From an uncultured Clostridia bacterium (GTDB lineage Bacteria > Bacillota > Clostridia > Oscillospirales > Acutalibacteraceae): a stretch of DNA of 64,000 nt. The stretch lies in contig CAMJMQ010000015.1 in assembly GCA_946407065.1 (NCBI GenBank), forward strand, positions 708-64,707, in the 5' to 3' direction. How positions within the stretch are numbered: position 1 is the first letter of the stretch; the number at the start of each line of letters is the position of its first letter. A program made the position numbers and the translations under genes. Positions 1 to 64,000 of the stretch are shown here, piece after piece. The notes under the pieces are model-generated. The model ran no database searches. It saw only the letters and a program-made list of their open reading frames with translations, and was not told the origin of the DNA.

Positions 1-242
1 ATCTTAGAGCGATCGCCTGTCTTGATGTACTCGGCGATCGCGGGAGCGTCGCTCTCGGATACCTTTACCAACCTCGTGAGCTTATCTTCATCATAGATAT
101 CCACGATCGGCTCAAGATAACACATACCGATACAGCCTGTAATGGAGATCGGGGCTTCGACATTCTGAGAGAGAAGCGCTTTTCTTACTTTTTCCGCGCC
201 CGCGGCGATACCGCAGGAGCCCTGTCCGATGACTACTCTCAT
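1..242 (-). CDS. NuoF/HydB-like flavoprotein subunit, N-terminal part only (gene runs off the window start)
   Basis: Minus-strand ATG at 240-242 overlaps the stop of the upstream ORF (ATGA). My own translation is MRVVIGQGSCGIAAGAEKVRKALLSQNVEAPISITGCIGMCYLEPIVDIYDE. It looks like the thioredoxin-like 2Fe-2S N-domain found in front of NuoF-type hydrogenase/NADH dehydrogenase subunits. It is absent from the ORF track because it is open-ended. Confidence 0.45.
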   Translation of the reverse strand, partial: MRVVIGQGSCGIAAGAEKVRKALLSQNVEAPISITGCIGMCYLEPIVDIYDEDKLTRLVKVSESDAPAIAEYIKTGDRSK

Positions 243-715
243 ACTGCCGCCTCCCTTAATTCTTTCAGAATCTTCTTAGTCTTGTCGGGGGTGAGACTGC
301 CGTAGGTATCCTCGTTGATCATCATGACGGGCGAGAGCGAACAACAACCCAGACACGCCACGCATTTGAGGGAGAACAAGCCGTCCTCGGTGGTCTGACC
401 GTCCTCGATATGCAGTTCATCCTTGATCGTCTGCAAAATGAGCTCAGAGCTGTTGACGTGGCACGCCGTGCCCTGACACAGCATGATCAGATACTTGCCG
501 ACAGGCTCAAAGCGGAACTGCGTGTAGAACGTGCCCACGCCCATGATCTCGCTTGTCGCGATCCCTGTCCTCTCAGAGATGCGCTCGATCGCCTCCTTCG
601 GCAGGTAGCCATAAATGTCCTGCGTGTGCTGTAAGATGGTGATAAGACTGCCTTTGACGGAGGCGTATTCGTCGAGTACGCCGTCGAGCAGTGATAAGTC
701 AATACAATTATCCAT
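239..715 (-). CDS. NuoE/HydC-like thioredoxin-like [2Fe-2S] ferredoxin subunit
   Basis: 158 aa. Cys pattern LCQGTACH ... CVACLGCCSLSPV is typical of the NuoE/24-kDa subunit family. Translationally coupled to the following NuoF-like gene. Confidence 0.8.
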   Translation of the reverse strand: MDNCIDLSLLDGVLDEYASVKGSLITILQHTQDIYGYLPKEAIERISERTGIATSEIMGVGTFYTQFRFEPVGKYLIMLCQGTACHVNSSELILQTIKDELHIEDGQTTEDGLFSLKCVACLGCCSLSPVMMINEDTYGSLTPDKTKKILKELREAAV

Positions 716-863
716 ATTTTTCCTCCAATCGCTGAAAAGCCACCTGAAATATGGGTCTTCACAGCGAAAGATCCATACATTTTTCTTCTTGCTATTTACA
801 GGAAAAGCGCACTCTCACTTTTTTGGAGAGCGCGCTATTGATATTGTGAGTAAAGGGCTTCTA

Positions 864-2340
<1,477 letters not shown>

Positions 2341-2441
2341 GCGATAGAACGAATTTTAACAAAACTTACTAATTGATTTTGCAGGATTGCCTTTCTTTTC
2401 TTGCAAAATGTGAAAAGTTCGGGCTCGCTCAAAATGAGGGA

Positions 2442-2540
2442 TTGACATAAAAAAATAATTATGTTAAAGTGATAGCGGAACAAAGGCGTTCATTTGAGGC
2501 AGTATTTTGCACTGCTCCAAATGGCGCTTTTTTATTTTTT
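2442..2540 (+). promoter_or_regulatory. Promoter plus first hexaloop/terminator module of the glnA-1 leader
   Basis: TTGACA 2442-2447, 17 nt, TAAAGT 2465-2470. GAAC-AAAGGC-GUUC at 2478-2491. An overlapping long hairpin ends in CUUUUUUAUUUUUU. Confidence 0.65.
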
Positions 2541-2542
2541 AT

Positions 2543-2592
2543 GGTCATTGCGAGGGCTCGACACGCGTGTCAGCCCGTGGCAATCTCAACCG
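2543..2592. repeat. Palindromic intergenic repeat, family 1, copy A
   Basis: GGTCATTGCGAGGGCTCGACACGCGTGTCAGCCCGTGGCAATCTCAACCG. It shares both termini (GGTCATTGCGA / GTGGCAATCTCAACCG) with the copies at 9478, 12520 and 22561. Confidence 0.75.
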
Positions 2593-2602
2593 ATTATGTT
2601 AT

Positions 2603-2657
2603 GAACAATGGCGTTCATTTAGGATTCTACGTCCTAAGTGTCGCCTTTTTTATTTTG
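2603..2657 (+). promoter_or_regulatory. Second hexaloop/terminator module of the glnA-1 leader
   Basis: GAAC-AAUGGC-GUUC at 2603-2616, then hairpin GGCGUUCAUUUAGGA...UCCUAAGUGUCGCC plus U6AUUUU. It is a direct repeat of the module at 2478. Confidence 0.6.
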
Positions 2658-2688
2658 TCAGTATCTCTAACACAAGGAGTGCGGTAAT

Positions 2689-3900
2689 ATGAATCATACA
2701 GAACAAGAGCTGATGAAGCAGATCGAAGAAGAGGACGTCAAGTTCATTCGTCTATCCTTCTGCGATATTTACGGCGTTCAAAAGAATATCTCTATCCAGC
2801 GCAGTGAGTTGCCCAGAGCGTTTGAGAAAGGGATCGGGATCGACGCTTCCTACATCAACGGCTTTGGCGGTGATTACGGCAAGGATATCTGGCTTCATCC
2901 CGAAACCGACACGATCACGGTTTTGCCGTGGCGGCCTGAGCACGGCAAGGTCGTTAGGATGTTCTGCACGCTGACCTATGAGGATGGCACTCCTGTCGAG
3001 ACCGACACTCGCGCTCTGCTGAAGAACGCGGTCAAATATGCGCAGTCAAAGGGATATCGCTTCCACTTTAAGTCTGAATTACAGTTCTATCTGTTCAAGA
3101 TGGACGCCGACGGCGAGAACACCGGCGTTCCCTATGACAGCGCAAGCTATATGGATATCGCGCCTCTGGATAAGGGTGAGAATGTTCGCCGTGAGGTCTG
3201 CCTGACGCTTGAGCAAATGGGGATCGACCCCGAGAGTTCTCACCATGAAGCAGGACCCGGACAGAACGAGATCGACTTCCGCTATGCCGATCCGATCACA
3301 GCCGCGGATAATACCGTGACCTTCTTGAGCGTCGTGCGCACCATAGCGGCACGCAACGGCTTGTACGCGGACTTCTCACCCAAGCCGATCAAGGATAAAA
3401 CGGGCTCGGCGCTGCATATCTCTGTATCTACCAAAGCAAAGACGGGTGAGGATGTGACCGACGCCTCGATCGCGGGTATCCTGCATAACATTGCGGGTAT
3501 GACGGTATTCCTCAACCCGAAGGCAGAGTCCTTTGAGCGCTTCGGCAAGCATAAGGCGCCGAAGTATATCACTTGGTCACAGACGAACCGCTCGCAGCTT
3601 ATCTTCGCACGTTACACCGAAAACGGGAATCGCTGTGCCCAACTGCGTTCACCCGACCCTGAGGCGAATCCGTATCTGGCATACGCGCTGATGATCTACG
3701 CGATCATGGACGGTATCGAAAACAACAGGGCGTTGCCGCAACCCACAGATGAAAGTGTTGTACAGTTCGTGAGCACCGATACGGCAGAGCCGCAAAAGCT
3801 GCCCGACAGCTTGGCGAAGGCGCGTATCGAAGCGACCAATTCACCCCTTGTACAGCAGTTCATTTCCTCGGCGATCACAAGGATTTACTGTGCCGAATAG
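2689..3900 (+). CDS. glnA: Glutamine synthetase family protein (short, 403 aa, GS-I-like), paralog 1
   Basis: AAGGAG RBS. Motifs FCDIYGVQKN, HHEAGPGQNEIDF and NPYLAYALM are typical of the GS catalytic domain. Confidence 0.85.
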   Translation: MNHTEQELMKQIEEEDVKFIRLSFCDIYGVQKNISIQRSELPRAFEKGIGIDASYINGFGGDYGKDIWLHPETDTITVLPWRPEHGKVVRMFCTLTYEDGTPVETDTRALLKNAVKYAQSKGYRFHFKSELQFYLFKMDADGENTGVPYDSASYMDIAPLDKGENVRREVCLTLEQMGIDPESSHHEAGPGQNEIDFRYADPITAADNTVTFLSVVRTIAARNGLYADFSPKPIKDKTGSALHISVSTKAKTGEDVTDASIAGILHNIAGMTVFLNPKAESFERFGKHKAPKYITWSQTNRSQLIFARYTENGNRCAQLRSPDPEANPYLAYALMIYAIMDGIENNRALPQPTDESVVQFVSTDTAEPQKLPDSLAKARIEATNSPLVQQFISSAITRIYCAE

Positions 3901-3940
3901 CGGAACTTCACACTAATGACAAAAGAAAGGAGAGCGCACT

Positions 3941-4522
3941 TTGGAATTGACAGAGCATCGGTACAGAATGCTGATTGTGTCCTCAGACGACAGATTCAGC
4001 AAAGACGTCAGCACTCTCCTGCAGGGCGATCAATTTCAGCAGGACTGCTCTCGCAGCGCGTCGGACGCACGCTGTAAGCTGCTTGAAAACCAATACGATT
4101 TTGTGATCGTCAACGCGCCCCTGAGAGATGAGTTCGGCTCTCGTCTGTGTATCGACATCAGCCGCAACAACGGGACTATCGCCGCGATCTTTGCGGCGAA
4201 CGATACCTATGACGAGATCTACGCGAAGGTATCTGTCCACGGCGTTTTCGTGCTCCATAAGCCGACTTCAAAAACACTGGTCTCTCAGGCGGTGTCCCTG
4301 ATGGTCTGCGCCAGAGAACGCCTGCGTTCCCTTGAGAAGAAGGTCGGCAATACCGAGAGCAAGCTCGACGAGATCCGCATCGTCAATAAGGCGAAGTGGC
4401 TGTTGATCGATCAGGAGGGATTGAGTGAAGCCGACGCGCATAAATATATCGAGAAGTCTGCCATGGACTCAGGTATCACCAAACGGCTTGCAGCTCAATT
4501 GATCATTGACAAATATCTGTAA
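3941..4522 (+). CDS. ANTAR domain RNA-binding antiterminator with receiver-like N-domain (NitR/AmiR-like), paralog 1
   Basis: TTG start behind AAAGGAGAG. The C-terminus IRIVNKAKWLLIDQEGLSEADAHKYIEKSAMDSGITKRLAAQLII matches the ANTAR helix pattern. The receiver-like part reads YDFVIVNAPLRDEFG, where Asn appears to sit at the usual phospho-acceptor Asp position. Confidence 0.8.
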   Translation: MELTEHRYRMLIVSSDDRFSKDVSTLLQGDQFQQDCSRSASDARCKLLENQYDFVIVNAPLRDEFGSRLCIDISRNNGTIAAIFAANDTYDEIYAKVSVHGVFVLHKPTSKTLVSQAVSLMVCARERLRSLEKKVGNTESKLDEIRIVNKAKWLLIDQEGLSEADAHKYIEKSAMDSGITKRLAAQLIIDKYL

Positions 4523-4612
4523 ATGACGTATTTTCTTAACAGGGAATGCGTCTTTGTCTTTTTCGGACAGATGAAGATTTGATTGACATTTTATTTGTAA
4601 AGGAGAACGCTT

Positions 4613-6439
4613 ATGTGCGGAATAGTAGGCTATGTCGGACCGCGCGACTGTACAGACGTGCTGGTATCGGCTCTGACAAAACTGGAATATCGCGGATATG
4701 ATTCCGCAGGCATCGCCGTGTTTGAAAACGGCAGGATCGAAGTCGCCAAAACCAAGGGCAGACTGGCTGATCTGACTCAAAAGATGGAGAAGGAGGGCAA
4801 GCCGCAGGGTCACGCAGGCATCGGTCATACCCGCTGGGCGACCCACGGCGAGCCGAGCGACGTCAACTCTCACCCACATTCGGGACGCAGGGTCACCATC
4901 GTCCACAACGGTATCATTGAGAATTACAAACAGCTCAAGCAATTTTTGATCGAGAATGAACGCGACGAGTTCCTCTCCGATACCGATACCGAGGTCGTGG
5001 CGCAGCTGCTCGACTTCTACTATGACGGCGATCCTATCCGCTGTATCCGCAAGACGCTCCATGAGCTGCGCGGTTCCTTTGCGCTGGGGATCGTTTTCGC
5101 CGACCGTCCCGAGACCGTTTACGCGGTGCGGTGCGAGAGCCCGCTGATCGTCGGTCAGGGTCAGGACGAGGTGTTCATCGCCTCCGACGTACCCGCCATC
5201 ATCAAATATACCAAGAACTACTATCTGCTTGAACAGGGCGAGATCGCCATTTTGAAAGACGGCAGCGCGGAGTTTCGCTCCCTGCACGGCAGACTGCTCA
5301 AAAAGGAATTGCTCTTCGCCGACTGGGACGAGGACAGCGCCGAGAAGGGCGGCTATCCCCACTATATGCTCAAGGAGATCCACGAGCAGCCCACGGCTGT
5401 CAAAACGACGATCACGCCGCGCATCGAGGACGGTCTGCCGAACCTATCCGAGTGCGGTATCATCTTCGGAACGCTGAGAAATCTGAAAAACATCTTCATC
5501 GTTGCCTGCGGTACCGCCATGCACGCGGGTATGGTCGGCAAGTATGTCATCGAAAAGCTCGCGCGCGTCTCTGTGACGGTCGATATCGCCTCTGAGTTCC
5601 GCTATCGCGATCCGCTGTTGACGCACGACGATTTGATCATCATTATCAGCCAGAGCGGCGAGACCGCCGACAGCAAGGCGGTACTGAGCCTTGCCAAGTC
5701 ACGCGGCGCCAAGACGCTCGCGATCGTCAACGTCAAGGGCAGCTCCATCGCCAGAGAAGCCGACATGGTCATTTACACCCATGCGGGTCCCGAGATCGCG
5801 GTCGCTTCCACCAAAGCATATATGGTTCAGCTCGCGGTCATGTATCTGTTCGCCTTTGAAACGGCTCTCGCCAAGGGCAAGCTTGAAGAGAAGGAATGCC
5901 GCAGACTGACTGCCGAGCTCCTCAAAATGCCCGACGTTATCGAGAAAACGATCAACAAGGTCGTGGATATGTGCCAGTATGTTTCCACCAAGCTGATCAC
6001 CGCCGACAGCCTACTGTATATCGGCAGAGGACTTGACTATGCGCTCTCGATGGAAGGCTCCTTAAAGCTCAAGGAGATCAGCTATATCCATTCCGAAAGC
6101 TACGCCGCGGGTGAGCTCAAGCACGGCACGATCTCGCTGATCACGGAGGGTATGCCCGTGATCGCTGTCGCGACCCAGAACACCCTGCTTGAAAAAACCG
6201 TCAGCAACATCAAGGAAGTCAAGGCGCGCGGCGCGATGACGATCGTGATCTGTGACGAGGAAGCGGATATCGACGCGGACGCGGTCGATTACATGATCCG
6301 TATTCCGAAGATCAACGAGACCTTGATGCCGATGGTCGCGACGGTGCCCATGCAGCTCCTCGCCTACTATACCTCGGTCAACAAGGGCAACGACGTCGAT
6401 AAACCCCGCAACCTCGCCAAATCCGTAACGGTTGAGTGA
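4613..6439 (+). CDS. glmS: Glutamine--fructose-6-phosphate aminotransferase
   Basis: MCGIVGY N-terminal Cys, two SIS domains, C-terminal KSVTVE. 608 aa. Confidence 0.97.
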   Translation: MCGIVGYVGPRDCTDVLVSALTKLEYRGYDSAGIAVFENGRIEVAKTKGRLADLTQKMEKEGKPQGHAGIGHTRWATHGEPSDVNSHPHSGRRVTIVHNGIIENYKQLKQFLIENERDEFLSDTDTEVVAQLLDFYYDGDPIRCIRKTLHELRGSFALGIVFADRPETVYAVRCESPLIVGQGQDEVFIASDVPAIIKYTKNYYLLEQGEIAILKDGSAEFRSLHGRLLKKELLFADWDEDSAEKGGYPHYMLKEIHEQPTAVKTTITPRIEDGLPNLSECGIIFGTLRNLKNIFIVACGTAMHAGMVGKYVIEKLARVSVTVDIASEFRYRDPLLTHDDLIIIISQSGETADSKAVLSLAKSRGAKTLAIVNVKGSSIAREADMVIYTHAGPEIAVASTKAYMVQLAVMYLFAFETALAKGKLEEKECRRLTAELLKMPDVIEKTINKVVDMCQYVSTKLITADSLLYIGRGLDYALSMEGSLKLKEISYIHSESYAAGELKHGTISLITEGMPVIAVATQNTLLEKTVSNIKEVKARGAMTIVICDEEADIDADAVDYMIRIPKINETLMPMVATVPMQLLAYYTSVNKGNDVDKPRNLAKSVTVE

Positions 6440-6444
6440 TCATC

Positions 6445-6468
6445 AGCCTTCCCCTCGGGGGGAAGGCT
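6445..6468 (+). terminator. Hairpin directly after glmS
   Basis: AGCCTTCCCC-TC-GGGGGGAAGGCT lies 6 nt after the stop. There is no strong U tract. Confidence 0.45.
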
Positions 6469-6754
6469 CTCAATATCCGTTCCACACGCTATAAAGAAAG
6501 CAGTTACATCACAGAGAAACAGATAAAGGCGCACGCGCCCGAGGGGAAGGCTTTTTGTTTCATAAAAATACAGACCCCGAAAAAATCGGAGCCTGCAAAC
6601 CAAAGGGGAGTGTGTGCAATTTTCTTTTGGCAATAAATATTGTTGATGAAGTATATATTGTTTGAAGAAATCTCCCCTAAAGTCCGTGTTGATCCTGATC
6701 TGCGGTGACAGATCAGGATAACGAAAAAAGAAGGGTTTTGGGATTCCAAAATAG

Positions 6755-6842
6755 CAAAAAAGACGCCTTGAACCCCTTGGGGGATTCAAGACGCCTTTGT
6801 CTTTACTGTCTGCATTATACGCTGAGATAGACCAATTGTCAA
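6755..6842 (-). promoter_or_regulatory. Orphan promoter plus hexaloop/terminator module with no ORF behind it (putative small or antisense RNA start)
   Basis: Minus-strand reading is TTGACA(6837-6842)-17 nt-TATAAT(6814-6819), then AAGAC-AAAGGC-GUCUU (6788-6803). Hairpin GGCGUCUUGAAUCCCC..GGGGUUCAAGGCGUC plus U6 follows. The roughly 310 nt downstream contain no convincing CDS and run into the glmS 3' end. Confidence 0.6.
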
Positions 6843-6884
6843 GTCTTTTTATAAAAATATTTTAACGCTTTGATGTGCTAAAGA

Positions 6885-6913
6885 TTGACACGGCACCTCG
6901 ATAATGTTATGAT
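6885..6913 (+). promoter_or_regulatory. Sigma-A-type promoter of glnA-2
   Basis: TTGACA 6885-6890, 17-nt spacer, TATGAT 6908-6913, about 35 nt before the GTG start. No hexaloop module lies between promoter and start. Confidence 0.6.
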
Positions 6914-6948
6914 ACACACAGAGCGATTCGATTAAAGAGGGTGTCACC

Positions 6949-8157
6949 GTGACAACGGAAGAAAACCAGATCATGCAGTATATCGAGGAAGAGGACGTTA
7001 AGTTCATCCGCCTTGCTTTCTGCGATATTTTCGGCGTACAAAAGAATATCTCCGTCCAGCCCACTGAGCTCCACAGAGCGTTCGAAAAGGGCTATCCGAT
7101 CGACGCTTCTTATGTATCGGGCTTCGGCGGCGATTACGGAGTAGACGTTTGGCTCCATCCCGAAGCGGATACCGTCTCCGTCCTCCCGTGGCGGCCCGAG
7201 CACGGCAAGGTGATCCGTATGTTCTGCTCACTTTGCTATGCCGACGGAAAACCGATCGAGGCGGATACGCGCTCTTTGCTGCGCGGCGCCGTGGAATATG
7301 CCCGTCAAAAGGGCTATCGCTTCCACTTTAAGTCCGAGATGCAGTTCTATCTCTTCAAGACGGATGATAACGGCAACCGCACCTATACGCCCTACGATCA
7401 CGCGGGCTATATGGATATCGCGCCGCTCGATAAGGGCGAGAACATCCGCCGCGAGGTATGTCTGACGCTGGAGCAGATGGGGATCATGCCCGAAAGCTCT
7501 CACCATGAGGCGGGACCCGGTCAGAATGAGATCGACTTCAAGTATGCTCACGCCCTGCCCTCAGCCGATAATACAAGCACGTTTATCTCCGTCGTTCGCA
7601 CGATCGCCGCGCGCAACGGTCTGTATGCCGATTTTTCGCCGAAGCCGATCTCCGATAAGCCCGGCTCGGCGCTCCATATCCGCATGTCGGTCAAAGCAAA
7701 GACCGGTGAGGAGGTCACCGATCGCGCCATCGCCGGCATCCTGAAAAACATCGCGGCTATGACGATCTTCCTCAATCCGACCGAAAAATCCTTCAAGCGC
7801 TTCAACAAGATGAAAGCGCCGAAGTACATCACCTGGTCGGACAAAAACCGCGCTCAGCTGATTTTTGCGACCCGTACCGAGAGCGGCGGCAGATGCTTAC
7901 AGCTTCGCTCACCCGACCCCAACGCCAACCCGTATTTGGCGTTCGCGCTGATGATCTATGCGGCGGTCGACGGCATTGAGAACAACGATCCCCTTCCGCC
8001 TTCTACCGATACACAGCAGCAATACCTGTCCTCGTCGGAACAAAACGCAGCGGAGCTTCTGCCCGATACCCTTGTCAGGGCACAAAGTGCCGCTTTAAAC
8101 AGCGACTTCATCAAGCGGTTCATTCCCGAAAGCATCATCAAAGCCTATTGTAGCTGA
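6949..8157 (+). CDS. glnA: Glutamine synthetase family protein (short, 402 aa), paralog 2
   Basis: GTG start behind AAGAGGG. Collinear with and highly similar to the 2689-3900 product (same FCDIFGVQKN, HHEAGPGQNEIDF, NPYLAFALM motifs). Confidence 0.85.
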   Translation: MTTEENQIMQYIEEEDVKFIRLAFCDIFGVQKNISVQPTELHRAFEKGYPIDASYVSGFGGDYGVDVWLHPEADTVSVLPWRPEHGKVIRMFCSLCYADGKPIEADTRSLLRGAVEYARQKGYRFHFKSEMQFYLFKTDDNGNRTYTPYDHAGYMDIAPLDKGENIRREVCLTLEQMGIMPESSHHEAGPGQNEIDFKYAHALPSADNTSTFISVVRTIAARNGLYADFSPKPISDKPGSALHIRMSVKAKTGEEVTDRAIAGILKNIAAMTIFLNPTEKSFKRFNKMKAPKYITWSDKNRAQLIFATRTESGGRCLQLRSPDPNANPYLAFALMIYAAVDGIENNDPLPPSTDTQQQYLSSSEQNAAELLPDTLVRAQSAALNSDFIKRFIPESIIKAYCS

Positions 8158-8165
8158 TATAACAA

Positions 8166-8193
8166 AAGGCAGTCTGTTCAAACAGGCTGCCTT
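8166..8193. terminator. Bidirectional terminator between glnA-2 and dapL
   Basis: AAGGCAGTCTGTT-CA-AACAGGCTGCCTT flanked by A-run and T-run. A second hairpin (ATCCGCCCCC...GGGGGCGGAT) lies at 8228-8257. Confidence 0.6.
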
Positions 8194-8280
8194 ATTTATG
8201 TCTTCTGACATGTCGCTCATAACTTTATCCGCCCCCATCTGACGAGGGGGCGGGATAGGTTTTTACAGGTTGCCTTCATT

Positions 8281-9459
8281 TTATCTCAATATCTTTTTGA
8301 TCCTCTCTATCGCTTCTATCGTATTCTCTCTGTCGCCGAAGGACGTCAGGCGGAAATAGCCCTCGCCCTGACTGCCAAAGCCCTCGCCGGGTGTTCCGAC
8401 CACCTGAGCGTTCTCGAGAAGATCATCAAAGAACTCCCAGCTCCCCATGCCCTTAGGACATTCGAGCCAGATATACGGCGAGTTTTTGCCGCCCGTATAG
8501 AATATCCCCAACTCGTCGAGCGCCTTGGAGATGATCCGGGCGTTCTCTTTATAGTAGGCAATATTGGCTTTGAATTCTTTCTGCCCTTCCTGTGAGAATA
8601 CGGCGGCCGCGGCACACTGCACGGGATAGGACACGCCGTTGAATTTGGTCGCCTGTCGGCGGTACCAAAGGGCATGGAGTTTGTGACCGTCGCGGGCAAG
8701 CTCCTTAGGGATCACCGTATAGCCGCAGCGCACGCCGGTAAAGCCCGCAGTCTTTGAAAGAGAGCAGAACTCGATTGCGCATGTTCTTGCCCCGTCGATC
8801 GCAAAGATCGAGCGCGGACAGTCGTCCTCGATAAACGCCTCATATGCCGCATCATAGAGAATGATCGCGTCATGCCCATTGGCATAGTCCACCCATGCCT
8901 TGAGCTGTTCGGCATCATACGCCGCGCCGGTGGGGTTGTTCGGAGAGCAAAGGTAGATGATATCCGCATGAACACTCTCGTCGGGCATCGGGAGAAAACG
9001 ATTTTCCCTTGTACCGGGTGCGTATATGATCTTTCTGCCTGCCATGATGTTTGCGTCAACATAGACAGGATAGACCGGATCGGGAACCATCACGACGTTA
9101 TCGGTGCCGAAAATATCGCCGATATTGCCTGTGTCGGACTTTGCGCCGTCGCTGATAAAGACTTCATCCGCTCTGACTGTTACTCCAAAGCCCGCGTAAT
9201 ACTTTGCGACCGCCTCACGTACAAAATTATAGCCCTCATACTCGGGATAGCCCTTGAAGGTCTCTTTGAGGCTCAGCTCTCCCGCGCCGACCTTCATCGC
9301 CTGTACGGCAGTGCGCGGCAGAGGGAGCGTCACGTCGCCGATACCGAGTCGGATGAGCTTTTGGTCGGGGTGAGCGGCGGCATACGCCGCAGTCCTCTTC
9401 GCTATCTCGGCGAAGAGATAGTTCGGTACTAAGTTATCAAAATTTCGATTGATTTTCAT
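8281..9459 (-). CDS. dapL: LL-diaminopimelate aminotransferase
   Basis: 392 aa. N-terminus MKINRNFDNLVPNYLFAEI and the class I aminotransferase core (SLSKTAGFTGVRCGY) are typical of DapL. Confidence 0.85.
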   Translation of the reverse strand: MKINRNFDNLVPNYLFAEIAKRTAAYAAAHPDQKLIRLGIGDVTLPLPRTAVQAMKVGAGELSLKETFKGYPEYEGYNFVREAVAKYYAGFGVTVRADEVFISDGAKSDTGNIGDIFGTDNVVMVPDPVYPVYVDANIMAGRKIIYAPGTRENRFLPMPDESVHADIIYLCSPNNPTGAAYDAEQLKAWVDYANGHDAIILYDAAYEAFIEDDCPRSIFAIDGARTCAIEFCSLSKTAGFTGVRCGYTVIPKELARDGHKLHALWYRRQATKFNGVSYPVQCAAAAVFSQEGQKEFKANIAYYKENARIISKALDELGIFYTGGKNSPYIWLECPKGMGSWEFFDDLLENAQVVGTPGEGFGSQGEGYFRLTSFGDRENTIEAIERIKKILR

Positions 9460-9477
9460 GTTGTTTCCTTCCTTGAT

Positions 9478-9543
9478 CGGTTGAGATTGCAGTCTCGAAA
9501 TAAGGTTGAGATTGCCACAGCCCTAACGGGCTTCGCAATGACT
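9478..9543. repeat. Palindromic intergenic repeat, family 1, copy B (reverse orientation, with an extra partial terminus)
   Basis: CGGTTGAGATTGCAGTCTCGAAATAAGGTTGAGATTGCCACAGCCCTAACGGGCTTCGCAATGACT. It abuts the stop of the ANTAR-2 gene. Confidence 0.7.
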
Positions 9544-10126
9544 ATTTTAAGTATCGGTCGATCACGATCTGAGCCGCCTGTCGCTTGGTGATCCCTGCGT
9601 TCATCGCCTGTTTTTCGATATACTGATGCGCGTCGCTTTCGCTCATATCTTCGTTGTCGATCAAAAACCATTTTGCCTTGTTGACGATGCGGATCTCTTG
9701 GAGCTTGTCTTCGGCTTTGCCTGCCTTTTTCTGTACCGTCCTGAGCATTTCTCGCGCGGAGATCAGGAGTGATACGGCCTGCGTGATCGTTTGCTGAGAG
9801 GACGGCTTTCGAACGACGAAAACGCCGTGAGAGACCGTCCTTTGCATAATATCCTCGTACACATCCGATGACGCGAAAATCACCACAAGCGTGCCGATAT
9901 GCTCAGTCACATCGACGCATAGGCGCGAGCCGAACTCGTCTTTGAGCGGAGCGTTGACGATCACGAAGTCATAGCGTTTCTCCGTCAGGTTTCGCCTCGC
10001 CTCGCCCGCGTTCGTGACATGATCGGTATGAAAATTCCTTTGGCGCAGAAGGGAGCTTATCTCTTGCCTAAATCTTTCAGACGACGAGACCACCAGCGCT
10101 TGATAGCTGAGCTGTTCTAACGTCAT
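9542..10126 (-). CDS. ANTAR domain antiterminator with receiver-like N-domain, paralog 2
   Basis: Start trimmed to MTLEQLSYQALVV (ATG 10124-10126). Collinear with the 3941-4522 product, including YDFVIVNAPLKDEFGSRLC and IRIVNKAKWFLID. Confidence 0.8.
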   Translation of the reverse strand: MTLEQLSYQALVVSSSERFRQEISSLLRQRNFHTDHVTNAGEARRNLTEKRYDFVIVNAPLKDEFGSRLCVDVTEHIGTLVVIFASSDVYEDIMQRTVSHGVFVVRKPSSQQTITQAVSLLISAREMLRTVQKKAGKAEDKLQEIRIVNKAKWFLIDNEDMSESDAHQYIEKQAMNAGITKRQAAQIVIDRYLK

Positions 10127-10172
10127 ATTTCCCTTCACCCCTTTTATACCGTACACGGAAGTACGATCAACG

Positions 10173-10258
10173 TAAAAAGGCGCTATTCGGGAACAAGCTC
10201 CCAAATAAACGCCTTTGTTTATCGAGGCTATTATAGCATTATTCGCATATTATGTCAA
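10173..10258 (-). promoter_or_regulatory. Promoter plus hexaloop/terminator leader of the ANTAR-2 gene
   Basis: Minus-strand reading is TTGACA(10253-10258)-17 nt-TATAAT(10230-10235), then AUAAAC-AAAGGC-GUUUAU (10205-10222). AAAGGCG...CGCCUUUUU closes a competing hairpin. Confidence 0.65.
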
Positions 10259-10312
10259 TCGTTTAAAACGTCAAAGCGTTAAATTTTTTTGATAATTTTT
10301 TCACGATTACCC

Positions 10313-10405
10313 TTGACAAATCAAAATTCGCGTCGTATAATGCGTGCTGTAAAGACAAAGGCGTTTTGAACCTGTGTGGTTTGAAACGCCTTTGTCTATT
10401 TCTTT
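10313..10405 (+). promoter_or_regulatory. Promoter plus hexaloop/terminator leader of the type III GS gene
   Basis: TTGACA 10313-10318, 17 nt, TATAAT 10336-10341. AGAC-AAAGGC-GUUU from 10353. Long hairpin GACAAAGGCGUUUUGAACC-UGUG-UGGUUUGAAACGCCUUUGUC, then UAUUUCUUU. Confidence 0.7.
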
Positions 10406-10424
10406 ACGAAAAGGAGAAGGTATT

Positions 10425-12518
10425 ATGGCAAACGTAGCAGAATATTTCGGAAGTCTGGTATTTGACGACAAGACGATGAAAGAGCGGCTGGATCCCAAAA
10501 TCTACAAGCAGCTCCGTAAAACGATCGACGGCGGCGAGCAGCTGAATATTCAGGTAGCGAACGCCGTAGCCGCCGCACTAAAGGAATGGGCGGTAGAAAA
10601 GGGCGCGACCCACTATACCCACTGGTTCCAACCGCTGACCGGTATCACCGCCGAAAAGCATGACAGCTTTATCACTCCCTCGCCCGACGGCAGAGTGATC
10701 ATGGAATTCTCCGGCAAGGAGCTGATCAAGGGCGAGCCCGACGCGTCCTCATTCCCCTCGGGCGGTCTGCGCGCGACCTTTGAAGCAAGAGGCTATACCG
10801 CGTGGGACCCCACCTCCTACGCTTTCATCAAGGGCAAGACCCTTTGTATCCCCACCGCGTTCGCTTCCTACAGCGCCGACGCGCTGGATAAAAAGACGCC
10901 TCTTTTGCGCTCCATGCAGGCGCTGAATATCCAGGCAACGCGCGTCTTAAAGCTCTTCGGCAACGAGGACGTCAAGCGCGTGGTCACCTCTGTCGGACCC
11001 GAGCAGGAATACTTTTTGGTTCCCAAGGAGCTGTACGCGAAGCGCAAGGATCTGATCTATACGGGACGCACCCTTTTCGGTGCGCGTCCTCCCAAGGGTC
11101 AGGAGCTCGACGATCACTATTTCGGTACCATCAAGCCGCGCGTCCTCGCCTATATGGAGGATCTCAACGACGAGCTGTGGAAACTCGGCATCCTCGCGAA
11201 AACCCAGCATAACGAGGTCGCGCCCGCTCAGCATGAGCTGGCTCCCATCTATACGACAACCAATGTCGCGACCGATCACAACCAGCTGACCATGGAGATC
11301 ATGCAGAAGGTTGCGGAGCGTCACGGTCTGGTATGTCTGCTGCACGAAAAGCCCTTTAAGGGTGTGAACGGCTCAGGCAAGCACAACAACTGGTCGATCG
11401 GCACGGATACCGGCGTCAACCTGCTCACCCCCGGTGAGACGCCGTTTGAGAACGTACAGTTCCTGCTGTTCCTCGTAGCGGTCATCAAAGCCGTCGACGA
11501 GTATCAGGATCTGCTGAGATTGTCCGTCGCGACCGCCGGTAACGATCACCGTTTGGGCGCGAATGAAGCGCCGCCCGCCGTCATCTCCATCTTCCTCGGC
11601 GACGAGCTGACCGCTGTGCTGGACGCGATCGAAAACGATACCGAGTATGAGGGCACCAAGAAGAAATATATGAAGCTCGGCGTTGACGTTCTGCCGCGTT
11701 TCAGACGCGACACCACCGACCGCAACCGCACCTCGCCCTTTGCGTTCACGGGCAACAAGTTCGAGTTCCGTATGCTCGGCTCCTCCAACTCCATCGCCTG
11801 CTGCAACATGATGCTCAACTCCGCTGTCGCGGAAGTCTTGAAGCAGTTTGCGGATGTTCTGGAGAACTCCGAGAACTTTGAAAATGATGTTCACAACCTG
11901 ATCCGCAAGACGATCAAGGATCACAAGCGGATCATCTTCAACGGCAACGGTTATGACGACGCTTGGATCGAAGAAGCCGAAAAGCGCGGACTCTCCAATC
12001 TCAGAACCACCGCCGACGCGATGCCGCATCTGCTGGATGAAAAGAACGTCGCGATGCTGACCTCTCATAAGGTGTTCACCAAAGCGGAGCTGGAAAGCCG
12101 CATGGAGATCATGCTGGAAAACTACGTCAAGCAGGTCAACATCGAAGCGCTGACGATGGTGGATATGACCGGCAAACAGATCATCCCCGCGATCGAGACC
12201 TATCTGACGAAGCTTTTGAATAACGTTTCCATGAAGAAGGCGATCTCGCCCGATATCAGCTGTGCCTATGAGACCGCGAACATCGAGAAGCTCTCCGCCG
12301 CCTGTGACGAGATGAGCGCCAACGCGGGCATCCTCGAGCGCTTGGCGGAGCACCTCGCGAAGATCGACGATATCGTGGAACAGGCGAACTTCGTCCGCGA
12401 CGAGATCCTGCCGCAGATGGATACGCTGCGCAGCTATGCCGACGCCGCGGAAGCGGTCGTCGACGCCGAGATCTGGCCGCTGCCGACCTACGGTGAGCTG
12501 CTCTTCGGCGTAAGATAA
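10425..12518 (+). CDS. Type III glutamine synthetase
   Basis: Start trimmed to [22 protein letters not shown] behind AAAGGAGAAGG. 697 aa. The GS-III style N-domain and catalytic core ([33 protein letters not shown]) are present. Confidence 0.9.
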
Positions 12519-12519
12519 A

Positions 12520-12663
12520 GCGGTTGAGATTGCCACGTCGTCCTCATCGGCTGTACTCGGTAGGCATATTCGGTTGGTATGCCTTGACCTCGTGTCGCCG
12601 TTCGTCCTCTCCCCAAAAAGCAGGGGCTTTTTGGGGACCCCGGATAGATCTTCGCAATGACGA
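12520..12663. repeat. Palindromic intergenic repeat, family 1, copy C (long form carrying a family 2 unit at 12603-12643)
   Basis: Termini are CGGTTGAGATTGCCAC ... CTTCGCAATGACG with about 110 nt of inserted sequence. The insert includes CGTCCTCTCCCCAAAAAGCAGGGGCTTTTTGGGGACCCCGG. Confidence 0.65.
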
Positions 12664-12671
12664 TTGATAAA

Positions 12672-12715
12672 AGTACAAAGGCGTACTCTGCTGATGCGGG
12701 GTACGCCTTTATTAG
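12672..12715 (+). promoter_or_regulatory. Hexaloop/terminator module in front of the amt-PII gene
   Basis: AGUAC-AAAGGC-GUACU at 12672-12687 competes with AAAGGCGUAC...GUACGCCUUU(AUUAG). I could not find a clear promoter, so it may act as an internal attenuator after the GS-III gene. Confidence 0.5.
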
Positions 12716-12816
12716 TGGTCAGTGATTAGTGGTCAGTTAACCGATGACCGAAACTATATAAAAAATGCTAATGACCGGCAATATGCAGCCGGTTACTCAA
12801 TTTGGAAGGTGAAACT

Positions 12817-14544
12817 ATGACTATGACAGTAGAATTCTGGTTCCTGATCGGAGCCGCGCTGGTGTTCTGGATGCAGGCAGGCTTTGCCATGGTAGAGGCG
12901 GGCTTTACCCGCGCAAAGAACGCCGGCAACATCATCATGAAAAACCTGATGGACTTTTGTATCGGTACGGTCGTGTTCGCTCTCTTGGGCTACACGATCA
13001 TGATGGGTGAGGATACCCTGTTCGGACTGATCGGTATCCCGAACATGGACTTGTTCGGTCACTTCAAGGAGTTCATCGCATCCCCTGGCAACGGCGACTT
13101 TACCGCCGCTTCCACATTCGTATTCAACCTCGTTTTCTGCGCCACCACCGCGACCATCGTATCCGGCGCGATGGCGGAAAGAACGAAATTCTCCGCTTAC
13201 TGTATCTACTCGGGCGTTATCTCGCTGTTCATCTACCCGATCGAAGCGCACTGGATCTGGGGCGGCGGCTGGCTCTCTCAGCTGGGCTTCCATGACTACG
13301 CAGGTTCCTGCGCGATCCACATGGTCGGCGGTATCGCGGCGCTGGTCGGCGCAGCGATCCTCGGTCCGCGTCTCGGCAAGTATGAGCGTGATGAAAACGG
13401 CAAGGTCGTCAAGGTCAACGCATTCCCCGGTCACAACATCGTCATCGGCGCGTTGGGCGTATTCATCCTGTGGCTCGGTTGGTACGGCTTCAACGGCGCG
13501 GCGGCGACTACTCCGAGTGAGCTTGCTTCTATCTTTTTGACTACCACCATCGCTCCCGCGGTCGCCACCTGCGTCACGATGGCATTCACATGGATCAAAA
13601 ACGGCAAGCCCGATGTATCCATGTGCCTGAACGCATCCTTGGCAGGCTTGGTCGGAATCACCGCAGGCTGCGACGCGCTTGACGCGATCGGCGCGACCGT
13701 CGTCGGCGTTGTCAGCGGTATTCTGGTTGTCGTCGTGGTCGAGGTGCTTGACATGAAGCTGCACATCGACGATCCCGTCGGCGCGGTAGGCGTGCATATG
13801 GCGAACGGTATCTGGGGCACGATCGCGGTCGGTCTGCTCGCCAACCCCGACGCTCCCGCAGGGCTGAACGGTCTGTTTTACACCGGCGATTTCAAGCAGC
13901 TCGGTCTGCAGTTCTTAGGCTTCGGCTCCGTGGCGATCTACGCCGCGATCATGATGATACTCACCTTTGTCATCATCAAGAAGACCATCGGTCTGCGCGC
14001 GTCGGCTGAGGACGAGATCATGGGTCTGGATATCACCGAACACGGTCTGCCCTCTGCTTACGCGGGCTTTGCGGCTGCCGCTGAGGACTACTCCGTCTAC
14101 GGCGAGGATGTTGCCGTTGTCGCGGGTGAAACGCCCGTGGCAGAAGCTGTCGAGGTCAAGAGCGTTCCGTCCTTTGATAACGGTGAACAGCGGTTCACAA
14201 AGATCGAGATCATCTGTAAGGAAGCGCGGTTTGAAAAGCTCAAGAGAGCGATGGCGCAGCTCGGTATCACCGGCATGACCGTCACCCATGTCATGGGCTA
14301 CGGCTCGCAGAAGGGCAAGCCCGAATACTACCGCGGCGTTTTGGTCGATACCAACCTGCTGCCCAAGATCCAGGTCGAGATGGTCGTATCCGCGATCCCT
14401 GTCCGCGATGTGATCGAAGCGGCGAAGAAGGCGCTCTATACCGGACACATCGGTGACGGCAAGATCTTTGTTTACAACGTAGATAACGTGGTCAAGGTCC
14501 GCACCGGTGAAGAGGGCTACGCCGCCCTGCAGGATGTAGAATAA
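12817..14544 (+). CDS. amt: Ammonium transporter fused to a C-terminal P-II (GlnB/GlnK) domain
   Basis: Start MTMTVEFWFLIGAALVFWMQAGFAMVEAGF behind GGAAGGTG. Amt signature and about 11 TM segments. The last ~110 aa (FTKIEIICKEARFEKLKRAMAQLGITGMTVTHVMGYGSQKG...GDGKIFVYNVDNVVKVRTGE) have the P-II fold pattern including a T-loop-like YGSQKGKPEYYRG. Confidence 0.85.
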   Translation: MTMTVEFWFLIGAALVFWMQAGFAMVEAGFTRAKNAGNIIMKNLMDFCIGTVVFALLGYTIMMGEDTLFGLIGIPNMDLFGHFKEFIASPGNGDFTAASTFVFNLVFCATTATIVSGAMAERTKFSAYCIYSGVISLFIYPIEAHWIWGGGWLSQLGFHDYAGSCAIHMVGGIAALVGAAILGPRLGKYERDENGKVVKVNAFPGHNIVIGALGVFILWLGWYGFNGAAATTPSELASIFLTTTIAPAVATCVTMAFTWIKNGKPDVSMCLNASLAGLVGITAGCDALDAIGATVVGVVSGILVVVVVEVLDMKLHIDDPVGAVGVHMANGIWGTIAVGLLANPDAPAGLNGLFYTGDFKQLGLQFLGFGSVAIYAAIMMILTFVIIKKTIGLRASAEDEIMGLDITEHGLPSAYAGFAAAAEDYSVYGEDVAVVAGETPVAEAVEVKSVPSFDNGEQRFTKIEIICKEARFEKLKRAMAQLGITGMTVTHVMGYGSQKGKPEYYRGVLVDTNLLPKIQVEMVVSAIPVRDVIEAAKKALYTGHIGDGKIFVYNVDNVVKVRTGEEGYAALQDVE

Positions 14545-14635
14545 AGGATTTACGGGAGCCGAAACCGTTCCCTTCAAAATACCGGATAATAACTCTCAAC
14601 AGCGTTGCCTTTTTCTGAGCGGCTCCCTTAAGTCA

Positions 14636-14666
14636 CAGACCCCGAGGATCATTTCTTCGGGGTCTG
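14636..14666 (+). terminator. Terminator after amt-PII
   Basis: CAGACCCCGAGG...CTTCGGGGTCTG followed by TTCTT. Confidence 0.55.
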
Positions 14667-14669
14667 TTC

Positions 14670-14750
14670 TTGACAAATGACGCGCTGCGTCATATAATAC
14701 ATGAAGGCAAAGACGCCTTGGATATCCAAAGCGTCTTTGCCTATTTTTAT
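14670..14750 (+). promoter_or_regulatory. Promoter plus hexaloop/terminator leader of purF-carAB
   Basis: TTGACA 14670-14675, 17 nt, TATAAT 14693-14698. AAGGC-AAAGAC-GCCUU at 14704-14719. Competing hairpin GGCAAAGACGCCUUGGA-UA-UCCAAAGCGUCUUUGCC plus UAUUUUUAU. Confidence 0.7.
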
Positions 14751-14777
14751 GCCCAAAAACCATGAACAAGAGGTTTT

Positions 14778-16211
14778 ATGATGAACAGTACACATGAAGA
14801 ATGCGGCGTGTTCGGTATCTACAGCACGGCCGACGATGATTTAGCGGCATTGACCTATTACGGACTGTATGCCCTGCAGCACCGCGGACAGGAAAGCGCC
14901 GGCATCGCCCTAAACGATGACGGTGTGTTCCGCTGTATCAAAGGCGAAGGCTTAATCAGCGAGGTGTTCAGCGACGATAAGCTCCGCTCCCTCGGTACAG
15001 GTCATATCGCGGTCGGTCATGTGCGCTACGCCACCACGGGGAGCAACGCCGCACAGAATATCCAGCCGCTCTTGGTCAATCACCATAAAGGAAGGATGGC
15101 GCTGTGCCACAACGGCAACCTGTCTAATTCCTATCTGCTGAGGACAAGGTTAGAAGAAAACGGTGCGATCTTCCATACGACGACCGACTCCGAGGTCATC
15201 TCCTATATGGTCGTTCAGGAGCGACTGCGTCATGGCTCGATCGAGAATGCCGTCAGCGAGGCGATGGAGTCCATCGAGGGCGCGTACTCGCTCGTGATCT
15301 GCTCGCCGCAAAAGCTGATCGCCGTCCGTGATCCGCACGGATTCCGTCCGCTGTGCTACGGCGTGACCGAAAGCGGCAGTGTGGTATTCGCCTCGGAATC
15401 CTGCGCGCTGGACGCGGTCGGCGCCAAGCTCGTCAGAGATCTGCGCCCCGGTGAGATGGCGATCGTCGATAAAAACGGTCTGCGATTTGACACGGCGCAC
15501 TGCGATAAAGAGCCGAAACACTTCTGCGTATTTGAATACATCTATTTTGCGCGTCCCGACTCGGTGATCGACGGCGCTTCCGTCAGTCAATGCCGTCAGA
15601 GAGCAGGCAGATTTCTCGCAAAGGAACACCCTGTCGACGCGGATATCGTCATCGGCGTCCCGGATTCGGGCTTGGAGGCAGCGATCGGGTACTCGTATGA
15701 ATCGGGGATCCCATACGCCATCGGCTTTACCAAGAACAAATATATCGCCCGTACCTTCATCACCCCGGGACAGGGCTCGCGTGAAGCGGGCGTGGGGATC
15801 AAGCTCAACCCGATCCGTGAGATCGTCAAAGGGAAGCGCGTTGTACTGATCGATGATTCGATCGTGCGCGGTACGACCTGCCGCCGCATCGCCGAGCTTT
15901 TATGGCAGGCAGGAGTCAAAGAGATCCACATGCGCGTCAGCGCGCCGCCCTTTGTCGCTCCGTGCTACTACGGCACCGATATCGACTCCGCCGACGTGCT
16001 GATCGCCAATCGCATGAGCACCGCTGAGATTGCAAAAGAGATCGGCGTGACCTCGCTCGGTTACCTCAGCGTTGAAAATGTCAGGCTTCTGACAGGAACG
16101 GACAGCGGCTTTTGTACCGCATGCTTCGGCGGAAGCTATCCGACCGCGATTCCCGACAAAACCGCAAAGAATCGCTTTGAGACCAAAATCAGTGAACAGC
16201 AAAAGGGATGA
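14778..16211 (+). CDS. purF: Amidophosphoribosyltransferase
   Basis: A short propeptide is followed by CGVFGIY. PRPP-binding motif VVLIDDSIVRGTT. C-terminal Fe-S cysteines. Confidence 0.95.
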   Translation: MMNSTHEECGVFGIYSTADDDLAALTYYGLYALQHRGQESAGIALNDDGVFRCIKGEGLISEVFSDDKLRSLGTGHIAVGHVRYATTGSNAAQNIQPLLVNHHKGRMALCHNGNLSNSYLLRTRLEENGAIFHTTTDSEVISYMVVQERLRHGSIENAVSEAMESIEGAYSLVICSPQKLIAVRDPHGFRPLCYGVTESGSVVFASESCALDAVGAKLVRDLRPGEMAIVDKNGLRFDTAHCDKEPKHFCVFEYIYFARPDSVIDGASVSQCRQRAGRFLAKEHPVDADIVIGVPDSGLEAAIGYSYESGIPYAIGFTKNKYIARTFITPGQGSREAGVGIKLNPIREIVKGKRVVLIDDSIVRGTTCRRIAELLWQAGVKEIHMRVSAPPFVAPCYYGTDIDSADVLIANRMSTAEIAKEIGVTSLGYLSVENVRLLTGTDSGFCTACFGGSYPTAIPDKTAKNRFETKISEQQKG

Positions 16212-17320
16212 AGAAAATGTACGACAGATCAAATCTTGATCGCAAATTGATCTTAGAAAACGGCGCCGTATTTTACGGAAAGGGCTTTGGCTGTACGGAC
16301 GACAGGATCGTTGAGATCGTGTTCAACACCTCGCCCGTCGGCTATCAGGAGATCCTCTCCGACCCGTCCTATACCGATCAGGGCGTCGTTATGGCATATC
16401 CGCTCATCGGCAACTACGGCATGGCGGACGACGATTATGAGTGCGATACGCCGACCATCGGCGCGCTGATCGTGCGCGAGTACAACGGCGAGCCGTCCAA
16501 CTTCCGCAGTAAAGAACCTTTAGAGGATGTGATGAAGCGTTACGGCATCGTCGGTATCAGTGAGATCGATACCAGACGGTTGATCAGACATATCCGTGAT
16601 CACGGCTCCTGCAAGGCGCTGATCACCTCCGCAAATACTCCGGCAGAGGTTGCCGAAAAAGCGATCAAAGAAGCCTCGCTCCCGCATGACACGGTCAGCC
16701 GCGTCAGCAGAAACCGATTCCAAAGATACGATTCAGCCGAGCATTTATATCATGTTGTCGCCATCGACTGCGGCATGAAAATGAACATCGTGCGCTCACT
16801 CACCCAAAGAGGCTGTGATGTGATGGTCGTGCCGTGGAACGCACACGTGCGTGATATTCTTTCACTCGATCCGGACGGCATCTTCCTTTCCAACGGCCCC
16901 GGTGATCCCGAGGATGTCCCCGAGGTGATCGGCACCGTGAAGGAGTTGATCGGCACTGTTCCGATCTTCGGTATCTGTCTGGGTCATCAGATCCTGTCCC
17001 TCGCATACGGAGCCAAGACCTATAAGCTGAAATTCGGTCATCGCGGCGGCAATCATCCTGTCAAGAATCTTCTGACAAACAGGATCGAGATCACCTCACA
17101 GAACCACTCCTACGCGGTAGATGCCGAGAGTCTGGAAAACACGTCCCTGACCGCAACGCATATCAATCTGCTTGACGATACCATCGAGGGCGTAGCCTGC
17201 ATGGATGACCGCGCCTTCGGCGTGCAGTATCATCCCGAATCCGCCCCGGGGCCGCAGGACAGCTCCTATCTGTTTGATCAGTTTATTGATTTGATGAAGG
17301 AGGGCAAGGACAATGCCTAA
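16208..17320 (+). CDS. carA: Carbamoyl-phosphate synthase small (glutaminase) subunit
   Basis: ATGA overlap with purF. GATase triad context GICLGHQ and HPE. 370 aa. Confidence 0.93.
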
Positions 17321-20300
17321 GAGAACGGATATCAAAAGGATCATGGTCATCGGCTCGGGCCCGATCGTCATCGGTCAGGCGGCGGAGTTCGACTACGCGG
17401 GCACACAGGCTTGCTTGGCGCTCAGAGAAGAGGGCTACGAGGTCATCCTGTGCAACAGTAATCCCGCGACCATCATGACGGATACCATGATCGCGGACAA
17501 GGTCTATATGGAGCCGCTGACCCTTGAATATATCGCGAAGATCATCCGCAAGGAGCGCCCCGACGCGATCCTGCCCGGCATCGGCGGTCAGACGGGTCTG
17601 AACCTCGCGATGGAACTGGAACGCAAAGGAGTATTGAAAGAATGTCAGGTCGAGCTGCTCGGCACATCCTCAAAGAGCATCGAGCGCGCCGAGGACAGAG
17701 AACTGTTCAAGGAGATGTGTGAGAGTATCGGCGAGCCCGTCATCCCGTCACAGATCACCTATAACTTGGAAGAAGCAAAAGAAGCGGCCGCGGCGGTCGG
17801 ATATCCCGTTGTGCTCCGTCCCGCTTTCACCCTCGGCGGTACAGGCGGCGGTTTTGCGGACACCGAAGCTGAATTATTGGAGATTGGCAGACAGGCGTTT
17901 GCCCTCAGTCCCGTTCATCAGGTGTTGATCGAAAAGTCCGTCAAGGGATATAAAGAGATCGAGTATGAGGTCATCCGTGACGCGAACGATACCGCGATCA
18001 CCGTCTGCAATATGGAAAACCTCGACCCGGTCGGCGTGCATACCGGCGACAGCATCGTTGTCTGTCCGTCCCAGACTTTGACTAACAAGGAATACCATAT
18101 GCTGCGTGACAGCGCGTTGAAAATTATCCGCACCTTGAAGATCGAGGGCGGTTGTAACGTCCAGTTCGCGCTTGATCCGCAGTCCTTTCAATATTACGTG
18201 ATCGAGGTCAACCCTCGTGTGTCGCGTTCCTCGGCGCTCGCGTCTAAAGCCTCAGGCTATCCGATCGCCCGCGTCAGCGCGAAGATCGGCGTCGGGCTGC
18301 GGCTCGAGGAGATTCCGCTTGCCAATACGCCCGCGTCCTTTGAGCCTGCGCTCGACTATGTCGTGACGAAGCTGCCGCGCTTTCCGTTCGACAAATTCGC
18401 CTCCGCTCCCAACACCCTCGGCACCCAGATGAAGGCGACAGGCGAGATCATGGGCGTCGGCAGGACGTTGGAAGAAAGCCTGCTCAAAGGTATCCGCTCA
18501 CTGGAAACAGGGGTTGATCACCTCTACCTCGAAAAATTCGATAGTATGGCGACAGATGAACTGCTCTGCTATATTCGACAGGGCACCGACGACCGTATCT
18601 TTGCGATCGCCGAGTTGCTCAGGCAAAATATAGACATAGACACGATTTTTGAACAGACCGAGATCGACCGCTTCTTTCTCCGCAAGCTCAAAAATATTAC
18701 TGACATGGAACGCGAGTTGAGCGCTCATATTAATGATATAGCCGTGTTGTATCACGCAAAGCGGATGGGCTTCTCCGACAAGGCGATCGCGCGCTTGTGG
18801 AGCACCGATGAATTGACGATCTATCATACCCGAAAGGAAAACGGGATCGTGCCGATCTTCAAGATGATCGACACCTGTGCCTCCGAATTCAAGAGCTATG
18901 TGCCGTACTTTTATTCAACCTATGAGGAAGAGAATGAAAGCGTCTGCACCGATCAGAAAAAGATCATCGTGCTCGGTGCGGGCCCGATCAGAATCGGTCA
19001 GGGCGTTGAGTTCGACTACAGTACTGTTCACGCGGTACAGACGATCCGTCGCGCGGGCTATGAAGCGATCATCATCAATAATAACCCCGAGACCGTTTCC
19101 ACCGACTACACCACCGCCGATAAGCTCTATTTTGAGCCCCTCACTCCCGAGGACGTCATGGCGATCATCGACTTTGAACAGCCCGAGGGCGTGATCGCTT
19201 CTTTGGGCGGTCAGACGGCGATCAACCTCGCTCAGCCGCTCATGGACAGAGGCGTGAAGATCATCGGCACAGACTGTGCCGCGATCGAGAGAGCGGAGAA
19301 TCGTGATTCCTTCAACGCCATCATCAAGGAGCTCGGCATCCCGCAGCCCGCGGGCAAGGCTGTTACCTCGATTGAAGAGGGCGTCAAAGCTGCCGCCGCA
19401 ATCGGCTATCCCGTCCTTGTCCGTCCGTCGTTTGTACTCGGCGGCAGAGCGATGCAGATCGTTTCAAAGGAAGAAGATTTACGCCACTATCTGAAAACTG
19501 CTGTTGAAATAGATGAAGATAAGCCCGTACTTGTCGATAAATACATCATGGGTAAAGAGGTCGAGGTCGACGCGATCTGCGACGGCGTAGATGTATTCGT
19601 GCCCGGTATCATGGAGCTGGTCGAGCGTACCGGCGTTCATTCCGGCGACTCCATCTCCGTCTATCCGTCCTTCTCCATCTCCGATAAGGTCAAGGGCATT
19701 ATCCTGCAATACGCGAAGAAGCTCGGTAAAGCCATCGGTATCATCGGTCTGTACAATATCCAGTTCATCGTGGACGAAAACGACGATGTTTACATTATCG
19801 AAGTCAACCCGAGATCGTCGAGAACCGTACCGTTCCTCTCTAAATCCACCGGTTACTCTCTCGCGGATATCGCGACCGAGGTCATCCTCGGCAAGAGCCT
19901 GAAAGAGCAAGGCATCTTCCAGCTCTATCCCGAGGAAAAGAAGCGTTATTATGTCAAGGTTCCGGTCTTCTCGTTCCAGAAGATCAAGGGTCTCGACGCT
20001 TACCTCAGCCCCGAAATGAAGTCTACCGGTGAAGCGATCGGTTATGATAAAAAGCTCTCACGTGCCATGTACAAGGCGCTCGTCGCGGCAGGCACCAAGG
20101 TGCAGAACTACGGTACTGTTATCGTCACCCTTGCTGACGAGGATAAGGAAGAGGCAGTCCCGCTGATCCGCCGCTTCTACGACCTCGGCTTCAACATCGA
20201 GGCGACTGACCTGACTGCCAAGGTTATGAGAAAGAACGGCATCAAGACCCGTAAGCTGGGCAAGATCAGCGAGGGCAGCACCGAGATCCTCGACGCGATC

Positions 20301-20492
20301 CGCGCCGGCTACGTCAGCTATGTCATCAACACCCGCGCCATCATGTCGGGCGTGCATTATGAGGACGGTACCGCGATCCGCCAGACGGCTGTCGAGAACG
20401 GCGTGACAATCTTCACATCCTTAGATACCGTTCGTGTATTGCTTGATGTACTCGAGGAGACCACGCTGACGATCTCGACGATCGATTCGTAA
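17313..20492 (+). CDS. carB: Carbamoyl-phosphate synthase large subunit
   Basis: 1059 aa. Duplicated ATP-grasp halves ([21 protein letters not shown] / [20 protein letters not shown]). C-terminal MGS-like domain. Confidence 0.97.
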
Positions 20493-20816
20493 CAGGCATA
20501 GTTTAAAACACTCATACATCTAAAAAAGCATTCTAAGCAAAGTAGTATAAAGCATTGATAATTCTCATGTGCATGGATGCTTTTTTATTCCGTTGATCAG
20601 TGAGTTTCAACAGATAGTTTTTGATAGAATAACACTGTGCTCGACAGGAATATGAGCCTGCATTATAACTCTGAATATGTAATTACCTGCGCATGAAAAG
20701 TAAATTTTTACTTCGCTATATCAAAGAAAAAGCTACCGACTTGCATTTGCTTTACACCAAGGAGAAGCGAAATAACCATAAAGTTTTCACTCTGAATTAC
20801 AACCGAAATCTCCCGA

Positions 20817-20933
20817 GTACGATGGTACGATGAAATCAGCATACACCATAGACACTATGAAAAAGCCCGGTAAAGAGCCGTTTGTCGGCATTTCTGAAAA
20901 CGGTCTTCATCGTACCACATAAATCATCGTACC
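20817..20933. repeat. Four copies of GGTACGATGA (two direct, two inverted) flanking an end-like sequence
   Basis: GTACGATGGTACGATGA at 20817-20833. TCATCGTACC at 20907-20916 and 20924-20933. Between them AAAAAGCCCGGTAAAGAGCCGTTTG resembles the sequence at 39685-39710 next to integrase 2. Confidence 0.55.
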
Positions 20934-21298
20934 ATATTCAGAGGCTTTTTCAGCGTTAGAAACCAACTGATTTTGAGCAGGTAAAAGCGGGGGTCGCTTA
21001 CGCGGCTTTCCCCGCCGATCACATCGGGCGGCAGAGCCGACCGTTTCGCCGTTCTTTGGACTTTTCCTTAGGTGGGTTGCTAAAGGGTCGTCCCATTTCA
21101 AACAATGGTGAAAAGATTACTCCGCATTGACAAAGAAAAAGCCGAAATAAATAGAGCTGAATCGACAAAAAAACGGAGAGATAATTGTTAGGTTTGGATA
21201 TCGACTTTACTGAATTTATGTGGTATTGTTTTGAGCTGCATAGCTATCGATTAGAGCGAATCCGATCGGTAAGCATCCATGAAATGAGGTGAAAAACA

Positions 21299-22506
21299 AT
21301 GGCAAAAAGACAGAACGGAAAAGGAACCTTACGCAAGCGCAGCGACGGTCGCTGGGAAGGTCGATTCAATATCGGCGTGAATGAAAACGGAAAGCCGAAG
21401 GTCAAATACATCCTCGCCAAGACGCAGACGGAATGTGCCTACAAGCTGAAAACCGCAATCGAAGAGTATGAGCACGACAAGGAGATCGCCGAGCGCTGTA
21501 CCTTCCTCACAAATCCAAACCCAACGCTCAGCGAGTGGTCAGCCATCTGGCTCAGCTCCTACTGCAAGGGGATTATCCGTGAATCTACCTATGAAAACTA
21601 CGCCTACTTCTTCGAAAGATATATCAACCCCAGAATCGGAGAAATGGAGATTCGTAATATCTCCACCATTATCTGCCAACAACTGCTGATGGATCTGTAC
21701 ACCCACGGAGATTGATCGACACCTCTCAGGGCAAAGCAGGAACAGGTTACAGCCCGAAAACAGTCAAGAATGTCAAGATCGCGCTCCAGTCCTGTCTGCA
21801 AAAGGCGGAGGACGAAGAACTGATATCCAGAAATCCTGTCAAAGGAGTAAAGCTCCCAAAACTTCAAAAGAAGGAAATGAAAACCTTGAAAGTGAATGAG
21901 CTGAGCGCGTTCCTCAACGAAACGATCCGCTCCGACTGCTACGAATTCTACTTCCTCGAGATCACGACAGGGCTGAGATTAGGAGAGATCCTTGCGCTCG
22001 AGTGGGAGGATCTTGATGAAGAAAACAAAACAATCCGTGTGAACAAGCAAGTCAGACACTCCAAAAACGGAATGGAAGTGTCTACTCCGAAAACCCAGGC
22101 ATCCATCCGAACTATCAGTATCAGCGATGAATGTCTGAAATTGCTCAAAGGATTGAAAGCAAAACAGCCCGTCGGAACAAAGCTGATGTTTCCTTCACCT
22201 GTAACGGGAACCTACTATGATCCGAAATCTATCACATACAGGTTTCACAGGAAACAAAAGAGAGCAGGAGTACCGCAGATACGCTTCCACGATCTCAGAC
22301 ACAGCTTCGCGACCCTGTCAATCGAGCAGGTCATGGACATTAAAACGATCTCGCATATGCTCGGGCATACCGATGCAGGCTTCACGATGAACACCTATAT
22401 GCACGTGACAGACGCTATGCAACAGAACGTCGCCGACACGATGGGAGAGCTATTAAAAAGCAAAAAGGACGAGAACGAAGAGATAACCATCAAGTTCCCG
22501 GCGTAA
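21299..22506 (+). pseudogene. Tyrosine recombinase/integrase interrupted by a frameshift near 21710
   Basis: ORF 21299-21715 supplies the N-terminal SAM-like domain. ORF 21712-22506 supplies the catalytic domain (RLGEILALEWEDLD, HDLRHSFATL, LGHTDAGFTMNTYMHV). The two frames differ by one nucleotide at GGAGATTGATCG. This is either a real frameshift or a sequencing error. Confidence 0.8.
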
Positions 22507-22560
22507 CAAGTCAATATAAAGAAAAATCGGCAGGAGCGATCCTGCCGATATCTTTTTTAA

Positions 22561-22606
22561 CGGTCATTGCGAAGCCCCTTTAGGGGCTGTGGCAATCTCA
22601 ACCGAT
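22561..22606. repeat. Palindromic intergenic repeat, family 1, copy D
   Basis: GGTCATTGCGAAGCCCCTTTAGGGGCTGTGGCAATCTCAACCG. Confidence 0.75.
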
Positions 22607-22809
22607 TATAAGGAGCTTGATTGAGATACCAACCTCAAAAACTAAGAATTGTCTATTTGATTAATTAAAGTCGCGTTTTGCGTTGTGGTCAAATTGTGGT
22701 CAAAAGCTGTTTTGACCATATTTTTCCTCGAAATCTTTCAGAGCTGTTTTCAGGTTGAATGAAGCCAATTAAAACTGACAGAACCCCGAAAACCCACTGC
22801 TTAAGCCGT

Positions 22810-23118
22810 TTATAAGCAAAAGATAACAGCTCCCGATACCGAAATATCGAGAGCTGTTATGGCGCGCTGGAAGGGACTCGAACCCCCGACCTTTTGGTTC
22901 GTAGTAGGGTCGATGACCTTACCGCTTGCGTCGGTGCTTAACTGAGTAGATGTAGTGTCGCCTTTAGCGATCGTTGCCGTGGTTGCCTGTGCCTGATCGG
23001 GAGTAGCCGAGGAGTGATTACCACAGCGCGTAAATAACATGGCTAAGACGATAGCAAGGATCGCTACGAGCACAACCGCTATGATAGCGATGATTTTCTT
23101 GTTTTTGACTTTCATCAT
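22810..23118 (-). pseudogene. Small membrane-anchored protein whose reading frame runs into the tRNA fragment (probably truncated)
   Basis: N-terminus MMKVKNKKIIAIIAVVLVAILAIVLAMLF is a signal anchor. The C-terminal ~30 codons are the translated tRNA-Arg fragment and flank. Confidence 0.4.
22860..22904 (-). other. tRNA-Arg(ACG) 3' half (att-type remnant, not a complete gene)
   Basis: Reverse complement is CTACGAACCAAAAGGTCGGGGGTTCGAGTCCCTTCCAGCGCGCCA. This reads as anticodon loop CU-ACG-AA, 3' anticodon stem, variable AGGUC, T arm GGGGG-UUCGAGU-CCCUU, acceptor and CCA. The sequence 5' of the loop does not fold as a tRNA. Confidence 0.7.
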
Positions 23119-23203
23119 ATGACGTCCTTTCTGATATTTGCTTGATGTCTTTATATTGTAAGCCTTACACGTGATAGGAAGATAGTTGGGTCAGTGCGTA
23201 ACT

Positions 23204-23647
23204 TTATAACAAGGAGATGATCTTTAATCCTTTTTCCTTTGCGTAGCTTAGCGTATTCGCCGCGCCGCCTGCCCGATATACATAGCTGACAGCAACGCTC
23301 GACCATAACACCATGATCTTGTTCCTTTCGGGGATAGCTCGTTTGTGAAAAAAGTAGGTTTCCTGCTGTTCCTCAAACGGACAGATGATCTCGTCAAACA
23401 GATCGATATACGGCGTGCGGGGGTTGAGATAGGCTGTAACAAGAATGCTTTTAATGCTTGGATATCGCTTTTTCATCTTATGGAGTACTTTGGCACAAGT
23501 CTCATCAAAGTGTCCCATACCGCCGTTGAGAAATATCCTGATCCCCATATGGATCGCGACGATAATAGCTTGTTCGATATACTCTTCTTTAATGAAATAA
23601 CAATCTCTGTTGCCGATGAATAACGCTGTGATCTCTTTTCGTTCCAT
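23204..23647 (-). CDS. SLOG-fold DUF1273/YpsA-like protein, paralog 1
   Basis: Start trimmed to MERKEITALFIGNRDC. The pattern FLNGGMGHFDE ... GGAANTLSYAKEKGLKII matches DUF1273/YpsA-type proteins. Confidence 0.6.
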   Translation of the reverse strand: MERKEITALFIGNRDCYFIKEEYIEQAIIVAIHMGIRIFLNGGMGHFDETCAKVLHKMKKRYPSIKSILVTAYLNPRTPYIDLFDEIICPFEEQQETYFFHKRAIPERNKIMVLWSSVAVSYVYRAGGAANTLSYAKEKGLKIISLL

Positions 23648-23711
23648 ATACTTGAAAATAAAAAAAGCGCAGCCCACGAGGTGAACTACGCCGAAAAACA
23701 CATAGCTCCTT

Positions 23712-23878
23712 GTTGCTACACAATTTCACTTGCCTTGATTACTCTTAGCGCATGAGTTGAGCCTGTGTTTTTGCACAGTTTATCACTCATGCACCAAAAA
23801 ATAACACGAATAAGCATAGACAGGTTGACCTGCCTATACGCAATCAAGAAAGATATTCAAGTGAAATTATGTAGCAAC
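23712..23878. repeat. 21-bp inverted repeats enclosing a 125-bp structured spacer
   Basis: GTTGCTACACAATTTCACTTG (23712-23732) versus CAAGTGAAATTATGTAGCAAC (23858-23878), with one mismatch. The spacer contains further palindromes (GCATGAGT...ACTCATGC, ATAGACAGG..CCTGCCTAT). Confidence 0.7.
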
Positions 23879-23946
23879 TTCATCATACCACAACAGATGG
23901 TGAAATGCAATATTAAAGCATCGAGGGATTAAGATTTCGTATCATT

Positions 23947-24354
23947 CTACCATTCTGATTCCTCTTCATCTTCGTATTCTTTGAATAACTGTTCTTTGGC
24001 TCTACAGTAAAAGTAGCTCATAAATGCCGAGAGCACCTGCTCCCGATTTTCTTGTTCGGTGCCGGCGCCGGCTTTCAGCCGTTCGATCAGCACATCCGAT
24101 AACGTATTGATAATGTTGTTGACAGAGCCGAACATAGACGTCCGCATACCATAATCTCCATTTTCTAATTTATCGGAAATGATCATGATACCTGTACACA
24201 AGAGCTGTGCTTCAGGGTTCGTTGCCAGCAGGCGTTTGGTAGCCCTATATCTGTTCCTGAAACAATGCACATACATAAGATCTGCTACAGTATATTTCAT
24301 GCTGACGGTTTCTTTATCGTTTTCATGACGATTTTGCTGTTCATTCTGTTTCAT
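23947..24354 (-). CDS. Hypothetical protein
   Basis: 135-aa ORF with an acidic C-terminus. No motif recognised. The start could be the internal MKYTVADL. Confidence 0.4.
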   Translation of the reverse strand: MKQNEQQNRHENDKETVSMKYTVADLMYVHCFRNRYRATKRLLATNPEAQLLCTGIMIISDKLENGDYGMRTSMFGSVNNIINTLSDVLIERLKAGAGTEQENREQVLSAFMSYFYCRAKEQLFKEYEDEEESEW

Positions 24355-24566
24355 ATTGCGTATCTCCTGAAGATAATTATTTTACAGATACATTATAACA
24401 CACCTCTCGCGAGATTTCAACGCTTTAAAGCGATGAAATCAAATTATTTCTGTCTTTATGCAACAATAACAGCCGCCTGCGTTTGCAAGCGGCTGTCGGT
24501 GTAGTTTTCCAGAATGGTTATCAATATTTTGTTGGTACAAAAGCTTTTTTTCTCTGCTGAACTTGA

Positions 24567-24821
24567 TTATTCTGCCAGCTCCTTAAATGCCGAAAGATAT
24601 TTTTCAAGGATTCTTTTTGCAACAATATCGATCTTCTCATCTTCGCTCAACTCGAGAAGGGAGCCGTTTTTCTCGATATCGATAACAAGATACTTTGGTT
24701 TATTGTTCTTGAAGATGATCGCCTCACCTTTCTCTTCCGCCGTTTTCGCAACCTGAGAGAAGTTCTGATTTGCCTGCGTCATCGAGAATACCGTGTTTGT
24801 ATCAATATACATCAATATCAC
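24567..24821 (-). CDS. Phd/YefM-type antitoxin-like protein (no toxin partner)
   Basis: FSMTQANQNFSQVAKTAEEKGEAIIFKNNKPKYLVIDIE matches the Phd/YefM N-domain. It is followed by a hairpin terminator (about 24469-24492), not by a toxin gene. Confidence 0.6.
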   Translation of the reverse strand: MILMYIDTNTVFSMTQANQNFSQVAKTAEEKGEAIIFKNNKPKYLVIDIEKNGSLLELSEDEKIDIVAKRILEKYLSAFKELAE

Positions 24822-24868
24822 CTTATAATATAGGATAAATTTTTCGTGGCTATTTAGCTGATCATTTT

Positions 24869-27800
24869 TTACGCCGCAGCGTTATTATTGATGAGCTCAA
24901 TCGTTTGTCGGATTCTGTACCACAACGACAGATCGGTGAACACTTCTACAATGCTGCCTCTGTCGGTAAACGGCGGTTCTTGCAGGACGGACATATCCTT
25001 TAGGACACCGTTGTGGATGATGTATTCGACGATCTGATTGACGAAGTAGATTTGTCTGTCGTCGAGGTTCGCGTCGCTCAGATATTCGGCGAAGGCTTCC
25101 TTTGCCGCCCTCATATCCATACCGACGATCTCGCGCACGAATTCGCCGAGCGGTTTTGTGCCGTACTGTGCCTCATACTCCTCTTTAGAGCCAAGGTCAT
25201 TCCACAGCAATTCCTCCAATCCTGCGATATCCTCCGACGTCAGCGGGACATTCCCTTTCAGCTTGGCGATCGCGCCCTCACCCTGATGTTGGCGAATATA
25301 ATACTCCACCTTTTCACGGTAGTTCTGCAAATCATCACTATCAAGCTCCGACTCGTTCCAGTCGATCGAAAGGATCTCGTCATCAAAATTCGTGTTGTAA
25401 ATATCGCCCCGATAAGGGATGTATTTCATCAGGTTCCTGAGACACTCGCGGATATGCTCAAATTCGTTGATCCCCGCGTTGTCGAAATAGTCCGTATGCA
25501 GGATCTTGTTGATCAGCTCGGACTGCGCCATGATCTCGGGGATATTCGCCACGCTCGCGACGCCCTGCACCTTGCCGAAGAAATCCTTTCTGCGCTTGCC
25601 GTACTTTTTACCGGCAAGATAGCACAGCTCGATCCCGTACATCAGCGCATCGAAGCGCACCGCTTTCGCGTCATCCTCGTCGGGGATGATCAACGGCGCC
25701 AGCTCGTCGCGGATCGTCAACGTGTCCTCATAAGTCAGCGCGGTGTAGCTGTCCTTTGATGAAAACTTCTCGACATAGCGCAAATGCTGTCGGACGGCAA
25801 AATTCTCTCGATTCAGCTCCAGCGTCTTATGTACCATGTCATCCACCAGCGATTCTCTGAACGCGATCAGGTCGGTCGTTTGATACTCCAAATCCTGCAG
25901 CTTGAATACAATCTGCGCTTTCAGGTGGAAGATCGCGCTTTGCAGCGCCGCGTTATTGGCGCTGGGCTTACCCTTGTTCATGCGGAAGAATTCAAAGTTA
26001 CCGCAGAAATCGAAGATATAGAACTTGTCCTTATCCTTGCCGTCAAGCAGGTTTTCGCATAATCTGGTGCCGCGGCCGATCATCTGCCAGAACTTCGCCT
26101 TACTCATGACCTTCTTGAAGAAGACGAGGTTCAGCACCTCGGGCACATCGATACCCGTGTCGAGCATATCGACCGAGATCGCGATCTGCGGCATTTTCTG
26201 CGGATCAGAGAACTCGTCGATCAGGCTTTGCGCATAGTTGACATGGTTGTCGATCACCTTGGCAAAACCGTGTTGCAGATGCGGATACTCCTTATTGAAC
26301 ACCTCGAGGATCTTCTCCGCGTGGTTATGGTTCTTCGCAAAAATAATCGTCTTGCCGATCTTCTGACCATAATCCACCGTCAAGCCGTTGGTCATCAGAA
26401 TATGCAGCACCTCGCGGATGGTATCGGTGTTGAAGATCCATTCATTCAGCGCGCCCGATCCGATGCTGTCGGGCATCTCGCCGTCCTCATCGGTGAAGGT
26501 GCTTTCATATTGCGCCTTATCCTCGTCGGACAGATCATCATAGACGATGCCCTGCTCGATGAATTTCAGTCGGGTTTCCACCGACATGAAGTCGACCAGA
26601 AAACCGTCCTTGACCGCCTGACTCAGCTCGTAGGCATAGGTCGGTTCGTTGTCATTCAGATCGAACACCTCATAGGTGTTTTTCTCTACCTCATCCTTCG
26701 GGGTCGCGGTAAGCCCGACCAGCGGCGCGTCGAAGTAGTTGAAGATATCCTTATACTTGTTATAGATGGAGCGGTGCGCCTCGTCGCAGATCAAGAGATC
26801 GAAGTGACCGCAGGTAAAGAGCTTGCCCTCATCGTCCTTGACCTCGTCGATACAGCCCATCATCGTCTGATAGGTCGAGAAAACGCAGTGCGCCGTATAA
26901 TTATCCTTTTCCTCACACAGATTTGTCACGCTCAGGTCGGGCAGGAGATTGACAAAACTGCGCTTTGCCTGTGTCACGAGCGAGGTGCGGTCGGCGAGGA
27001 ACAGAATATTCTTCACCCAGCCGTGTTGCAACAGAACGTCGCACAGCGAAATGATCGTCCTCGTTTTACCGGAGCCGGTCGCCATGACGAGCAGCGCCTT
27101 GCGGCGATTTTTCTTATCAAAAGCGTCGCACACCGCCTTGACCGCCGCTTCCTGATAATAGCGTCCGGCGATATCGCGGTTGATATAGATATTTTTGAGA
27201 GGTCGGCGCATGGTCTGGAGATTGAAGAACTTTTCCAGATCGCGCTTTGACCAGATTGCCGCTACCCTGCGCTCGGGATAGATTCCGTCGTCGATGCGGG
27301 TATCAAAGCCGTTGGTCAGGAAGATGACCGGACGGCGGTGATACTTTTTCTCGAGCAGATCGGCATAGAGCTTTGCCTGCTGTCTGCCGACGGCGGGATC
27401 CTTACAGGTGCGCTTGGCTTCGATCACCGCGAGCGCCCTGCCGTCGTCGCCGTACAGCACATAATCGGCATAGCCGACCTCGGAGTGGTTCGGCATACCG
27501 GGCAGCTCCACCTCATCCAGCCAGTCCCTGCCCTGCGTCCAGCCCGCGTCGGTCAGCATGGTGTCGATATAGATCTTGCGGGTCGCGAATTCGGTCAGGT
27601 CGATCGGCTTGGGGGTGTAGGTCTGCTGTTGCTCGGATCGGCGAGCGGTCAGCTCCTCGCGCAGGCTTTGGTTCTCCGCTGTCAGCTTTTCGAGATCGAT
27701 CTCTTTTTCGGCGAGCTTGGCGGTCTCCGCCTTCAAGCGTTCATTCTCTGCTTTCAGGCTGTCGATATCGACCTTTTCGCCGTCCGATACCATCGCCATC

Positions 27801-28237
27801 GCCTCCTCGGCGGTCAGCCGGAGCAGTGAGGGGTCAAAGGTATGTTCGCGATACTCCTTGCCGTAGCAGTAGGCGACAAAATCCATGAAGTAAAACAGAT
27901 TCTCTACGCACAGCTCGGCCTGCTGAACGGTGACCCTTTGACCGGTGTGGGCGGAGCGGTTGCCGACCTTGCGGATGAAGTCCATGCGGCGCAGGATATC
28001 GTCGCCCGCGATATCGCGGAACTCCTCGGTAGACATCAGCACCGCGAGCGTTTCGTTATACGGCAGCTTGAGATCCTTGTCGACCGAATACATCCACTTG
28101 ACCGCGAACTCCATCGCCCTGCGGCAGTTGAACGCGCAGGCGTCGGGGTCGATATGTAAGATACGCTCCGCACTGATCGCCACATCCGCAAAGCTCTCAA
28201 ACCCCTTGTCCTGTTTTAAGAAATCAAAGTTGGTCAT
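24869..28237 (-). CDS. hsdR: Type I restriction enzyme R subunit with N-terminal DUF4145-like domain and coiled coil
   Basis: Start taken as MTNFDFLKQ (ATG 28235-28237) behind AGGTGA. Helicase motifs MATGSGKT and LLICDEAHRS. The N-terminus contains RKVGNRSAHTG, followed by a KAENERLKAETAKLAEKE coiled coil. Confidence 0.92.
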   Translation of the reverse strand: MTNFDFLKQDKGFESFADVAISAERILHIDPDACAFNCRRAMEFAVKWMYSVDKDLKLPYNETLAVLMSTEEFRDIAGDDILRRMDFIRKVGNRSAHTGQRVTVQQAELCVENLFYFMDFVAYCYGKEYREHTFDPSLLRLTAEEAMAMVSDGEKVDIDSLKAENERLKAETAKLAEKEIDLEKLTAENQSLREELTARRSEQQQTYTPKPIDLTEFATRKIYIDTMLTDAGWTQGRDWLDEVELPGMPNHSEVGYADYVLYGDDGRALAVIEAKRTCKDPAVGRQQAKLYADLLEKKYHRRPVIFLTNGFDTRIDDGIYPERRVAAIWSKRDLEKFFNLQTMRRPLKNIYINRDIAGRYYQEAAVKAVCDAFDKKNRRKALLVMATGSGKTRTIISLCDVLLQHGWVKNILFLADRTSLVTQAKRSFVNLLPDLSVTNLCEEKDNYTAHCVFSTYQTMMGCIDEVKDDEGKLFTCGHFDLLICDEAHRSIYNKYKDIFNYFDAPLVGLTATPKDEVEKNTYEVFDLNDNEPTYAYELSQAVKDGFLVDFMSVETRLKFIEQGIVYDDLSDEDKAQYESTFTDEDGEMPDSIGSGALNEWIFNTDTIREVLHILMTNGLTVDYGQKIGKTIIFAKNHNHAEKILEVFNKEYPHLQHGFAKVIDNHVNYAQSLIDEFSDPQKMPQIAISVDMLDTGIDVPEVLNLVFFKKVMSKAKFWQMIGRGTRLCENLLDGKDKDKFYIFDFCGNFEFFRMNKGKPSANNAALQSAIFHLKAQIVFKLQDLEYQTTDLIAFRESLVDDMVHKTLELNRENFAVRQHLRYVEKFSSKDSYTALTYEDTLTIRDELAPLIIPDEDDAKAVRFDALMYGIELCYLAGKKYGKRRKDFFGKVQGVASVANIPEIMAQSELINKILHTDYFDNAGINEFEHIRECLRNLMKYIPYRGDIYNTNFDDEILSIDWNESELDSDDLQNYREKVEYYIRQHQGEGAIAKLKGNVPLTSEDIAGLEELLWNDLGSKEEYEAQYGTKPLGEFVREIVGMDMRAAKEAFAEYLSDANLDDRQIYFVNQIVEYIIHNGVLKDMSVLQEPPFTDRGSIVEVFTDLSLWYRIRQTIELINNNAAA

Positions 28238-28250
28238 GTTTATCACCTGA

Positions 28251-29024
28251 TTACTCATTCAATGAATCAATATCTATATATAAATTCTGAAATCTAACTA
28301 TATCATTTTCTTGATATTCAATCTTTAGCCTTTTGAATATCCTTTTTATCAATTTGATATTCCTGTTAAAGGCTGTTCCTCTCCACAAATATTTATCTAT
28401 AACATTTGTTTGGAGATGCTCTTTTATTGAATTAACAGTTTCTTCTCTAAGTGATGAATAGCTTTTAAATGCCTCTTCTATTGTAGGGTGTCTGCCTGCC
28501 GGGGTATTATCATGTATGTGATTATAAAATATATTATAATAGTATTCACCATCAAAATCTTGAATAATCTCTATTCCTCTTTTTAAATGTTTATTTGTAA
28601 TTGTGTGATCGACAAACAAATCCGAATCAAATATGATTCTGCAATATTTTGCCTGCAATTCTAATTGATACGCCTTTACGATAGCGGGTCCGAATACTGT
28701 TGTATTTGAATAATAGTATTTGCCTTTTGTAATTCCTCCCCGAAAGTATAGTCCTGTATCTTCATACAGTTCAAGTTCCGCCAAATGAATTGCTGTCAAT
28801 AATAAAGGTAAGCTATCAGATTCTTGATCGTTAGTTGTTAACACTATACTGTCAGAAAAGAAAGCCATTCTTAGGTTTAGTTTAGCTGAATTATTAAACA
28901 GGTATTGAAAATTATTGACAAAATGAAGAAGCTTATCAACTATCTCAATATTGTTTTCATCTAGAACCAGATTACTAAAGCCTAGTATATCAATAAAGGC
29001 TACATAACCAAATTCGTATTCCAT
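28251..29024 (-). CDS. Class III nucleotidyl-cyclase-like protein (stand-alone, 257 aa), function unknown
   Basis: Start trimmed to MEYEFGYVAFIDILGFS (ATG 29022-29024) behind GGAGG. Ordered motifs FIDILGFS, MAFFSDSIVL, FRGGITKG and VFGPAIVKAYQLE parallel the FxD[IV]xGF[ST] / xD / RxGIxxG / VxGxxVNxAxR pattern of class III cyclases. Strongly AT-rich. Confidence 0.5.
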   Translation of the reverse strand: MEYEFGYVAFIDILGFSNLVLDENNIEIVDKLLHFVNNFQYLFNNSAKLNLRMAFFSDSIVLTTNDQESDSLPLLLTAIHLAELELYEDTGLYFRGGITKGKYYYSNTTVFGPAIVKAYQLELQAKYCRIIFDSDLFVDHTITNKHLKRGIEIIQDFDGEYYYNIFYNHIHDNTPAGRHPTIEEAFKSYSSLREETVNSIKEHLQTNVIDKYLWRGTAFNRNIKLIKRIFKRLKIEYQENDIVRFQNLYIDIDSLNE

Positions 29025-29098
29025 TTTGTCCTCCAAGCTATAATACGAAATATGAAATAACAACTCCAAACATATCGTTTTACTTGATTAATTCTTTC

Positions 29099-29863
29099 TC
29101 ATCTATAAATCGCTAATACATCCAGAGTACGATAATCTTCATCAACCTTAATTGGTTCTATGCTTTTGTTTTTGGAATCAATCGATTTTCTTGCAGCCCT
29201 GTTCAATGACAAAAAGTCTTTTAATGGATCAAAAAACGGTTTCTTTTCCTCAATAACTCTTGATGATACTCTTGCCAATATAGTAACTTCTTCATCCGTA
29301 TCAACAAACTCCTGTATATCAATTGTTAAAAGGTCTTTATTCAGTTTGCTGCACAGCAGTATATCTTCGTTGCTATCAATAATAACTGGAATTTTGGACG
29401 CGTTAGCTCCTGATATTAATGATTCTAAAGCGGATTGCTCATTTTCATCAGCAGTTTGGTTTTGCATTGCAGATATGAGAAAGGGCTTGAACTGTTCTAC
29501 CAGTTGCATCATATCGAAACTTTCCGGAATACTGATATTTGCATCTATTTTTATGATGCTTCCCCTCGGCACCGTTTTTAATTCAAATTCACTTGATTCT
29601 GTAAAATCAAAGTAATCTTCACCTTCTTTTTTCTTTTCTAATAACGCTTCAAATTCATTGCAGTCGTATAAAGCACTTTCAGTAACTTTAGCAGTATACT
29701 TTTTATCTGCTGAGGCATCAGCTTTGATTCCTGAAAAATCTACGCCTATTCCTTTTCCTTTTGCAACCTCATATTCTGAAACTTCAATTTGCTTTTTTCC
29801 TGTGATCAATGATGTGTATTCACCAACAGTTTTTTTGTCATAATATAATATCTTGCCAAACAT
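29099..29863 (-). CDS. Hypothetical acidic protein (254 aa), partner of the cyclase-like gene
   Basis: ATG at 29861-29863 lies 13 nt after the hsdS stop, behind GAAAGGA. No TM segment and no motif I can name. AT-rich. Confidence 0.6.
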   Translation of the reverse strand: MFGKILYYDKKTVGEYTSLITGKKQIEVSEYEVAKGKGIGVDFSGIKADASADKKYTAKVTESALYDCNEFEALLEKKKEGEDYFDFTESSEFELKTVPRGSIIKIDANISIPESFDMMQLVEQFKPFLISAMQNQTADENEQSALESLISGANASKIPVIIDSNEDILLCSKLNKDLLTIDIQEFVDTDEEVTILARVSSRVIEEKKPFFDPLKDFLSLNRAARKSIDSKNKSIEPIKVDEDYRTLDVLAIYR

Positions 29864-29876
29864 TGTTTTGTCCTTT

Positions 29877-31064
29877 CTATCCAAAGTATTCCTGCATTAA
29901 TGATTTTTTGAGGGTTTCGAGCTTGTCGATACTCTGCTGTACGGTTGCCTTTTGCTCTTCGACTTGTGTGACGAAATCTGCGAATTGATTTTGTAAATCA
30001 ACTGGCGGAACAATTATATTAATTTTTTTTAGCATTGCTATAGACAGATACGCTACCGTTGAACCGGCTTGAAAACTATCAATCTGCTTTTTTATATATC
30101 TTGAATCAAAGAGATATGTAAGAAATAAAGGTGTAATAGCTTTATCGAGATTATATAGCCAACTAATCATTCCATCTTGAAAATAAAACTTGTCGTTAGT
30201 TTTTACAATGTAACACTTTCCCAATGTTCCTCGTGAAGTAATGAGAATATCTCCCGTTGTTGGAACTAAACTCTTTCCTAACAATTCTTCATATTTTTTC
30301 TCTGAAATGAAAAGGTCGTTAGTTAAACAATCTGTTTCAATTAGTTCAACCAAATTTGAAACTCTAACGAATGGTACACCAACAGTTGTTTGTTCACTTT
30401 GATATATTCTTTTACTCGAACTGATCGTACATAAATCACTTAGTAAACAAGAAGGGTAATGGTTACAATTCTGTTCAATATCCCCAAACATCTCAACAAA
30501 TCGGGATTTGATAAGCTCGTCCAGTTTATTTAGAGTTTTTATTTGAAGATTGATAATACTGGTGAGCAAATCAATTCGCTTGGCTATTTCCAATTGCTTT
30601 TCTCTTACTGGTAGTTTTACGATAATTCTTTCTAGGTTCTTTCTACTTATTCTAATTCTAGTAGCACCTGCAAGAAAGCTAGTAATTTGTTTATAATAGC
30701 ACGGAGAGTTTAAAAAGCACAAAAGATAACGCTTATCAACAATTTCATCGTTTATTCTAAGAATACTGCAATCAACTGCGGTAATCATCCTCTCGATTTT
30801 AGGAGGGATTATACAAGCCCGTCCCACAGGATCAGGAAGCCTTGACACAAGTATATCTCCCGGATAGACTTCAGTGCAACCGAGACGAAGCATAGTTTCT
30901 TCACTGATGTACTTAGCTCTTTCTTTCTTTTCCAAATACACACCGTTACCGATGTTCCCGGTTTGTATAAGCCTGATACCTGAATCAGATTGATCTTTGG
31001 ATTCAATCCAATCACCATCAGTAAAAAGTGTACAGCATTCTTTAATTGTGATTTCTTTATTCAC
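29877..31064 (-). CDS. hsdS: Type I restriction-modification specificity subunit
   Basis: GTG start overlaps the hsdM stop. Two target-recognition halves are separated by conserved helices (LPVREKQLEIAKRIDLL / PPVDLQNQFADFVTQVEEQK). AT-rich, unlike hsdM and hsdR. Confidence 0.88.
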   Translation of the reverse strand: MNKEITIKECCTLFTDGDWIESKDQSDSGIRLIQTGNIGNGVYLEKKERAKYISEETMLRLGCTEVYPGDILVSRLPDPVGRACIIPPKIERMITAVDCSILRINDEIVDKRYLLCFLNSPCYYKQITSFLAGATRIRISRKNLERIIVKLPVREKQLEIAKRIDLLTSIINLQIKTLNKLDELIKSRFVEMFGDIEQNCNHYPSCLLSDLCTISSSKRIYQSEQTTVGVPFVRVSNLVELIETDCLTNDLFISEKKYEELLGKSLVPTTGDILITSRGTLGKCYIVKTNDKFYFQDGMISWLYNLDKAITPLFLTYLFDSRYIKKQIDSFQAGSTVAYLSIAMLKKINIIVPPVDLQNQFADFVTQVEEQKATVQQSIDKLETLKKSLMQEYFG

Positions 31065-32559
31065 TCAACATCCCCTCCAATTCTTCCAGCCCTTTAGTAA
31101 TCTCTGCTTCGAGCTGTTTGAGGTCGGCGAGGAGCTCGCTGGTGGGCGGGTATTCGACGGGGATATACTCGACCTTTTTGTACTTGTTGATCGAGAGGTC
31201 ATAGCCGTTTTCGGCGATCTCGCTCTTTTCGACAAAGAAAGATTTTTCGGTGCGTTCGCGGTCGGCTTCTTTCTCTCGATTTTGGAATCGCTCGATGATA
31301 TCGGGAATATCGTTCTCCGCTACCGGTGTGCGCTTGTCGTCAAGGCTCAGACCGTCCGCCTGCATATCGTAGAACCACACCTTGTCCGTGCCGCCGTGTC
31401 CGGTCTTGGTGAAGATCAGGATTCCCGTGCTGACGCCCGCGTAGGGCTTGAACACGCCCGAGGGCATGGAGATCACCGCTTCGAGGCGGTTGTCCTCGAT
31501 CAGCGCTTTGCGGATCGCCTGATGTGCCTTTGACGAGCCGAAGAGTACGCCGTCGGGTACGATGCAGGCGCAGCGGCCGCCCACACGCAGCATCCTGAGA
31601 AACAGCGCGATGAAGAGCAGCTCGGTCTTCTTTGTCTTGCAGACCTTCAAGAGATCAGCCGATACCGAGTCATAGTCCAGACTGCCCTTGAACGGCGGAT
31701 TGGCGAGGATCAGGCTGTACTTACCCTTATCCTGATTCTGATCGCTCAGGCTGTCGCGGTATTCGATATAGGGGCTCTCGATGCCGTGGGTCATCATGTT
31801 CATCGCGCCGATACGCAGCATGGTGCGATCCATGTCGTAGCCGAAGAACATGTGATTCATGAAATGATCCTTCTTTTGCTTGTTGTAGAAGATATCTTCC
31901 TTGCGGTACTTTTTCAGATATTCCGCCGTCGTGATCAAAAAGCCCGAGGTACCGCACGCGGGATCGCAGATCACGTCCTCGGGGGTGGGCTGCATGAGCT
32001 GTACCATCATGCTGATGATATGGCGCGGGGTACGGAACTGACCGTTTAAGCCCGACTGTGAGATCTTGCTGAGCAGATATTCGTAGGTATCGCCGCGGAC
32101 GTCGGCGCTCTGATCCTTGCTCATGAGGTCATAGATCACATCGAGCGAGTCGACGACCTTGGAGAGCACGAGCGGAGTGGGGATCATAAAGATCGCGTCA
32201 TCCATGTATTTGGCATAGGCACTGTTCTTGTCCGTGTGAAGGTTCTTGATGAAAGGGAATACGTCATCCTGCATGACGGAGTACATCCTGCCCGCGGGAA
32301 AGTCATGGAACACCGACCACTTGAGCGTTTTGCCGTTGACCTTACGCCCCGCGATATCCACTTCATCCGCAAAGATGCTCTCGAACGGCAGTCCGAGCAT
32401 AGCGCATTCCTTTGCCTTGGTGTTATCCGCGTCGTCGAGGTCGTGAATAAACATCAGGTAGGTGATCTGCTCGATGACCGTCAGAGGGTTGACGATGCCG
32501 CCCGCCGCGAAGATATCCCATAAGCTGTCGATTTTGTTTTTCAGTTCTCCTGTAATCAT
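31057..32559 (-). CDS. hsdM: Type I restriction-modification N6-adenine DNA methyltransferase subunit
   Basis: HsdM N-domain, AdoMet motif DPACGTSGF, catalytic NPPF (LILANPPFKG). Confidence 0.93.
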   Translation of the reverse strand: MITGELKNKIDSLWDIFAAGGIVNPLTVIEQITYLMFIHDLDDADNTKAKECAMLGLPFESIFADEVDIAGRKVNGKTLKWSVFHDFPAGRMYSVMQDDVFPFIKNLHTDKNSAYAKYMDDAIFMIPTPLVLSKVVDSLDVIYDLMSKDQSADVRGDTYEYLLSKISQSGLNGQFRTPRHIISMMVQLMQPTPEDVICDPACGTSGFLITTAEYLKKYRKEDIFYNKQKKDHFMNHMFFGYDMDRTMLRIGAMNMMTHGIESPYIEYRDSLSDQNQDKGKYSLILANPPFKGSLDYDSVSADLLKVCKTKKTELLFIALFLRMLRVGGRCACIVPDGVLFGSSKAHQAIRKALIEDNRLEAVISMPSGVFKPYAGVSTGILIFTKTGHGGTDKVWFYDMQADGLSLDDKRTPVAENDIPDIIERFQNREKEADRERTEKSFFVEKSEIAENGYDLSINKYKKVEYIPVEYPPTSELLADLKQLEAEITKGLEELEGMLSE

Positions 32560-33617
32560 GCTTCATTCTCCCTGTTCCATGTGTAGGAGGTGTAGCGACC
32601 TCCGCTGATTTTGATGATCTCGCCCTTGCTTTGCAGGTCGGCAAGCGTGCGTTGTACCGTGACCTGACTGATATCGGGGCATTGTTCCATGATCTCAGAT
32701 TTGGTGATTCTGCCGAGGGTGCCTTTGATGATCTCACGGATGCGCTCGGGTTTACTGAGGTTCTTTGCCGACAACACCTCTACGCGTGAAGCAAACTCTC
32801 TGTGTGCCGATACCAGTACACCAAGCATATATTGCACAAACGGGGCATAGTCGTTCCTGCCCTCGTGCCAATTCTCGGAGCTGTACTGCAAGGCTTCATA
32901 GTAGGTATCCTTGCTTTGCTCGATGATCTTCTCGATACTGATATATTTGCCGACGATGTAGCCGCTGCGATAGAGCAAAAGCAGGGTGAGCAGTCGGCTC
33001 ATGCGGCCGTTACCGTCGTTGAACGGGTGAATGCAGAGGAAGTCGAGGATGAACATCGGGATCAGCAGCAGAGGATCGGCGTCGGGATTTTGTAAGGCTT
33101 CATTGTACGCGGCGCAGATAAATTCGATCGCGTCGGGCGTTTCCCATGCCGGTACGGGCTGGAACCGAACAAATCGATTGCCCTGTGCGTCTTCTTCGGC
33201 AATCACATTGTCGGCATTTTTGTAGCTGCCGCCGATGGAACTGCCGCTGTATTTGTAGAGGTCGCGGTGGAGCTGGAGGATCATGCCCGGTCTGAGCGGG
33301 ATATAATCATAGTTTTCGTGGATCGTTGCGAGAACATCGCGGTAGCCGGCGATCTCCTGCTCACTGCGATTGCGGGGATTGGTCTTGTCGAGGACGATCT
33401 TCTTGATTCGATCGTCGGAGGTGTAAATGCCCTCGATCTTATTGGACGCCTCGGTGCTTTGTATCTTGGCGATCTCCAACAGCTGAGTGAGGGTGTCGCT
33501 TTCCGCTTCGATATACAGCTTTTGCTGTCCCTTGTATTCGTGGATCTTCGTCAACATCGATACGATATCGGGCTGCAACAGCGCATGGATCCCCTCCACA
33601 TAATTCGGCTTTTTCAT
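32556..33617 (-). CDS. Fic/DOC family protein with C-terminal winged helix
   Basis: Active-site motif HPFNDGNGRMSR. N-terminal SNKIEG fits the (S/T)xxxE(G/N) inhibitory helix. 4-nt overlap with the hsdM start. Confidence 0.88.
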   Translation of the reverse strand: MKKPNYVEGIHALLQPDIVSMLTKIHEYKGQQKLYIEAESDTLTQLLEIAKIQSTEASNKIEGIYTSDDRIKKIVLDKTNPRNRSEQEIAGYRDVLATIHENYDYIPLRPGMILQLHRDLYKYSGSSIGGSYKNADNVIAEEDAQGNRFVRFQPVPAWETPDAIEFICAAYNEALQNPDADPLLLIPMFILDFLCIHPFNDGNGRMSRLLTLLLLYRSGYIVGKYISIEKIIEQSKDTYYEALQYSSENWHEGRNDYAPFVQYMLGVLVSAHREFASRVEVLSAKNLSKPERIREIIKGTLGRITKSEIMEQCPDISQVTVQRTLADLQSKGEIIKISGGRYTSYTWNRENEA

Positions 33618-33672
33618 ATATCATCAATTCCTTCTGTGAGATAGGTGTATAGACAGATTTTGATACAATTCT

Positions 33673-33701
33673 ATTATAGGATTCAATTATTCCATTGTCA
33701 A
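33673..33701 (-). promoter_or_regulatory. Consensus sigma-A promoter of the fic-hsd operon
   Basis: Minus-strand reading is TTGACA(33696-33701)-17 nt-TATAAT(33673-33678), about 55 nt upstream of the fic start. Confidence 0.65.
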
Positions 33702-33836
33702 TATCAATTTTATCATTTTTGGCAATATGATAAAATTGAATTTGTAATGATATACCAACAACCTCTTTTCGGTTAATATTAAGCAACGGCACAGGGAAAT
33801 CCCTGTGCCGCCGTGCCGATAAGACTATAAATATCC

Positions 33837-34928
33837 TCAAATTATGATAATATCGATGGGTGCATCGCCGATAATACTTTCCAAGATTTCGGCGTCACGC
33901 TGTTTACAAAAGAGAAAGCTCTGCTGACCGTTTTGCTCAGCGTTTCGTATAAACGGTCTGAGCTTCACCGTATTCACATTACCGGTACAGATCCAAGCGG
34001 GGGAATCATCAATGAATCCCGTTCCTATAATATAACGATATCTTCCCCGACTGTCTTTTTCCGACGTATCAATATGGTACCGTTCTATGATCCCGCTCTC
34101 TGTTGATGTATCGTCTTTATACAGATCATAAAATTGACTGAGGAAGACATCCCCCGTTGAAAACACATAAAAATATTGATACCCTGCAGTATTGATTCTT
34201 TCATTATAGTAATTATACCCATCAGCAATTTGAGTCAACGCCCCTCCAACATCTTCACATAAAAGGACTGCCGTATCGACTGTCGCGCTGAAATGACGTT
34301 TTAATGCTTCCGGAACAAGTCTTTCGTGTTTTCCTAAGGAACTGACAACCATATTTGTTTTATAGATTGGGATGATCTTGTTCCTTCCAACGAAAAAGCC
34401 TAATAGTCTACTTCCCTGAAAAGCCGTCGATTCATAACTAATTAAACGTTTGAACTCGAGAGCCTCGTAATAATATACTGTATCGCCATAAACCGCATCT
34501 TCAAAACTCGGTTTTGAAAATATTTCGTATGCAATACCGGCTCTATCGAGAAGTGCAAAAAGACAAGCCTGCTGTCTCTTCCTCCTTCGCCGCTTGATGC
34601 TGTAGTGTCTGTCAGTTTCCTCTTCAACATACACTCGGTACTTCATGTAATGAAGCTCACGGGTGAGTTTCTTGCCTTTAAGTGTCAATATATACCCTGC
34701 TGCGCTGTCTGCACTAATCCTTTGTATAAGGCCGCGTCTGAGCAATCTTGAGATATTCTGACGAAAACAGTCATAGCTGATATTCATATGGAGATATAAT
34801 TTATTAGGGATTTCACCTGCACAAAAGAGGATATTAAGTAGACAGTCTGTTCGACTGAGGTACTTATTATCCTGGCTCTTATCAATTCTGTATTTTGGAT
34901 TATTTGCATACTTTGATACAAAAGTCAT
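33837..34928 (-). CDS. Hypothetical protein with N-terminal winged-helix-like region
   Basis: 363 aa, AT-rich. The N-terminal pattern FRQNISRLLRRGLIQRIS...GYILTLKGKKL resembles MarR-type wHTH. The rest is unrecognised. A hairpin terminator follows at about 33790-33815. Confidence 0.45.
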   Translation of the reverse strand: MTFVSKYANNPKYRIDKSQDNKYLSRTDCLLNILFCAGEIPNKLYLHMNISYDCFRQNISRLLRRGLIQRISADSAAGYILTLKGKKLTRELHYMKYRVYVEEETDRHYSIKRRRRKRQQACLFALLDRAGIAYEIFSKPSFEDAVYGDTVYYYEALEFKRLISYESTAFQGSRLLGFFVGRNKIIPIYKTNMVVSSLGKHERLVPEALKRHFSATVDTAVLLCEDVGGALTQIADGYNYYNERINTAGYQYFYVFSTGDVFLSQFYDLYKDDTSTESGIIERYHIDTSEKDSRGRYRYIIGTGFIDDSPAWICTGNVNTVKLRPFIRNAEQNGQQSFLFCKQRDAEILESIIGDAPIDIIII

Positions 34929-35071
34929 AGCTTAATTCTCCTTACTTACTTTGATTTTTGTGGCAAACTTTTTTGCACTTTTGGGCTTAGTAGTTGATAA
35001 AGGTGCCACAAAAAATCCGGATCGAGCTATTCTCGGCTCGCATTAATACTGATTTTGGATATTAATTACTG

Positions 35072-35135
35072 CTGTCACAAACAAATTTACGTTATTTATC
35101 TGTTTGTGACAGCACCGTTAAATCTGTTTGTGACA
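35072..35135. repeat. Three copies of a 12-nt motif (TGTTTGTGACAG), one inverted and two direct: putative operator
   Basis: CTGTCACAAACA at 35072-35083, CTGTTTGTGACAG at 35100-35112, CTGTTTGTGACA at 35124-35135. They lie between the two AT-rich minus-strand genes. Confidence 0.55.
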
Positions 35136-35137
35136 TC

Positions 35138-35800
35138 CTAATTTGATTTTATCATAGATAAAACCTCAATATCGTGTTCGCTATCAACGATATACACCTC
35201 GGTTTTCATTTCACTAGGGTCATCAATTATTTTCGTATAATACGCCGTATTACATGCAGTTGGCCGATCATCCATCAACAAGGTTCCAAGCAGCCCGTTT
35301 AAAATGGTGCTTGAATCTTTATTGTCGTTGTCAATCATGTAATTGACGTTCTTATTTGAAGAAACAAAAAACACCGTTGCATGTTTAAAAAGTTGAATTC
35401 TATTATTGAGGGCGTATTCACTCACAGCTGAAATAACTGCATTGGTGATCGCGTTGTTTCGCTCAAGATTTCTTTTTCTCTTATTCGGGAGAAGAAAAGG
35501 CATTGAAATCTTGTACACCGGAAAAGAAGGAAACTCTTTCAGTTTTTCAATCGATACGCTTAAGAGATCTGCTTCCATTTGAGAGAGCCGACGAGGAACG
35601 CTGGGTATTCCGGTATAGATCCAAAGCATCAGTGCGCGTGTCGCCATATAGACGGATGATGCTGTTTGCAAAGTTTTTTCCGTCGATTCGATCAGGCTCT
35701 CACAATCACTTTCGCGACAAGATACCGCCAGTGTATCCGAGAGAACTATTAAGTCGAGCGCACCTTTTTTGATGTGCTCTATATTGCCGATAGATGTCAT
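35138..35800 (-). CDS. Protein with C-terminal RusA-like (Holliday junction resolvase) motif
   Basis: Start trimmed to MTSIGNIEH behind GGAGG. DNDNKDSSTILNGLLGTLLMDD has exactly the D-x-D-N-x16-D-D spacing of E. coli RusA ([22 protein letters not shown]). ISMPFLLPNKRK resembles the RusA N-terminus. An extra ~95-aa N-extension is present. Confidence 0.45.
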   Translation of the reverse strand: MTSIGNIEHIKKGALDLIVLSDTLAVSCRESDCESLIESTEKTLQTASSVYMATRALMLWIYTGIPSVPRRLSQMEADLLSVSIEKLKEFPSFPVYKISMPFLLPNKRKRNLERNNAITNAVISAVSEYALNNRIQLFKHATVFFVSSNKNVNYMIDNDNKDSSTILNGLLGTLLMDDRPTACNTAYYTKIIDDPSEMKTEVYIVDSEHDIEVLSMIKSN

Positions 35801-36063
35801 AATAAAGAACCTCCAATATAAAATAAGATGATGGACATGGCGCCCCGCCATGCCGATTTTTGCTTCTGTTGTCTAACGAGCGAATCTTATCGCCGTTGTT
35901 TTACGTGAAGTGCTTCATGTTTCATCACATCCTTTTTGTCAATAGACAAGATATATAAATTGTTATCTGCATTTTTAGTTAAAAATACAGTGGTACCATT
36001 CATTAAAATATGTTATACTATTATTCAACCAATTATATTTTTGTTGAATAAAGGAAGGTGATC

Positions 36064-37434
36064 ATGGTGCCTGAAGAAACGAAAAACAAAAACAGCGCCG
36101 CAAAACTCAGAGCCAACAACAGATATGCAAAAGACAAATATGAAGAGATCAAATTTCGCGTCCGAAGGGGCGAAAAGGACAAGCTCATGCAGTACGCGCG
36201 CGAGCATGATTATTCGCTCAACGCATTTATTTACGACGCAGTATGCCATTACCGTCAATATTTAGATGAAGCCATCTCGGATCAAAACGCTGAGGAGCGA
36301 ATAGTTGATTCCGCCATTGCTGACGCTCCGCTGAGCCTGTCCCTGAATAACGAAAACAGCTACAGTGTTGTCAATCTGTTCGCAGGGATGGGCAGTATGT
36401 CTCTTGCGTTCGCTCAGGCAGGCTTTGACGTTATCCGCGCTTATGAGCAGGATCACGCTGCCTGTGAAATGTTTCGTTCCTTGTTCGGAAGCGAAAGGCT
36501 GACAGAGGGCGATATCCGCAATTGTGATATCGACGATATACCGTCTCCCGATGTGCTGGCGATTGAATTCCCCAAAATTTCTACTGATAGTTTTGCAGAT
36601 ATCCATGACACGGAGTGTTACCTTGAAAGTGTCTTTGGAATCATTCTGAAAATCATCGAAAAGAAGTTCCCTTATATCGTCTATTTTGAGCTTGATGAAG
36701 AAGAACCGATTGAGAACATCAATCTCGCGGACATGTCAAGTGATGATTTATTCATCCAAAGTAATATCAACGGGTTAAAAAAACACTATTATGAGCTATT
36801 CATCGACAAACTGAGAGAGCTTCATTATGAAGTAAAGGTCGATACAACTTACAAGGCAAGCGAGGCGTCTGATCTTTCGCAATCAGGCAAAAGAAGATAT
36901 TTGATCGCAGTCAATGAGGAGGTCGCGTCGCTGTTCTATATGCCTCCGAGCATACCTGTTTTTAAGCCCAAGCCTGCTGTTGAAGTGATCCATCGGGATC
37001 AAAAGCAAAACAAGTTTTACTATTACCGCAACAACATTAGCTTTGACCGCTATGTGATCGGAGCTGTCCAAAGCCGACATATGCTCTACCGTATCCATCT
37101 GAGCAAGGTGTTCGGATGTCCCGACGGCATGTGTCCTGCCTTGAACGCAAGCATGGTCAACAAGCGTAATACTGTAGCGCTGAGGGATGATTTCGGAGTA
37201 AGACAGCTGACGCCGGGCGAGTATCTGATGTTCAAGGGTTGTCCGGAGAGCGTTCGATTCCCGAAGGAACTGAGCCTAGAGGACAGATACCGATTAGCAG
37301 GAAGCTGCGTCAACGTGCCCATCACGGAAAACTACGCGCAGTCGATCAAGAGCTTTCTTGACTTGGATACCCGTGAGCCGATGATAAAAATGGCAGAGCA
37401 CATGAGTTTTTTCCAAAAGAAGCAAGAAGAATAA
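36064..37434 (+). CDS. C5 cytosine methyltransferase homolog lacking the catalytic Pro-Cys motif, with an N-terminal RHH-like extension
   Basis: Motif I LFAGMGS, motif II AYEQD, motif VIII QSGKRRYLIAV and motif IX/X RQLTPGEYLMFKGCP...GSCVNVPI are present. The position of GGPPCQxFS reads AIEFPKISTDSF (no Cys), and ENV reads ELD. Confidence 0.65.
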   Translation: MVPEETKNKNSAAKLRANNRYAKDKYEEIKFRVRRGEKDKLMQYAREHDYSLNAFIYDAVCHYRQYLDEAISDQNAEERIVDSAIADAPLSLSLNNENSYSVVNLFAGMGSMSLAFAQAGFDVIRAYEQDHAACEMFRSLFGSERLTEGDIRNCDIDDIPSPDVLAIEFPKISTDSFADIHDTECYLESVFGIILKIIEKKFPYIVYFELDEEEPIENINLADMSSDDLFIQSNINGLKKHYYELFIDKLRELHYEVKVDTTYKASEASDLSQSGKRRYLIAVNEEVASLFYMPPSIPVFKPKPAVEVIHRDQKQNKFYYYRNNISFDRYVIGAVQSRHMLYRIHLSKVFGCPDGMCPALNASMVNKRNTVALRDDFGVRQLTPGEYLMFKGCPESVRFPKELSLEDRYRLAGSCVNVPITENYAQSIKSFLDLDTREPMIKMAEHMSFFQKKQEE

Positions 37435-37494
37435 GATATGCAATGAAACTGTCAATGACAAACACGATTTGAGTATTGTAAGGAGAATAAATAG

Positions 37495-37719
37495 ATGGAA
37501 ATCGCAAAAGTATTTCAATACGCCAACTGTCAAGCGGTCAATCTGCCTGACAGATACAAATTCACTTGTGATGAGGTTGCTGTACAGCAATTAGGCTCTT
37601 CGCTGATACTGACTCCAAAGGACAAAGCCCATAACAGTCTTTTATTTGGCGAAGCGCGCAGAACAAAGGATAATAAGCACATCTCAGATTCAACTATATT
37701 GAAGCCGGAAAGGGGATAA
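37495..37719 (+). CDS. AbrB/SpoVT-fold VapB-like antitoxin (no toxin partner)
   Basis: MEIAKVFQYANCQAVNLPDRYKFTCDEVAVQQLGSSLILTP matches the swapped-hairpin antitoxin N-domain. The following gene is not a PIN or other toxin. Confidence 0.6.
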   Translation: MEIAKVFQYANCQAVNLPDRYKFTCDEVAVQQLGSSLILTPKDKAHNSLLFGEARRTKDNKHISDSTILKPERG

Positions 37720-37726
37720 AGAATAC

Positions 37727-38089
37727 ATGACAATAAAAGAGCAGGCATACGCCATCATCGATGGTTTCACTGAAACACAGCTCCGGGGCTTTATCGATTT
37801 ATTTAGCAAGTACCAACCCGAATCCCATACTCCGGTTTATCATGTTGTTGCGGTCGTACCGCATGAAGATTATACTTTGACGGTAACTTTCCGTGACGGT
37901 GACAAAAAGCTATATGATATGCGCCCTTTGATAGACGGCGAAAGAGCATTTAAACCTTACGCCCCTTTGATAGATATCAATCTATTCATGAAGGCACATG
38001 TCTGCGGATCTGTAGCTTGGAGCGACAAAATCGATATCGCTCCCGAGGAGCTGTATGAAAACGGTATTGACATAACGGAAAAGCCGTGA
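37727..38089 (+). CDS. DUF2442-like protein
   Basis: C-terminal half YTLTVTFRDGDKKLYDMRPLI ... VAWSDKIDIAPEELY fits the DUF2442 pattern. Confidence 0.5.
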   Translation: MTIKEQAYAIIDGFTETQLRGFIDLFSKYQPESHTPVYHVVAVVPHEDYTLTVTFRDGDKKLYDMRPLIDGERAFKPYAPLIDINLFMKAHVCGSVAWSDKIDIAPEELYENGIDITEKP

Positions 38090-38160
38090 AGAATTGAGAG
38101 AATCATTTTTAATAGTAATAAACAAAATGGTGGATATAACAGAAAGGATTAAAGAGTAAA

Positions 38161-39597
38161 TTGGCAACAATCAGGAAACGGAATGACAGTTATCAGATCG
38201 TTGTATCGTGCGGTTACGATATCAACGGAAAACATATATGCCGTTATAAGACATATACTCCCGAGAAGGGAATGACAAAGCGACAAATCGATAATGAGCT
38301 TAACCGTCAGGCGGTGCTTTTTGAAGAGGCGTGTAAAAACGGATTAGCATCGATTGCAGGAAAAGTAAAACTGTCAGAGTTTATTCCGATATTCTTTCAA
38401 GAGTATGCTGTGCCGAAACTGAAGGCAAAGTCAATCGTCGGTTACAATGCTCTCGTACCCGTTGTCGACGCGGCTCTCGGGCATCTGAGAATCGACAAGA
38501 TCCAGCCCCATCATCTAAATAGCTTTTATATAAACTTGGCAGAGGAGGGTGCTCGGCGTAAGGTGTCATATTCTCCTGTAGTCGATCTGAAAGCGATCGC
38601 CAAGGAGAAGGGGCTGACCGCTACGCGGATCGCTCGTGATCAAGGTGTGGGCGCTTCATCAATCCGTGCTGCATTCAAGGGCAATAACGTTTTCAAAAAG
38701 ACGGCGGTTTCGATCTGTTCCGCACTGGATCTGTCCATGTCAAAAGCATTTGAGGCAGTCGGCGCTGATGTTCCCCTCTCTACTGAGACCATTCGGCATT
38801 ATCACCGATTTCTATCCTCTGTTTTCAGCTATGCTGTTAAATCAAAGATTATCGCCACAAACCCTTGTGCGCGTGCTACGATACCCAAGGCTAAAGGAAA
38901 TCAAAAAGCAAAGAAAAGCAAGAAGCACACAAATCACTTTGATGAAGAAGAAGTAAAGCAGGTGTTGAAGTTGCTTGAAAACGAGGATATACAACGCAGA
39001 ACAGCCATCAAACTCTTGCTGCATACAGGTATGCGTCGAGAGGAGATCTGTGGATTGGAATGGTCGGATATCGATTTTATTCATTCGGTGATCTCAGTGG
39101 AACGCGCCTCCGTATATATTTCAAAAAATGATTACACTGAAGAATCAGGGATCATTACCGATACCACAAAAACCGATAGTTCTACACGCTGCATTAAAGT
39201 TTCAGAATCAGTGATTCAAATGCTAAAAGAATATAAGGAGTGGCAAACGCAAAGGCGGTTGCAGCTGGGAGACAGATGGGAGGATTATGACAGAATTTTC
39301 ACTACAGCTGTAGGCACACCGATCCATCCCGATACACTCACAAGATGGTTTTCGGAATTCACTAAGAGGAACGGTTTTCCTCATGTGACAATTCATGGAT
39401 TGAGACATACCAACGCGACATTGTTGATCAATTCCTATGTACCTATCACGACGATCGCCGCGCGCCTCGGTCACGCAAACCCCTCCACAACAACCAAAAT
39501 ATACACACACGCAATTAAACGCGCGGATGCCGTTGCAGCAGAACAGCTTGAGGTAATGCTTTCATTACCCGACACTGAACAGGGAGAAAGCACCTGA
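38161..39597 (+). CDS. Tyrosine integrase (apparently intact)
   Basis: TTG start. 478 aa. Catalytic residues in context GMRREEICGLEWSDID, HGLRHTNATLLI, LGHANPSTTTKIYTH. Followed by TTTGACAGCTA direct repeats (39612-39650). Confidence 0.9.
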   Translation: MATIRKRNDSYQIVVSCGYDINGKHICRYKTYTPEKGMTKRQIDNELNRQAVLFEEACKNGLASIAGKVKLSEFIPIFFQEYAVPKLKAKSIVGYNALVPVVDAALGHLRIDKIQPHHLNSFYINLAEEGARRKVSYSPVVDLKAIAKEKGLTATRIARDQGVGASSIRAAFKGNNVFKKTAVSICSALDLSMSKAFEAVGADVPLSTETIRHYHRFLSSVFSYAVKSKIIATNPCARATIPKAKGNQKAKKSKKHTNHFDEEEVKQVLKLLENEDIQRRTAIKLLLHTGMRREEICGLEWSDIDFIHSVISVERASVYISKNDYTEESGIITDTTKTDSSTRCIKVSESVIQMLKEYKEWQTQRRLQLGDRWEDYDRIFTTAVGTPIHPDTLTRWFSEFTKRNGFPHVTIHGLRHTNATLLINSYVPITTIAARLGHANPSTTTKIYTHAIKRADAVAAEQLEVMLSLPDTEQGEST

Positions 39598-39749
39598 AGG
39601 ATGGCAGTCATTTGACAGCTATTTGACAGCTATCGCTACAGTTTGACACTTACAATCACAAGAAGTTACGAAAAGATAACCCTCAAAAAGCCGCATGATA
39701 AAGCCGTTTATTGAACTTTATTGAATTACACGAAAAGAATAAATCATAA

Positions 39750-39794
39750 TTCGTAATCAATAGGTCGTGGGTTCGAGTCCCATCTCTAGCTCCA
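39750..39794 (+). other. tRNA-Thr(CGU) 3' half (att-type remnant)
   Basis: TTCGTAATCAATAGGTCGTGGGTTCGAGTCCCATCTCTAGCTCCA. This reads as anticodon loop UU-CGU-AA, 3' stem, AGGUC, T arm, acceptor and CCA. The upstream sequence cannot form the 5' half. Confidence 0.65.
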
Positions 39795-40102
39795 TTATTT
39801 AAGAGGTTGTCTTTCAAGATAGCCTCTTTTTTCGTTGACCCTCCGTAGGTCGGGCAAAGGTCTCCGTCTCTAGCTCCACGGAGCTGTAGAGATACAGTCC
39901 CGTTTTCTTTGCATAGCTCGATAGGGAAAGGTCCCATCTCTAGCTCCATTATTTAAGAGGTTGTCTTTCAAGATAGCCTCTTTTTTCGTTGACCCTCCGT
40001 AGGTCGGGCAAAGGTCTCCGTCTCTAGCTCCACGGAGCTGTAGAGATACAGTCCCGTTTTCTTTGCATAGCTCGATAGGGAAAGGTCCCATCTCTAGCTC
40101 CA
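39777..40102 (+). repeat. Perfect tandem duplication, period 154 bp (2 units plus an 18-bp third start)
   Basis: GTCCCATCTCTAGCTCCA starts at 39777, 39931 and 40085. The two full units are identical base for base by my reading. Each unit holds a terminator-like hairpin AAGAGG...CCTCTTTTTT and a degenerate core copy GTCTCTAGCTCCA. Confidence 0.9.
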
Positions 40103-40272
40103 TCAAAAACCGCATGGATAAGCCATTTTCTAGCCTACCCATGCGGTTAGTTTTTTCTCGGAATCCGATTTGTTGTTTATTGATGTTTATTTGCTGAGTC
40201 GAACCTTGTATTATGAATAACACACAGAAGAAATAATAAGCAGACCGTTTCCGATGACAGGTAGCGGTCTGC

Positions 40273-40685
40273 TTAACTTATGTTTGCTGTTCTGTTGGTG
40301 AAGATCATATCCAGCTGCTCGGCGGCGGCTGCGTCGGCGGACTGGATGGCGTGGACGTAGATCTTGCTGGTCGTTGTCGGGTCGGCGTGGCCGAGTCGGG
40401 CGGCGATGGTGGTCAGCGGGATGCCGGAGTTGATCATCAGGGTCGCGTTCGTGTGACGCAGGCTGTGGATGGAGATATCCGGCAGGTTATGCGCTCTCAC
40501 GAAATCACGGAACCAACAAAAGGGGGAACCCCGAAAAGCCCCGCTTTTTGGGGAAAGGAGGAGTCGCGACGTGAGCAGGAGGGTGATTTCGTCAAGAAAT
40601 CGCCCTCAGCGAGCACAGCGAACGACGACGCACCGCAGGACACCATGAACATAAAACTGCCGTTTCGTTTGATGATGGACGCCAT
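40273..40685 (-). pseudogene. Tyrosine integrase remnant (N- and C-terminal pieces only, middle replaced)
   Basis: 40497-40685 encodes MASIIKRNGSFMFMVSCG (compare MATIRKRNDSYQIVVSCG of integrase 2). 40273-40500 encodes HSLRHTNATLMINSGIPLTTIAARLGHADPTTTSKIYVH. The junction contains a family 2 repeat at 40522-40563. Confidence 0.8.
40522..40563. repeat. Family 2 short repeat (reverse orientation) inside the integrase remnant
   Basis: The reverse complement CTCCTCCTTTCCCCAAAAAGCGGGGCTTTTCGGGGTTCCCC matches 12603-12643 and 52843-52883. Confidence 0.65.
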
Positions 40686-41368
40686 TACTGCTCACCTGCC
40701 ATGCGGGCAACTTCCGCATCCCCGATCTTTCGGGTCATATCCTCTATCGTATCGAGCTTCTCACGAAGCTCTTTTTTTATGTGATCCTTTGCTGATTCCT
40801 GCACATCGAAGAGGGCGAGCTTCATCCGTTTATCACGCTTTCCGGCTTCATCGGAATAACCGAGGTCGCCCTGATTCCGCTTATAATAATCAGTCAAGTA
40901 ATCATGCTGTTCGCTGACCTCTTTCTGATACTCTGTCATAGCAACGACCAGATTTTGAAACGATCCGCTGTCGATAAAGCGGTTCATCACGCTCTGCAGG
41001 CTGTCGGAATTCTCTGTATCTATAAAGGTATACACATAGTTCTTCATGAACTCCAATTCAGCGACAGCTCCCTCACTCAACCCTGTCACATCGGTGATGT
41101 AGCGGCGGTCTTTGTCGGTGGTCTTGGCGTCGGTCATGCCGAGCAGATAGTCGGTCGATACCTTGAAATACTTCGCGTACATGACGATGAAGTCGGTGGT
41201 GATGTTGCGGGTGCCGTTGTAGTGCTTGGTGATGGTAGACACATCGCAGCCGATCTCATCGGCGATGTCCTGTCGCGCCAATCCGGTGTCGTCTATCAGC
41301 TTTCTCAATCTTTGAACCGTTACATCGGTTTTGTCACGCCTCGGCGCTTCGAGCTGTAAACCTCTCAC
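40685..41368 (-). CDS. XRE-family HTH regulator (repressor-like) with a long C-terminal domain
   Basis: LRKLIDDTGLARQDIADEIGCDVSTITKHYNGTRNITTDFIVMYAKYFKVSTDYLLG is a Cro/CI-type HTH. It is divergent from the Xis/primase genes. Confidence 0.8.
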   Translation of the reverse strand: MRGLQLEAPRRDKTDVTVQRLRKLIDDTGLARQDIADEIGCDVSTITKHYNGTRNITTDFIVMYAKYFKVSTDYLLGMTDAKTTDKDRRYITDVTGLSEGAVAELEFMKNYVYTFIDTENSDSLQSVMNRFIDSGSFQNLVVAMTEYQKEVSEQHDYLTDYYKRNQGDLGYSDEAGKRDKRMKLALFDVQESAKDHIKKELREKLDTIEDMTRKIGDAEVARMAGEQ

Positions 41369-41465
41369 CGGAAAATTATTTGATGAGTTGCATAAAAGTA
41401 CGCAACTTTTTGAGAGTTATCGTCATAGGTGAGAGGACATTTAAGAATACAAAAAATACAGCGAG

Positions 41466-41723
41466 GTGTTAAGTATAATGACAAATATCAGAAATCACAA
41501 CCAACTGACATATAGCAACAGACCCCTGCCCCGGATGAGGACAGTGCATGAGGCGGCTGCGGAACTCAAACAGATGGATGCGAATACCGCCGTGACCGAG
41601 TACCATATCCGTCAGCTCGCTATCAACAACATCATCCCGCGTGTGAAAGCCGGCAAGAAGTACCTGATCAACCTCGACGCGCTGATCGCGTATCTGGCTG
41701 ATCCTGAGGAGGACACAATATGA
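41466..41723 (+). CDS. Excisionase-like small DNA-binding protein
   Basis: The 85-aa ORF has the pattern MRTVHEAAAELKQ...TEYHIRQLAINNIIPRVKAGKKYLINLDALIAYL, typical of MerR/Xis-type HTH. ATGA overlap with the primase gene. Confidence 0.55.
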   Translation: MLSIMTNIRNHNQLTYSNRPLPRMRTVHEAAAELKQMDANTAVTEYHIRQLAINNIIPRVKAGKKYLINLDALIAYLADPEEDTI

Positions 41724-44260
41724 GCAGTCTGTTGAATTTCCATGACCCCTCTCAGTTGAAAGGATTATCCACCGAAGAGCCTGATAATACCGCTGCTGAT
41801 ACCGCAGCGGAGAACGGCGGGTTGGACGAGCTGAAATCACAGCCTGTCTGGATCTGCTGGAACTCCCGGACGCGCGCGTCGGAAAAGGACGGCAAGCGTA
41901 CCAAAGTGCCGTGTGCCGCGTCGGGTAACAAAACAGGCACGAACGATGAGTATCGCGATACATGGGTGACCTTTGACGAGGCGAAAGCAGCCGCGGCTGA
42001 GAAGCATTACAGCGGCGTCGGCTTCGTGATCCCGGAGGGGTACTTCTTCCTCGACATCGACCACAAGCCCCTCGATGATCCCTATGTCGTGAAGATGCTG
42101 GAGCGTTTCGGCTCTTACGCTGAACGCTCTGTCAGCGGCGAGGGCATCCATATCTATGGCAAGTGCGATTTCTCTCTTATCCCTACCGAACGTACAGAAA
42201 AAGGAAGAATCAAGCTGGATCACAAATATTATCAGAAAAACCCCCATAACGGTACGGAACTGTATATCGGCGGCTTAACCAATCGTTTCGCGGTATTCAC
42301 CGAAGACGTCATACAGAACGAATCGCTGAAAGAGTGTACCAACGCGATCCTCGTTACCCTCAACAAAGATATGCTCAGGCAGCGTGACGCTACACCCAAT
42401 CCGCCTTTTGAAGAATTTGCCAATACGGGAAAGCGGTACAACGGCGGCAAAAAACAGGCAGCAGGCAATACCGTTGTCAACAACGTCATCCATAACTTAA
42501 GCGCACAGAAGAACCGGGAGAAGTTCTATCAGCTTTTCGAGGAGGGCGATAGTTCCGCGTTCGGATCGCAGAGTGAGGCTGACCTTGCCCTGTGTACCAT
42601 GATCGCTTTCAGAACCGGTGAGCGTCCCGAACTGATCGATTCGGTGTTCCGTAAATCGGCGCTCTATCGTGAGAAGTGGGAGCGCGATGATTATCGCGAA
42701 GCGACAATACAAAAGGCGATCGATTACATCCTCTCGCATCGCGCGGCAGGCGCTCGAATGAAGTCGGACACTTTTGAAGCGCGGAAAATGACGCACGCGT
42801 CCCATCACAGCACCCGCCCCAAGCCTGATTTTATCAAAGACGGTCAGGATGGCAACGACTATGTCCTCGTTCCGGCTCTTGCGCGATATGTCAGGGAGCA
42901 TACCCGGTATCTGCTCGTCAGGGACAGCGGTACGCAGGGCGTGCAGATATATGTCTACGAAAAGGGCGTATACAGATACTACGACGAGAAGATGTTCAAG
43001 GGCATCATCCGCGACTGTATCGCTTCGTATGACGAAGATCTGGTCAAGATGCATCAGGTGAACGAAGCGTACCAGAACATCCTCACCGACCGCAACTACA
43101 TCAGCCAGAACGATTTGAACTCCCGTGAGGATGTTATCAATTTCAGAAACGGTATGTTAGTTGTCCGGGAGGACAGCTTGGAGCTTTTGCCCCACTCACC
43201 CGAATACTACTCAACGATCCAGATACCCTGTGATTGGAAAGACCGTTATACAAGAACACCGGTTTTTAATGAGTTTCTTACGGCGCTGACGAACGGCGAT
43301 AACGCGGTCGCCCGACTGCTGCTCCAGTTCATCGGCTGTTGTATCTCCAACGTCAAAGGCTGGAGGATGAAGAAGAGCCTGTTCCTTGTCGGCGACGGAG
43401 ATACCGGCAAATCGCAGCTGAAAAGCCTTGCGGAACGACTGCTCGGCAGCGGCAACTATATCGGAATCGACTTAAGAGAGATCGAAGCCCGGTTCGGCAC
43501 AGGCGCGATCTACGGCAAGAGGCTCGCGGGCAGTTCGGATATGAGCTTCATGACCGTCGGTGAGTTGAAGACCTTCAAGAAAGTGTCCGGCGGCGACAGC
43601 CTGTTCGCTGAGTTCAAAGGGCAGCAGGCGTTCGAGTATACCTACAACGGACTGCTGTGGTTCTGTATGAATCAGCTGCCCAAGTTCGGCGGCGACGACG
43701 GCAAGTGGGTGTACAACCGTATCATGGTGGTCAACTGCCCGAACGTCATCCCGAAAGAGGAGCAGGACAAACAGCTGCTCGACAAGATGTACGCCGAGCG
43801 TGACGGCATCACCTTTCTGGCTGTGAAAGCCTTGCAGAAGGTGATCAAAAACGGCTATCGTTTCGAGGAACCTGAGTGCGTGATACAGGCAAGGAAGAGC
43901 TACATGATCGAGAACAACTCTGTCATCAGCTTCTTTGAGGAATGTATGTGTCCGTGGGTGAACGGCAAGATCCAGAAAGCGTGTACGACGGGCAAGATCT
44001 ACAAGGTATATCAGGCGTGGTGCCGTGACAACAGCATCGGCTACACGAAGAACTCAAAGGAGTTCAGGAACAATCTGGCAGCGTATCTCGATACGACTTT
44101 TGACGAAATGACTGTTCTTCGCAGAGGCTACCGCTACTACAAAGAGTATGGGCTGACGCTTGCAGCCAAGGAGCAATACCACAGGGAGTATGATGTCGAC
44201 GGTCGGGAGGATTATGCTAACAATTGGGAGCGGGATAGTCATGCCGACCATGATGACTGA
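41720..44260 (+). CDS. Prim-pol / P4-type primase-helicase
   Basis: 846 aa. N-terminal bifunctional primase-polymerase-like region (GVGFVIPEGYFFLDIDH). Central D5_N-like region. Walker A LVGDGDTGKSQL and the downstream helicase core. Confidence 0.8.
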   Translation: MSSLLNFHDPSQLKGLSTEEPDNTAADTAAENGGLDELKSQPVWICWNSRTRASEKDGKRTKVPCAASGNKTGTNDEYRDTWVTFDEAKAAAAEKHYSGVGFVIPEGYFFLDIDHKPLDDPYVVKMLERFGSYAERSVSGEGIHIYGKCDFSLIPTERTEKGRIKLDHKYYQKNPHNGTELYIGGLTNRFAVFTEDVIQNESLKECTNAILVTLNKDMLRQRDATPNPPFEEFANTGKRYNGGKKQAAGNTVVNNVIHNLSAQKNREKFYQLFEEGDSSAFGSQSEADLALCTMIAFRTGERPELIDSVFRKSALYREKWERDDYREATIQKAIDYILSHRAAGARMKSDTFEARKMTHASHHSTRPKPDFIKDGQDGNDYVLVPALARYVREHTRYLLVRDSGTQGVQIYVYEKGVYRYYDEKMFKGIIRDCIASYDEDLVKMHQVNEAYQNILTDRNYISQNDLNSREDVINFRNGMLVVREDSLELLPHSPEYYSTIQIPCDWKDRYTRTPVFNEFLTALTNGDNAVARLLLQFIGCCISNVKGWRMKKSLFLVGDGDTGKSQLKSLAERLLGSGNYIGIDLREIEARFGTGAIYGKRLAGSSDMSFMTVGELKTFKKVSGGDSLFAEFKGQQAFEYTYNGLLWFCMNQLPKFGGDDGKWVYNRIMVVNCPNVIPKEEQDKQLLDKMYAERDGITFLAVKALQKVIKNGYRFEEPECVIQARKSYMIENNSVISFFEECMCPWVNGKIQKACTTGKIYKVYQAWCRDNSIGYTKNSKEFRNNLAAYLDTTFDEMTVLRRGYRYYKEYGLTLAAKEQYHREYDVDGREDYANNWERDSHADHDD

Positions 44261-44281
44261 GAGCTGTCGCGGGTGGGCATA

Positions 44282-44558
44282 GGTGGACTTGGTAGGACTA
44301 TGGTGGAGTTGGTTTCAACTGCTCCACCACCCGCAAACACACTGCCTATGCCGATTCCCGCTCCTTTAGGTGGACTTGGTGGAGTAAGCCCGGTTTGTCG
44401 GGGGCAGCCCCCATTAGCCCCTGACTGACGGGACAGAGGGAATGAGGTTGTATGTCAGAAGCAGTTAAGAGAGAGAATGACTTTTTGAAACAAGTCCACC
44501 AACTCCACCACCAGACCTCAAAACCCTACATTCTATCGAAGAAAACACATGGTGGAGC
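44282..44558. repeat. Iteron-like repeats downstream of the primase gene (putative origin)
   Basis: GGTGGACTTGGT at 44282, GGTGGAGTTGGT at 44302, GGTGGACTTGGTGGAG at 44369, inverted CAAGTCCACCAACTCCACCACC at 44491, GGTGGAGC at 44551. Confidence 0.55.
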
Positions 44559-44805
44559 ACCGACGGCTCTCCCCACCACAACCCCACCTTTACACCACCC
44601 TGCCATCACCCCGGGGGTCAAAATCTCCGGGCGAATCGAAACCGGACAACGGCGTGGGCTGTCACGTACACAACCGCATATTCAAAGGGGGTATTAATAT
44701 ACTTTACCAATATATTTTTCATAATTTGTGTATTGTGAATCATAATAATCTGTGATATAATGACCATATGATAGGGTATTATATCCATTTTTTGGAGGTG
44801 CCACA

Positions 44806-46200
44806 TTGAATATTAGATTAAAGAACATAGGAATCATTAAGAATTCCTCCGTTGCTATCGACGGAATAACAGTGATAACAGGAAAGAACAATTCCGGTAA
44901 AAGTACATTCGGAAAAGCTGTATATTCAGTCGTCTCAGCTGCTGAGAACCTGTATGAGAGTGCAACAGCAGATATTGTAGGATATGCAGAAGGACTTGTC
45001 ACAAAACGTTTGAGATCCAGTAAAATCAGTTTTTTGTTCAGAGGGTTTCTAAATCTCTCATTTGATAATATGAGTTTTCTGGAAGATGCCTATAATCAAA
45101 GTTATCCTCCGGTATCCTCTATCCCTGAATTGAAAGATTTAGTTATGTTCATTATATCAGCAGTTGACGGAATCAAGCTGGAGCAGGAAGAAGAATTGCT
45201 GATCAAAGCCGGCTTGATCAAGCCGGGGGATTTAGAGGAGGCTAAAACAAAGCTGTCCCGGGAGCTGAGGGATGTTCCGAAGCTGATCGACCAATACAAT
45301 GACTTTACCTTATATGAACAACGGAAATTAACCGAAACATTACGTGAGGAATACAGCACGCAGCTCACCCCTGTAAAACGAAAAGACATCACTGAATGCG
45401 AGATAGTTGTGCAGACTGATGACGGAGTATATCGAGCCGCATATGACGTAAAGGGGCACAAAGTCAAATACTCCGGGATTATGCCGTTTTCCGAAGAAGA
45501 TAATGTGTTGTTTATTGATGATGCTGCCATAATAGATGAAATCAAACTAAACAGAAAGCTCCGTAATAACCCATTTACCGGAATAGAGAATTTTGAGTTA
45601 TATATCAGAGCTTTAAAACATGATGTTGCTTTATCCAGAAAACTGGAAAAGAAATCAAAGGGCATTATCGGAACCATGATAGATGAGGATCGCTACCGTG
45701 AGGTTGAAGCCCTAATCAATACCGTTATCAATGATGATATCGTTGAAAAAGATAACAGATATGTTTATTCTTCCGATGGTCTGGAATTATCGAATCTTGC
45801 TACCGGCGCAAAAATCTTTTTGGTTCTGAAAATACTGTTGATGAACGGTTCTATCAATAAGAATACCATCTTGATCCTTGATGAACCGGAATCCCATTTG
45901 CATCCGGAGTGGCAGAATCTTTTTGCGCAAGTTGTCACTTTACTGGTAAAGGAGATGGGGATCAAAGTCGTTTTGACCAGCCATTCGCCGAATTTTGTAT
46001 TGGCGATGCAAACTTACAGCATGAAATATAAGCTTGGCGATATCACAAATTTCTACATGACCGTAAAAGACGAAGACGGATACAGGGTCGACTACAAGCA
46101 TGTTGATGATACGACTGAGATATATGCTGATTTTGCCAAGTTTTTCTCTCAAATCAAGGCAAAATATGATATGCTGAGATATGGTGACGACAATGATTAG
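44806..46200 (+). CDS. ABC-type (AAA_15/AAA_21-like) ATPase
   Basis: TTG start behind GGAGGTG. Walker A GKNNSGKST. LSNLATGAK signature-like motif. Walker B ILILDEPESHLHP. H-loop VVLTSHSP. 464 aa. AT-rich. Confidence 0.8.
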   Translation: MNIRLKNIGIIKNSSVAIDGITVITGKNNSGKSTFGKAVYSVVSAAENLYESATADIVGYAEGLVTKRLRSSKISFLFRGFLNLSFDNMSFLEDAYNQSYPPVSSIPELKDLVMFIISAVDGIKLEQEEELLIKAGLIKPGDLEEAKTKLSRELRDVPKLIDQYNDFTLYEQRKLTETLREEYSTQLTPVKRKDITECEIVVQTDDGVYRAAYDVKGHKVKYSGIMPFSEEDNVLFIDDAAIIDEIKLNRKLRNNPFTGIENFELYIRALKHDVALSRKLEKKSKGIIGTMIDEDRYREVEALINTVINDDIVEKDNRYVYSSDGLELSNLATGAKIFLVLKILLMNGSINKNTILILDEPESHLHPEWQNLFAQVVTLLVKEMGIKVVLTSHSPNFVLAMQTYSMKYKLGDITNFYMTVKDEDGYRVDYKHVDDTTEIYADFAKFFSQIKAKYDMLRYGDDND

Positions 46201-46909
46201 CAGTAAAGACGTTGAATCCTATCTGGTATCAAATTATCAGAACGAAAAGTACTATAAAACTTTCAAAGAACTGTCGCAGAGCAACTCCGATGATCCGTCG
46301 ACGTTTTTAGTGGAAAACACTGAAAAAGCATATAGCCTGGATGCTATCAAGGCTTCCTTGATAAAGAAAGGTGACCTTCGTTCTGCTGACGCTATATATA
46401 TACGCCACAAGGGGAAACGCTCAACGATATATATCATTGAGTTTAAGAAAGGTTTTTTGAAAAAAATCAATAAGACGAACTTTGATCCCGAATTGTGGAA
46501 ATGCACCGAACACGGTGAAACAGAATCGTGCGATACCGGAGCTAAGTATTTTAAACAATACTTAAAGAAAACAAAAAGCGAATTGAAGATGTCTCTGTAT
46601 ATGAAGCTGTCCGAAAGTTATTTATTGCTTCAAAATGCGATCTGTCCTCGCTGTCCGGATACAGTAACAGGATATGATGTGGTATATCTGGCTGTTGTTG
46701 ACGGCGTGAACGAGGATCCCCTGGATACCATGGGTGACGGATTGAGCGAATTAGCAGGCGAATCGGACAATAATAATACCCTAACTACTCTGAAAAAGGG
46801 GCTCAAGGATTATATCTTGACAGCTGATACAGGACAAAAGCTCCTGTATGATAACACCGATATTCTCTTAAAAGAACAATTTGAAGCCATGCTTCCCGGT
46901 ACTGCATAA
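46193..46909 (+). CDS. Hypothetical protein with PD-(D/E)xK-like motif and a Cys/His cluster
   Basis: The ATG at 46193 overlaps the ATPase stop (ATGATTAG). SADAIYIRHKGKRSTIYIIEFKKG gives D ... E-x-K with typical spacing. Also CTEHGETESC ... CPRCP. AT-rich. Confidence 0.5.
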   Translation: MISSKDVESYLVSNYQNEKYYKTFKELSQSNSDDPSTFLVENTEKAYSLDAIKASLIKKGDLRSADAIYIRHKGKRSTIYIIEFKKGFLKKINKTNFDPELWKCTEHGETESCDTGAKYFKQYLKKTKSELKMSLYMKLSESYLLLQNAICPRCPDTVTGYDVVYLAVVDGVNEDPLDTMGDGLSELAGESDNNNTLTTLKKGLKDYILTADTGQKLLYDNTDILLKEQFEAMLPGTA

Positions 46910-46927
46910 GACCAAATATAACCATAT

Positions 46928-46953
46928 TGCCCCCGATATAACAGTCGGGGGCA
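46928..46953. terminator. Bidirectional hairpin terminator
   Basis: TGCCCCCGA-TATAACAG-TCGGGGGCA lies between convergent genes. Confidence 0.6.
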
Positions 46954-46979
46954 TACTATTACAAACACTATGAAAAGCA

Positions 46980-47231
46980 TTACTCCTCCTCGTTATCGTC
47001 AAAAGAGAAAGCGTTCAGCTCTTTGAAGTCGAGAAACTCGGCGAGGGTCATGTTCAGCGCGCTTGCGATCTTATGGAGATTCACCACGCCGGGATTGCCG
47101 GTTCTGCCGTTGACGATGTTGTCGATGGACGACTGGCGCACGTTGCTCATCTTGGAGAGCTTGTTGATCGAGATCCCGCGCTTCTTACACAGGCTGCGGA
47201 TGCGGTTTGCGTAGATTTCGCCGTAGGTCAT
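46980..47231 (-). CDS. XRE-family HTH protein
   Basis: Start trimmed to MTYGEIYANRIRSLCKKRGISINKLSKMSNVRQSSIDNIVNG. Confidence 0.75.
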   Translation of the reverse strand: MTYGEIYANRIRSLCKKRGISINKLSKMSNVRQSSIDNIVNGRTGNPGVVNLHKIASALNMTLAEFLDFKELNAFSFDDNEEE

Positions 47232-47379
47232 AAAAACAACTCCCATACTATCATTGTTACCCAAATTCGGTTAATTCAATGATAATATGGGATTTTTGAT
47301 TATTACCTAAATATAGGTTGACAGGTAAAATATTCTCCGCTACGCTTTACCTTAATATAGGTAATACGAGGTGTAGCAA

Positions 47380-47820
47380 ATGTCAGCGTGTACATTCTTC
47401 GGACATCGTGATTGTCCGAGCGGTATCAGGGGAAAATTGCAAGCAGAGATTGACCGGCTGATTTGTAATCATGGTGTCGAAACGTTCTATGTCGGCACGC
47501 AGGGCAGCTTTGACCGAATGGCGTATGCTGCTCTTGTGGAGTTTAGACAGCGGTACCGCTACATCAAGGTCTACCGTGTCCTCGCCTATATGCCGAAGCT
47601 GAGCGACATCGCGCAAGACCGCAGCGTGCTTGACGACACCATCCTCCCAGAGGGGATAGAGAACGCTCACCCGCGCTATGCCATCGTCATCCGAAACAAG
47701 TGGATGATCGACCGCAGCGATTATGTGATTGCCTATGTCACGCACACCTTCGGTGGCGCGTATCAGGCGGTTGAGCGGGCAAAGAAAAAGGGTAAGATTA
47801 TATTTGCGGTCGACCGTTGA
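47380..47820 (+). CDS. SLOG-fold DUF1273/YpsA-like protein, paralog 2
   Basis: CTFFGHRDCP ... FYVGTQGSFDRMA ... GGAYQAVERAKKKGKIIF. Confidence 0.65.
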   Translation: MSACTFFGHRDCPSGIRGKLQAEIDRLICNHGVETFYVGTQGSFDRMAYAALVEFRQRYRYIKVYRVLAYMPKLSDIAQDRSVLDDTILPEGIENAHPRYAIVIRNKWMIDRSDYVIAYVTHTFGGAYQAVERAKKKGKIIFAVDR

Positions 47821-47870
47821 CTTGTACCCCTTTCTATGGTAATGTCGTATGTCAATAAGGGGTTGATACT

Positions 47871-48137
47871 ATGACTATACTTGAAGATCTGTACTACGGA
47901 AACATTTCTCCGTGGAGTGATTACGAGCCGTGCCCCGAAGTGACGGTCGTCGCGGCAAAGAACGTGAAAACCATTGAGAAGCTACAGAGCTGCGTCACCG
48001 ATGATGAACAGAAAGAACTGCTTGAGAAGCTGATCAACGGTCACAGTGAGCTGACAGCCCTTACTGACAAAGACGCATTTCTCGCCGGATTCAAGCTCGG
48101 CGCTAAGGTGATGATGGAGATCCTAGCGAAACCTTAG
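47871..48137 (+). CDS. Hypothetical small protein
   Basis: 88-aa ORF with good coding look. No motif named. Confidence 0.45.
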   Translation: MTILEDLYYGNISPWSDYEPCPEVTVVAAKNVKTIEKLQSCVTDDEQKELLEKLINGHSELTALTDKDAFLAGFKLGAKVMMEILAKP

Positions 48138-48160
48138 CAGAGAAACAAGGGGTGTACAAT

Positions 48161-48553
48161 ATGTCGAAGTATATATGGCGGACGGATCTATACGAAGTCG
48201 TGGTTGACGCCGATGGAGAGTTTGTTGAGGCATACGAGCAATGGCTACCGCATCACACGACAATAGCAGAACTAATTTGTGCCTCATGGAACGAAATGCA
48301 CATGGAACAGTTTTTTGACGATGTGCTGAAAGACAATATCCAATCGGCGGTCATGCGTTGCAAACAAGAAAAGGAGACTGGTTACAGCGTAGCGGAGGTC
48401 ATCATCACCGGTGTCCCCGGCTTTCGTTTCAGCAGGAAACGAATAGGAATGATCGACGAACAACTGGTAGCGCAGATGGCAGACGGATGGGGCGAGGGAT
48501 TCTTCCATAAGCTGTTCACCGCACCGGACGGAACACGGTTTTATGTAGAGTGA
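48161..48553 (+). CDS. Hypothetical protein
   Basis: ATG behind AAGGGGTG. 130 aa. No motif named. Confidence 0.45.
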   Translation: MSKYIWRTDLYEVVVDADGEFVEAYEQWLPHHTTIAELICASWNEMHMEQFFDDVLKDNIQSAVMRCKQEKETGYSVAEVIITGVPGFRFSRKRIGMIDEQLVAQMADGWGEGFFHKLFTAPDGTRFYVE

Positions 48554-48632
48554 TTTATAATATGCAAAGCAGGTCAGGTGACGGAATGTCGTGCCTGACC
48601 TGTTCTTCGTTTAGTGCCTTTTTTTCAGCAGT

Positions 48633-49031
48633 TTATTCGTCGTCGGGTTCATCCCTGCAGACCTTCGCTCCACTGATGAGGGCGAGGTAGATATTGGTGT
48701 AGCGGTCACGCTCAGCGCCCTCACAGGATGCTATGCCCTCCAGATAGAACGCGATCGCCTCCGCACGGCTGTCCCATATTTGCTTCTGCCCGTAGGTGAT
48801 GACTGTGACCGGGTCGAGCTTCTTCACAACGTCCTCGCCGTAAACCACATTCAGCCCGCTACCGTTATCCCAATCTACCACCAGAGAGCCGATGGCGTCT
48901 ACCAATCTCACCGTGCCTCTCGTGCCGACAGGCGGCGCCTGAGGGTCATCCATGCTCACCAGTTCGACGCGCGTCACTGTGGGGAACTCTGCCTGCAGCT
49001 GACGCAGTTTTGCCTCGGACAACAGCTTCAT
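48633..49031 (-). CDS. DUF4314-like protein
   Basis: VELVSMDDPQAPPVGTRGTVRLVDAIGSLVVDWDNGSGLNVVYGED fits the DUF4314 pattern common on clostridial mobile elements. Confidence 0.55.
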   Translation of the reverse strand: MKLLSEAKLRQLQAEFPTVTRVELVSMDDPQAPPVGTRGTVRLVDAIGSLVVDWDNGSGLNVVYGEDVVKKLDPVTVITYGQKQIWDSRAEAIAFYLEGIASCEGAERDRYTNIYLALISGAKVCRDEPDDE

Positions 49032-49669
49032 TGGTCTGCCTCCTTTGCGCTCTTATAGGATGACGAACCCTCGAAGTTGCTCAGCAGGATCTTGCGGCTC
49101 TGCTTGAAATCGTCGCCGATGAACCCGAGCCTCAGTAGAAAACAGCGGAATGCATACTTCCCGTTCTCGGCCTCGTGTTCGGTGGGGCTGACGCGCTTCA
49201 GCTTGGCGGCTGTCTTGACCAGAGCGGTGACGAAATGTTGGTATGCCGTTTGCTCCACCGGGGTAGCGTTCGCGCCAAACCAAGGGAAATCGAAACCCTT
49301 GTCGGTCAGCTCAACAGGTAATTCATCCACACCTATCGCCTGCCTGATGAGCGTCTGCTTTGAACTGATCAGCGCGGTGAGTTTCTCATAGGTCTGCGGA
49401 CGGTCAAACTCCACAGGTACGCTGATGGTCATATCGCCCGGTTCAGCCTCAAAGCCCTCATCGTGGAGCAGATCAAGCAGACCCTCGACCATCTCGGTGT
49501 CGATGCTGTCGTCGAAGCTGAGAGCGCCCTCCCGTTCGATGGTGAAGCAGTCCACCCGATAAGCACAGCTCGGTACTCCCAAATACTTTGCGTCGCAGCC
49601 TGTGTAGGACGCGATGGTTTTGACGAGGCGCTTACGTTCCTCGCCCGTGACATGATAGTTGATTAACAT
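49028..49669 (-). CDS. Conserved mobile-element protein of unknown function
   Basis: Start trimmed to MLINYHVTGEERKRL behind AAAGGAGG. The C-terminus KYAFRCFLLRLGFIGDDFKQSRKILL recalls proteins annotated as virulence-related on clostridial conjugative elements. That link is recall only. Confidence 0.4.
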   Translation of the reverse strand: MLINYHVTGEERKRLVKTIASYTGCDAKYLGVPSCAYRVDCFTIEREGALSFDDSIDTEMVEGLLDLLHDEGFEAEPGDMTISVPVEFDRPQTYEKLTALISSKQTLIRQAIGVDELPVELTDKGFDFPWFGANATPVEQTAYQHFVTALVKTAAKLKRVSPTEHEAENGKYAFRCFLLRLGFIGDDFKQSRKILLSNFEGSSSYKSAKEADQ

Positions 49670-49857
49670 AATAAAACCTCCTTTGTTTCGGTGTGTGTAT
49701 ATTAGCGTCACAAGGGAGGTTTATCAATATGTATCGTACACAAAGATGAGCGGGGATATTTGGGTATGTTGGGTGGAAATATTCGTTCTTGCAATCAGGG
49801 CGGGATGTGTTATAATTTTGGTATATTTATTTGTCGAACGGGCAGGAGGAAAGAGAT

Positions 49858-50517
49858 ATGGCAGAGAAAGCAGGAGTGATCTACATACTGACGAATCCGT
49901 CGTTCCCGGAGTATGTCAAGATCGGATACGCGGATGATATCAACAAACGGCTGAGCCAGCTCAACCGCAGCGAGTGTATACCGTTTGCGTTCCGCGTGTA
50001 CGCGACCTATGAGGTTCCGTCGCGACTCTCCGACCTGAAGATCCATTCCATCATCGACAAGCTGAATCCTGATCTGCGCTCTGTAGAGAGTTTCAACGGC
50101 AAGAAACGTGTGAGAGAATTCTACGCCATGTCCCCGGAGGATGCCTATTCGATTCTGGAGGCGATCGCGGAGATCCACGGCTGCGGCGATAAGCTGAAGC
50201 TGATAGCGATGAGCGAAGAGGAGAAAACAGCTGAGCAGACGGCTCAGGAGATCGATACCGAAAGCTCCGAGCGTTTGTCAAACTTCTCGTTCACTAAGTG
50301 CCAAATCCCCATAGGCGCGACCATCACCTATGCATACGACGAAAGCATCACCTGCACCGTATGCGGTGAGAAGACGGTGGAGTATGAGGGCGGCACCTAT
50401 TCGCTCACCGGACTTGCCAAGCTACTCTCCGGCAAGAAGTATGCCGTCGCAGGCCCACGTTTCTTCAAGTACAAAGGCGAATGGCTCAACGATATCCGCC
50501 AGCGGCTGGGAGTGTGA
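49858..50517 (+). CDS. GIY-YIG superfamily T5orf172/MUG113-like protein with C-terminal DUF4357-like region
   Basis: GVIYILTNPSFPEYVKIGYADDINKRLSQLN ... REFYAMSPEDAYSIL. AGGAGGA RBS. Confidence 0.65.
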   Translation: MAEKAGVIYILTNPSFPEYVKIGYADDINKRLSQLNRSECIPFAFRVYATYEVPSRLSDLKIHSIIDKLNPDLRSVESFNGKKRVREFYAMSPEDAYSILEAIAEIHGCGDKLKLIAMSEEEKTAEQTAQEIDTESSERLSNFSFTKCQIPIGATITYAYDESITCTVCGEKTVEYEGGTYSLTGLAKLLSGKKYAVAGPRFFKYKGEWLNDIRQRLGV

Positions 50518-50581
50518 GTAATTCAATATTTCCCCATAAGAAGTGCATATAAATAATTGATGATATGGAGAAAAAGTTAAT

Positions 50582-51475
50582 ATGGATTGTAGTTTCAAGC
50601 AGTTAATAGATCAATTAAATAGAAGCCGGAAAATATATGATGATAACCGCGATAAAACAATACAGTCCTATTTGGAAGAATTTGGAATAATAGAAGATTA
50701 TATAAGTTTTTCTCTTAATTTAGGATGTCATCTTGATAGCTTAATTCCAGAACCAGAAAAGCCTTTCTTGCAATTTGCGCTTCTTCGAATACATGAACAA
50801 TCGTGTAAAGTATATCATGAAGCAACGATTCTTATGGAAAATGGTTCTGCCTCAGGTGCAATGGCACGATGGCGAACCCTTTTTGAATTATCCGTGGTCG
50901 CCAACATATTAGTTAAATATCCAGATTTAGCAAAAAAATATATAGAATACTCAAAAATAAGTGATTTCAAATTTGCAAACAAACTCAACAAATATCGCGA
51001 AAAACTTAATCTTACCCACTATAACATGGATGCTTATCCGCTAATAGAACAAGACTATAAAAAGGCAAAAGCTGAATATGGTTGGGAAGGAAGAAACTCT
51101 TATGAATGGGCAATAAATGACGATATTAAAAATCCCAATTTATTTACTTTAGCACAAAACATAGGGCAAGAGTATATGTATGCGTATGTTGATGAAGCTC
51201 ATATGTATAACCATCCTTCTCCCCGATACATTTTAAACGACCTCGGAGTTACTCCAACTCAACACGATGATCATATACGTTATCTGTTTTCTCCTTTTGA
51301 TTTGAATCTGCCTCTCCAATTAATTGTTATAAGTTTGCATCAGGTTAACTGTGCTTGTATTATAGGATACTCAGAATTAGAAACAGCAGATATTTCTGAG
51401 ATGACTGATTATTTGCATACGAATAATAACTACCCCAAAATGATGGTTTCTCTTATTGAAACCAAATGCGTTTAG
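50582..51475 (+). CDS. Hypothetical helical protein (possibly DUF5677-like)
   Basis: 297 aa. Strongly AT-rich relative to its neighbours. RWRTLFELSVVANILVKYPDLAKKYIEYS recalls DUF5677. This is a weak, recall-only assignment. Confidence 0.35.
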   Translation: MDCSFKQLIDQLNRSRKIYDDNRDKTIQSYLEEFGIIEDYISFSLNLGCHLDSLIPEPEKPFLQFALLRIHEQSCKVYHEATILMENGSASGAMARWRTLFELSVVANILVKYPDLAKKYIEYSKISDFKFANKLNKYREKLNLTHYNMDAYPLIEQDYKKAKAEYGWEGRNSYEWAINDDIKNPNLFTLAQNIGQEYMYAYVDEAHMYNHPSPRYILNDLGVTPTQHDDHIRYLFSPFDLNLPLQLIVISLHQVNCACIIGYSELETADISEMTDYLHTNNNYPKMMVSLIETKCV

Positions 51476-51588
51476 TAAGTTTTAACTTTGATTCTTTAAT
51501 CCTGTATGTATTGCAAACTGACATTTAAATGCAAGAGCTATTTACAAAGAAATTCCAACTAGCATGATTAGACATAGGGGAAAAAGAT

Positions 51589-51975
51589 ATGATCGAAGTA
51601 GTAGCAGCGCTGATATGGGATGGGGAAAGTTTCCTGATCTGTCAGCGGCCGGCGCATAAGGCGCGAGGATTATTATGGGAATATGTTGGCGGAAAAGTTG
51701 AAGCTGGTGAAACAAGGCAAGAGGCGCTCATTCGGGAATGTCATGAAGAACTGGGAGTGACTATCACCGTAGGAGATGTCTTTATGGATGTGATACACGA
51801 ATACCCCGATATCACCGTCCACCTGACGTTGTTCCACGCTGAGATCACCGAGGGCACGATTCAGCTTTTGGAGCATAACGCCGTCGCTTGGATCAAACCC
51901 GCAGAGATCCCGGACTATGAATTCTGCCCGGCAGACAAGGATATCAACGAGAGAATCATGTACGGTGAGAACTGA
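51589..51975 (+). CDS. NUDIX hydrolase (MutT-like)
   Basis: Nudix box GGKVEAGETRQEALIRECHEELGV. Confidence 0.85.
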   Translation: MIEVVAALIWDGESFLICQRPAHKARGLLWEYVGGKVEAGETRQEALIRECHEELGVTITVGDVFMDVIHEYPDITVHLTLFHAEITEGTIQLLEHNAVAWIKPAEIPDYEFCPADKDINERIMYGEN

Positions 51976-51995
51976 TAGAAGCAGGAGGTTCGGAT

Positions 51996-52532
51996 ATGTC
52001 GCGATTCATTGTGTTTGACGTGGAAACGCCGAACCGATATAACAACAGAATGAGCGCCATCGGCATCGCTGTGGTCGAGGGCGGTGTGATCGTTAACGAG
52101 TATTACTCTCTCGTCGATCCGGAACAGCCCTTCGATTATTTCAACACGCGCCTCACCGGTATCAGCGAAGAAACGGTCATAGGCGCGCCGACCTTCCCGG
52201 AGCTTTGGGAGAGGATCGAGCCGATGTTTTCAAGCGGTCTGCTCGTGGCGCACAACGCCGTGTTCGATATGGGCGTGCTGAAGAAGTGCCTGCGCGATTA
52301 CGGGATCGACTGGCGGCCGTATGTGCGCTACATCTGCACGGTGCAGATGGGCAGACGGCTGCTCCCCGGCATCAGCCACAAGCTGAACGATATGTGTGAC
52401 TATTACGGCATCTCTCTTAGCCACCATCAGGCTGACAGCGACAGCCGTGCCTGCGCCGAGATTCTGTTGCACTATTTAGATGAGGGAGCCGACGTCAGGC
52501 AGTACATAAGGACTTGCTCGCTGAACAAGTGA
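51996..52532 (+). CDS. DnaQ-like DEDDh 3'-5' exonuclease
   Basis: FIVFDVETPN (Exo I), VAHNAVFDMGVL (Exo II), HHQADSDSRACAEI (Exo III with His). Confidence 0.8.
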   Translation: MSRFIVFDVETPNRYNNRMSAIGIAVVEGGVIVNEYYSLVDPEQPFDYFNTRLTGISEETVIGAPTFPELWERIEPMFSSGLLVAHNAVFDMGVLKKCLRDYGIDWRPYVRYICTVQMGRRLLPGISHKLNDMCDYYGISLSHHQADSDSRACAEILLHYLDEGADVRQYIRTCSLNK

Positions 52533-52689
52533 TGTTCACTTGTTGTTTATTTGTTGTTTATCGCGGCGAAAAACCGCAAGATACTGCAATAGACTACAAA
52601 ATGGTCATCGCTCAGAAACGGCTTAGACAAGCCATTATTTGAGATTGCCGAAGATTACGGCGAGGTTGATTCGCCATTCGAAACTGAAA

Positions 52690-52740
52690 GAGGGTGCATG
52701 AGGGTGCATTTTTCGCCTCAGAGGGTGCATGAGGGTGCAT
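52690..52740 (+). repeat. Four GAGGGTGCAT units (two tandem pairs)
   Basis: GAGGGTGCATGAGGGTGCAT at 52690-52709 and 52721-52740, separated by TTTTCGCCTCA. Confidence 0.8.
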
Positions 52741-52842
52741 TGTATCAATCATTCAGTCTATTGCCATCGTCGTCGCAAACGTCGCTTGTTTGCGGCGATT
52801 TTGCTTTATATGGCAAAAATCGCCGCTGACTGCGCTTTGTTG

Positions 52843-52883
52843 CTCCTCCTCTCCCCAAAAAGCAGGGCTTTTCGGGGATCCCG
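52843..52883. repeat. Family 2 short repeat
   Basis: CTCCTCCTCTCCCCAAAAAGCAGGGCTTTTCGGGGATCCCG lies immediately before the right-hand 40-nt direct repeat. Confidence 0.65.
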
Positions 52884-53130
52884 TGTCCGCATGGATAAGC
52901 CACTTTTGAGCCTACCCATGCGGTTCTTATTTTGCAAAAAGCGATTTGATGTTTATTTGATGTTTATTTTGATGTTTACAGGTTATCAGAAATGGCTTTA
53001 GAAAGCCAAAAACTACGAAAAGTTTGTTGCTTATTTACATGTAGAATTTACCTTATACTAAGTAGCAATAAAACACATCGGATCAATGTAACATCAGAGT
53101 AATAGGGTAATGGATTTCTCGATATAACAA

Positions 53131-53601
53131 TCAGCTTGTTATCATCACGATATCGCGTTTCTTTTTTCGTGCGTACTCGATGGTTTCTTTTGTATCGCCG
53201 GGCGCGCCCGTATAGACAGCGATCAAGCGGGATGCACGGTCAACCATCCAATGACTACGGTCAAGGAATGGTCTCTTGTCCGGGTGATCGCTGATATAAT
53301 ACACCAATTCAGATCGGGATAGGACATAATAATACCGTTCCTTCCAATCTGTTTCCCAATCTTCTTCCATACCGCGAAAGGCGCAGGCGGCAATCAGACG
53401 GATTTGTCGGTCTTTGTCGATGAGTTTCAAAACCGCCTCGGCAGCCCACAGATCGACGCCGAGCTGCATCCCGGTAATAAAGTCCGTGTAGCCTTCGTCT
53501 GCCGCACGTTCAATTTGCTCTTCAAGCCACTGTATCACTTGTGCTTGAGGTATCGCAAGGTGTTCCGGCCTGTGTCCTGTGAAGGTACAAGTATGTTTCA
53601 T
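53131..53601 (-). CDS. SLOG-fold DUF1273/YpsA-like protein, paralog 3
   Basis: CTFTGHRPEHL ... FITGMQLGVDLWAAEAV ... GDTKETIEYARKKKRDIVMI. Confidence 0.7.
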   Translation of the reverse strand: MKHTCTFTGHRPEHLAIPQAQVIQWLEEQIERAADEGYTDFITGMQLGVDLWAAEAVLKLIDKDRQIRLIAACAFRGMEEDWETDWKERYYYVLSRSELVYYISDHPDKRPFLDRSHWMVDRASRLIAVYTGAPGDTKETIEYARKKKRDIVMITS

Positions 53602-53615
53602 ATCAATTACCTCCG

Positions 53616-54359
53616 TTAAAAACCAATTGCCGTTCTGGTCGGTTTATAAGTCTTAGCCGCGTTGATGTCAAAATCCGACGCACAAAGGGTTGAGATAATC
53701 TTTTTATCAAAAGCCTCGTTTTTGTGTTCGCTGACAATGCGTGACGACTGCTTGATGATCGCCTGCTCCAGCACGTTGCGGACAAATCCGCCGTTGCCGA
53801 ATTCTGTGTTTTTACTTGCGTTCTCAAAGATTACACGGCACTTTTTCTCTGCCTCTTCGTCGAGCATATATCCCTTTTCCTTGCTCATCAACTTTAAGAT
53901 GTCACAGAGTTCTTCTGCGTTATAATCGGGGAAATCAACATGAAAAGCGATGCGGCTGCGAAGGCCCTCGTTCTTCTCGAGGAATCGTTCCATCTTATCG
54001 GGATATCCGGCAAAGATCACGATCACATCATCACGGTAGTTTTCCATCATCTGAACGATCGTGTTGATCGCCTCGTCACCGTATAAGCCTTCTTTTTCAA
54101 CAAGAGAATACGCTTCATCAATAAACAGGATCCCGCCTCTGGCTTTCTGAAACTGTGCTTCAACCTGTTTTGCGGTCCAGCCGACATATCTGCCCACCAG
54201 ATCCTGACGTCCACATTCGATGAACTTGTTCGTTCCCGGCACATGTTCATCATAAAGGATAGAAGCGAGGAGCCTTGCGACCGTTGTTTTTGCGCTCCCC
54301 GGGTTGCCTGTAAAGATCATATGCTTCGACGAGATCGCCGAGGATATACAGCCTGTCAT
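53616..54359 (-). pseudogene. SpoVK/CbbX-type AAA+ ATPase, N-terminally truncated
   Basis: Walker A FTGNPGSAKTTVARLL and Walker B ILFIDEAYSL are present. Only ~13 codons precede Walker A, and those are an alternative frame of the phosphoesterase fragment. Confidence 0.6.
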
Positions 54360-54438
54360 CTTCTTTGAGATCCAAGCGTTGTATCAGCCTCAGGTATTGG
54401 TCATAGCAGCCGTGAATATCCGATGTCACATAAATCAT
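54250..54438 (-). pseudogene. Metallophosphoesterase N-terminal fragment
   Basis: MIYVTSDIHGCYDQYLRLIQRLDLKEDDRLYILGDLV carries motifs I and II only. The frame then reads out-of-frame AAA+ sequence. Confidence 0.6.
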
Positions 54439-54688
54439 AGAGCGCCTCCCGAATCAAAAATTCTGTTGATCATGTCATCTGTTTTGTATATATAAAATAC
54501 CATAATCCGTGGACCTATTTCGGGTCATTATTTCGGGGCATAAAGAAACAGAGCAGCAGCGAGTCGCTGCACCCGGTTCCGCCTTTTGGCAGGTAACAGT
54601 TGAATGTTACGCTCCAGCAACGGCGGGATAGACGCGACATAAAAACAGAGCAGCGTGTGCTGCTCTGCGAATGCTAATATTATTCTTT

Positions 54689-55444
54689 TTATCTGCACGC
54701 ACTCTTTTTGTTTCCTGTGAAAAGATGTCCGTAAACCCACAGTGCACGATCAATATCCCTGTCAGTTTTCCATTTATCGCCGAAGATTTCGTCGAGCATC
54801 CCAATATATATCGCCATTTCATTTTCCATGATATTTGAGAATCTTTTGGATTGTTTGTCCGGAAGATCAATGAATTCGACCTCAACACCAACTTTTTCTC
54901 CGACTTTGGGTGCGGTATTCCCTTTTATTGCTGAAAGTGCCTTCATAGCAAATTGATCGAAAATCGGATATTCTGCCTTAGATAGAAAATACAGCAGGGT
55001 GACCAAATATACGGAACCCATTCCTCTATACTCAGGCTTATTAATTGTATTCAGCAATCCTTGAGGATCTTCTTTGGCAATCTTTTCCAGCCCTGTAATT
55101 TCACTCGTAATATCATGTGCAATAGTATCAAGAGGAAAAGGTCTAGAATAACGTGTTGCGCTAAGCTGTTCGGCATTTACCCAATCGCTTGCATATATGA
55201 ATTTTTTATTATCCTCACTTTCCTTATGCCTGATTTTTCCGATCTTCCACGCAAGGATTCTGGCTACGTCAGGCTCTGTCTTGATACCTTTATCTAAGAT
55301 ATCAGTTATTACTTTTTCTACGTATGCACTACTACGCCTAAGACCGGGAACAAGACCCTTACCAGACAAAAAATAGTCCTTGCTGTAATCGTTTACAAAC
55401 TTTTCAAGACAGATTTCTTTTCCTTTAACATCAAAAAACTTCAT
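54689..55444 (-). CDS. Hypothetical protein
   Basis: Start trimmed to MKFFDVKGKE behind GGAAAGGTG. 251 aa, relatively AT-rich. No motif named. Confidence 0.45.
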   Translation of the reverse strand: MKFFDVKGKEICLEKFVNDYSKDYFLSGKGLVPGLRRSSAYVEKVITDILDKGIKTEPDVARILAWKIGKIRHKESEDNKKFIYASDWVNAEQLSATRYSRPFPLDTIAHDITSEITGLEKIAKEDPQGLLNTINKPEYRGMGSVYLVTLLYFLSKAEYPIFDQFAMKALSAIKGNTAPKVGEKVGVEVEFIDLPDKQSKRFSNIMENEMAIYIGMLDEIFGDKWKTDRDIDRALWVYGHLFTGNKKSACR

Positions 55445-55702
55445 AGTATATTCACCTTTCCTTATTCTGATATTTCTCCAGCCCCGCACTCAGGATATCG
55501 AGAATATTCATGATAATCAGTTTTTTAGGCTGTTTTGCATACATCGCGCACACTCCTTCTGCCAACTGCTGTTATTATAATACCATAAGTCTTGACCCAA
55601 AAACAACCCAACATTTTTGATAGATTATTCTCACGGGATTTGTTGAAATGTGATAGGACGCACGGTATGATTAGAATAACCTTTCAGGCCGGAGGTCGGA
55701 TC

Positions 55703-55825
55703 ATGAAATTACATCTTTCAAAATCAAAATACTGTAACGCGGTACAATGCCCGAAGATGCTGTGGATGCAAACCAACCGTCCCGAACTTTTCGATGATTC
55801 GGTGATGAACCAAGACGCTGTGCCG
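55703..55825 (+). pseudogene. DUF2779-like N-terminal fragment
   Basis: MKLHLSKSKYCNAVQCPKMLWMQTNRPELFDDSVMNQ behind GGAGG matches the conserved N-terminus of DUF2779 proteins. Similarity is lost after about 40 codons. Confidence 0.45.
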
Positions 55826-55987
55826 CGGCGGCAACGTCTGCGACTTCCGCTTTGTCCGTCATACTACCGATGCGGGCGACGGCCGGGAGCGCACAAAAAG
55901 CATATGAGTAAATCTGAAAACTCCCGACCGCCAAAACGACCGGGAGTTTTTTATAACAGATATGTGACGGTTCCCTGCCCTGATCGG

Positions 55988-58546
55988 TTATACGGTTTCT
56001 CCGATCGCGTAAGGAACGGCAACGCCGACCAGATAGCGCTGGATAAAGGTGGCGTCAAGGATCGTGACGTCACCGTCGCCGTCAACATCGGCGGCAGCTG
56101 AATCGACGTCAGAGATACTGCCGACCAGCGCACGCTGGATACAGGTCGCGTCAAGGATCGTGACGTCACCGTCGCCGTCTGCGTCGCCGAGGATTGCGCC
56201 GGAGGGCGTCTCACTCTGCTCTGTTGTGATCGTGACGGTGGTACCCGCGTTGATCTTGGTGATACGGTAGGTGTTGTCGCCCAGATCCTTGATGTTCTTA
56301 TAGGTGCCCTCTGTCGCTGATACGCTGCTCAGTGTGTAACCGTCCTTGAGGATGACGGTGAAGTTGACCTGACCGTCGCCGGTGGAATCGGGCTGTCCGG
56401 TAGCGCTGCTGCGCGATACGGTTGCGCCTGTCGCGGAGACGGATTCGGACGCGCCGGAGGTATCCTGCGTCTGATAAACGGTGACGGAATCCACGCCGCT
56501 GTCGCCCGCAAAGCTCACGGTGTAGCCCTTGTCGACGACCGCTTCCTGTTCGACGGAATGATCGCAGGCATCGACAGAAACGGTCATCGGGATCGTCTGC
56601 TGTTCGGTCGCGCCGCACTTTGAGCAGGTGTAGGTCATCACGCCGGTGGAGGTGGGTGTCGCCGCGGTCGTCACTGCGCCTGAATTCCAGCTATGGCTCC
56701 ATGAGCCGCCCTTGCACGCGGTCACGCTTGTCGCGGTCGCGAATGACGGGGTGCTGCTCGATACGGCAGTCGGGTAGGATGCCATAATATAATTCACGTT
56801 CTTCGGGAGTGAATAGCTGAAGATGACACTGCCGCTGCTGCCTGCCTTGGTGTTGATGATCTTGCCGGCTGTGTAGCTCGTGGAGCTTGAAGCATATTTT
56901 TGATTACTGCCGAACCAGCTCGACTGCGCGGAGCCGTCCATGCCCGCTGTACCGGCGGTGAAGATGGTTGCCCCTTGGATCGATACGGTGCCGTCGGCGT
57001 CGATGGCGGAATTATCGCCGCCGGATCTCATACTGAACACTGCCTGTGTGCCGCCGTAGAGATACAGCCCGCCGTTGGAATCCAGACCGTCGCCGTCGCA
57101 GTTGACATACAGATCGCCGCCGTAAATATAGATGTTATAGTTGCCTGTGGCAGTAGAACCGCCGGGATTGGTATTGCCGCCGGGCCCGCCGCCGCTGCCG
57201 GGACGTCCTCCGGGACCGCCGCCGGGATTGAAGGTGTTGCCGCCGCCCGCGCCGGGATCGGAGCCGCTGGCGCTGCCGCCCGCCGCGTTCACGCCGTCAT
57301 CGCTCGCGACAACATAGCTTCGACCGGAATAGAGGTAGACGGTGCCGCCTTCAATACCTTCATAAGAGTTGTTGATTGTGATATCGGGATCGCGGTCATA
57401 GCCGCCCTCGGTGCCGATGGTCAATGAGGTGTCGCCGTGCATACCGTCGTCACCTGTTTGAATGGTGAAGGTGCCGCCGGTCACGGTCACATACGCGTCG
57501 GAATGGACCGCATCGTCACCCGTGTTCAGTGTAAAGGTACCGCCCGTGATATTGAGTGCAGGCTCGATCCCCGCCTCTTCCGCACGGTCGCCGGACGCTT
57601 TCAGTCCCTTACAGCTATATTCATTAGCGAGGGTATCGTTCCACACGCTGTAGCCCTTCCATGTGCGGATGTCGAAGGTGCCGCCGTTGATGTTCAGCGC
57701 GGTGTCGCCTTGGATGCCGTCGCCGTCGACATCGATGTCAAAGGTGCCGCCGTTGATGGTAACAGTACCCGCCGATTCGGTGTCGATGGTCGTGCCTTCG
57801 GGCTCATCGGTCGCGTCAGGTGCGCTCTTGATGCCGTCGTTGGCGGCTTTGATGACGTAGGTACCCTGATTGATGACGATGCTGCCGTCACAGCCGATGC
57901 CGTTGTTGACTGCCGCGCCCGAGGTGGTCGCGCCGTAATACTTCGCGTTGCCGCTGACATTGATCGTGCCGCTCCCGTTGAAGATCAGTTCAGCTGTCGA
58001 GCCGCCCTTGATACCGTTCTTCGCATTGGCGACGACATTCAGATCACCATCGCCGCAGAAGGTGACGGAGGAGCCGCTCTTGACCTTGATCGCCGCGCCC
58101 TCAAACGCGTCGGCTACCGTCGTATCGGTCGAGGTCTCGTTCGCGGGATCCTCGTTATCGGTGAGGGTAGAGGTGCCCTCGAGGTGGATGTTAACCGTCG
58201 CCGACTTTTTGACGACGATCGGCGCTGTTGTTGATGAAGAGAGCGTCAGGTCATCGAGAATGAGCGTGACGTCGCTCAGTCCCTTGCTGACGATGATCGC
58301 GCCCTCGGTGCAGCTGCCGCCGATACGGTAGGTGCCCGCCGTCGTGATGGTCAGCGTGGTGCCGTCGATGGCGTAGCCGCTGCCCGCCTGAGTCTCGGTG
58401 ATTGAGCTGTTTGAGAAGGTCAGCACAGCGCTTTGCTCCACAACAGCGGCGGTGGAGGCTGTATCGACCGATTCCGCCATCGCGGGAAGTGTAAGGGTGA
58501 GTACCAGCATCAGCGCCAGAATAACGGATAAGAGTTTGCGTGTCAT
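55988..58546 (-). CDS. Secreted Cthe_2159-like (beta-helix, carbohydrate-binding) protein with C-terminal type I dockerin
   Basis: Signal peptide MTRKLLSVILALMLVLTLTLPAMA. Repetitive G/T/D-rich beta-helix-like body. Gly/Pro linker. Two dockerin repeats GDADGDGDVTILDATCIQRALVG / ADVDGDGDVTILDATFIQRYLVG. Confidence 0.8.
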   Translation of the reverse strand: MTRKLLSVILALMLVLTLTLPAMAESVDTASTAAVVEQSAVLTFSNSSITETQAGSGYAIDGTTLTITTAGTYRIGGSCTEGAIIVSKGLSDVTLILDDLTLSSSTTAPIVVKKSATVNIHLEGTSTLTDNEDPANETSTDTTVADAFEGAAIKVKSGSSVTFCGDGDLNVVANAKNGIKGGSTAELIFNGSGTINVSGNAKYYGATTSGAAVNNGIGCDGSIVINQGTYVIKAANDGIKSAPDATDEPEGTTIDTESAGTVTINGGTFDIDVDGDGIQGDTALNINGGTFDIRTWKGYSVWNDTLANEYSCKGLKASGDRAEEAGIEPALNITGGTFTLNTGDDAVHSDAYVTVTGGTFTIQTGDDGMHGDTSLTIGTEGGYDRDPDITINNSYEGIEGGTVYLYSGRSYVVASDDGVNAAGGSASGSDPGAGGGNTFNPGGGPGGRPGSGGGPGGNTNPGGSTATGNYNIYIYGGDLYVNCDGDGLDSNGGLYLYGGTQAVFSMRSGGDNSAIDADGTVSIQGATIFTAGTAGMDGSAQSSWFGSNQKYASSSTSYTAGKIINTKAGSSGSVIFSYSLPKNVNYIMASYPTAVSSSTPSFATATSVTACKGGSWSHSWNSGAVTTAATPTSTGVMTYTCSKCGATEQQTIPMTVSVDACDHSVEQEAVVDKGYTVSFAGDSGVDSVTVYQTQDTSGASESVSATGATVSRSSATGQPDSTGDGQVNFTVILKDGYTLSSVSATEGTYKNIKDLGDNTYRITKINAGTTVTITTEQSETPSGAILGDADGDGDVTILDATCIQRALVGSISDVDSAAADVDGDGDVTILDATFIQRYLVGVAVPYAIGETV

Positions 58547-58912
58547 AGTGGATCTCCTTTCGATCAGTTGATTGGTGTTCCGTTTGGGATTCCACTTGCA
58601 TCATACAAAAAACATAAAGAAGAATCAATCATTCTCACAAAGCTTTCAGGTAACTTTCACACAACCGTCACAATCGCGGATATTTCTCGCCGGAAACTCT
58701 GCACCCGTCGCTTTTGCGCCGGCTCACTTTTTATGACAACAATCGATTTTTATGTTGCGCAGAGGTAGAAAATCAGACGATCACGTGTTATAATAGATAA
58801 ACGAATGTCGGACGATGGCGCTTTTTGGCATCGGACAGCGTCAGGGGGCGCTTATCGAGCCATGTCATGCCATTACAGGTGAGTAAATCAATATTCAAAA
58901 AGGAGAGAGAAA

Positions 58913-59845
58913 ATGGGAAATACGTTTTATTTTGAATGGGAAGTCGCGCTGATGGAGTGGATCCAGTCGTGGATCGGTCCCGTCGGCACGGCGATCGCCG
59001 CGGTGATCACCGAGATGGGCGACCAGCTGGTGTGCGTGGCGGTACTGGGCTTTTTGTACTGGTGCTGGGAGAAGGAATACGGCAAGTATGTCGGACTGAA
59101 CGTGCTGGTAGGCATCACCCTCAACCCGATGGTCAAGAACATCTTTCTCAGGCGCAGACCGTACTTTGACAACCCGGGCATCCAATGCCTCAAGCCCGTG
59201 AAAAGCGGTGCCGATATCTATGATATCTCGGCACAGGGCTTTTCCTTCCCCAGCGGTCACTCCACCAATTCCGTGGCGCTGTATACCTCTCTGGGGCGCT
59301 ATAGGAAGAACAAGATCCTGACGGTCATCGGCATCGTCCTCCCGCTGCTGGTAGGTATCTCGCGCTTTTGTCTGGGCGTTCATTATCCGACGGACGTCAT
59401 CTGCGGCTGGGCAATGGGTCTCCTTGTAGTCTTTATCGTGCCCGCCTTACAGCGCGCCATCAAAAACCGCCTCGCCTTCTACGGACTGCTGGTGCTGATC
59501 GCCCTGCCGGGATGGTTCTATTGCAAGAGCGCTGACTACTACACCGCCTTCGGCATTTTGATCGGCTTCATCTTCGCGGTGGAATTTGAGGAACGATTCG
59601 TCAAATTCGAGAACACGCGCAACATCCTGCGCTGCATTTTGCGGATCGTGCTGGGCGTGGGCGTCTACTTCGGGCTGAACGCCCTCTTAAAGCTCCCGTT
59701 CGACAAGGATTTTCTCAGCTCCGCTACGATGGCGTCCTACGCGGTACGCGCGGCACGCTACTGTGTGATCATCTTCGTCACCATCGGCGTGTACCCGCTG
59801 ATCTTCAAGCTCGGCGACCGCATTTTCAAGCGCAAGGCATCATGA
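58913..59845 (+). CDS. PAP2 family membrane phosphatase
   Basis: KNIFLRRRP, PSGHS and SRFCLGVHYPTDV motifs. Multiple TM segments. Confidence 0.85.
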   Translation: MGNTFYFEWEVALMEWIQSWIGPVGTAIAAVITEMGDQLVCVAVLGFLYWCWEKEYGKYVGLNVLVGITLNPMVKNIFLRRRPYFDNPGIQCLKPVKSGADIYDISAQGFSFPSGHSTNSVALYTSLGRYRKNKILTVIGIVLPLLVGISRFCLGVHYPTDVICGWAMGLLVVFIVPALQRAIKNRLAFYGLLVLIALPGWFYCKSADYYTAFGILIGFIFAVEFEERFVKFENTRNILRCILRIVLGVGVYFGLNALLKLPFDKDFLSSATMASYAVRAARYCVIIFVTIGVYPLIFKLGDRIFKRKAS

Positions 59846-59867
59846 CCGATCATAACAAGGAGATCAA

Positions 59868-60383
59868 ATGGAATTCAATAACGTGATCAAAGAACGGTAT
59901 TCCGTACGCAAATACAAGCCCGATAGGATAACGGATGAAGAACTGCACACGATCCTCAAAGCAGGGATATCGGCGCCTACGGGGTGCAACTATCAGCCCC
60001 AGAGAATCTATGTGCTGAAAAGTGATGAGGCGATCGCCAAGATCCGCGCGCTGTCCCGCTGCGCGTTTGACGCGCCTGTGGTGCTTTTGGTCGCCCTCGA
60101 TGAGACCGCCGACTGGAAAAGCCCGCTCGAAGCAGGCTGTCGCGCAGGCATACAGGACGTCAGCATCGTCGCGGATCATATGATGCTCGCGGCATGGGAC
60201 ATCGGCGTCGGCTCGTGCTGGGTGAATTACTTCAAGCCGAGTGAGGTGAAAGCGGCGTTTGAACTGCCCGTGAACGAAACGCCGATCCTGCTGATGACGC
60301 TGGGGTACCCTGCCGAAGACGCAAAACCGCTGGGGCTCCACTCTGAGAGCAAACAGATGAGCGAGATCATCAAGGTGCTGTGA
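59868..60383 (+). CDS. Nitroreductase family protein
   Basis: IKERYSVRKYKPDRITDEEL and QPQRIYVL are typical of the family. 171 aa. Confidence 0.8.
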   Translation: MEFNNVIKERYSVRKYKPDRITDEELHTILKAGISAPTGCNYQPQRIYVLKSDEAIAKIRALSRCAFDAPVVLLVALDETADWKSPLEAGCRAGIQDVSIVADHMMLAAWDIGVGSCWVNYFKPSEVKAAFELPVNETPILLMTLGYPAEDAKPLGLHSESKQMSEIIKVL

Positions 60384-60508
60384 CAGCGCTTTCATAAAAC
60401 AAACCCATAACAAACAACAAACAGCAGGCTGTACTCTCCGTGAGAGTACAGCCTGCTGTTTTGAATGATACATTTTTTCAGAGATTGTGCGCGATACCGA
60501 GAGCCCGA

Positions 60509-61777
60509 CTAGTCGGCGATGTCCAGAACGGAATCGAAGCCGGTCTGCTCCAGGATCTCTTTAACGGACTCATTGATATCGGTCAGCTTCACGCCGTTCG
60601 AACATCCCTTTTGCATGATGAGCAGCACGCGTAATCCTGCCGACGAGATATACGCCAGCTCGGTACAGTCAATCGCGACGGACTGCAGCTCATGCGCCGC
60701 TTTGACGCGCTCATACAGCGCCAGCAGCTTCGGCGCGGTCAGCGTATCGACCCTGCCCCTGAGCGACAGGTGCAAGGTCTCGTCCGCTACGGTCGCCTGC
60801 ATATCAAAACTGTCACTGTTCAGATCGGCGGTGTCGACCGCGACGTCCTCGTCCATCGGCGTGATCTTCCAGTAGGCGCATTTTTGCATGTTTTGTTGGA
60901 TCGCCTGTGCCTGCTCGGGGGTGACTTTTTCAAGGCTCTTGATTGCGGGCATATGCTCCGAGAGGATCATGCGCTCCGCCTTCAAGCCGTGGCGGGCTAA
61001 GAATGTCATCGCGTTCTTCATGTTCTCTGCCACATCGCCCATGGGGCTGACGTTCAGCGAATTGCCGCCCACGTTGACGTCCGACTTGTCCTCCGCGGTG
61101 GTCTTGCTCTTCATCATGATCTCCATGAAGCGGTCGCCGGCGATAGGCTGCATCGTCAGGATGTACTGCATCCCGGCCTCGGGATCGGCAGTCAGCCAAC
61201 AGCCGCCGTGCTCCTTGAGGAGCATGCGGATATTATCGCACAGTGCGCCGACCTCGGAATCGGTGAAATACATCAAGAGGCCTTCGGTCGTGATGCACAG
61301 GGGACCCTCGGCGTCCTTGAGCGCCGCTTTCATGGATTCGCCGTTGGTCGCGTCCACACCGCAGAAACGCACCAAGGGGCGTTGATCCTCATCGATCAGG
61401 GACAGGATCGCGGGCTCTGCCTCAGCGATCGCGGCGGGCAGATCCAAGCCGTAATACGCGATCCCCTTCTGCGCCATCGCTTTGGCGCGCGGGGTATAGC
61501 CGCAGGGCAGATCCACCAGCGTTTTACAGCCGGTCTCCTCGGCGATCGCGGCACAGGTACGCCAGCGTGTTTCCACCAAGATCATGTTGGCCGTCATCTG
61601 TTCGGGCGCTACCGTTGTCGTAGCGCTGTTCTGTGTCTCCTCAAAGGACAGGTTCAGCTTTTCGGCGACCGAAGCCGCGTCCCCGACGCCCGCCGCCGCG
61701 AGCTGAAAGACCGTCATTTTGGCGGTATTGAATACCGGGTTGACTCGTTCCAATAAATTTTGATCCATCATTATCAT
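60509..61777 (-). CDS. Class I SAM-dependent methyltransferase fused to a C-terminal STAS domain
   Basis: Start taken at MIMMDQNLL behind AAAGGA. TLVDLPCGYTPRA and YYGLDLP are the AdoMet-fold motifs. C-terminus LSLRGRVDTLTAPKLL...IDCTELAYISSAGLRVLL is STAS/SpoIIAA-like. Confidence 0.65.
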   Translation of the reverse strand: MIMMDQNLLERVNPVFNTAKMTVFQLAAAGVGDAASVAEKLNLSFEETQNSATTTVAPEQMTANMILVETRWRTCAAIAEETGCKTLVDLPCGYTPRAKAMAQKGIAYYGLDLPAAIAEAEPAILSLIDEDQRPLVRFCGVDATNGESMKAALKDAEGPLCITTEGLLMYFTDSEVGALCDNIRMLLKEHGGCWLTADPEAGMQYILTMQPIAGDRFMEIMMKSKTTAEDKSDVNVGGNSLNVSPMGDVAENMKNAMTFLARHGLKAERMILSEHMPAIKSLEKVTPEQAQAIQQNMQKCAYWKITPMDEDVAVDTADLNSDSFDMQATVADETLHLSLRGRVDTLTAPKLLALYERVKAAHELQSVAIDCTELAYISSAGLRVLLIMQKGCSNGVKLTDINESVKEILEQTGFDSVLDIAD

Positions 61778-62163
61778 CCTTTTCCGATTAGTTGGTAATA
61801 CGGATAAAGAGGTGTAGAGCCCCATGGGGCATGTGCGACAGCTTTTCGCCTGTTCTTCATCCAAAGGACAGTTGCTGATTACCGATTGCATCATAGCATA
61901 GTACCGTAAGGATGTCAATGGCGATCAAAACAATCAGGATGATCCTCGATATTTATTCTTTTTATATTGCCAACAGGCGAGTTTTTTGCTATAATCTCAA
62001 CAAAGAGACTTTCCCCGGTCACGATCGGCTGCTCTTACAGCCTCATACGTATCTTGCATGCGTGTCAGGGGCTTTTATCACCATCATCCATCACGTGACC
62101 AAAGCGGCGATACCGCGGCGGTCGCGATCGGTCAATCTTTTTAACTGAAACGGAGGAAAAGCA

Positions 62164-63129
62164 ATGAAAAGAATCTTACTGTTGATCCTGAGCGCCGCTA
62201 TCCTGCTGCTCACCGCGTGCAGCTCAGGTCAGACAAAGGCGACTGAGCCCGCCCAAGCGACCAAGGATGAGACCGCGGTCACATCCAACCGCCCCGAGGA
62301 CAGCACCGCGGTGATGCTGCCCAAGTACACCTACACCCTCAACGGCTCTCACGAAGTCAAGGGCAGACAGGGCGTGTGCAGCGAGGGCGACTACTACTGG
62401 GTCAGCGGCTCGACCACACTGGCAAAGTACGACAAGGACTGGAACCTGATCAAGATCAATGAAGAACCCTTCAAGGGCTATGAGGTCGAGGTCAACCACA
62501 TCGCCGACATCGATGTGTACAACAACGAGCTGTACATCGGCGCCGAGTACTTTATGGACGGCGTAGGCAAGAACATCCAGGTAGCGGTCTATGACGGCGA
62601 CACCCTGGAGCTCAAGCGCACCTTCCCCTTTGAGGCGGAGAGCGGTCAGCTCGAGTGCTCCGGCATCGCGGTCAACCCCGATAACAACACCGTGTGGATG
62701 TGCTCATGGGTCGGTGAAGAGAGCGGCCGCTATCTGTACGGCTACGACCTGAAATCCGGCAAATATCAGGGTAAGGTGCATATGCAGATGCCGCCGCAGT
62801 GGCTGCAGGGCATCGCCTACTATGACGGCTACTTCTACATGACCGCCGACGACGGTACCGCCGACGACAAAGAACCCGACCATCTCTATCGCACCAAGAT
62901 CAACGAGGGCGCGACCAGCTGCATCGTCACGCTCGAGCGTACCTTTGACGATGTCACCCTGCAGGGCGAGATCGAGGGCTTGACCTTTGATCATGCTAAA
63001 AAGCAGCTGCTCCTGCTCTACAACCGCGGCGCGCGCATCGTGCTGGGTATGCCCAAGGGCTTCTATGACGGATATGATAAAGAGATCAGCGAAGTATTCG
63101 TCTACGACATGGCTGAGAGAAGCAACTAA
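62164..63129 (+). CDS. Lipoprotein of unknown function
   Basis: Lipobox LLLTAC-SSG after an N-terminal signal. 321 aa. Confidence 0.6.
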   Translation: MKRILLLILSAAILLLTACSSGQTKATEPAQATKDETAVTSNRPEDSTAVMLPKYTYTLNGSHEVKGRQGVCSEGDYYWVSGSTTLAKYDKDWNLIKINEEPFKGYEVEVNHIADIDVYNNELYIGAEYFMDGVGKNIQVAVYDGDTLELKRTFPFEAESGQLECSGIAVNPDNNTVWMCSWVGEESGRYLYGYDLKSGKYQGKVHMQMPPQWLQGIAYYDGYFYMTADDGTADDKEPDHLYRTKINEGATSCIVTLERTFDDVTLQGEIEGLTFDHAKKQLLLLYNRGARIVLGMPKGFYDGYDKEISEVFVYDMAERSN

Positions 63130-63302
63130 AACCCAAACCGCATCACAGACAGGCTGTGCCCTCGTTTGAGGGCGCAGCCTTTTTCTTGCTCCGACAACGT
63201 GCGCAAATCTTTCCGCCTGTTGATTGAAAAACGCGAAGGATTATGATATAATCGAAAAAATAAAGGATCGACCCGATCCGAAACATAAAAAGGAGTATTG
63301 TC

Positions 63303-64000
63303 ATGAAAAACAGTGTAAAAAAATTGACAAGCCTGCTGCTGGCGGTTATCCTGATCGTCGGCGTGTTCACGGCTGTGCCGATCTCGGCAGGCGCCGCGGA
63401 CACGACTGTGCCCGAGATCCTCGGCGACGTTGACGGCGACAGTGAGGTCACCATCCTCGACGCGACGATGATCCGCCGCTATGAGGTGCAGTTAGGAACA
63501 CTCAGCGATCGACAGCAGTTGGCGGCAGACGTCGACGGTGACGGCGAGGTCACTATCCTCGACGCGACATGGATCCAGCGTTATCTGAACAGTTTGAAGG
63601 CGCCCGAGGGCATCGGCAAGCCCATGGCGGAGGTCTACACGGTCAAAGCGATCCCCGTTCTGCGTGAATCGGTAGACAGCACCGAAACGGCTCAGGTTCG
63701 TATCTATGCCGATCAGCCCCACGTGCCCTATATGAACGTGAAAGATTTTTACGACCGCTTCTATCTGCTGGGTACCGACCTGAAAGAGGGCATGACCATG
63801 ACCCATAGCGGCGACGCGTACACCCTCACCAATATCGCCGATGTATCCGCGACCTTTGATGTTGCGAAGGATTCGATATATACCTCTAACTTCGAGAGCT
63901 TTACGCAGCTCGCCTGCACTTTGCAGATCGCAGCAAGCGGCGGCGTAGATAACAACTATCCCTTTGCCAAAACAACCGACACAAACGAGCCTGTCGATCC
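63303..64000 (+). CDS. Secreted protein with N-terminal dockerin, partial (continues past window end)
   Basis: My own translation from ATG 63303 is MKNSVKKLTSLLLAVILIVGVFTAVPISAGA, then GDVDGDSEVTILDATMIRRY and ADVDGDGEVTILDATWIQRYL. The frame is open to 64000. It is absent from the ORF track because it is open-ended. Confidence 0.7.
   Translation, partial: MKNSVKKLTSLLLAVILIVGVFTAVPISAGAADTTVPEILGDVDGDSEVTILDATMIRRYEVQLGTLSDRQQLAADVDGDGEVTILDATWIQRYLNSLKAPEGIGKPMAEVYTVKAIPVLRESVDSTETAQVRIYADQPHVPYMNVKDFYDRFYLLGTDLKEGMTMTHSGDAYTLTNIADVSATFDVAKDSIYTSNFESFTQLACTLQIAASGGVDNNYPFAKTTDTNEPVD

What the first reader, a model, noticed from the sequence alone, without database searches (positions are those of the whole stretch)
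28251..29863. Cyclase-like gene plus unrecognisable partner between hsdS and hsdR (the PrrC position)
Seen in sequence:
- fic, hsdM, hsdS, orf254, orf257 and hsdR form one minus-strand operon behind a consensus promoter. Junctions are 4- to 8-nt overlaps or 13-nt gaps, and each inserted gene has its own RBS.
- The block about 28240-31060 (hsdS plus the two inserts) is visibly AT-rich, while the flanking hsdM and hsdR are GC-rich.
- Orf257 carries, in order, FIDILGFS, FFSDSIVL, FRGGITKG and VFGPAIVKAYQLE.
- Orf254 is acidic, has no TM segment, and has no cNMP-binding, TIR, nuclease or protease motif that I can see.

Established knowledge:
- FxD[IV]xGF[ST] ... D ... RxGIxxG ... VxGxxVNxAxR is the class III nucleotidyl cyclase core.
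- Pycsar PycC enzymes are class III-type cyclases paired with cNMP-sensing effectors.
- The anticodon nuclease PrrC sits between hsdS and hsdR of EcoprrI and fires when the R-M enzyme is inhibited.

Inference: this may be a signalling or abortive-infection passenger module guarded by, or guarding, the type I enzyme. Its effector would not be a canonical Pycsar effector.
Basis: partly seen in the sequence, partly recalled or inferred. Interest (0 to 1): 0.85.

Follow-up and report, generated by a model that had tools for sequence, protein, structure and literature searches.

The report
Two independent passenger genes in hsd operon
Between the specificity and nuclease genes of a restriction operon sit two separately mobile passenger genes, a DUF6414 protein and an uncharacterised enzyme with a nucleotide-cyclase fold, which look like stacked candidate phage-defence genes and not a cyclase–effector signalling pair.

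Summary
hsdS plus the two inserts are 30–35% GC; the flanking genes are 53–54%.

orf257 has a class III cyclase fold (pLDDT 92.6; all top-50 PDB matches are class III cyclases). Both metal aspartates and the phosphate arginine are conserved. The cyclase Asn/Arg transition-state pair is missing across the family. It matches no Pfam, NCBIfam or PADLOC model, although the family is very large (10,821 50%-identity clusters at E≤1e-10) and consists almost entirely of stand-alone ~250-aa proteins.

orf254 is recognisable: it is DUF6414, the domain named in the Dodola defence system.

The two genes are not a dedicated pair:
- Homologues of each sit alone between hsdS and hsdR.
- Homologues also sit there with other partners: Abi_alpha, NERD, AbiH or Trypsin_2 with DUF6414, and SLFN_AlbA_2 with the cyclase-fold gene.
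- An operon 93–95% identical in fic-hsdM and hsdR carries Abi_alpha in place of the cyclase-fold gene.
- The pairing recurs only once more, in a different cyclase subclade.

Best reading: the hsdS–hsdR slot is a swappable, AT-rich cargo cassette holding two independent candidate defence genes. A Pycsar-like reading is not supported. Biochemical function remains untested.

The parts
33673..33701 (-). Operon promoter, TTGACA-17-TATAAT (12 of 12), upstream of fic
   Evidence: A terminator-like hairpin lies just upstream at 33784-33813.
32556..33617 (-). fic (SoFic-like), first gene of the operon
   Evidence: PADLOC SoFic E 4.1e-38 and Pfam Fic E 2.6e-14. It is conserved at the head of related operons L005, L179 and L183.
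31057..32559 (-). hsdM, the conserved left flank of the variable cassette
   Evidence: PADLOC MTase_I E 1.7e-182. The stretch 31067-33737 is 93-95% nt identical to L179/L180.
28252..31066 (-). AT-rich variable cassette (hsdS plus two passenger genes) between conserved hsdM and hsdR
   Evidence: GC is 30-35% against 53-54% in the flanks. Identity to L179/L180 breaks at 31067 and at 28252. The same roughly 20-point GC drop is seen in related operons.
29877..31064 (-). hsdS specificity subunit
   Evidence: PADLOC Specificity_I E 1.5e-53 and Pfam Methylase_S. It is essentially unalignable to the hsdS of L179/L180, apart from about 55 nt (29877-29931) at its 3' end, next to orf254.
29099..29863 (-). 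orf254, a DUF6414-family protein (the domain reported for the Dodola system); passenger 1
   Evidence: Pfam PF19952 E 1.1e-14, full length. There is no PADLOC hit. AF2 pLDDT is 76 with no significant fold match. Homologues sit after hsdS in about 12 lineages.
29025..29098 (-). 74-nt spacer carrying the GGAGG ribosome-binding site of orf257
28251..29024 (-). orf257, a stand-alone protein with a class III-cyclase fold plus a C-terminal helical domain; passenger 2
   Evidence: AF2 pLDDT 92.6. Foldseek against PDB: all top-50 matches are class III cyclases, E 3.6e-6. The conserved set is D12, S57-D58, R95, E122, R129, D158, K211 and W214. There is no Pfam, NCBIfam or PADLOC match.
24869..28258 (-). 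hsdR (DUF4145 N-terminal domain, helicase, EcoEI_R_C), the conserved right flank
   Evidence: PADLOC REase_I E 3.9e-157. It is 93% nt identical to L180 over 24869-28252.

Best explanation
In this family of fic-hsdM-hsdS-hsdR operons, the stretch from the hsdS start to the hsdR start is a swappable low-GC cassette, probably exchanged by recombination in the conserved hsdM and hsdR flanks. Besides a variable hsdS, it carries a changing assortment of single-gene passengers. In this window two independent passengers are stacked there and co-transcribed with the restriction enzyme.

(1) orf254 is a DUF6414 protein, the domain reported for one component of the Dodola system. In other lineages it sits alone in the same slot.

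(2) orf257 belongs to a very large, uncharacterised family of stand-alone ~250-aa proteins. It has a class III-cyclase (palm) fold and keeps the two metal-binding aspartates and the triphosphate-binding arginine. It has replaced the cyclase Asn/Arg transition-state pair with its own invariant set (E122, R129, D158, K211, W214).

Inferred, not shown:
- Both genes are accessory anti-phage or abortive-infection genes that back up restriction.
- orf257 is an active Mg2+/NTP-dependent nucleotidyltransferase that acts without a dedicated neighbouring effector. Either its reaction or product is itself the output, or the receptor is encoded elsewhere.
For: Shown:
- Operon anatomy and promoter.
- Mosaic structure. 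L179/L180 are 93-95% nt identical to the window across fic-hsdM and hsdR, with breakpoints at 31067 and 28252. In between, only DUF6414 aligns (74%), and Abi_alpha replaces the cyclase-fold gene.
- The cassette GC drop of about 20 points is general.
- The cyclase-fold gene sits alone directly after hsdS in five lineages (P0002, P0008, P0018, P0032, L021), followed directly by hsdR in P0002, P0018 and P0032. It sits with SLFN_AlbA_2 in the P0007 lineage.
- DUF6414 sits alone between hsdS and hsdR in at least 6 lineages. Elsewhere it is followed by NERD, AbiH, Abi_alpha, Trypsin_2, SIR2, KAP NTPase, AAA_21 or HD-CE proteins.
- No co-occurrence in 78 + 80 surveyed loci.
- Incongruent relationships. 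The two DUF6414-paired cyclase genes are 49% identical. Each is closer to unpaired relatives: P0001 to P0002 at 56%, and P0005 to P0008/P0007 at 76% and 72%.
- Type I R-M genes are the only recurrent defence neighbours of the wider cyclase-fold family: hsdM in 7 of 78 loci, hsdR and hsdS in 6 each.
- The family also occurs in 41 IMG/VR contigs and next to integrases.
- Fold and residue conservation.
- Family size and single-domain architecture.
Against: - No functional data exist for either family, so the defence role rests on guilt by embedding.
- The same pairing arose in two different cyclase subclades (window and L232, the latter with an 8-nt gap). That could hint at functional synergy.
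- DUF6414 is very often followed closely (0-18 nt) by an effector-like gene, which also fits a sensor-plus-swappable-effector design.
- Most distant cyclase-fold homologues are not next to recognisable defence genes, so the family may have a non-defence role.
- Catalytic activity is inferred from conserved residues only.
Confidence: 0.55

Rival explanations
1. Two-gene modular system. DUF6414 is a conserved sensor or adaptor that works with whichever effector gene lies directly downstream (SIR2, NERD nuclease, Trypsin_2 protease, Abi_alpha, the ClpB-like partner in Dodola). Here the cyclase-fold protein occupies that effector slot, for example as an NTP-consuming or toxic-nucleotide-producing enzyme released on infection.
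For: - DUF6414 is followed on the same strand, usually within 0-18 nt, by effector-like proteins in many lineages: SIR2_2 (22 loci), NERD (16 loci), Trypsin_2, Abi_alpha and AbiH.
- Dodola is described as DUF6414 plus a ClpB-like protein.
- The DUF6414-cyclase pairing was assembled in two separate cyclase subclades.
Against: - DUF6414 is followed directly by hsdR, with no extra gene, in at least 6 lineages.
- The cyclase-fold gene occurs alone in the same slot in 5 lineages, and without DUF6414 in all 78 diverse loci.
- Several of the downstream genes are families annotated as abortive-infection proteins (AbiH, Abi_alpha); from my own knowledge, AbiH acts alone.
- In the window the two genes are 74 nt apart, and orf257 has its own strong ribosome-binding site.
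Confidence: 0.25
2. A Pycsar-like or PrrC-like guard. orf257 is a true cyclase that makes a cyclic mononucleotide when the type I enzyme is inhibited, and orf254 is a non-canonical cNMP-activated effector.
For: - Cyclase fold and metal aspartates.
- Position between hsdS and hsdR, as for PrrC.
- Type I R-M genes are the only recurrent neighbours of the family.
Against: - No PADLOC PycC or other hit, even at E<=10.
- The class III Asn/Arg pair is absent: positions 116 and 120 are I/V in 83% of sequences and variable, respectively.
- orf254 has no cNMP-binding, TIR or TM domain and is DUF6414.
- The two genes are not conserved neighbours.
- In the species survey (78 loci), more than 90% of the cyclase-fold homologues, most of them distant, lie outside type I operons.
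Confidence: 0.07
3. The passengers are not defence genes. They are selfish or regulatory cargo, for example addiction or restriction-alleviation factors, or modulators of HsdR assembly. Alternatively they are decaying hitchhikers carried along with hsdS swaps.
For: - Most distant cyclase-fold homologues lack recognisable defence neighbours.
- Neighbours include integrases and ParA-like ATPases.
- No experimental data exist.
Against: - Both ORFs are intact and have their own ribosome-binding sites.
- Both families have strongly conserved polar residues over deep divergence.
- The other occupants of the same slot are families annotated as abortive-infection or defence-type proteins: AbiH, Abi_alpha, NERD and SLFN_AlbA_2.
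- Published surveys find that genes embedded in type I R-M are frequently defence genes.
Confidence: 0.13

Closest known systems
Defence genes embedded in type I R-M operons: PrrC in EcoprrI, TgvAB in V. cholerae VPI-2, and the PADLOC 'PDC' candidates of Payne et al. 2024
   Same: The genes are nested between hsd genes and co-oriented with them. The hsdS-hsdR slot is the PrrC position. The cargo is variable and the embedding recurs in many genomes.
   Different: Neither protein matches PrrC, TgvAB or any HEC/PDC or other PADLOC v2 model, even at E<=10. There is no ABC-ATPase/anticodon-nuclease or GmrSD architecture. Here two unrelated single-gene passengers are stacked.
Class III nucleotidyl cyclases (Pfam PF00211; e.g. 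CyaB 3r5g, Cya2 2w01, Rv1625c 7yz9)
   Same: - Same fold: Foldseek probability 1.0, TM up to 0.67 on the target, and all top-50 hits.
- The two metal aspartates and the RxGxxxG arginine are conserved.
   Different: - The transition-state Asn and Arg are not conserved.
- PF00211 is matched only sub-threshold (best E 0.06, 7 of 50 members).
- There is an extra C-terminal helical domain with an invariant KYxW motif.
- Family-specific invariant residues are R129 and D158.
Pycsar (PycC cyclase plus a cNMP-activated TM or TIR effector)
   Same: A class III-type cyclase fold in a defence context, with an adjacent gene.
   Different: There is no PycC model hit. The neighbour lacks cNMP-binding, TM and TIR domains. 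The neighbour is not conserved.
Panoptes (mCpol minimal Cas10-like palm cyclase plus 2TM-beta effector; PMC12657230)
   Same: A small stand-alone palm-domain nucleotide enzyme used in immunity. This is a precedent for constitutive or inverted signalling logic.
   Different: - orf257 resembles class III cyclases structurally: no Cas10 or mCpol (9NWN) entry appears among the top 50 matches.
- No 2TM-beta partner was seen among its neighbours.
- No CBASS association was seen in the neighbour scan.
Dodola (DUF6414 protein plus ClpB-like protein; Millman et al. 2022, as summarised in bioRxiv 10.1101/2024.10.26.620412)
   Same: orf254 carries the DUF6414 domain over its full length and lies in a defence context.
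   Different: There is no ClpB-like gene among the operon genes scanned. The PADLOC scan, whose library I take from my own knowledge to include the Dodola models, gave no hit for orf254 or its relatives. In this clade the downstream gene is variable or absent.

Membership tests
Class III nucleotidyl cyclase | Cyclase homology domain (palm) fold | tested here: met
   AF2 pLDDT 92.6. Foldseek against PDB: 72 hits at E<=1e-3, and all top-50 are class III cyclases.
Class III nucleotidyl cyclase | Two metal-binding aspartates and the phosphate-binding Arg of RxGxxxG | tested here: met
   D12 100%, D58 100% and R95 98% over 255 homologues. They align with cyclase motifs.
Class III nucleotidyl cyclase | Transition-state Asn and Arg (NxxxR motif) | tested here: not met
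   The alignment to 3mr7 puts V116 and Q120 at these positions. Family-wide, position 116 is I45/V38/N12 and position 120 is E28/K16/Q15/R13.
Class III nucleotidyl cyclase | Matches Pfam PF00211 above the gathering score | tested here: not met
   There is no hit for orf257. Among 50 family members, 7 hit with a best E of 0.06.
Class III nucleotidyl cyclase | Cyclase activity (NTP to cNMP + PPi) as a dimer | not testable with these tools
   This needs enzyme assays with LC-MS and determination of the oligomeric state.
Pycsar | PycC-type cyclase recognised by Pycsar models | tested here: not met
   PADLOC v2.0.0 gives 0 families at E<=10.
Pycsar | Adjacent effector with a cNMP-binding domain fused to a TM or TIR domain | tested here: not met
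   orf254 is DUF6414 with no other Pfam domain and no hydrophobic segment. It is not a conserved neighbour.
PrrC-type R-M-guarded anticodon nuclease | Gene located between hsdS and hsdR of a type I operon | tested here: met
   The position recurs in L005, L009, L183, L228 and other loci.
PrrC-type R-M-guarded anticodon nuclease | ABC-ATPase N-terminal domain plus C-terminal anticodon nuclease domain | tested here: not met
   Neither protein has a PADLOC or Pfam match of that kind.
PrrC-type R-M-guarded anticodon nuclease | Physical association with, and activation through, the type I enzyme | not testable with these tools
   This needs co-purification and anti-restriction trigger experiments.
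Dodola | DUF6414-domain component | tested here: met
   PF19952 E 1.1e-14, profile positions 3-283 of 283. However, the PADLOC scan gave no hit of any kind for orf254.
Dodola | Adjacent ClpB-like partner gene | tested here: not met
   The operon neighbours are hsdS and orf257/hsdR. In relatives the downstream genes are SIR2, NERD, Abi_alpha, AbiH, Trypsin_2 and others, or none.
Panoptes (mCpol-2TMbeta) | Cas10-like palm (mCpol) with a 2TM-beta effector neighbour | tested here: not met
   All top structural matches are class III cyclases, not Cas10 or mCpol. The neighbour has no TM segment.
Defence genes embedded in type I R-M (guilt-by-embedding candidates) | Recurrent nesting of the family inside type I R-M operons in unrelated genomes | tested here: met
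   Cyclase-fold family: 8 lineages of close homologues, plus 7 of 78 diverse loci. DUF6414: about 12 lineages, plus a second type I family in L234.
Defence genes embedded in type I R-M (guilt-by-embedding candidates) | Demonstrated anti-phage activity | not testable with these tools
   This needs phage challenge experiments.

The most novel reading that the evidence does not exclude
The orf257 family is a previously unrecognised, very widespread class of stand-alone palm-domain immune enzymes. It has a class III cyclase scaffold with a re-invented active site (E122, R129, D158, K211, W214). It would make a new nucleotide product, or destroy NTPs, without a dedicated neighbouring effector. It can be plugged in solo or behind sensors such as DUF6414 or SLFN/AlbA_2 inside restriction operons. 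DUF6414 would then be a general sensor/adaptor with swappable effectors.
Probability: 0.25. Interest if true: 0.8.

Novelty: new variant of a known kind. Interest (0 to 1): 0.5.

Why it matters
Genes nested in type I R-M operons are a proven source of new defence systems (PrrC, TgvAB, the PADLOC embedded candidates).

This locus points to a very large protein family. It has over 10,000 50%-identity clusters, no Pfam, NCBIfam or PADLOC model, and a cyclase scaffold with an altered catalytic set. If the family is active, it would add a new nucleotide-based chemistry to bacterial immunity, one that apparently needs no linked effector.

The locus also shows concretely how hsdS and its cargo travel together as a low-GC cassette between conserved hsdM and hsdR. 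That bears on how defence repertoires and restriction specificities are reshuffled in gut Firmicutes.

Finally, the variable downstream partners of DUF6414 give a testable handle on the unexplained Dodola component.

Tried and rejected
- Pycsar or another named system: PADLOC at E<=0.01 and at E<=10 gave nothing for either protein. Rejected.
- NCBIfam: no meaningful hit.
- PHROGs: only unknown-function families, phrog_23933 at E 5e-30 for orf257 and phrog_9699 at E 2e-4 for orf254.
- PDB sequence searches, single sequence and profile: nothing significant. There were only sub-threshold cyclase matches for A1 (E 0.22-2.4) and none for A2.
- Fold search for orf254 against PDB and BFVD: no hit below E 0.07. 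Only weak OB-fold-like hints appeared (Asp/Asn-tRNA synthetase, telomere-end binding, SSB), and I do not rely on them.
- tblastn against 50,697 GenBank phage records: no match for either protein. IMG/VR did hold 41 cyclase-fold loci and 1 DUF6414 locus.
- Domain fusions as a Rosetta stone: the few longer family members (P0161, P0220, P0266, P0254, P0180, P0082, P0116) have no Pfam domain in their extensions.
- Search for a conserved neighbour of the wider cyclase-fold family: only hsdM/R/S, integrases and ParA-like ATPases recur.
The gene upstream of P0008 is hsdS.
- Rfam and tRNA scans of the window: nothing.
- Literature searches for a described cyclase-like embedded defence gene: nothing found.
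- I could not inspect model coordinates, so the spatial relation of K211/W214/R129/D158 to the metal site is unknown.
Full report
1. The observation

Six minus-strand ORFs lie head to tail: fic (32556-33617), hsdM (31057-32559), hsdS (29877-31064), orf254 (29099-29863), orf257 (28251-29024) and hsdR (24869-28258). PADLOC and Pfam identify the four flanking genes:
- fic: SoFic, E 4e-38.
- hsdM: type I methyltransferase, E 1.7e-182.
- hsdS: specificity subunit, E 1.5e-53.
- hsdR: type I restriction subunit, E 3.9e-157.

A perfect sigma-70 consensus (TTGACA-17-TATAAT) lies at 33701-33673, just after a terminator-like hairpin.

Junctions are a 4-nt overlap (fic/hsdM), an 8-nt overlap (hsdM/hsdS), and a 13-nt gap before orf254 with an AGGA site. 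At orf257/hsdR there is either an 8-nt overlap or a 13-nt gap, depending on the hsdR start.

hsdS, orf254 and orf257 are 34.8, 34.0 and 30.2% GC. fic, hsdM and hsdR are 52.5-54.0%.

The four quoted motifs are at residues 10, 55, 94 and 110 of orf257. orf254 has pI 4.67 and no hydrophobic segment.

2. orf257

It matches nothing in Pfam, NCBIfam or PADLOC, even at E<=10. Its only clear match is an unknown-function PHROG (phrog_23933, E 5e-30).

With a 50-sequence alignment (A1), AlphaFold2 gives a confident model (pLDDT 92.6, pTM 0.89). Foldseek against PDB returns 72 hits at E<=1e-3. The top 50 are all class III adenylyl or guanylyl cyclase catalytic domains (best 3r5g, E 3.6e-6; TM up to 0.67 on the target over about 175-198 columns). 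The last ~75 residues form an extra helical domain.

At sequence level only sub-threshold cyclase matches appear: PF00211 in 7 of 50 members with a best E of 0.06, and PDB cyclases at E 0.22-2.4. These align the expected motifs.

Over 255 diverse homologues the following are conserved:
- The metal aspartates D12 and D58, both 100%.
- S57 (100%) and the phosphate arginine R95 (98%).
- G112 (99%) and E122 (97%).
- A family-specific set: R129 (99%), D158 (96%), K211 (99%) and W214 (96%).

The positions that align with the class III transition-state Asn and Arg are V116 and Q120 in orf257. Family-wide they are I/V in 83% of sequences and variable, respectively.

The protein is therefore a cyclase-fold, probably NTP- and metal-binding enzyme. 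It does not pass the catalytic-residue test for a canonical class III cyclase.

The family is very large. There are 16,544 50%-identity clusters at E<=1e-3, 10,821 at E<=1e-10 and 2,967 at E<=1e-30. Nearly all top hits are 230-290 aa stand-alone proteins. The few longer members carry no recognisable extra domain.

3. orf254

It is a full-length DUF6414 (PF19952, E 1.1e-14). One preprint summarises the Dodola defence system as a DUF6414 protein plus a ClpB-like protein. [quoted passage not shown]

The PADLOC scan gave no hit for orf254 or its relatives; from my own knowledge that library includes the Dodola models. No ClpB-like gene is in the operon.

The AF2 model is moderate (pLDDT 76, residues 27-59 disordered). 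It has no significant match in PDB or BFVD, and the profile finds nothing in PDB.

4. Are the two genes a pair?

The exact pair is found only in near-identical copies of this operon (L001-L004) and once more in L232. There a 73%-identical DUF6414 and a 50%-identical cyclase-fold gene are 8 nt apart.

Everything else argues for independence.

(a) Cyclase-fold homologues sit directly after hsdS, with no DUF6414, in five lineages:
- P0002 (56% identity), followed directly by hsdR.
- P0008 (48%); its contig ends before the downstream gene.
- P0018 (43%), followed directly by hsdR.
- P0032 (43%), followed directly by hsdR.
- L021 (39%); hsdR lies downstream after two small predicted ORFs.

In the P0007 lineage (49%) the upstream partner is an SLFN_AlbA_2 protein instead.

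(b) DUF6414 homologues sit alone between hsdS and hsdR in at least six lineages. In other lineages they are followed by:
- NERD (375 aa, inside hsd operons).
- AbiH (0-nt gap).
- Abi_alpha.
- Trypsin_2, in a different type I family with RhuM.
- SIR2_2 (22 loci outside hsd operons).
- KAP NTPase, AAA_21 ATPases, or an HD-CE/HATPase protein.

(c) In 78 loci from different GTDB species, no cyclase-fold gene has a DUF6414 neighbour. In 80 metagenome DUF6414 loci, none has a cyclase-fold neighbour.

(d) Relationships are incongruent:
- The window's cyclase-fold protein is closest to the unpaired P0002/P0003 (56 and 55%).
- The L232 one is closest to the unpaired P0008 (76%) and the SLFN-paired P0007 (72%).
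- The window's DUF6414 is equally close (74%) to the Abi_alpha-partnered P0122 and the cyclase-partnered P0124.

5. The cassette

blastn shows that L179/L180 are 93-95% identical to the window over 31067-33737 (fic-hsdM) and 24869-28252 (hsdR). Between those breakpoints only DUF6414 aligns (74%). hsdS is essentially unalignable apart from a short stretch at its 3' end, and Abi_alpha replaces orf257.

In six related operons with hsdM/hsdR GC of 48-60%, hsdS and the passengers are 27-43% GC.

So the block from the hsdS start to the hsdR start is a low-GC variable cassette between conserved recombination flanks. Restriction specificity and cargo are reshuffled together.

The operon lies on an ~18-kb island between an integrase fragment (21712-22506) and an integrase gene (38161-39597), next to purF-carAB.

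6. Wider context of the cyclase-fold family

The only recurrent neighbours are hsdM (7 of 78 loci), hsdR and hsdS (6 each), integrases (6) and ParA-like ATPases (3). A PADLOC scan of 140 immediate neighbours finds type I methyltransferase and specificity models as the dominant hits.

Forty-one IMG/VR contigs carry the family, although GenBank phage records do not.

This is the profile of a mobile, single-gene accessory function with a specific affinity for type I R-M operons.

7. Mechanism

Shown:
- Operon membership.
- Cassette mobility.
- Independent assortment of the two genes.
- Cyclase fold with a conserved metal/triphosphate half-site and a family-specific invariant set.

Inferred:
- Both genes are accessory defence genes that back up restriction. 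This rests on guilt by embedding, whose track record is documented. The other occupants of the slot are annotated as Abi- or defence-type proteins, which points the same way.
- orf257 is an active nucleotidyltransferase acting without a dedicated linked effector.

I put 0.55 on this stacked-independent-passengers reading. I put 0.25 on a modular DUF6414-sensor/swappable-effector design in which orf257 is the effector.

8. Comparison and novelty

The arrangement works like known embedded defences (PrrC, TgvAB, PADLOC PDC candidates). Neither protein belongs to any of those families. orf257 fails two class III cyclase membership tests (Asn/Arg pair, PF00211 threshold) and both Pycsar tests. orf254 meets the DUF6414 criterion for Dodola but lacks the ClpB-like partner.

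Panoptes mCpol is a functional precedent for a small stand-alone palm cyclase in immunity. It is Cas10-like and has a 2TM-beta partner, which is not the case here.

I found no paper describing the orf257 family.

I rate this a new variant of a known kind: new passenger families in a known type of hotspot. Interest is moderate. The specific two-gene signalling hypothesis is not supported. The uncharacterised, very widespread cyclase-fold family and the DUF6414 partner diversity are worth experimental follow-up.

Noticed in passing
window 32556-33617 (-): The first gene of the operon is a SoFic-like Fic protein (PADLOC SoFic E 4e-38) with a C-terminal wHTH. The same fic-hsdM arrangement heads related operons L005, L114, L118, L124, L179 and L183. 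The operon therefore stacks SoFic, type I R-M and two passengers.
   Followed up: partly
window 21712-39597: The operon sits on an ~18-kb island next to purF-carA-carB (14778-20492). The island is bounded by an integrase fragment (21712-22506) and a 478-aa integrase (38161-39597). It also carries a YpsA/SLOG-like gene (23204-23701), a wHTH protein (33837-34928) and an orphan C5 DNA methyltransferase (36058-37434).
   Followed up: partly
window 24567-24821 (-): A Phd/YefM-type antitoxin gene lies 47 nt downstream of hsdR on the same strand. No obvious toxin gene is next to it; the 135-aa ORF at 23947-24354 has no Pfam match.
   Followed up: no
window 39777-40103: A perfect 154-nt tandem repeat (2 full copies plus 19 nt of a third) lies immediately after the integrase gene. 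It may be an attachment-site-related repeat or an assembly artefact.
   Followed up: no
L137-L156 (e.g. L139 595-2857): A DUF6414 gene is followed after 10-15 nt by a 493-504-aa SIR2_2 protein (ThsA/Dsr1/LmuA-like by PADLOC). This recurs in about 22 gut-metagenome loci outside any hsd operon and is a candidate two-gene system.
   Followed up: partly
L234-L237 (e.g. L234 4416-14759): A different type I R-M family carries a string of embedded genes: hsdM, RhuM, DUF6414, Trypsin_2 protease, hsdS, a HAD-like gene, a 276-aa gene, then hsdR. DUF6414 embedding is therefore not limited to one operon family.
   Followed up: partly
L106, L111, L114, L117: Related operons contain a tyrosine recombinase (322 aa) and extra hsdS copies upstream of the expressed hsdS. 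This looks like a phase-variable hsdS shufflon alongside the DUF6414-NERD cargo.
   Followed up: no
L179-L181 (e.g. L179 3368-4633) and L228 1984-2487: Further unannotated genes are embedded between hsdM and hsdS (410-421 aa and 167 aa, no Pfam domain). In L015 a PHP+AAA_15 812-aa protein follows hsdR; from my own knowledge this domain combination resembles the Ppl defence protein.
   Followed up: no
window 24869-28258 (-), residues 30-120 of HsdR: HsdR carries an N-terminal DUF4145 domain followed by a coiled coil, ahead of the nuclease/helicase core. It also matches PADLOC PDC-M16A over residues 8-231.
   Followed up: no

Follow-up and report, generated by a model that had tools for sequence, protein, structure and literature searches.

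The two genes described here, an ABC-type ATPase followed by a small partner protein, are likely to form an anti-phage (anti-invader) defence system borne by an integrative mobile element within the genome of a gut or rumen Clostridia bacterium. Both lie in a 64,000-nucleotide stretch of contig CAMJMQ010000015.1, referred to here as the window. Most likely, this is phage defence of an already known kind, which adds a nuclease family that is unnamed in databases but no new principle.

The pair comprises two open reading frames on the forward strand (Table 1). The first runs from a TTG start to its stop at 46200 (44806-46200, 464 aa), and the second ends at 46909 from either of two starts, 46181 or 46193 (242 or 238 aa). 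Homologues favour the ATG at 46193, with M1 and I2 invariant. From this position the partner start overlaps the ATPase stop by 8 nt, confirming the overlap recognized in the preliminary description. An identical overlap is present in six other loci (L001-L004, L007 and L016), although it is not universal, with small gaps instead in L011 and L012/L013. Upstream, TTGTGA-17-TATAAT is the best promoter-like site of the region and falls within the portable module common to loci with differing flanks. The extended -10-like site proposed earlier therefore stands as the best local candidate, TG extension included, but promoter-like sites as a class are not enriched over shuffled sequence (11 found, 8.2 +/- 2.5 expected). 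The 3' hairpin terminator fared similarly: the hairpin itself is very stable (-20.3 kcal/mol, z = -5.0), but it is without a T-run and a terminator search made no terminator call. The greater AT-richness relative to the surroundings was borne out, with 39.7% GC in the cassette versus 51.6-51.7% in both flanks.

Table 1 Features of the two-gene cassette and its immediate surroundings (window coordinates)
Feature	Coordinates	Strand	Basis and remarks
Sigma-70-like promoter TTGTGA-17-TATAAT with TG extension (TGATATAAT)	44733..44761	+	10/12 matches; putative function
Shine-Dalgarno GGAGG	44794..44798	+	Read from sequence; 8 nt 5' of the ATPase TTG
ABC-type ATPase, OLD/AAA_15-AAA_21 clade, 464 aa	44806..46200	+	Pfam, PADLOC and PHROGs matches
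Walker A GKNNSGKST, aa 26-34	44881..44907	+	Kept in all family ATPases
Variable middle region, ~aa 61-300, P-loop to signature motif	44986..45705	+	Identity comparison; putative sensor
ABC signature-like LSNLATGAK, aa 328-336	45787..45813	+	SNLATG(A/S)K in all members
Walker B and D-loop ILILDEPESHLHP, aa 355-367	45868..45906	+	Sequence, family alignment
H-loop TSHSP, aa 391-395	45976..45990	+	Sequence, family alignment
Partner, 238 aa, predicted PD-(D/E)xK-type nuclease, unnamed family	46193..46909	+	Conservation and AF2 model
Partner start/ATPase stop overlap ATGATTAG, 8 nt, translational coupling	46193..46200	+	Read from sequence
Catalytic beta-hairpin S64-A-D66 ... I82-E83-F-K85-K-G87-F88 (predicted)	46382..46456	+	Strands 67-73 and 76-85; D66, E83, K85 100%
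Insertion after the ExK strand, ~aa 86-126, with C104 and C113	46448..46570	+	Conservation; possible metal site
K138-L-S-E141-S142 on long helix (aa 114-153)	46604..46618	+	K138 invariant
C154, past the long helix	46652-46654	+	77% conserved; part of possible metal site
D170, end of strand 160-169	46700..46702	+	93% conserved
10-bp G+C-rich hairpin, 3' end of portable module, between the convergent partner and XRE genes	46928..46953	.	Folding energy and end of homology
Convergent XRE-family HTH gene, 94 aa; neighbour in some relatives, at most a candidate member of the system	46980..47264	-	phrog_8, phrog_3

The ATPase is matched by the Pfam families AAA_21 (2e-18) and AAA_15 (7e-18) and, over its full length, by phrog_14430 (2.6e-33) in PHROGs. 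These matches, along with the Walker A, Walker B and H-loop motifs, confirm the 464-aa ATPase of the preliminary description. Its best PADLOC models are all of defence ATPases, namely PD-T4-4_A (78.6 bits), NsnB, HEC-02A, AriA, PtuA, GajA and Old, with the matches confined to the level of the ATPase core. No PADLOC model scores either protein of the pair highly enough to indicate membership of a catalogued defence system. Sequence conservation is distributed unevenly along the ATPase. Its ends are 82-95% identical in amino acids and its middle region 49-64% (58-69% in nucleotides), falling to 21-23% in distant members, and only ~70 aa follow the H-loop at the C-terminus.

The partner has no match in Pfam, PADLOC v2, NCBIfam or PHROGs, and the earlier statement that the pair fits no named family holds for the models of all four. 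PDB sequence searches with profiles of 7 and 133 partner sequences returned nothing even at E<=10, and a cluster look-up and further homologue search for names gave 'hypothetical protein' only. The family is nonetheless large. An exhaustive HMM search recovered 268 clusters at 50% identity, 180 of them with E<=1e-10, compared with 6 partner relatives from a word-indexed homologue search; a search for related loci with alignment A1 yielded 2 loci. A tblastn search of phage and plasmid collections with the partner gave no match, and a 192-aa phage variant, which is without the Cys-bearing insertion, was reached only via its ATPase match.

Across 133 aligned members of the partner family, D66, E83, K85 and K138 are invariant, and conservation is 93% or higher at D50, S64, G87, C104 and D170. 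The invariance of D66 and E83-F-K85 is far beyond chance, and the D...ExK motif first read from a single sequence is in this way confirmed as a family trait. The CxxH...C...CxxC cluster described alongside it survives in part: among the 133 members, C104 is kept in 96%, C113 in 89% (6 members have His instead) and C154 in 77%, but H107 and C151 lack such conservation. The reading as a Cas4/AddB-type Fe-S nuclease was rejected, since the Cys of that type are arranged differently and just three Cys are conserved here.

An AF2 model of the partner built from the 133-sequence alignment has a pLDDT of 90.3 and supersedes a run with a 7-sequence alignment (pLDDT 43). In this model, D66 starts one strand and E83-x-K85 lies on the next strand of the same hairpin, followed by a long helix and then by another strand, with D170 at its end. 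A D followed by ExK on successive strands is the layout of the PD-(D/E)xK motif, and the partner agrees with it: the residues are invariant across the 133 sequences and placed accordingly in the model. Foldseek comparison of the model with the PDB and BFVD gave no significant neighbour (best E=0.5 and E=0.06, respectively); several of the top matches, none of them significant, are the PD-(D/E)xK nucleases HamA, BsmI, FokI, Mus81 and MunI. Since no structural neighbour is significant, the nuclease-fold assignment is based on motif and strand order, together with weak echoes at the sequence level. These echoes are weak matches of individual family members to nuclease families, all of them PD-(D/E)xK-type: SduA_C, NERD, PDDEXK_10, Cas4c and HEC-02B, the last in ~11 members. 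SduA_C, weakly matched by 6 members, is the sole Pfam family matched more than once. From motif, predicted strand order and echoes together, the partner is probably a PD-(D/E)xK-type nuclease.

The cassette is a self-contained, portable, horizontally moving two-gene module. A same-family ATPase gene lies directly upstream of the partner in 12/12 sampled homologues, from 79% down to ~25% identity, a count that includes ATPase 3' fragments at contig edges. The pair is thus strictly syntenic elsewhere, a point on which the preliminary description had made its reading depend. The flanks vary from locus to locus: TIR, AbiTii and dynamin-like GTPases within a defence island in L001; a C5 methylase, a MutH-like gene and Vsr in L003-L005; housekeeping genes in L011, L012 and L016. 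One further copy, L018, is carried by a gut phage, and the cassette recurs next to TnpV/DUF6809 mobile-element genes. Homology between the window and other loci stops at 44640-44715 on one side and at 46929-46940 on the other. The XRE gene adjoins the cassette in L002, L007 and L010 and not in L001 or L003-L006. Cassette copies have 31-38% GC, the nearest being in a Ruminococcus MAG, and the family is seen in gut and rumen Firmicutes and one gut phage contig.

The window also encodes a Type I R-M system, SoFic, PDC-S57, an integrase and a primase, and its character as a defence and mobile-element region counts in favour of a defence reading. The location of several cassette copies among housekeeping genes, outside defence islands, counts against it.

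PARIS, Septu, Gabija and OLD likewise employ an OLD-clade ABC ATPase of the AAA_15/AAA_21 type, which serves a nuclease effector as its sensor or regulator, and the AriA, PtuA, GajA and Old models all match the cassette ATPase. Their effectors have a TOPRIM fold in PARIS, Gabija and OLD and an HNH fold in Septu, neither of which was found in the cassette with Pfam and PADLOC. All four systems, as well as Menshen and a reading of the ATPase as MADS mad3, were rejected because the defining effector domain is missing. For PARIS, the AriA model matches the ATPase at 2.4e-20, yet neither TOPRIM nor DUF4435 was matched by the partner. For Septu, PtuA models reach 7e-14 or weaker, the NCBIfam PtuA model, whose cut-off is 500, yields 31.9 bits, and the partner is without an HNH match. 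Gabija and OLD, in which a TOPRIM nuclease domain is fused to the ATPase, fail by the lack of a TOPRIM match in the ATPase. Menshen requires NsnA and NsnC and its effector domain is absent, as is that of MADS mad3 by Pfam and PADLOC.

The preliminary description, by setting the pair against Septu, PARIS and Gabija, implied that the pairing of an ABC ATPase with a PD-(D/E)xK protein was new. It is not: the pairing has already been validated in HEC-02, WonAB and PD-T4-4. A match to an already catalogued system had been named as counting against the earlier proposal, and, the architecture having been validated three times, this applies to the architecture and not to the protein family. The pair could on these grounds be a very divergent subtype of a catalogued system, HEC-02 most likely or else PD-T4-4 or WonAB, with its partner no separate family. 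We regard this as unlikely after comparison with each of the three.

HEC-02 consists of an ABC ATPase gene followed by a small NERD-like PD-(D/E)xK gene, both required for defence, and is known from Proteobacteria, where it is embedded in Hma systems (Payne et al. 2024, bioRxiv 10.1101/2024.01.29.577857). The window pair has the same two-gene operon, with the ATPase gene preceding that of a small (D/E/Q)xK protein, and the partner shares the motif order of HEC-02B: Y-D, D, ExK, then K on the next helix. This agreement in architecture and gene order speaks for a divergent subtype, as does the place of HEC-02A among the best ATPase models (7.6e-21, 72.8 bits; PADLOC-DB v2). That match is short of full length, with its best stretch at positions 182-292 of 338. 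By BLASTP, Dickeya HEC-02A is 34% identical to the window ATPase over 73 aa, plus the P-loop, and the cassette ATPase HMM gives HEC-02A 57 bits in two core segments (P-loop and Walker B), versus 213 bits over the full length for a true, phage-borne family member. The cassette ATPase has 464 aa compared with 342 aa in HEC-02A. HEC-02B is the sole PADLOC family repeatedly, if weakly, matched by the partner family, in ~11/133 members at 8e-5 at best; the window partner and most members match no PADLOC model. An hhalign comparison of the partner family with a 37-sequence HEC-02B profile pairs the D...ExK hairpin over 22 columns (P=0.0018), but at a probability of just 15%, and the partner-family HMM gives HEC-02B 4 bits. 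At 238 aa versus 169 aa, the cassette partner adds the Cys-bearing insertion and a C-terminal extension. The 192-aa phage variant, being free of the Cys insert, falls between the two in size and is a further point for a divergent subtype.

An operon of 'OLD-ABC ATPase + novel REase' was reportedly first noted by Krishnan et al. 2020 in a survey of ABC ATPases. WonAB is an operon of this type in which the ATPase motifs and the nuclease lysine are both needed (Adams et al. 2025, PMC12137116). Like the cassette, it combines an OLD-clade ABC ATPase with a small PD-(D/E)xK variant having a D...E-x-K-G hairpin, and it is mobile-element-borne. Unlike the cassette, the WonAB family varies in gene order, and WonB and the novel REases have ~140-190 aa (WonB ~140), an N-terminal Cys motif and a CD...ELKGSD signature. 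Compared with 11 WonB/novel REase sequences from the WonAB paper supplement, the partner family aligned in the hairpin only (hhalign P=0.004, 8% probability), and its HMM gave WonB -0.8 bits. The hhalign alignments to HEC-02B and WonB span 22-45 columns. Three WonA-like OLD-ABC ATPases, truncated at ~400 aa in the supplement, scored 20-44 bits with the cassette ATPase HMM, in the P-loop and Walker B segments.

PD-T4-4 pairs a P-loop (ABC) NTPase with a PD-(D/E)xK nuclease, forms complexes and resides on an ICE-like element (Vassallo et al. 2022, PMC9519451). PD-T4-4_A, compared through its PADLOC model only, is the best single PADLOC match of the ATPase (1.4e-22), in two stretches within positions 205-375 of 460. 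PD-T4-4_B, at E<=0.01, is matched neither by the window partner nor by any of the 133 family members.

By these sequence tests the window pair falls outside HEC-02 and WonAB and, as judged by its partner, outside PD-T4-4: its ATPase appears to share just the core motifs with them, and its partner just the catalytic hairpin. We tentatively suggest, at somewhat less than even confidence, that the partner represents an effector family of its own: a PD-(D/E)xK variant of larger size, for which no structural neighbour is significant and whose conserved three-Cys insertion possibly binds metal. The partner and its dedicated ATPase may constitute a separate, unnamed defence system specialised for Firmicutes of the gut and rumen and for the phages of these bacteria. 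Such a system would diversify as ATPase middle regions and entire nuclease alleles are exchanged as modules.

It is quite improbable that the pair is instead an addiction, toxin-antitoxin-like or other maintenance module, which would mainly stabilise the mobile element rather than act against phages. In Pfam, AAA_21 carries the description 'putative AbiEii toxin, Type IV TA system', the cassette sits within an integrase/XRE/primase element, and TnpV/DUF6809 mobile-element genes are recurrent neighbours. WonB of the related WonAB is toxic when overproduced, but a simple toxin-antitoxin sequestration model was tested there and ruled out (Adams et al. 2025, PMC12137116). Several copies, moreover, are flanked by housekeeping genes, where no mobile element can be recognised for them to stabilise, others lie in a defence island or beside R-M genes, and roles in maintenance and defence are not mutually exclusive. 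That the partner is a structural or DNA-binding adaptor, with the ATPase serving DNA repair or replication of the element in the manner of RecF, RecN or SbcC, is very improbable: it would accommodate the lack of a significant fold match to nucleases and of a sequence match to the PDB, but D66, E83 and K85, invariant at the exact PD-(D/E)xK spacing and strand positions, would be difficult to account for if the partner were not catalytic, near-invariance extends to D50, E141 and D170 among members ~25% identical, the weak SMC_N match of the ATPase (28 bits) is under the Pfam cut-off of 40, and the primase gene that immediately precedes the cassette in the window is absent from all other cassette contexts.

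For the preferred reading, a two-gene defence system, complex formation, trigger, substrate and defence phenotype are proposed by analogy with HEC-02, WonAB and PD-T4-4. The cassette's own promoter would transcribe both genes, and the start/stop overlap would fix their proportion. The ATPase would dimerise via its ABC head and hold the nuclease in a complex, in which the fast-evolving middle region may sense an infection cue and ATP binding or hydrolysis may license the nuclease. The nuclease would then cut nucleic acid via a D66/E83/K85 metal site, with K138, E141 and D170 close by. Cleavage would halt phage replication, possibly by abortive infection.

Current annotation of defence genes in gut and rumen Firmicutes overlooks a partner family of 268 clusters that comes with a strictly linked ATPase. 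Once validated, this family would add a fourth nuclease variant to those among the ABC-ATPase and PD-(D/E)xK systems, namely HEC-02, WonAB and PD-T4-4. The family also offers a comparative series, in which partners have or lack the Cys insert and different nuclease alleles stand next to an ATPase C-terminus that is nearly identical. This series could shed light on the docking and licensing of the nuclease by the ATPase.

The preliminary description had proposed an AT-rich pair of overlapping genes, an ABC-type ATPase with Walker A, Walker B and H-loop motifs followed by a nuclease-like partner. Both reading frames and all three motifs are present (see table), and the GC content of the cassette is 39.7% as compared to 51.6-51.7% in both flanks. 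A GGAGG lies 8 nt ahead of the ATPase TTG start. The partner ATG (46193) and the ATPase stop share an 8-nt overlap, ATGATTAG; this start is the one conserved among homologues, and an equal overlap recurs at several homologous loci. The suggested regulatory signals held up in part. The extended -10-like site is the best in the region, but such sites are no commoner there than in shuffled sequence, and the hairpin taken for a terminator is stable but lacks a T-run and was not predicted to be one.

The cassette ATPase, a complete ABC ATPase from the OLD/AAA_15 clade, matches AAA_21 (2e-18) and AAA_15 (7e-18) in Pfam. Among close relatives, amino acid identity is 82-95% at its ends and 49-64% in its middle (approximately aa 61-300), where it falls to 21-23% for distant members. 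Against L001 and L002, two other loci encoding partner homologues, nucleotide identity over this middle (45000-45600) is 58-69% versus 85-92% at the ATPase ends. The same region of ABC-ATPase defence proteins holds inserts that are believed to determine trigger specificity (Payne et al., 10.1101/2024.01.29.577857).

No model in Pfam, PADLOC-DB v2, NCBIfam or PHROGs fits the partner, nor does any PDB sequence match it. A word-indexed search returned only six relatives. When 1.84 billion representatives were searched exhaustively with a profile, 268 clusters came up at E ≤ 1e-3, of which 180 reached E ≤ 1e-10; almost all are 210-250 aa long. In an alignment of 133 members (mean column identity ~25%), D66, E83, K85 and K138 are invariant, upholding the D...ExK motif read earlier from the sequence, and conservation is 90% or higher at D50, S64, F84, G87, F88, C104, V168 and D170. 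The AlphaFold2 model built from this alignment is confident (pLDDT 90.3, pTM 0.87). D66 begins strand 67-73, E83-x-K85 lies on the paired strand 76-85, and the hairpin is followed by a 40-residue helix carrying K138 and E141 and then by strand 160-169, which ends at D170. As modelled, this placement of residues is that defining PD-(D/E)xK phosphodiesterases. Structure prediction, proposed earlier as a check, supplied this placement and no significant structural neighbour: several top Foldseek PDB matches are PD-(D/E)xK nucleases (HamA, BsmI, FokI, Mus81, MunI), all at E of at least 0.5 and TM about 0.2, and are therefore not evidence on their own. Searches with individual members gave weak Pfam matches to SduA_C, the Shedu nuclease domain (six members; the only family matched more than once), and to NERD and PDDEXK_10 (one each), and weak PADLOC matches to HEC-02B (recurrent), Cas4c and a type II methyl-directed REase (once each). 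These echoes outside the model are weak but consistent, and the partner is likely, though not proven, to be an active PD-(D/E)xK-type nuclease.

Of the Cys/His cluster noted previously, the family retains only C104, C113 and C154. These three cysteines may be metal ligands; judged from the alignment, the replacement of C113 by His is a ligand-like swap and would fit a metal site in which C104 and C154 also take part. A phage variant of the partner (192 aa, MT835532.1) does without the Cys insert.

Co-occurrence of the two genes, likewise suggested as a check, was complete in our sample: the twelve different partner homologues, whose identity ranges from 98% down to about 25%, all lie directly 3' of an AAA_15/AAA_21 ATPase gene (420-490 aa), and on cut contigs what remains upstream aligns with the C-terminal end of that ATPase family. 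The flanks comprise a defence island with TIR, AbiTii, dynamin-like GTPases and an integrase (L001), a C5 methylase with MutH-like and Vsr genes (L003-L005), TnpV and DUF6809 (L006 and L007) or housekeeping genes (L011, L012 and L016). Loci whose flanks are unrelated share nucleotide homology with the window from 44640-44715 to 46929-46940, a stretch that starts shortly before the promoter-like site and runs to the hairpin, and the other copies have 31-38% GC. Differing flanks, shared borders and low GC together indicate a self-contained, horizontally moving module. The closest copy is in an uncultured Ruminococcus MAG (96.6% nucleotide identity), and an Anaerobutyricum MAG encodes a partner 29% identical. 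In L001 and L002 the 3' third of the ATPase gene is 82-90% identical to the window, and ~40 nt into the partner gene there is a switch to an allele 38% identical at the protein level (window 46230-46909). This pattern suggests modular exchange of the nuclease and that the first few conserved partner residues may dock on the ATPase. On the gut-phage contig, the ATPase scores 213 bits over its full length against the cassette ATPase profile; the partner (35 bits to the family HMM) keeps Y-x-F-D, S-x-D, EFKxG and K-x-x-(D/E)-S. This partner lacks the Cys insertion. The system thus occurs on a phage too, and has a minimal version.

Features of the cassette, its surroundings and the phage-borne pair (window coordinates unless a locus or residue range is named)
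Feature	Position	Strand	Remarks
Type I R-M operon	24869-32559		two embedded AT-rich genes
R-M-embedded genes	28251-29884	-	between hsdR and hsdS; ~34-36% GC; a 272-aa protein, no Pfam or PADLOC match, and a 261-aa DUF6414 protein
SoFic-like Fic protein	32556-33617	-	PADLOC SoFic 4e-38; directly upstream of Type I R-M genes
C5 methylase	36058-37434
Tyrosine integrase, full	38161-39597	+
Integrase fragment, C-terminal	40273-40500	-	75 aa; ~700 nt from full integrase
XRE regulator	40685-41368
Primase	41720-44260		846 aa
Promoter-like site	44733-44761		TTGTGA-17-TATAAT, TG extension
ATPase gene	44806-46200	+	TTG start, 464 aa
Walker A	ATPase aa 26-34		GKNNSGKST
Signature-like	ATPase aa 328-336		LSNLATGAK
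Walker B/D-loop	ATPase aa 355-367		ILILDEPESHLHP
H-loop	ATPase aa 391-395		TSHSP
Partner gene	46193-46909	+	ATG start, 238 aa; alternative ATG 46181, 242 aa
Partner C113	46529-46531		His in 6/133 members
G+C hairpin, 10 bp	46928-46953		-20.3 kcal/mol, z = -5.0 vs shuffles
XRE-family HTH gene	46980-47264	-	convergent to cassette
DUF6809	47871-48137	+	downstream of cassette
T5orf172/GIY-YIG protein	49831-50517	+	228 aa; PADLOC candidate PDC-S57, 4e-100
DUF5677 gene	50582-51475	+	297 aa; AT-rich; after T5orf172 gene
Phage-borne pair	L018 3332-5258		MT835532.1, human faeces; same ATPase family, overlapping 192-aa partner

The cassette sits in an integrative element and a defence neighbourhood. The integrase and the opposite-strand integrase fragment suggest that integrative elements here are nested or have decayed; the window contains no tRNA gene. 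Genes lying inside R-M operons are frequent defence candidates. The DUF5677 gene, behind the PDC-S57-matching gene, may form with it a second small defence cassette (49831-51475). In the window and three relatives, L002 (2373-2487), L007 and L010, the cassette has a convergent XRE-family HTH gene beside it, and L001 and L003-L006 have none there; this gene could act as a regulator or just belong to a single carrier element. DUF6809 also lies upstream of the cassette in L006 (1437-1694, with TnpV) and L007 (23-286), and its recurrence suggests that these carrier elements form one family.

The preliminary description set the pair beside Septu, PARIS and Gabija and suggested a different nuclease fold. 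A PD-(D/E)xK partner is not a new pairing: HEC-02, PD-T4-4 and WonAB, the last an "OLD-ABC ATPase + novel REase" operon, share the architecture. Newer catalogues or structure-based clustering might yet fold the partner family into HEC-02. HEC-02A matches the cassette ATPase only partially (PADLOC, 72.8 bits), and Dickeya HEC-02A shares 34% identity over 73 aa plus the P-loop and scores 57 bits to the cassette ATPase HMM, on a scale where the true family member from the phage contig reaches 213. hhalign relates the partner to HEC-02B (37-sequence profile) with 15% probability over 22 columns. By PADLOC model comparison, PD-T4-4_A is the best match of the cassette ATPase (78.6 bits, partial), and none of the 133 partner-family members matches PD-T4-4_B. 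WonA-like ATPases score 20-44 bits to the cassette ATPase HMM, and hhalign gives 8% for WonB (11 WonB/novel REase sequences from the supplement). The columns aligned to HEC-02B and to WonB are exactly the D...ExK hairpin, a feature that any two PD-(D/E)xK families can be expected to have in common. PARIS, Septu, Gabija and OLD were rejected because a TOPRIM or HNH effector is absent. Combined with the shared architecture, these comparisons indicate a pair that would work like HEC-02, WonAB and PD-T4-4 and is not demonstrably a member of any.

By analogy with WonAB, the ATPase and nuclease would form a complex in which the ATPase senses an infection cue and licenses the nuclease; cleavage of DNA or RNA would then halt the phage, perhaps through abortive infection. 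WonAB requires both the ATPase motifs and K71 of the nuclease, WonB stability and toxicity depend on WonA, a simple toxin-antitoxin model is ruled out, and translation is shut off without genomic DNA degradation (PMC12137116). Both genes of HEC-02 are required (Payne et al., 10.1101/2024.01.29.577857), and PD-T4-4 forms higher-order complexes (PMC9519451).

The finding is real and more than chance, and the pair is probably a defence cassette. Its architecture and likely logic are already known; its nuclease family is unnamed, moderately large and missed by current catalogues.
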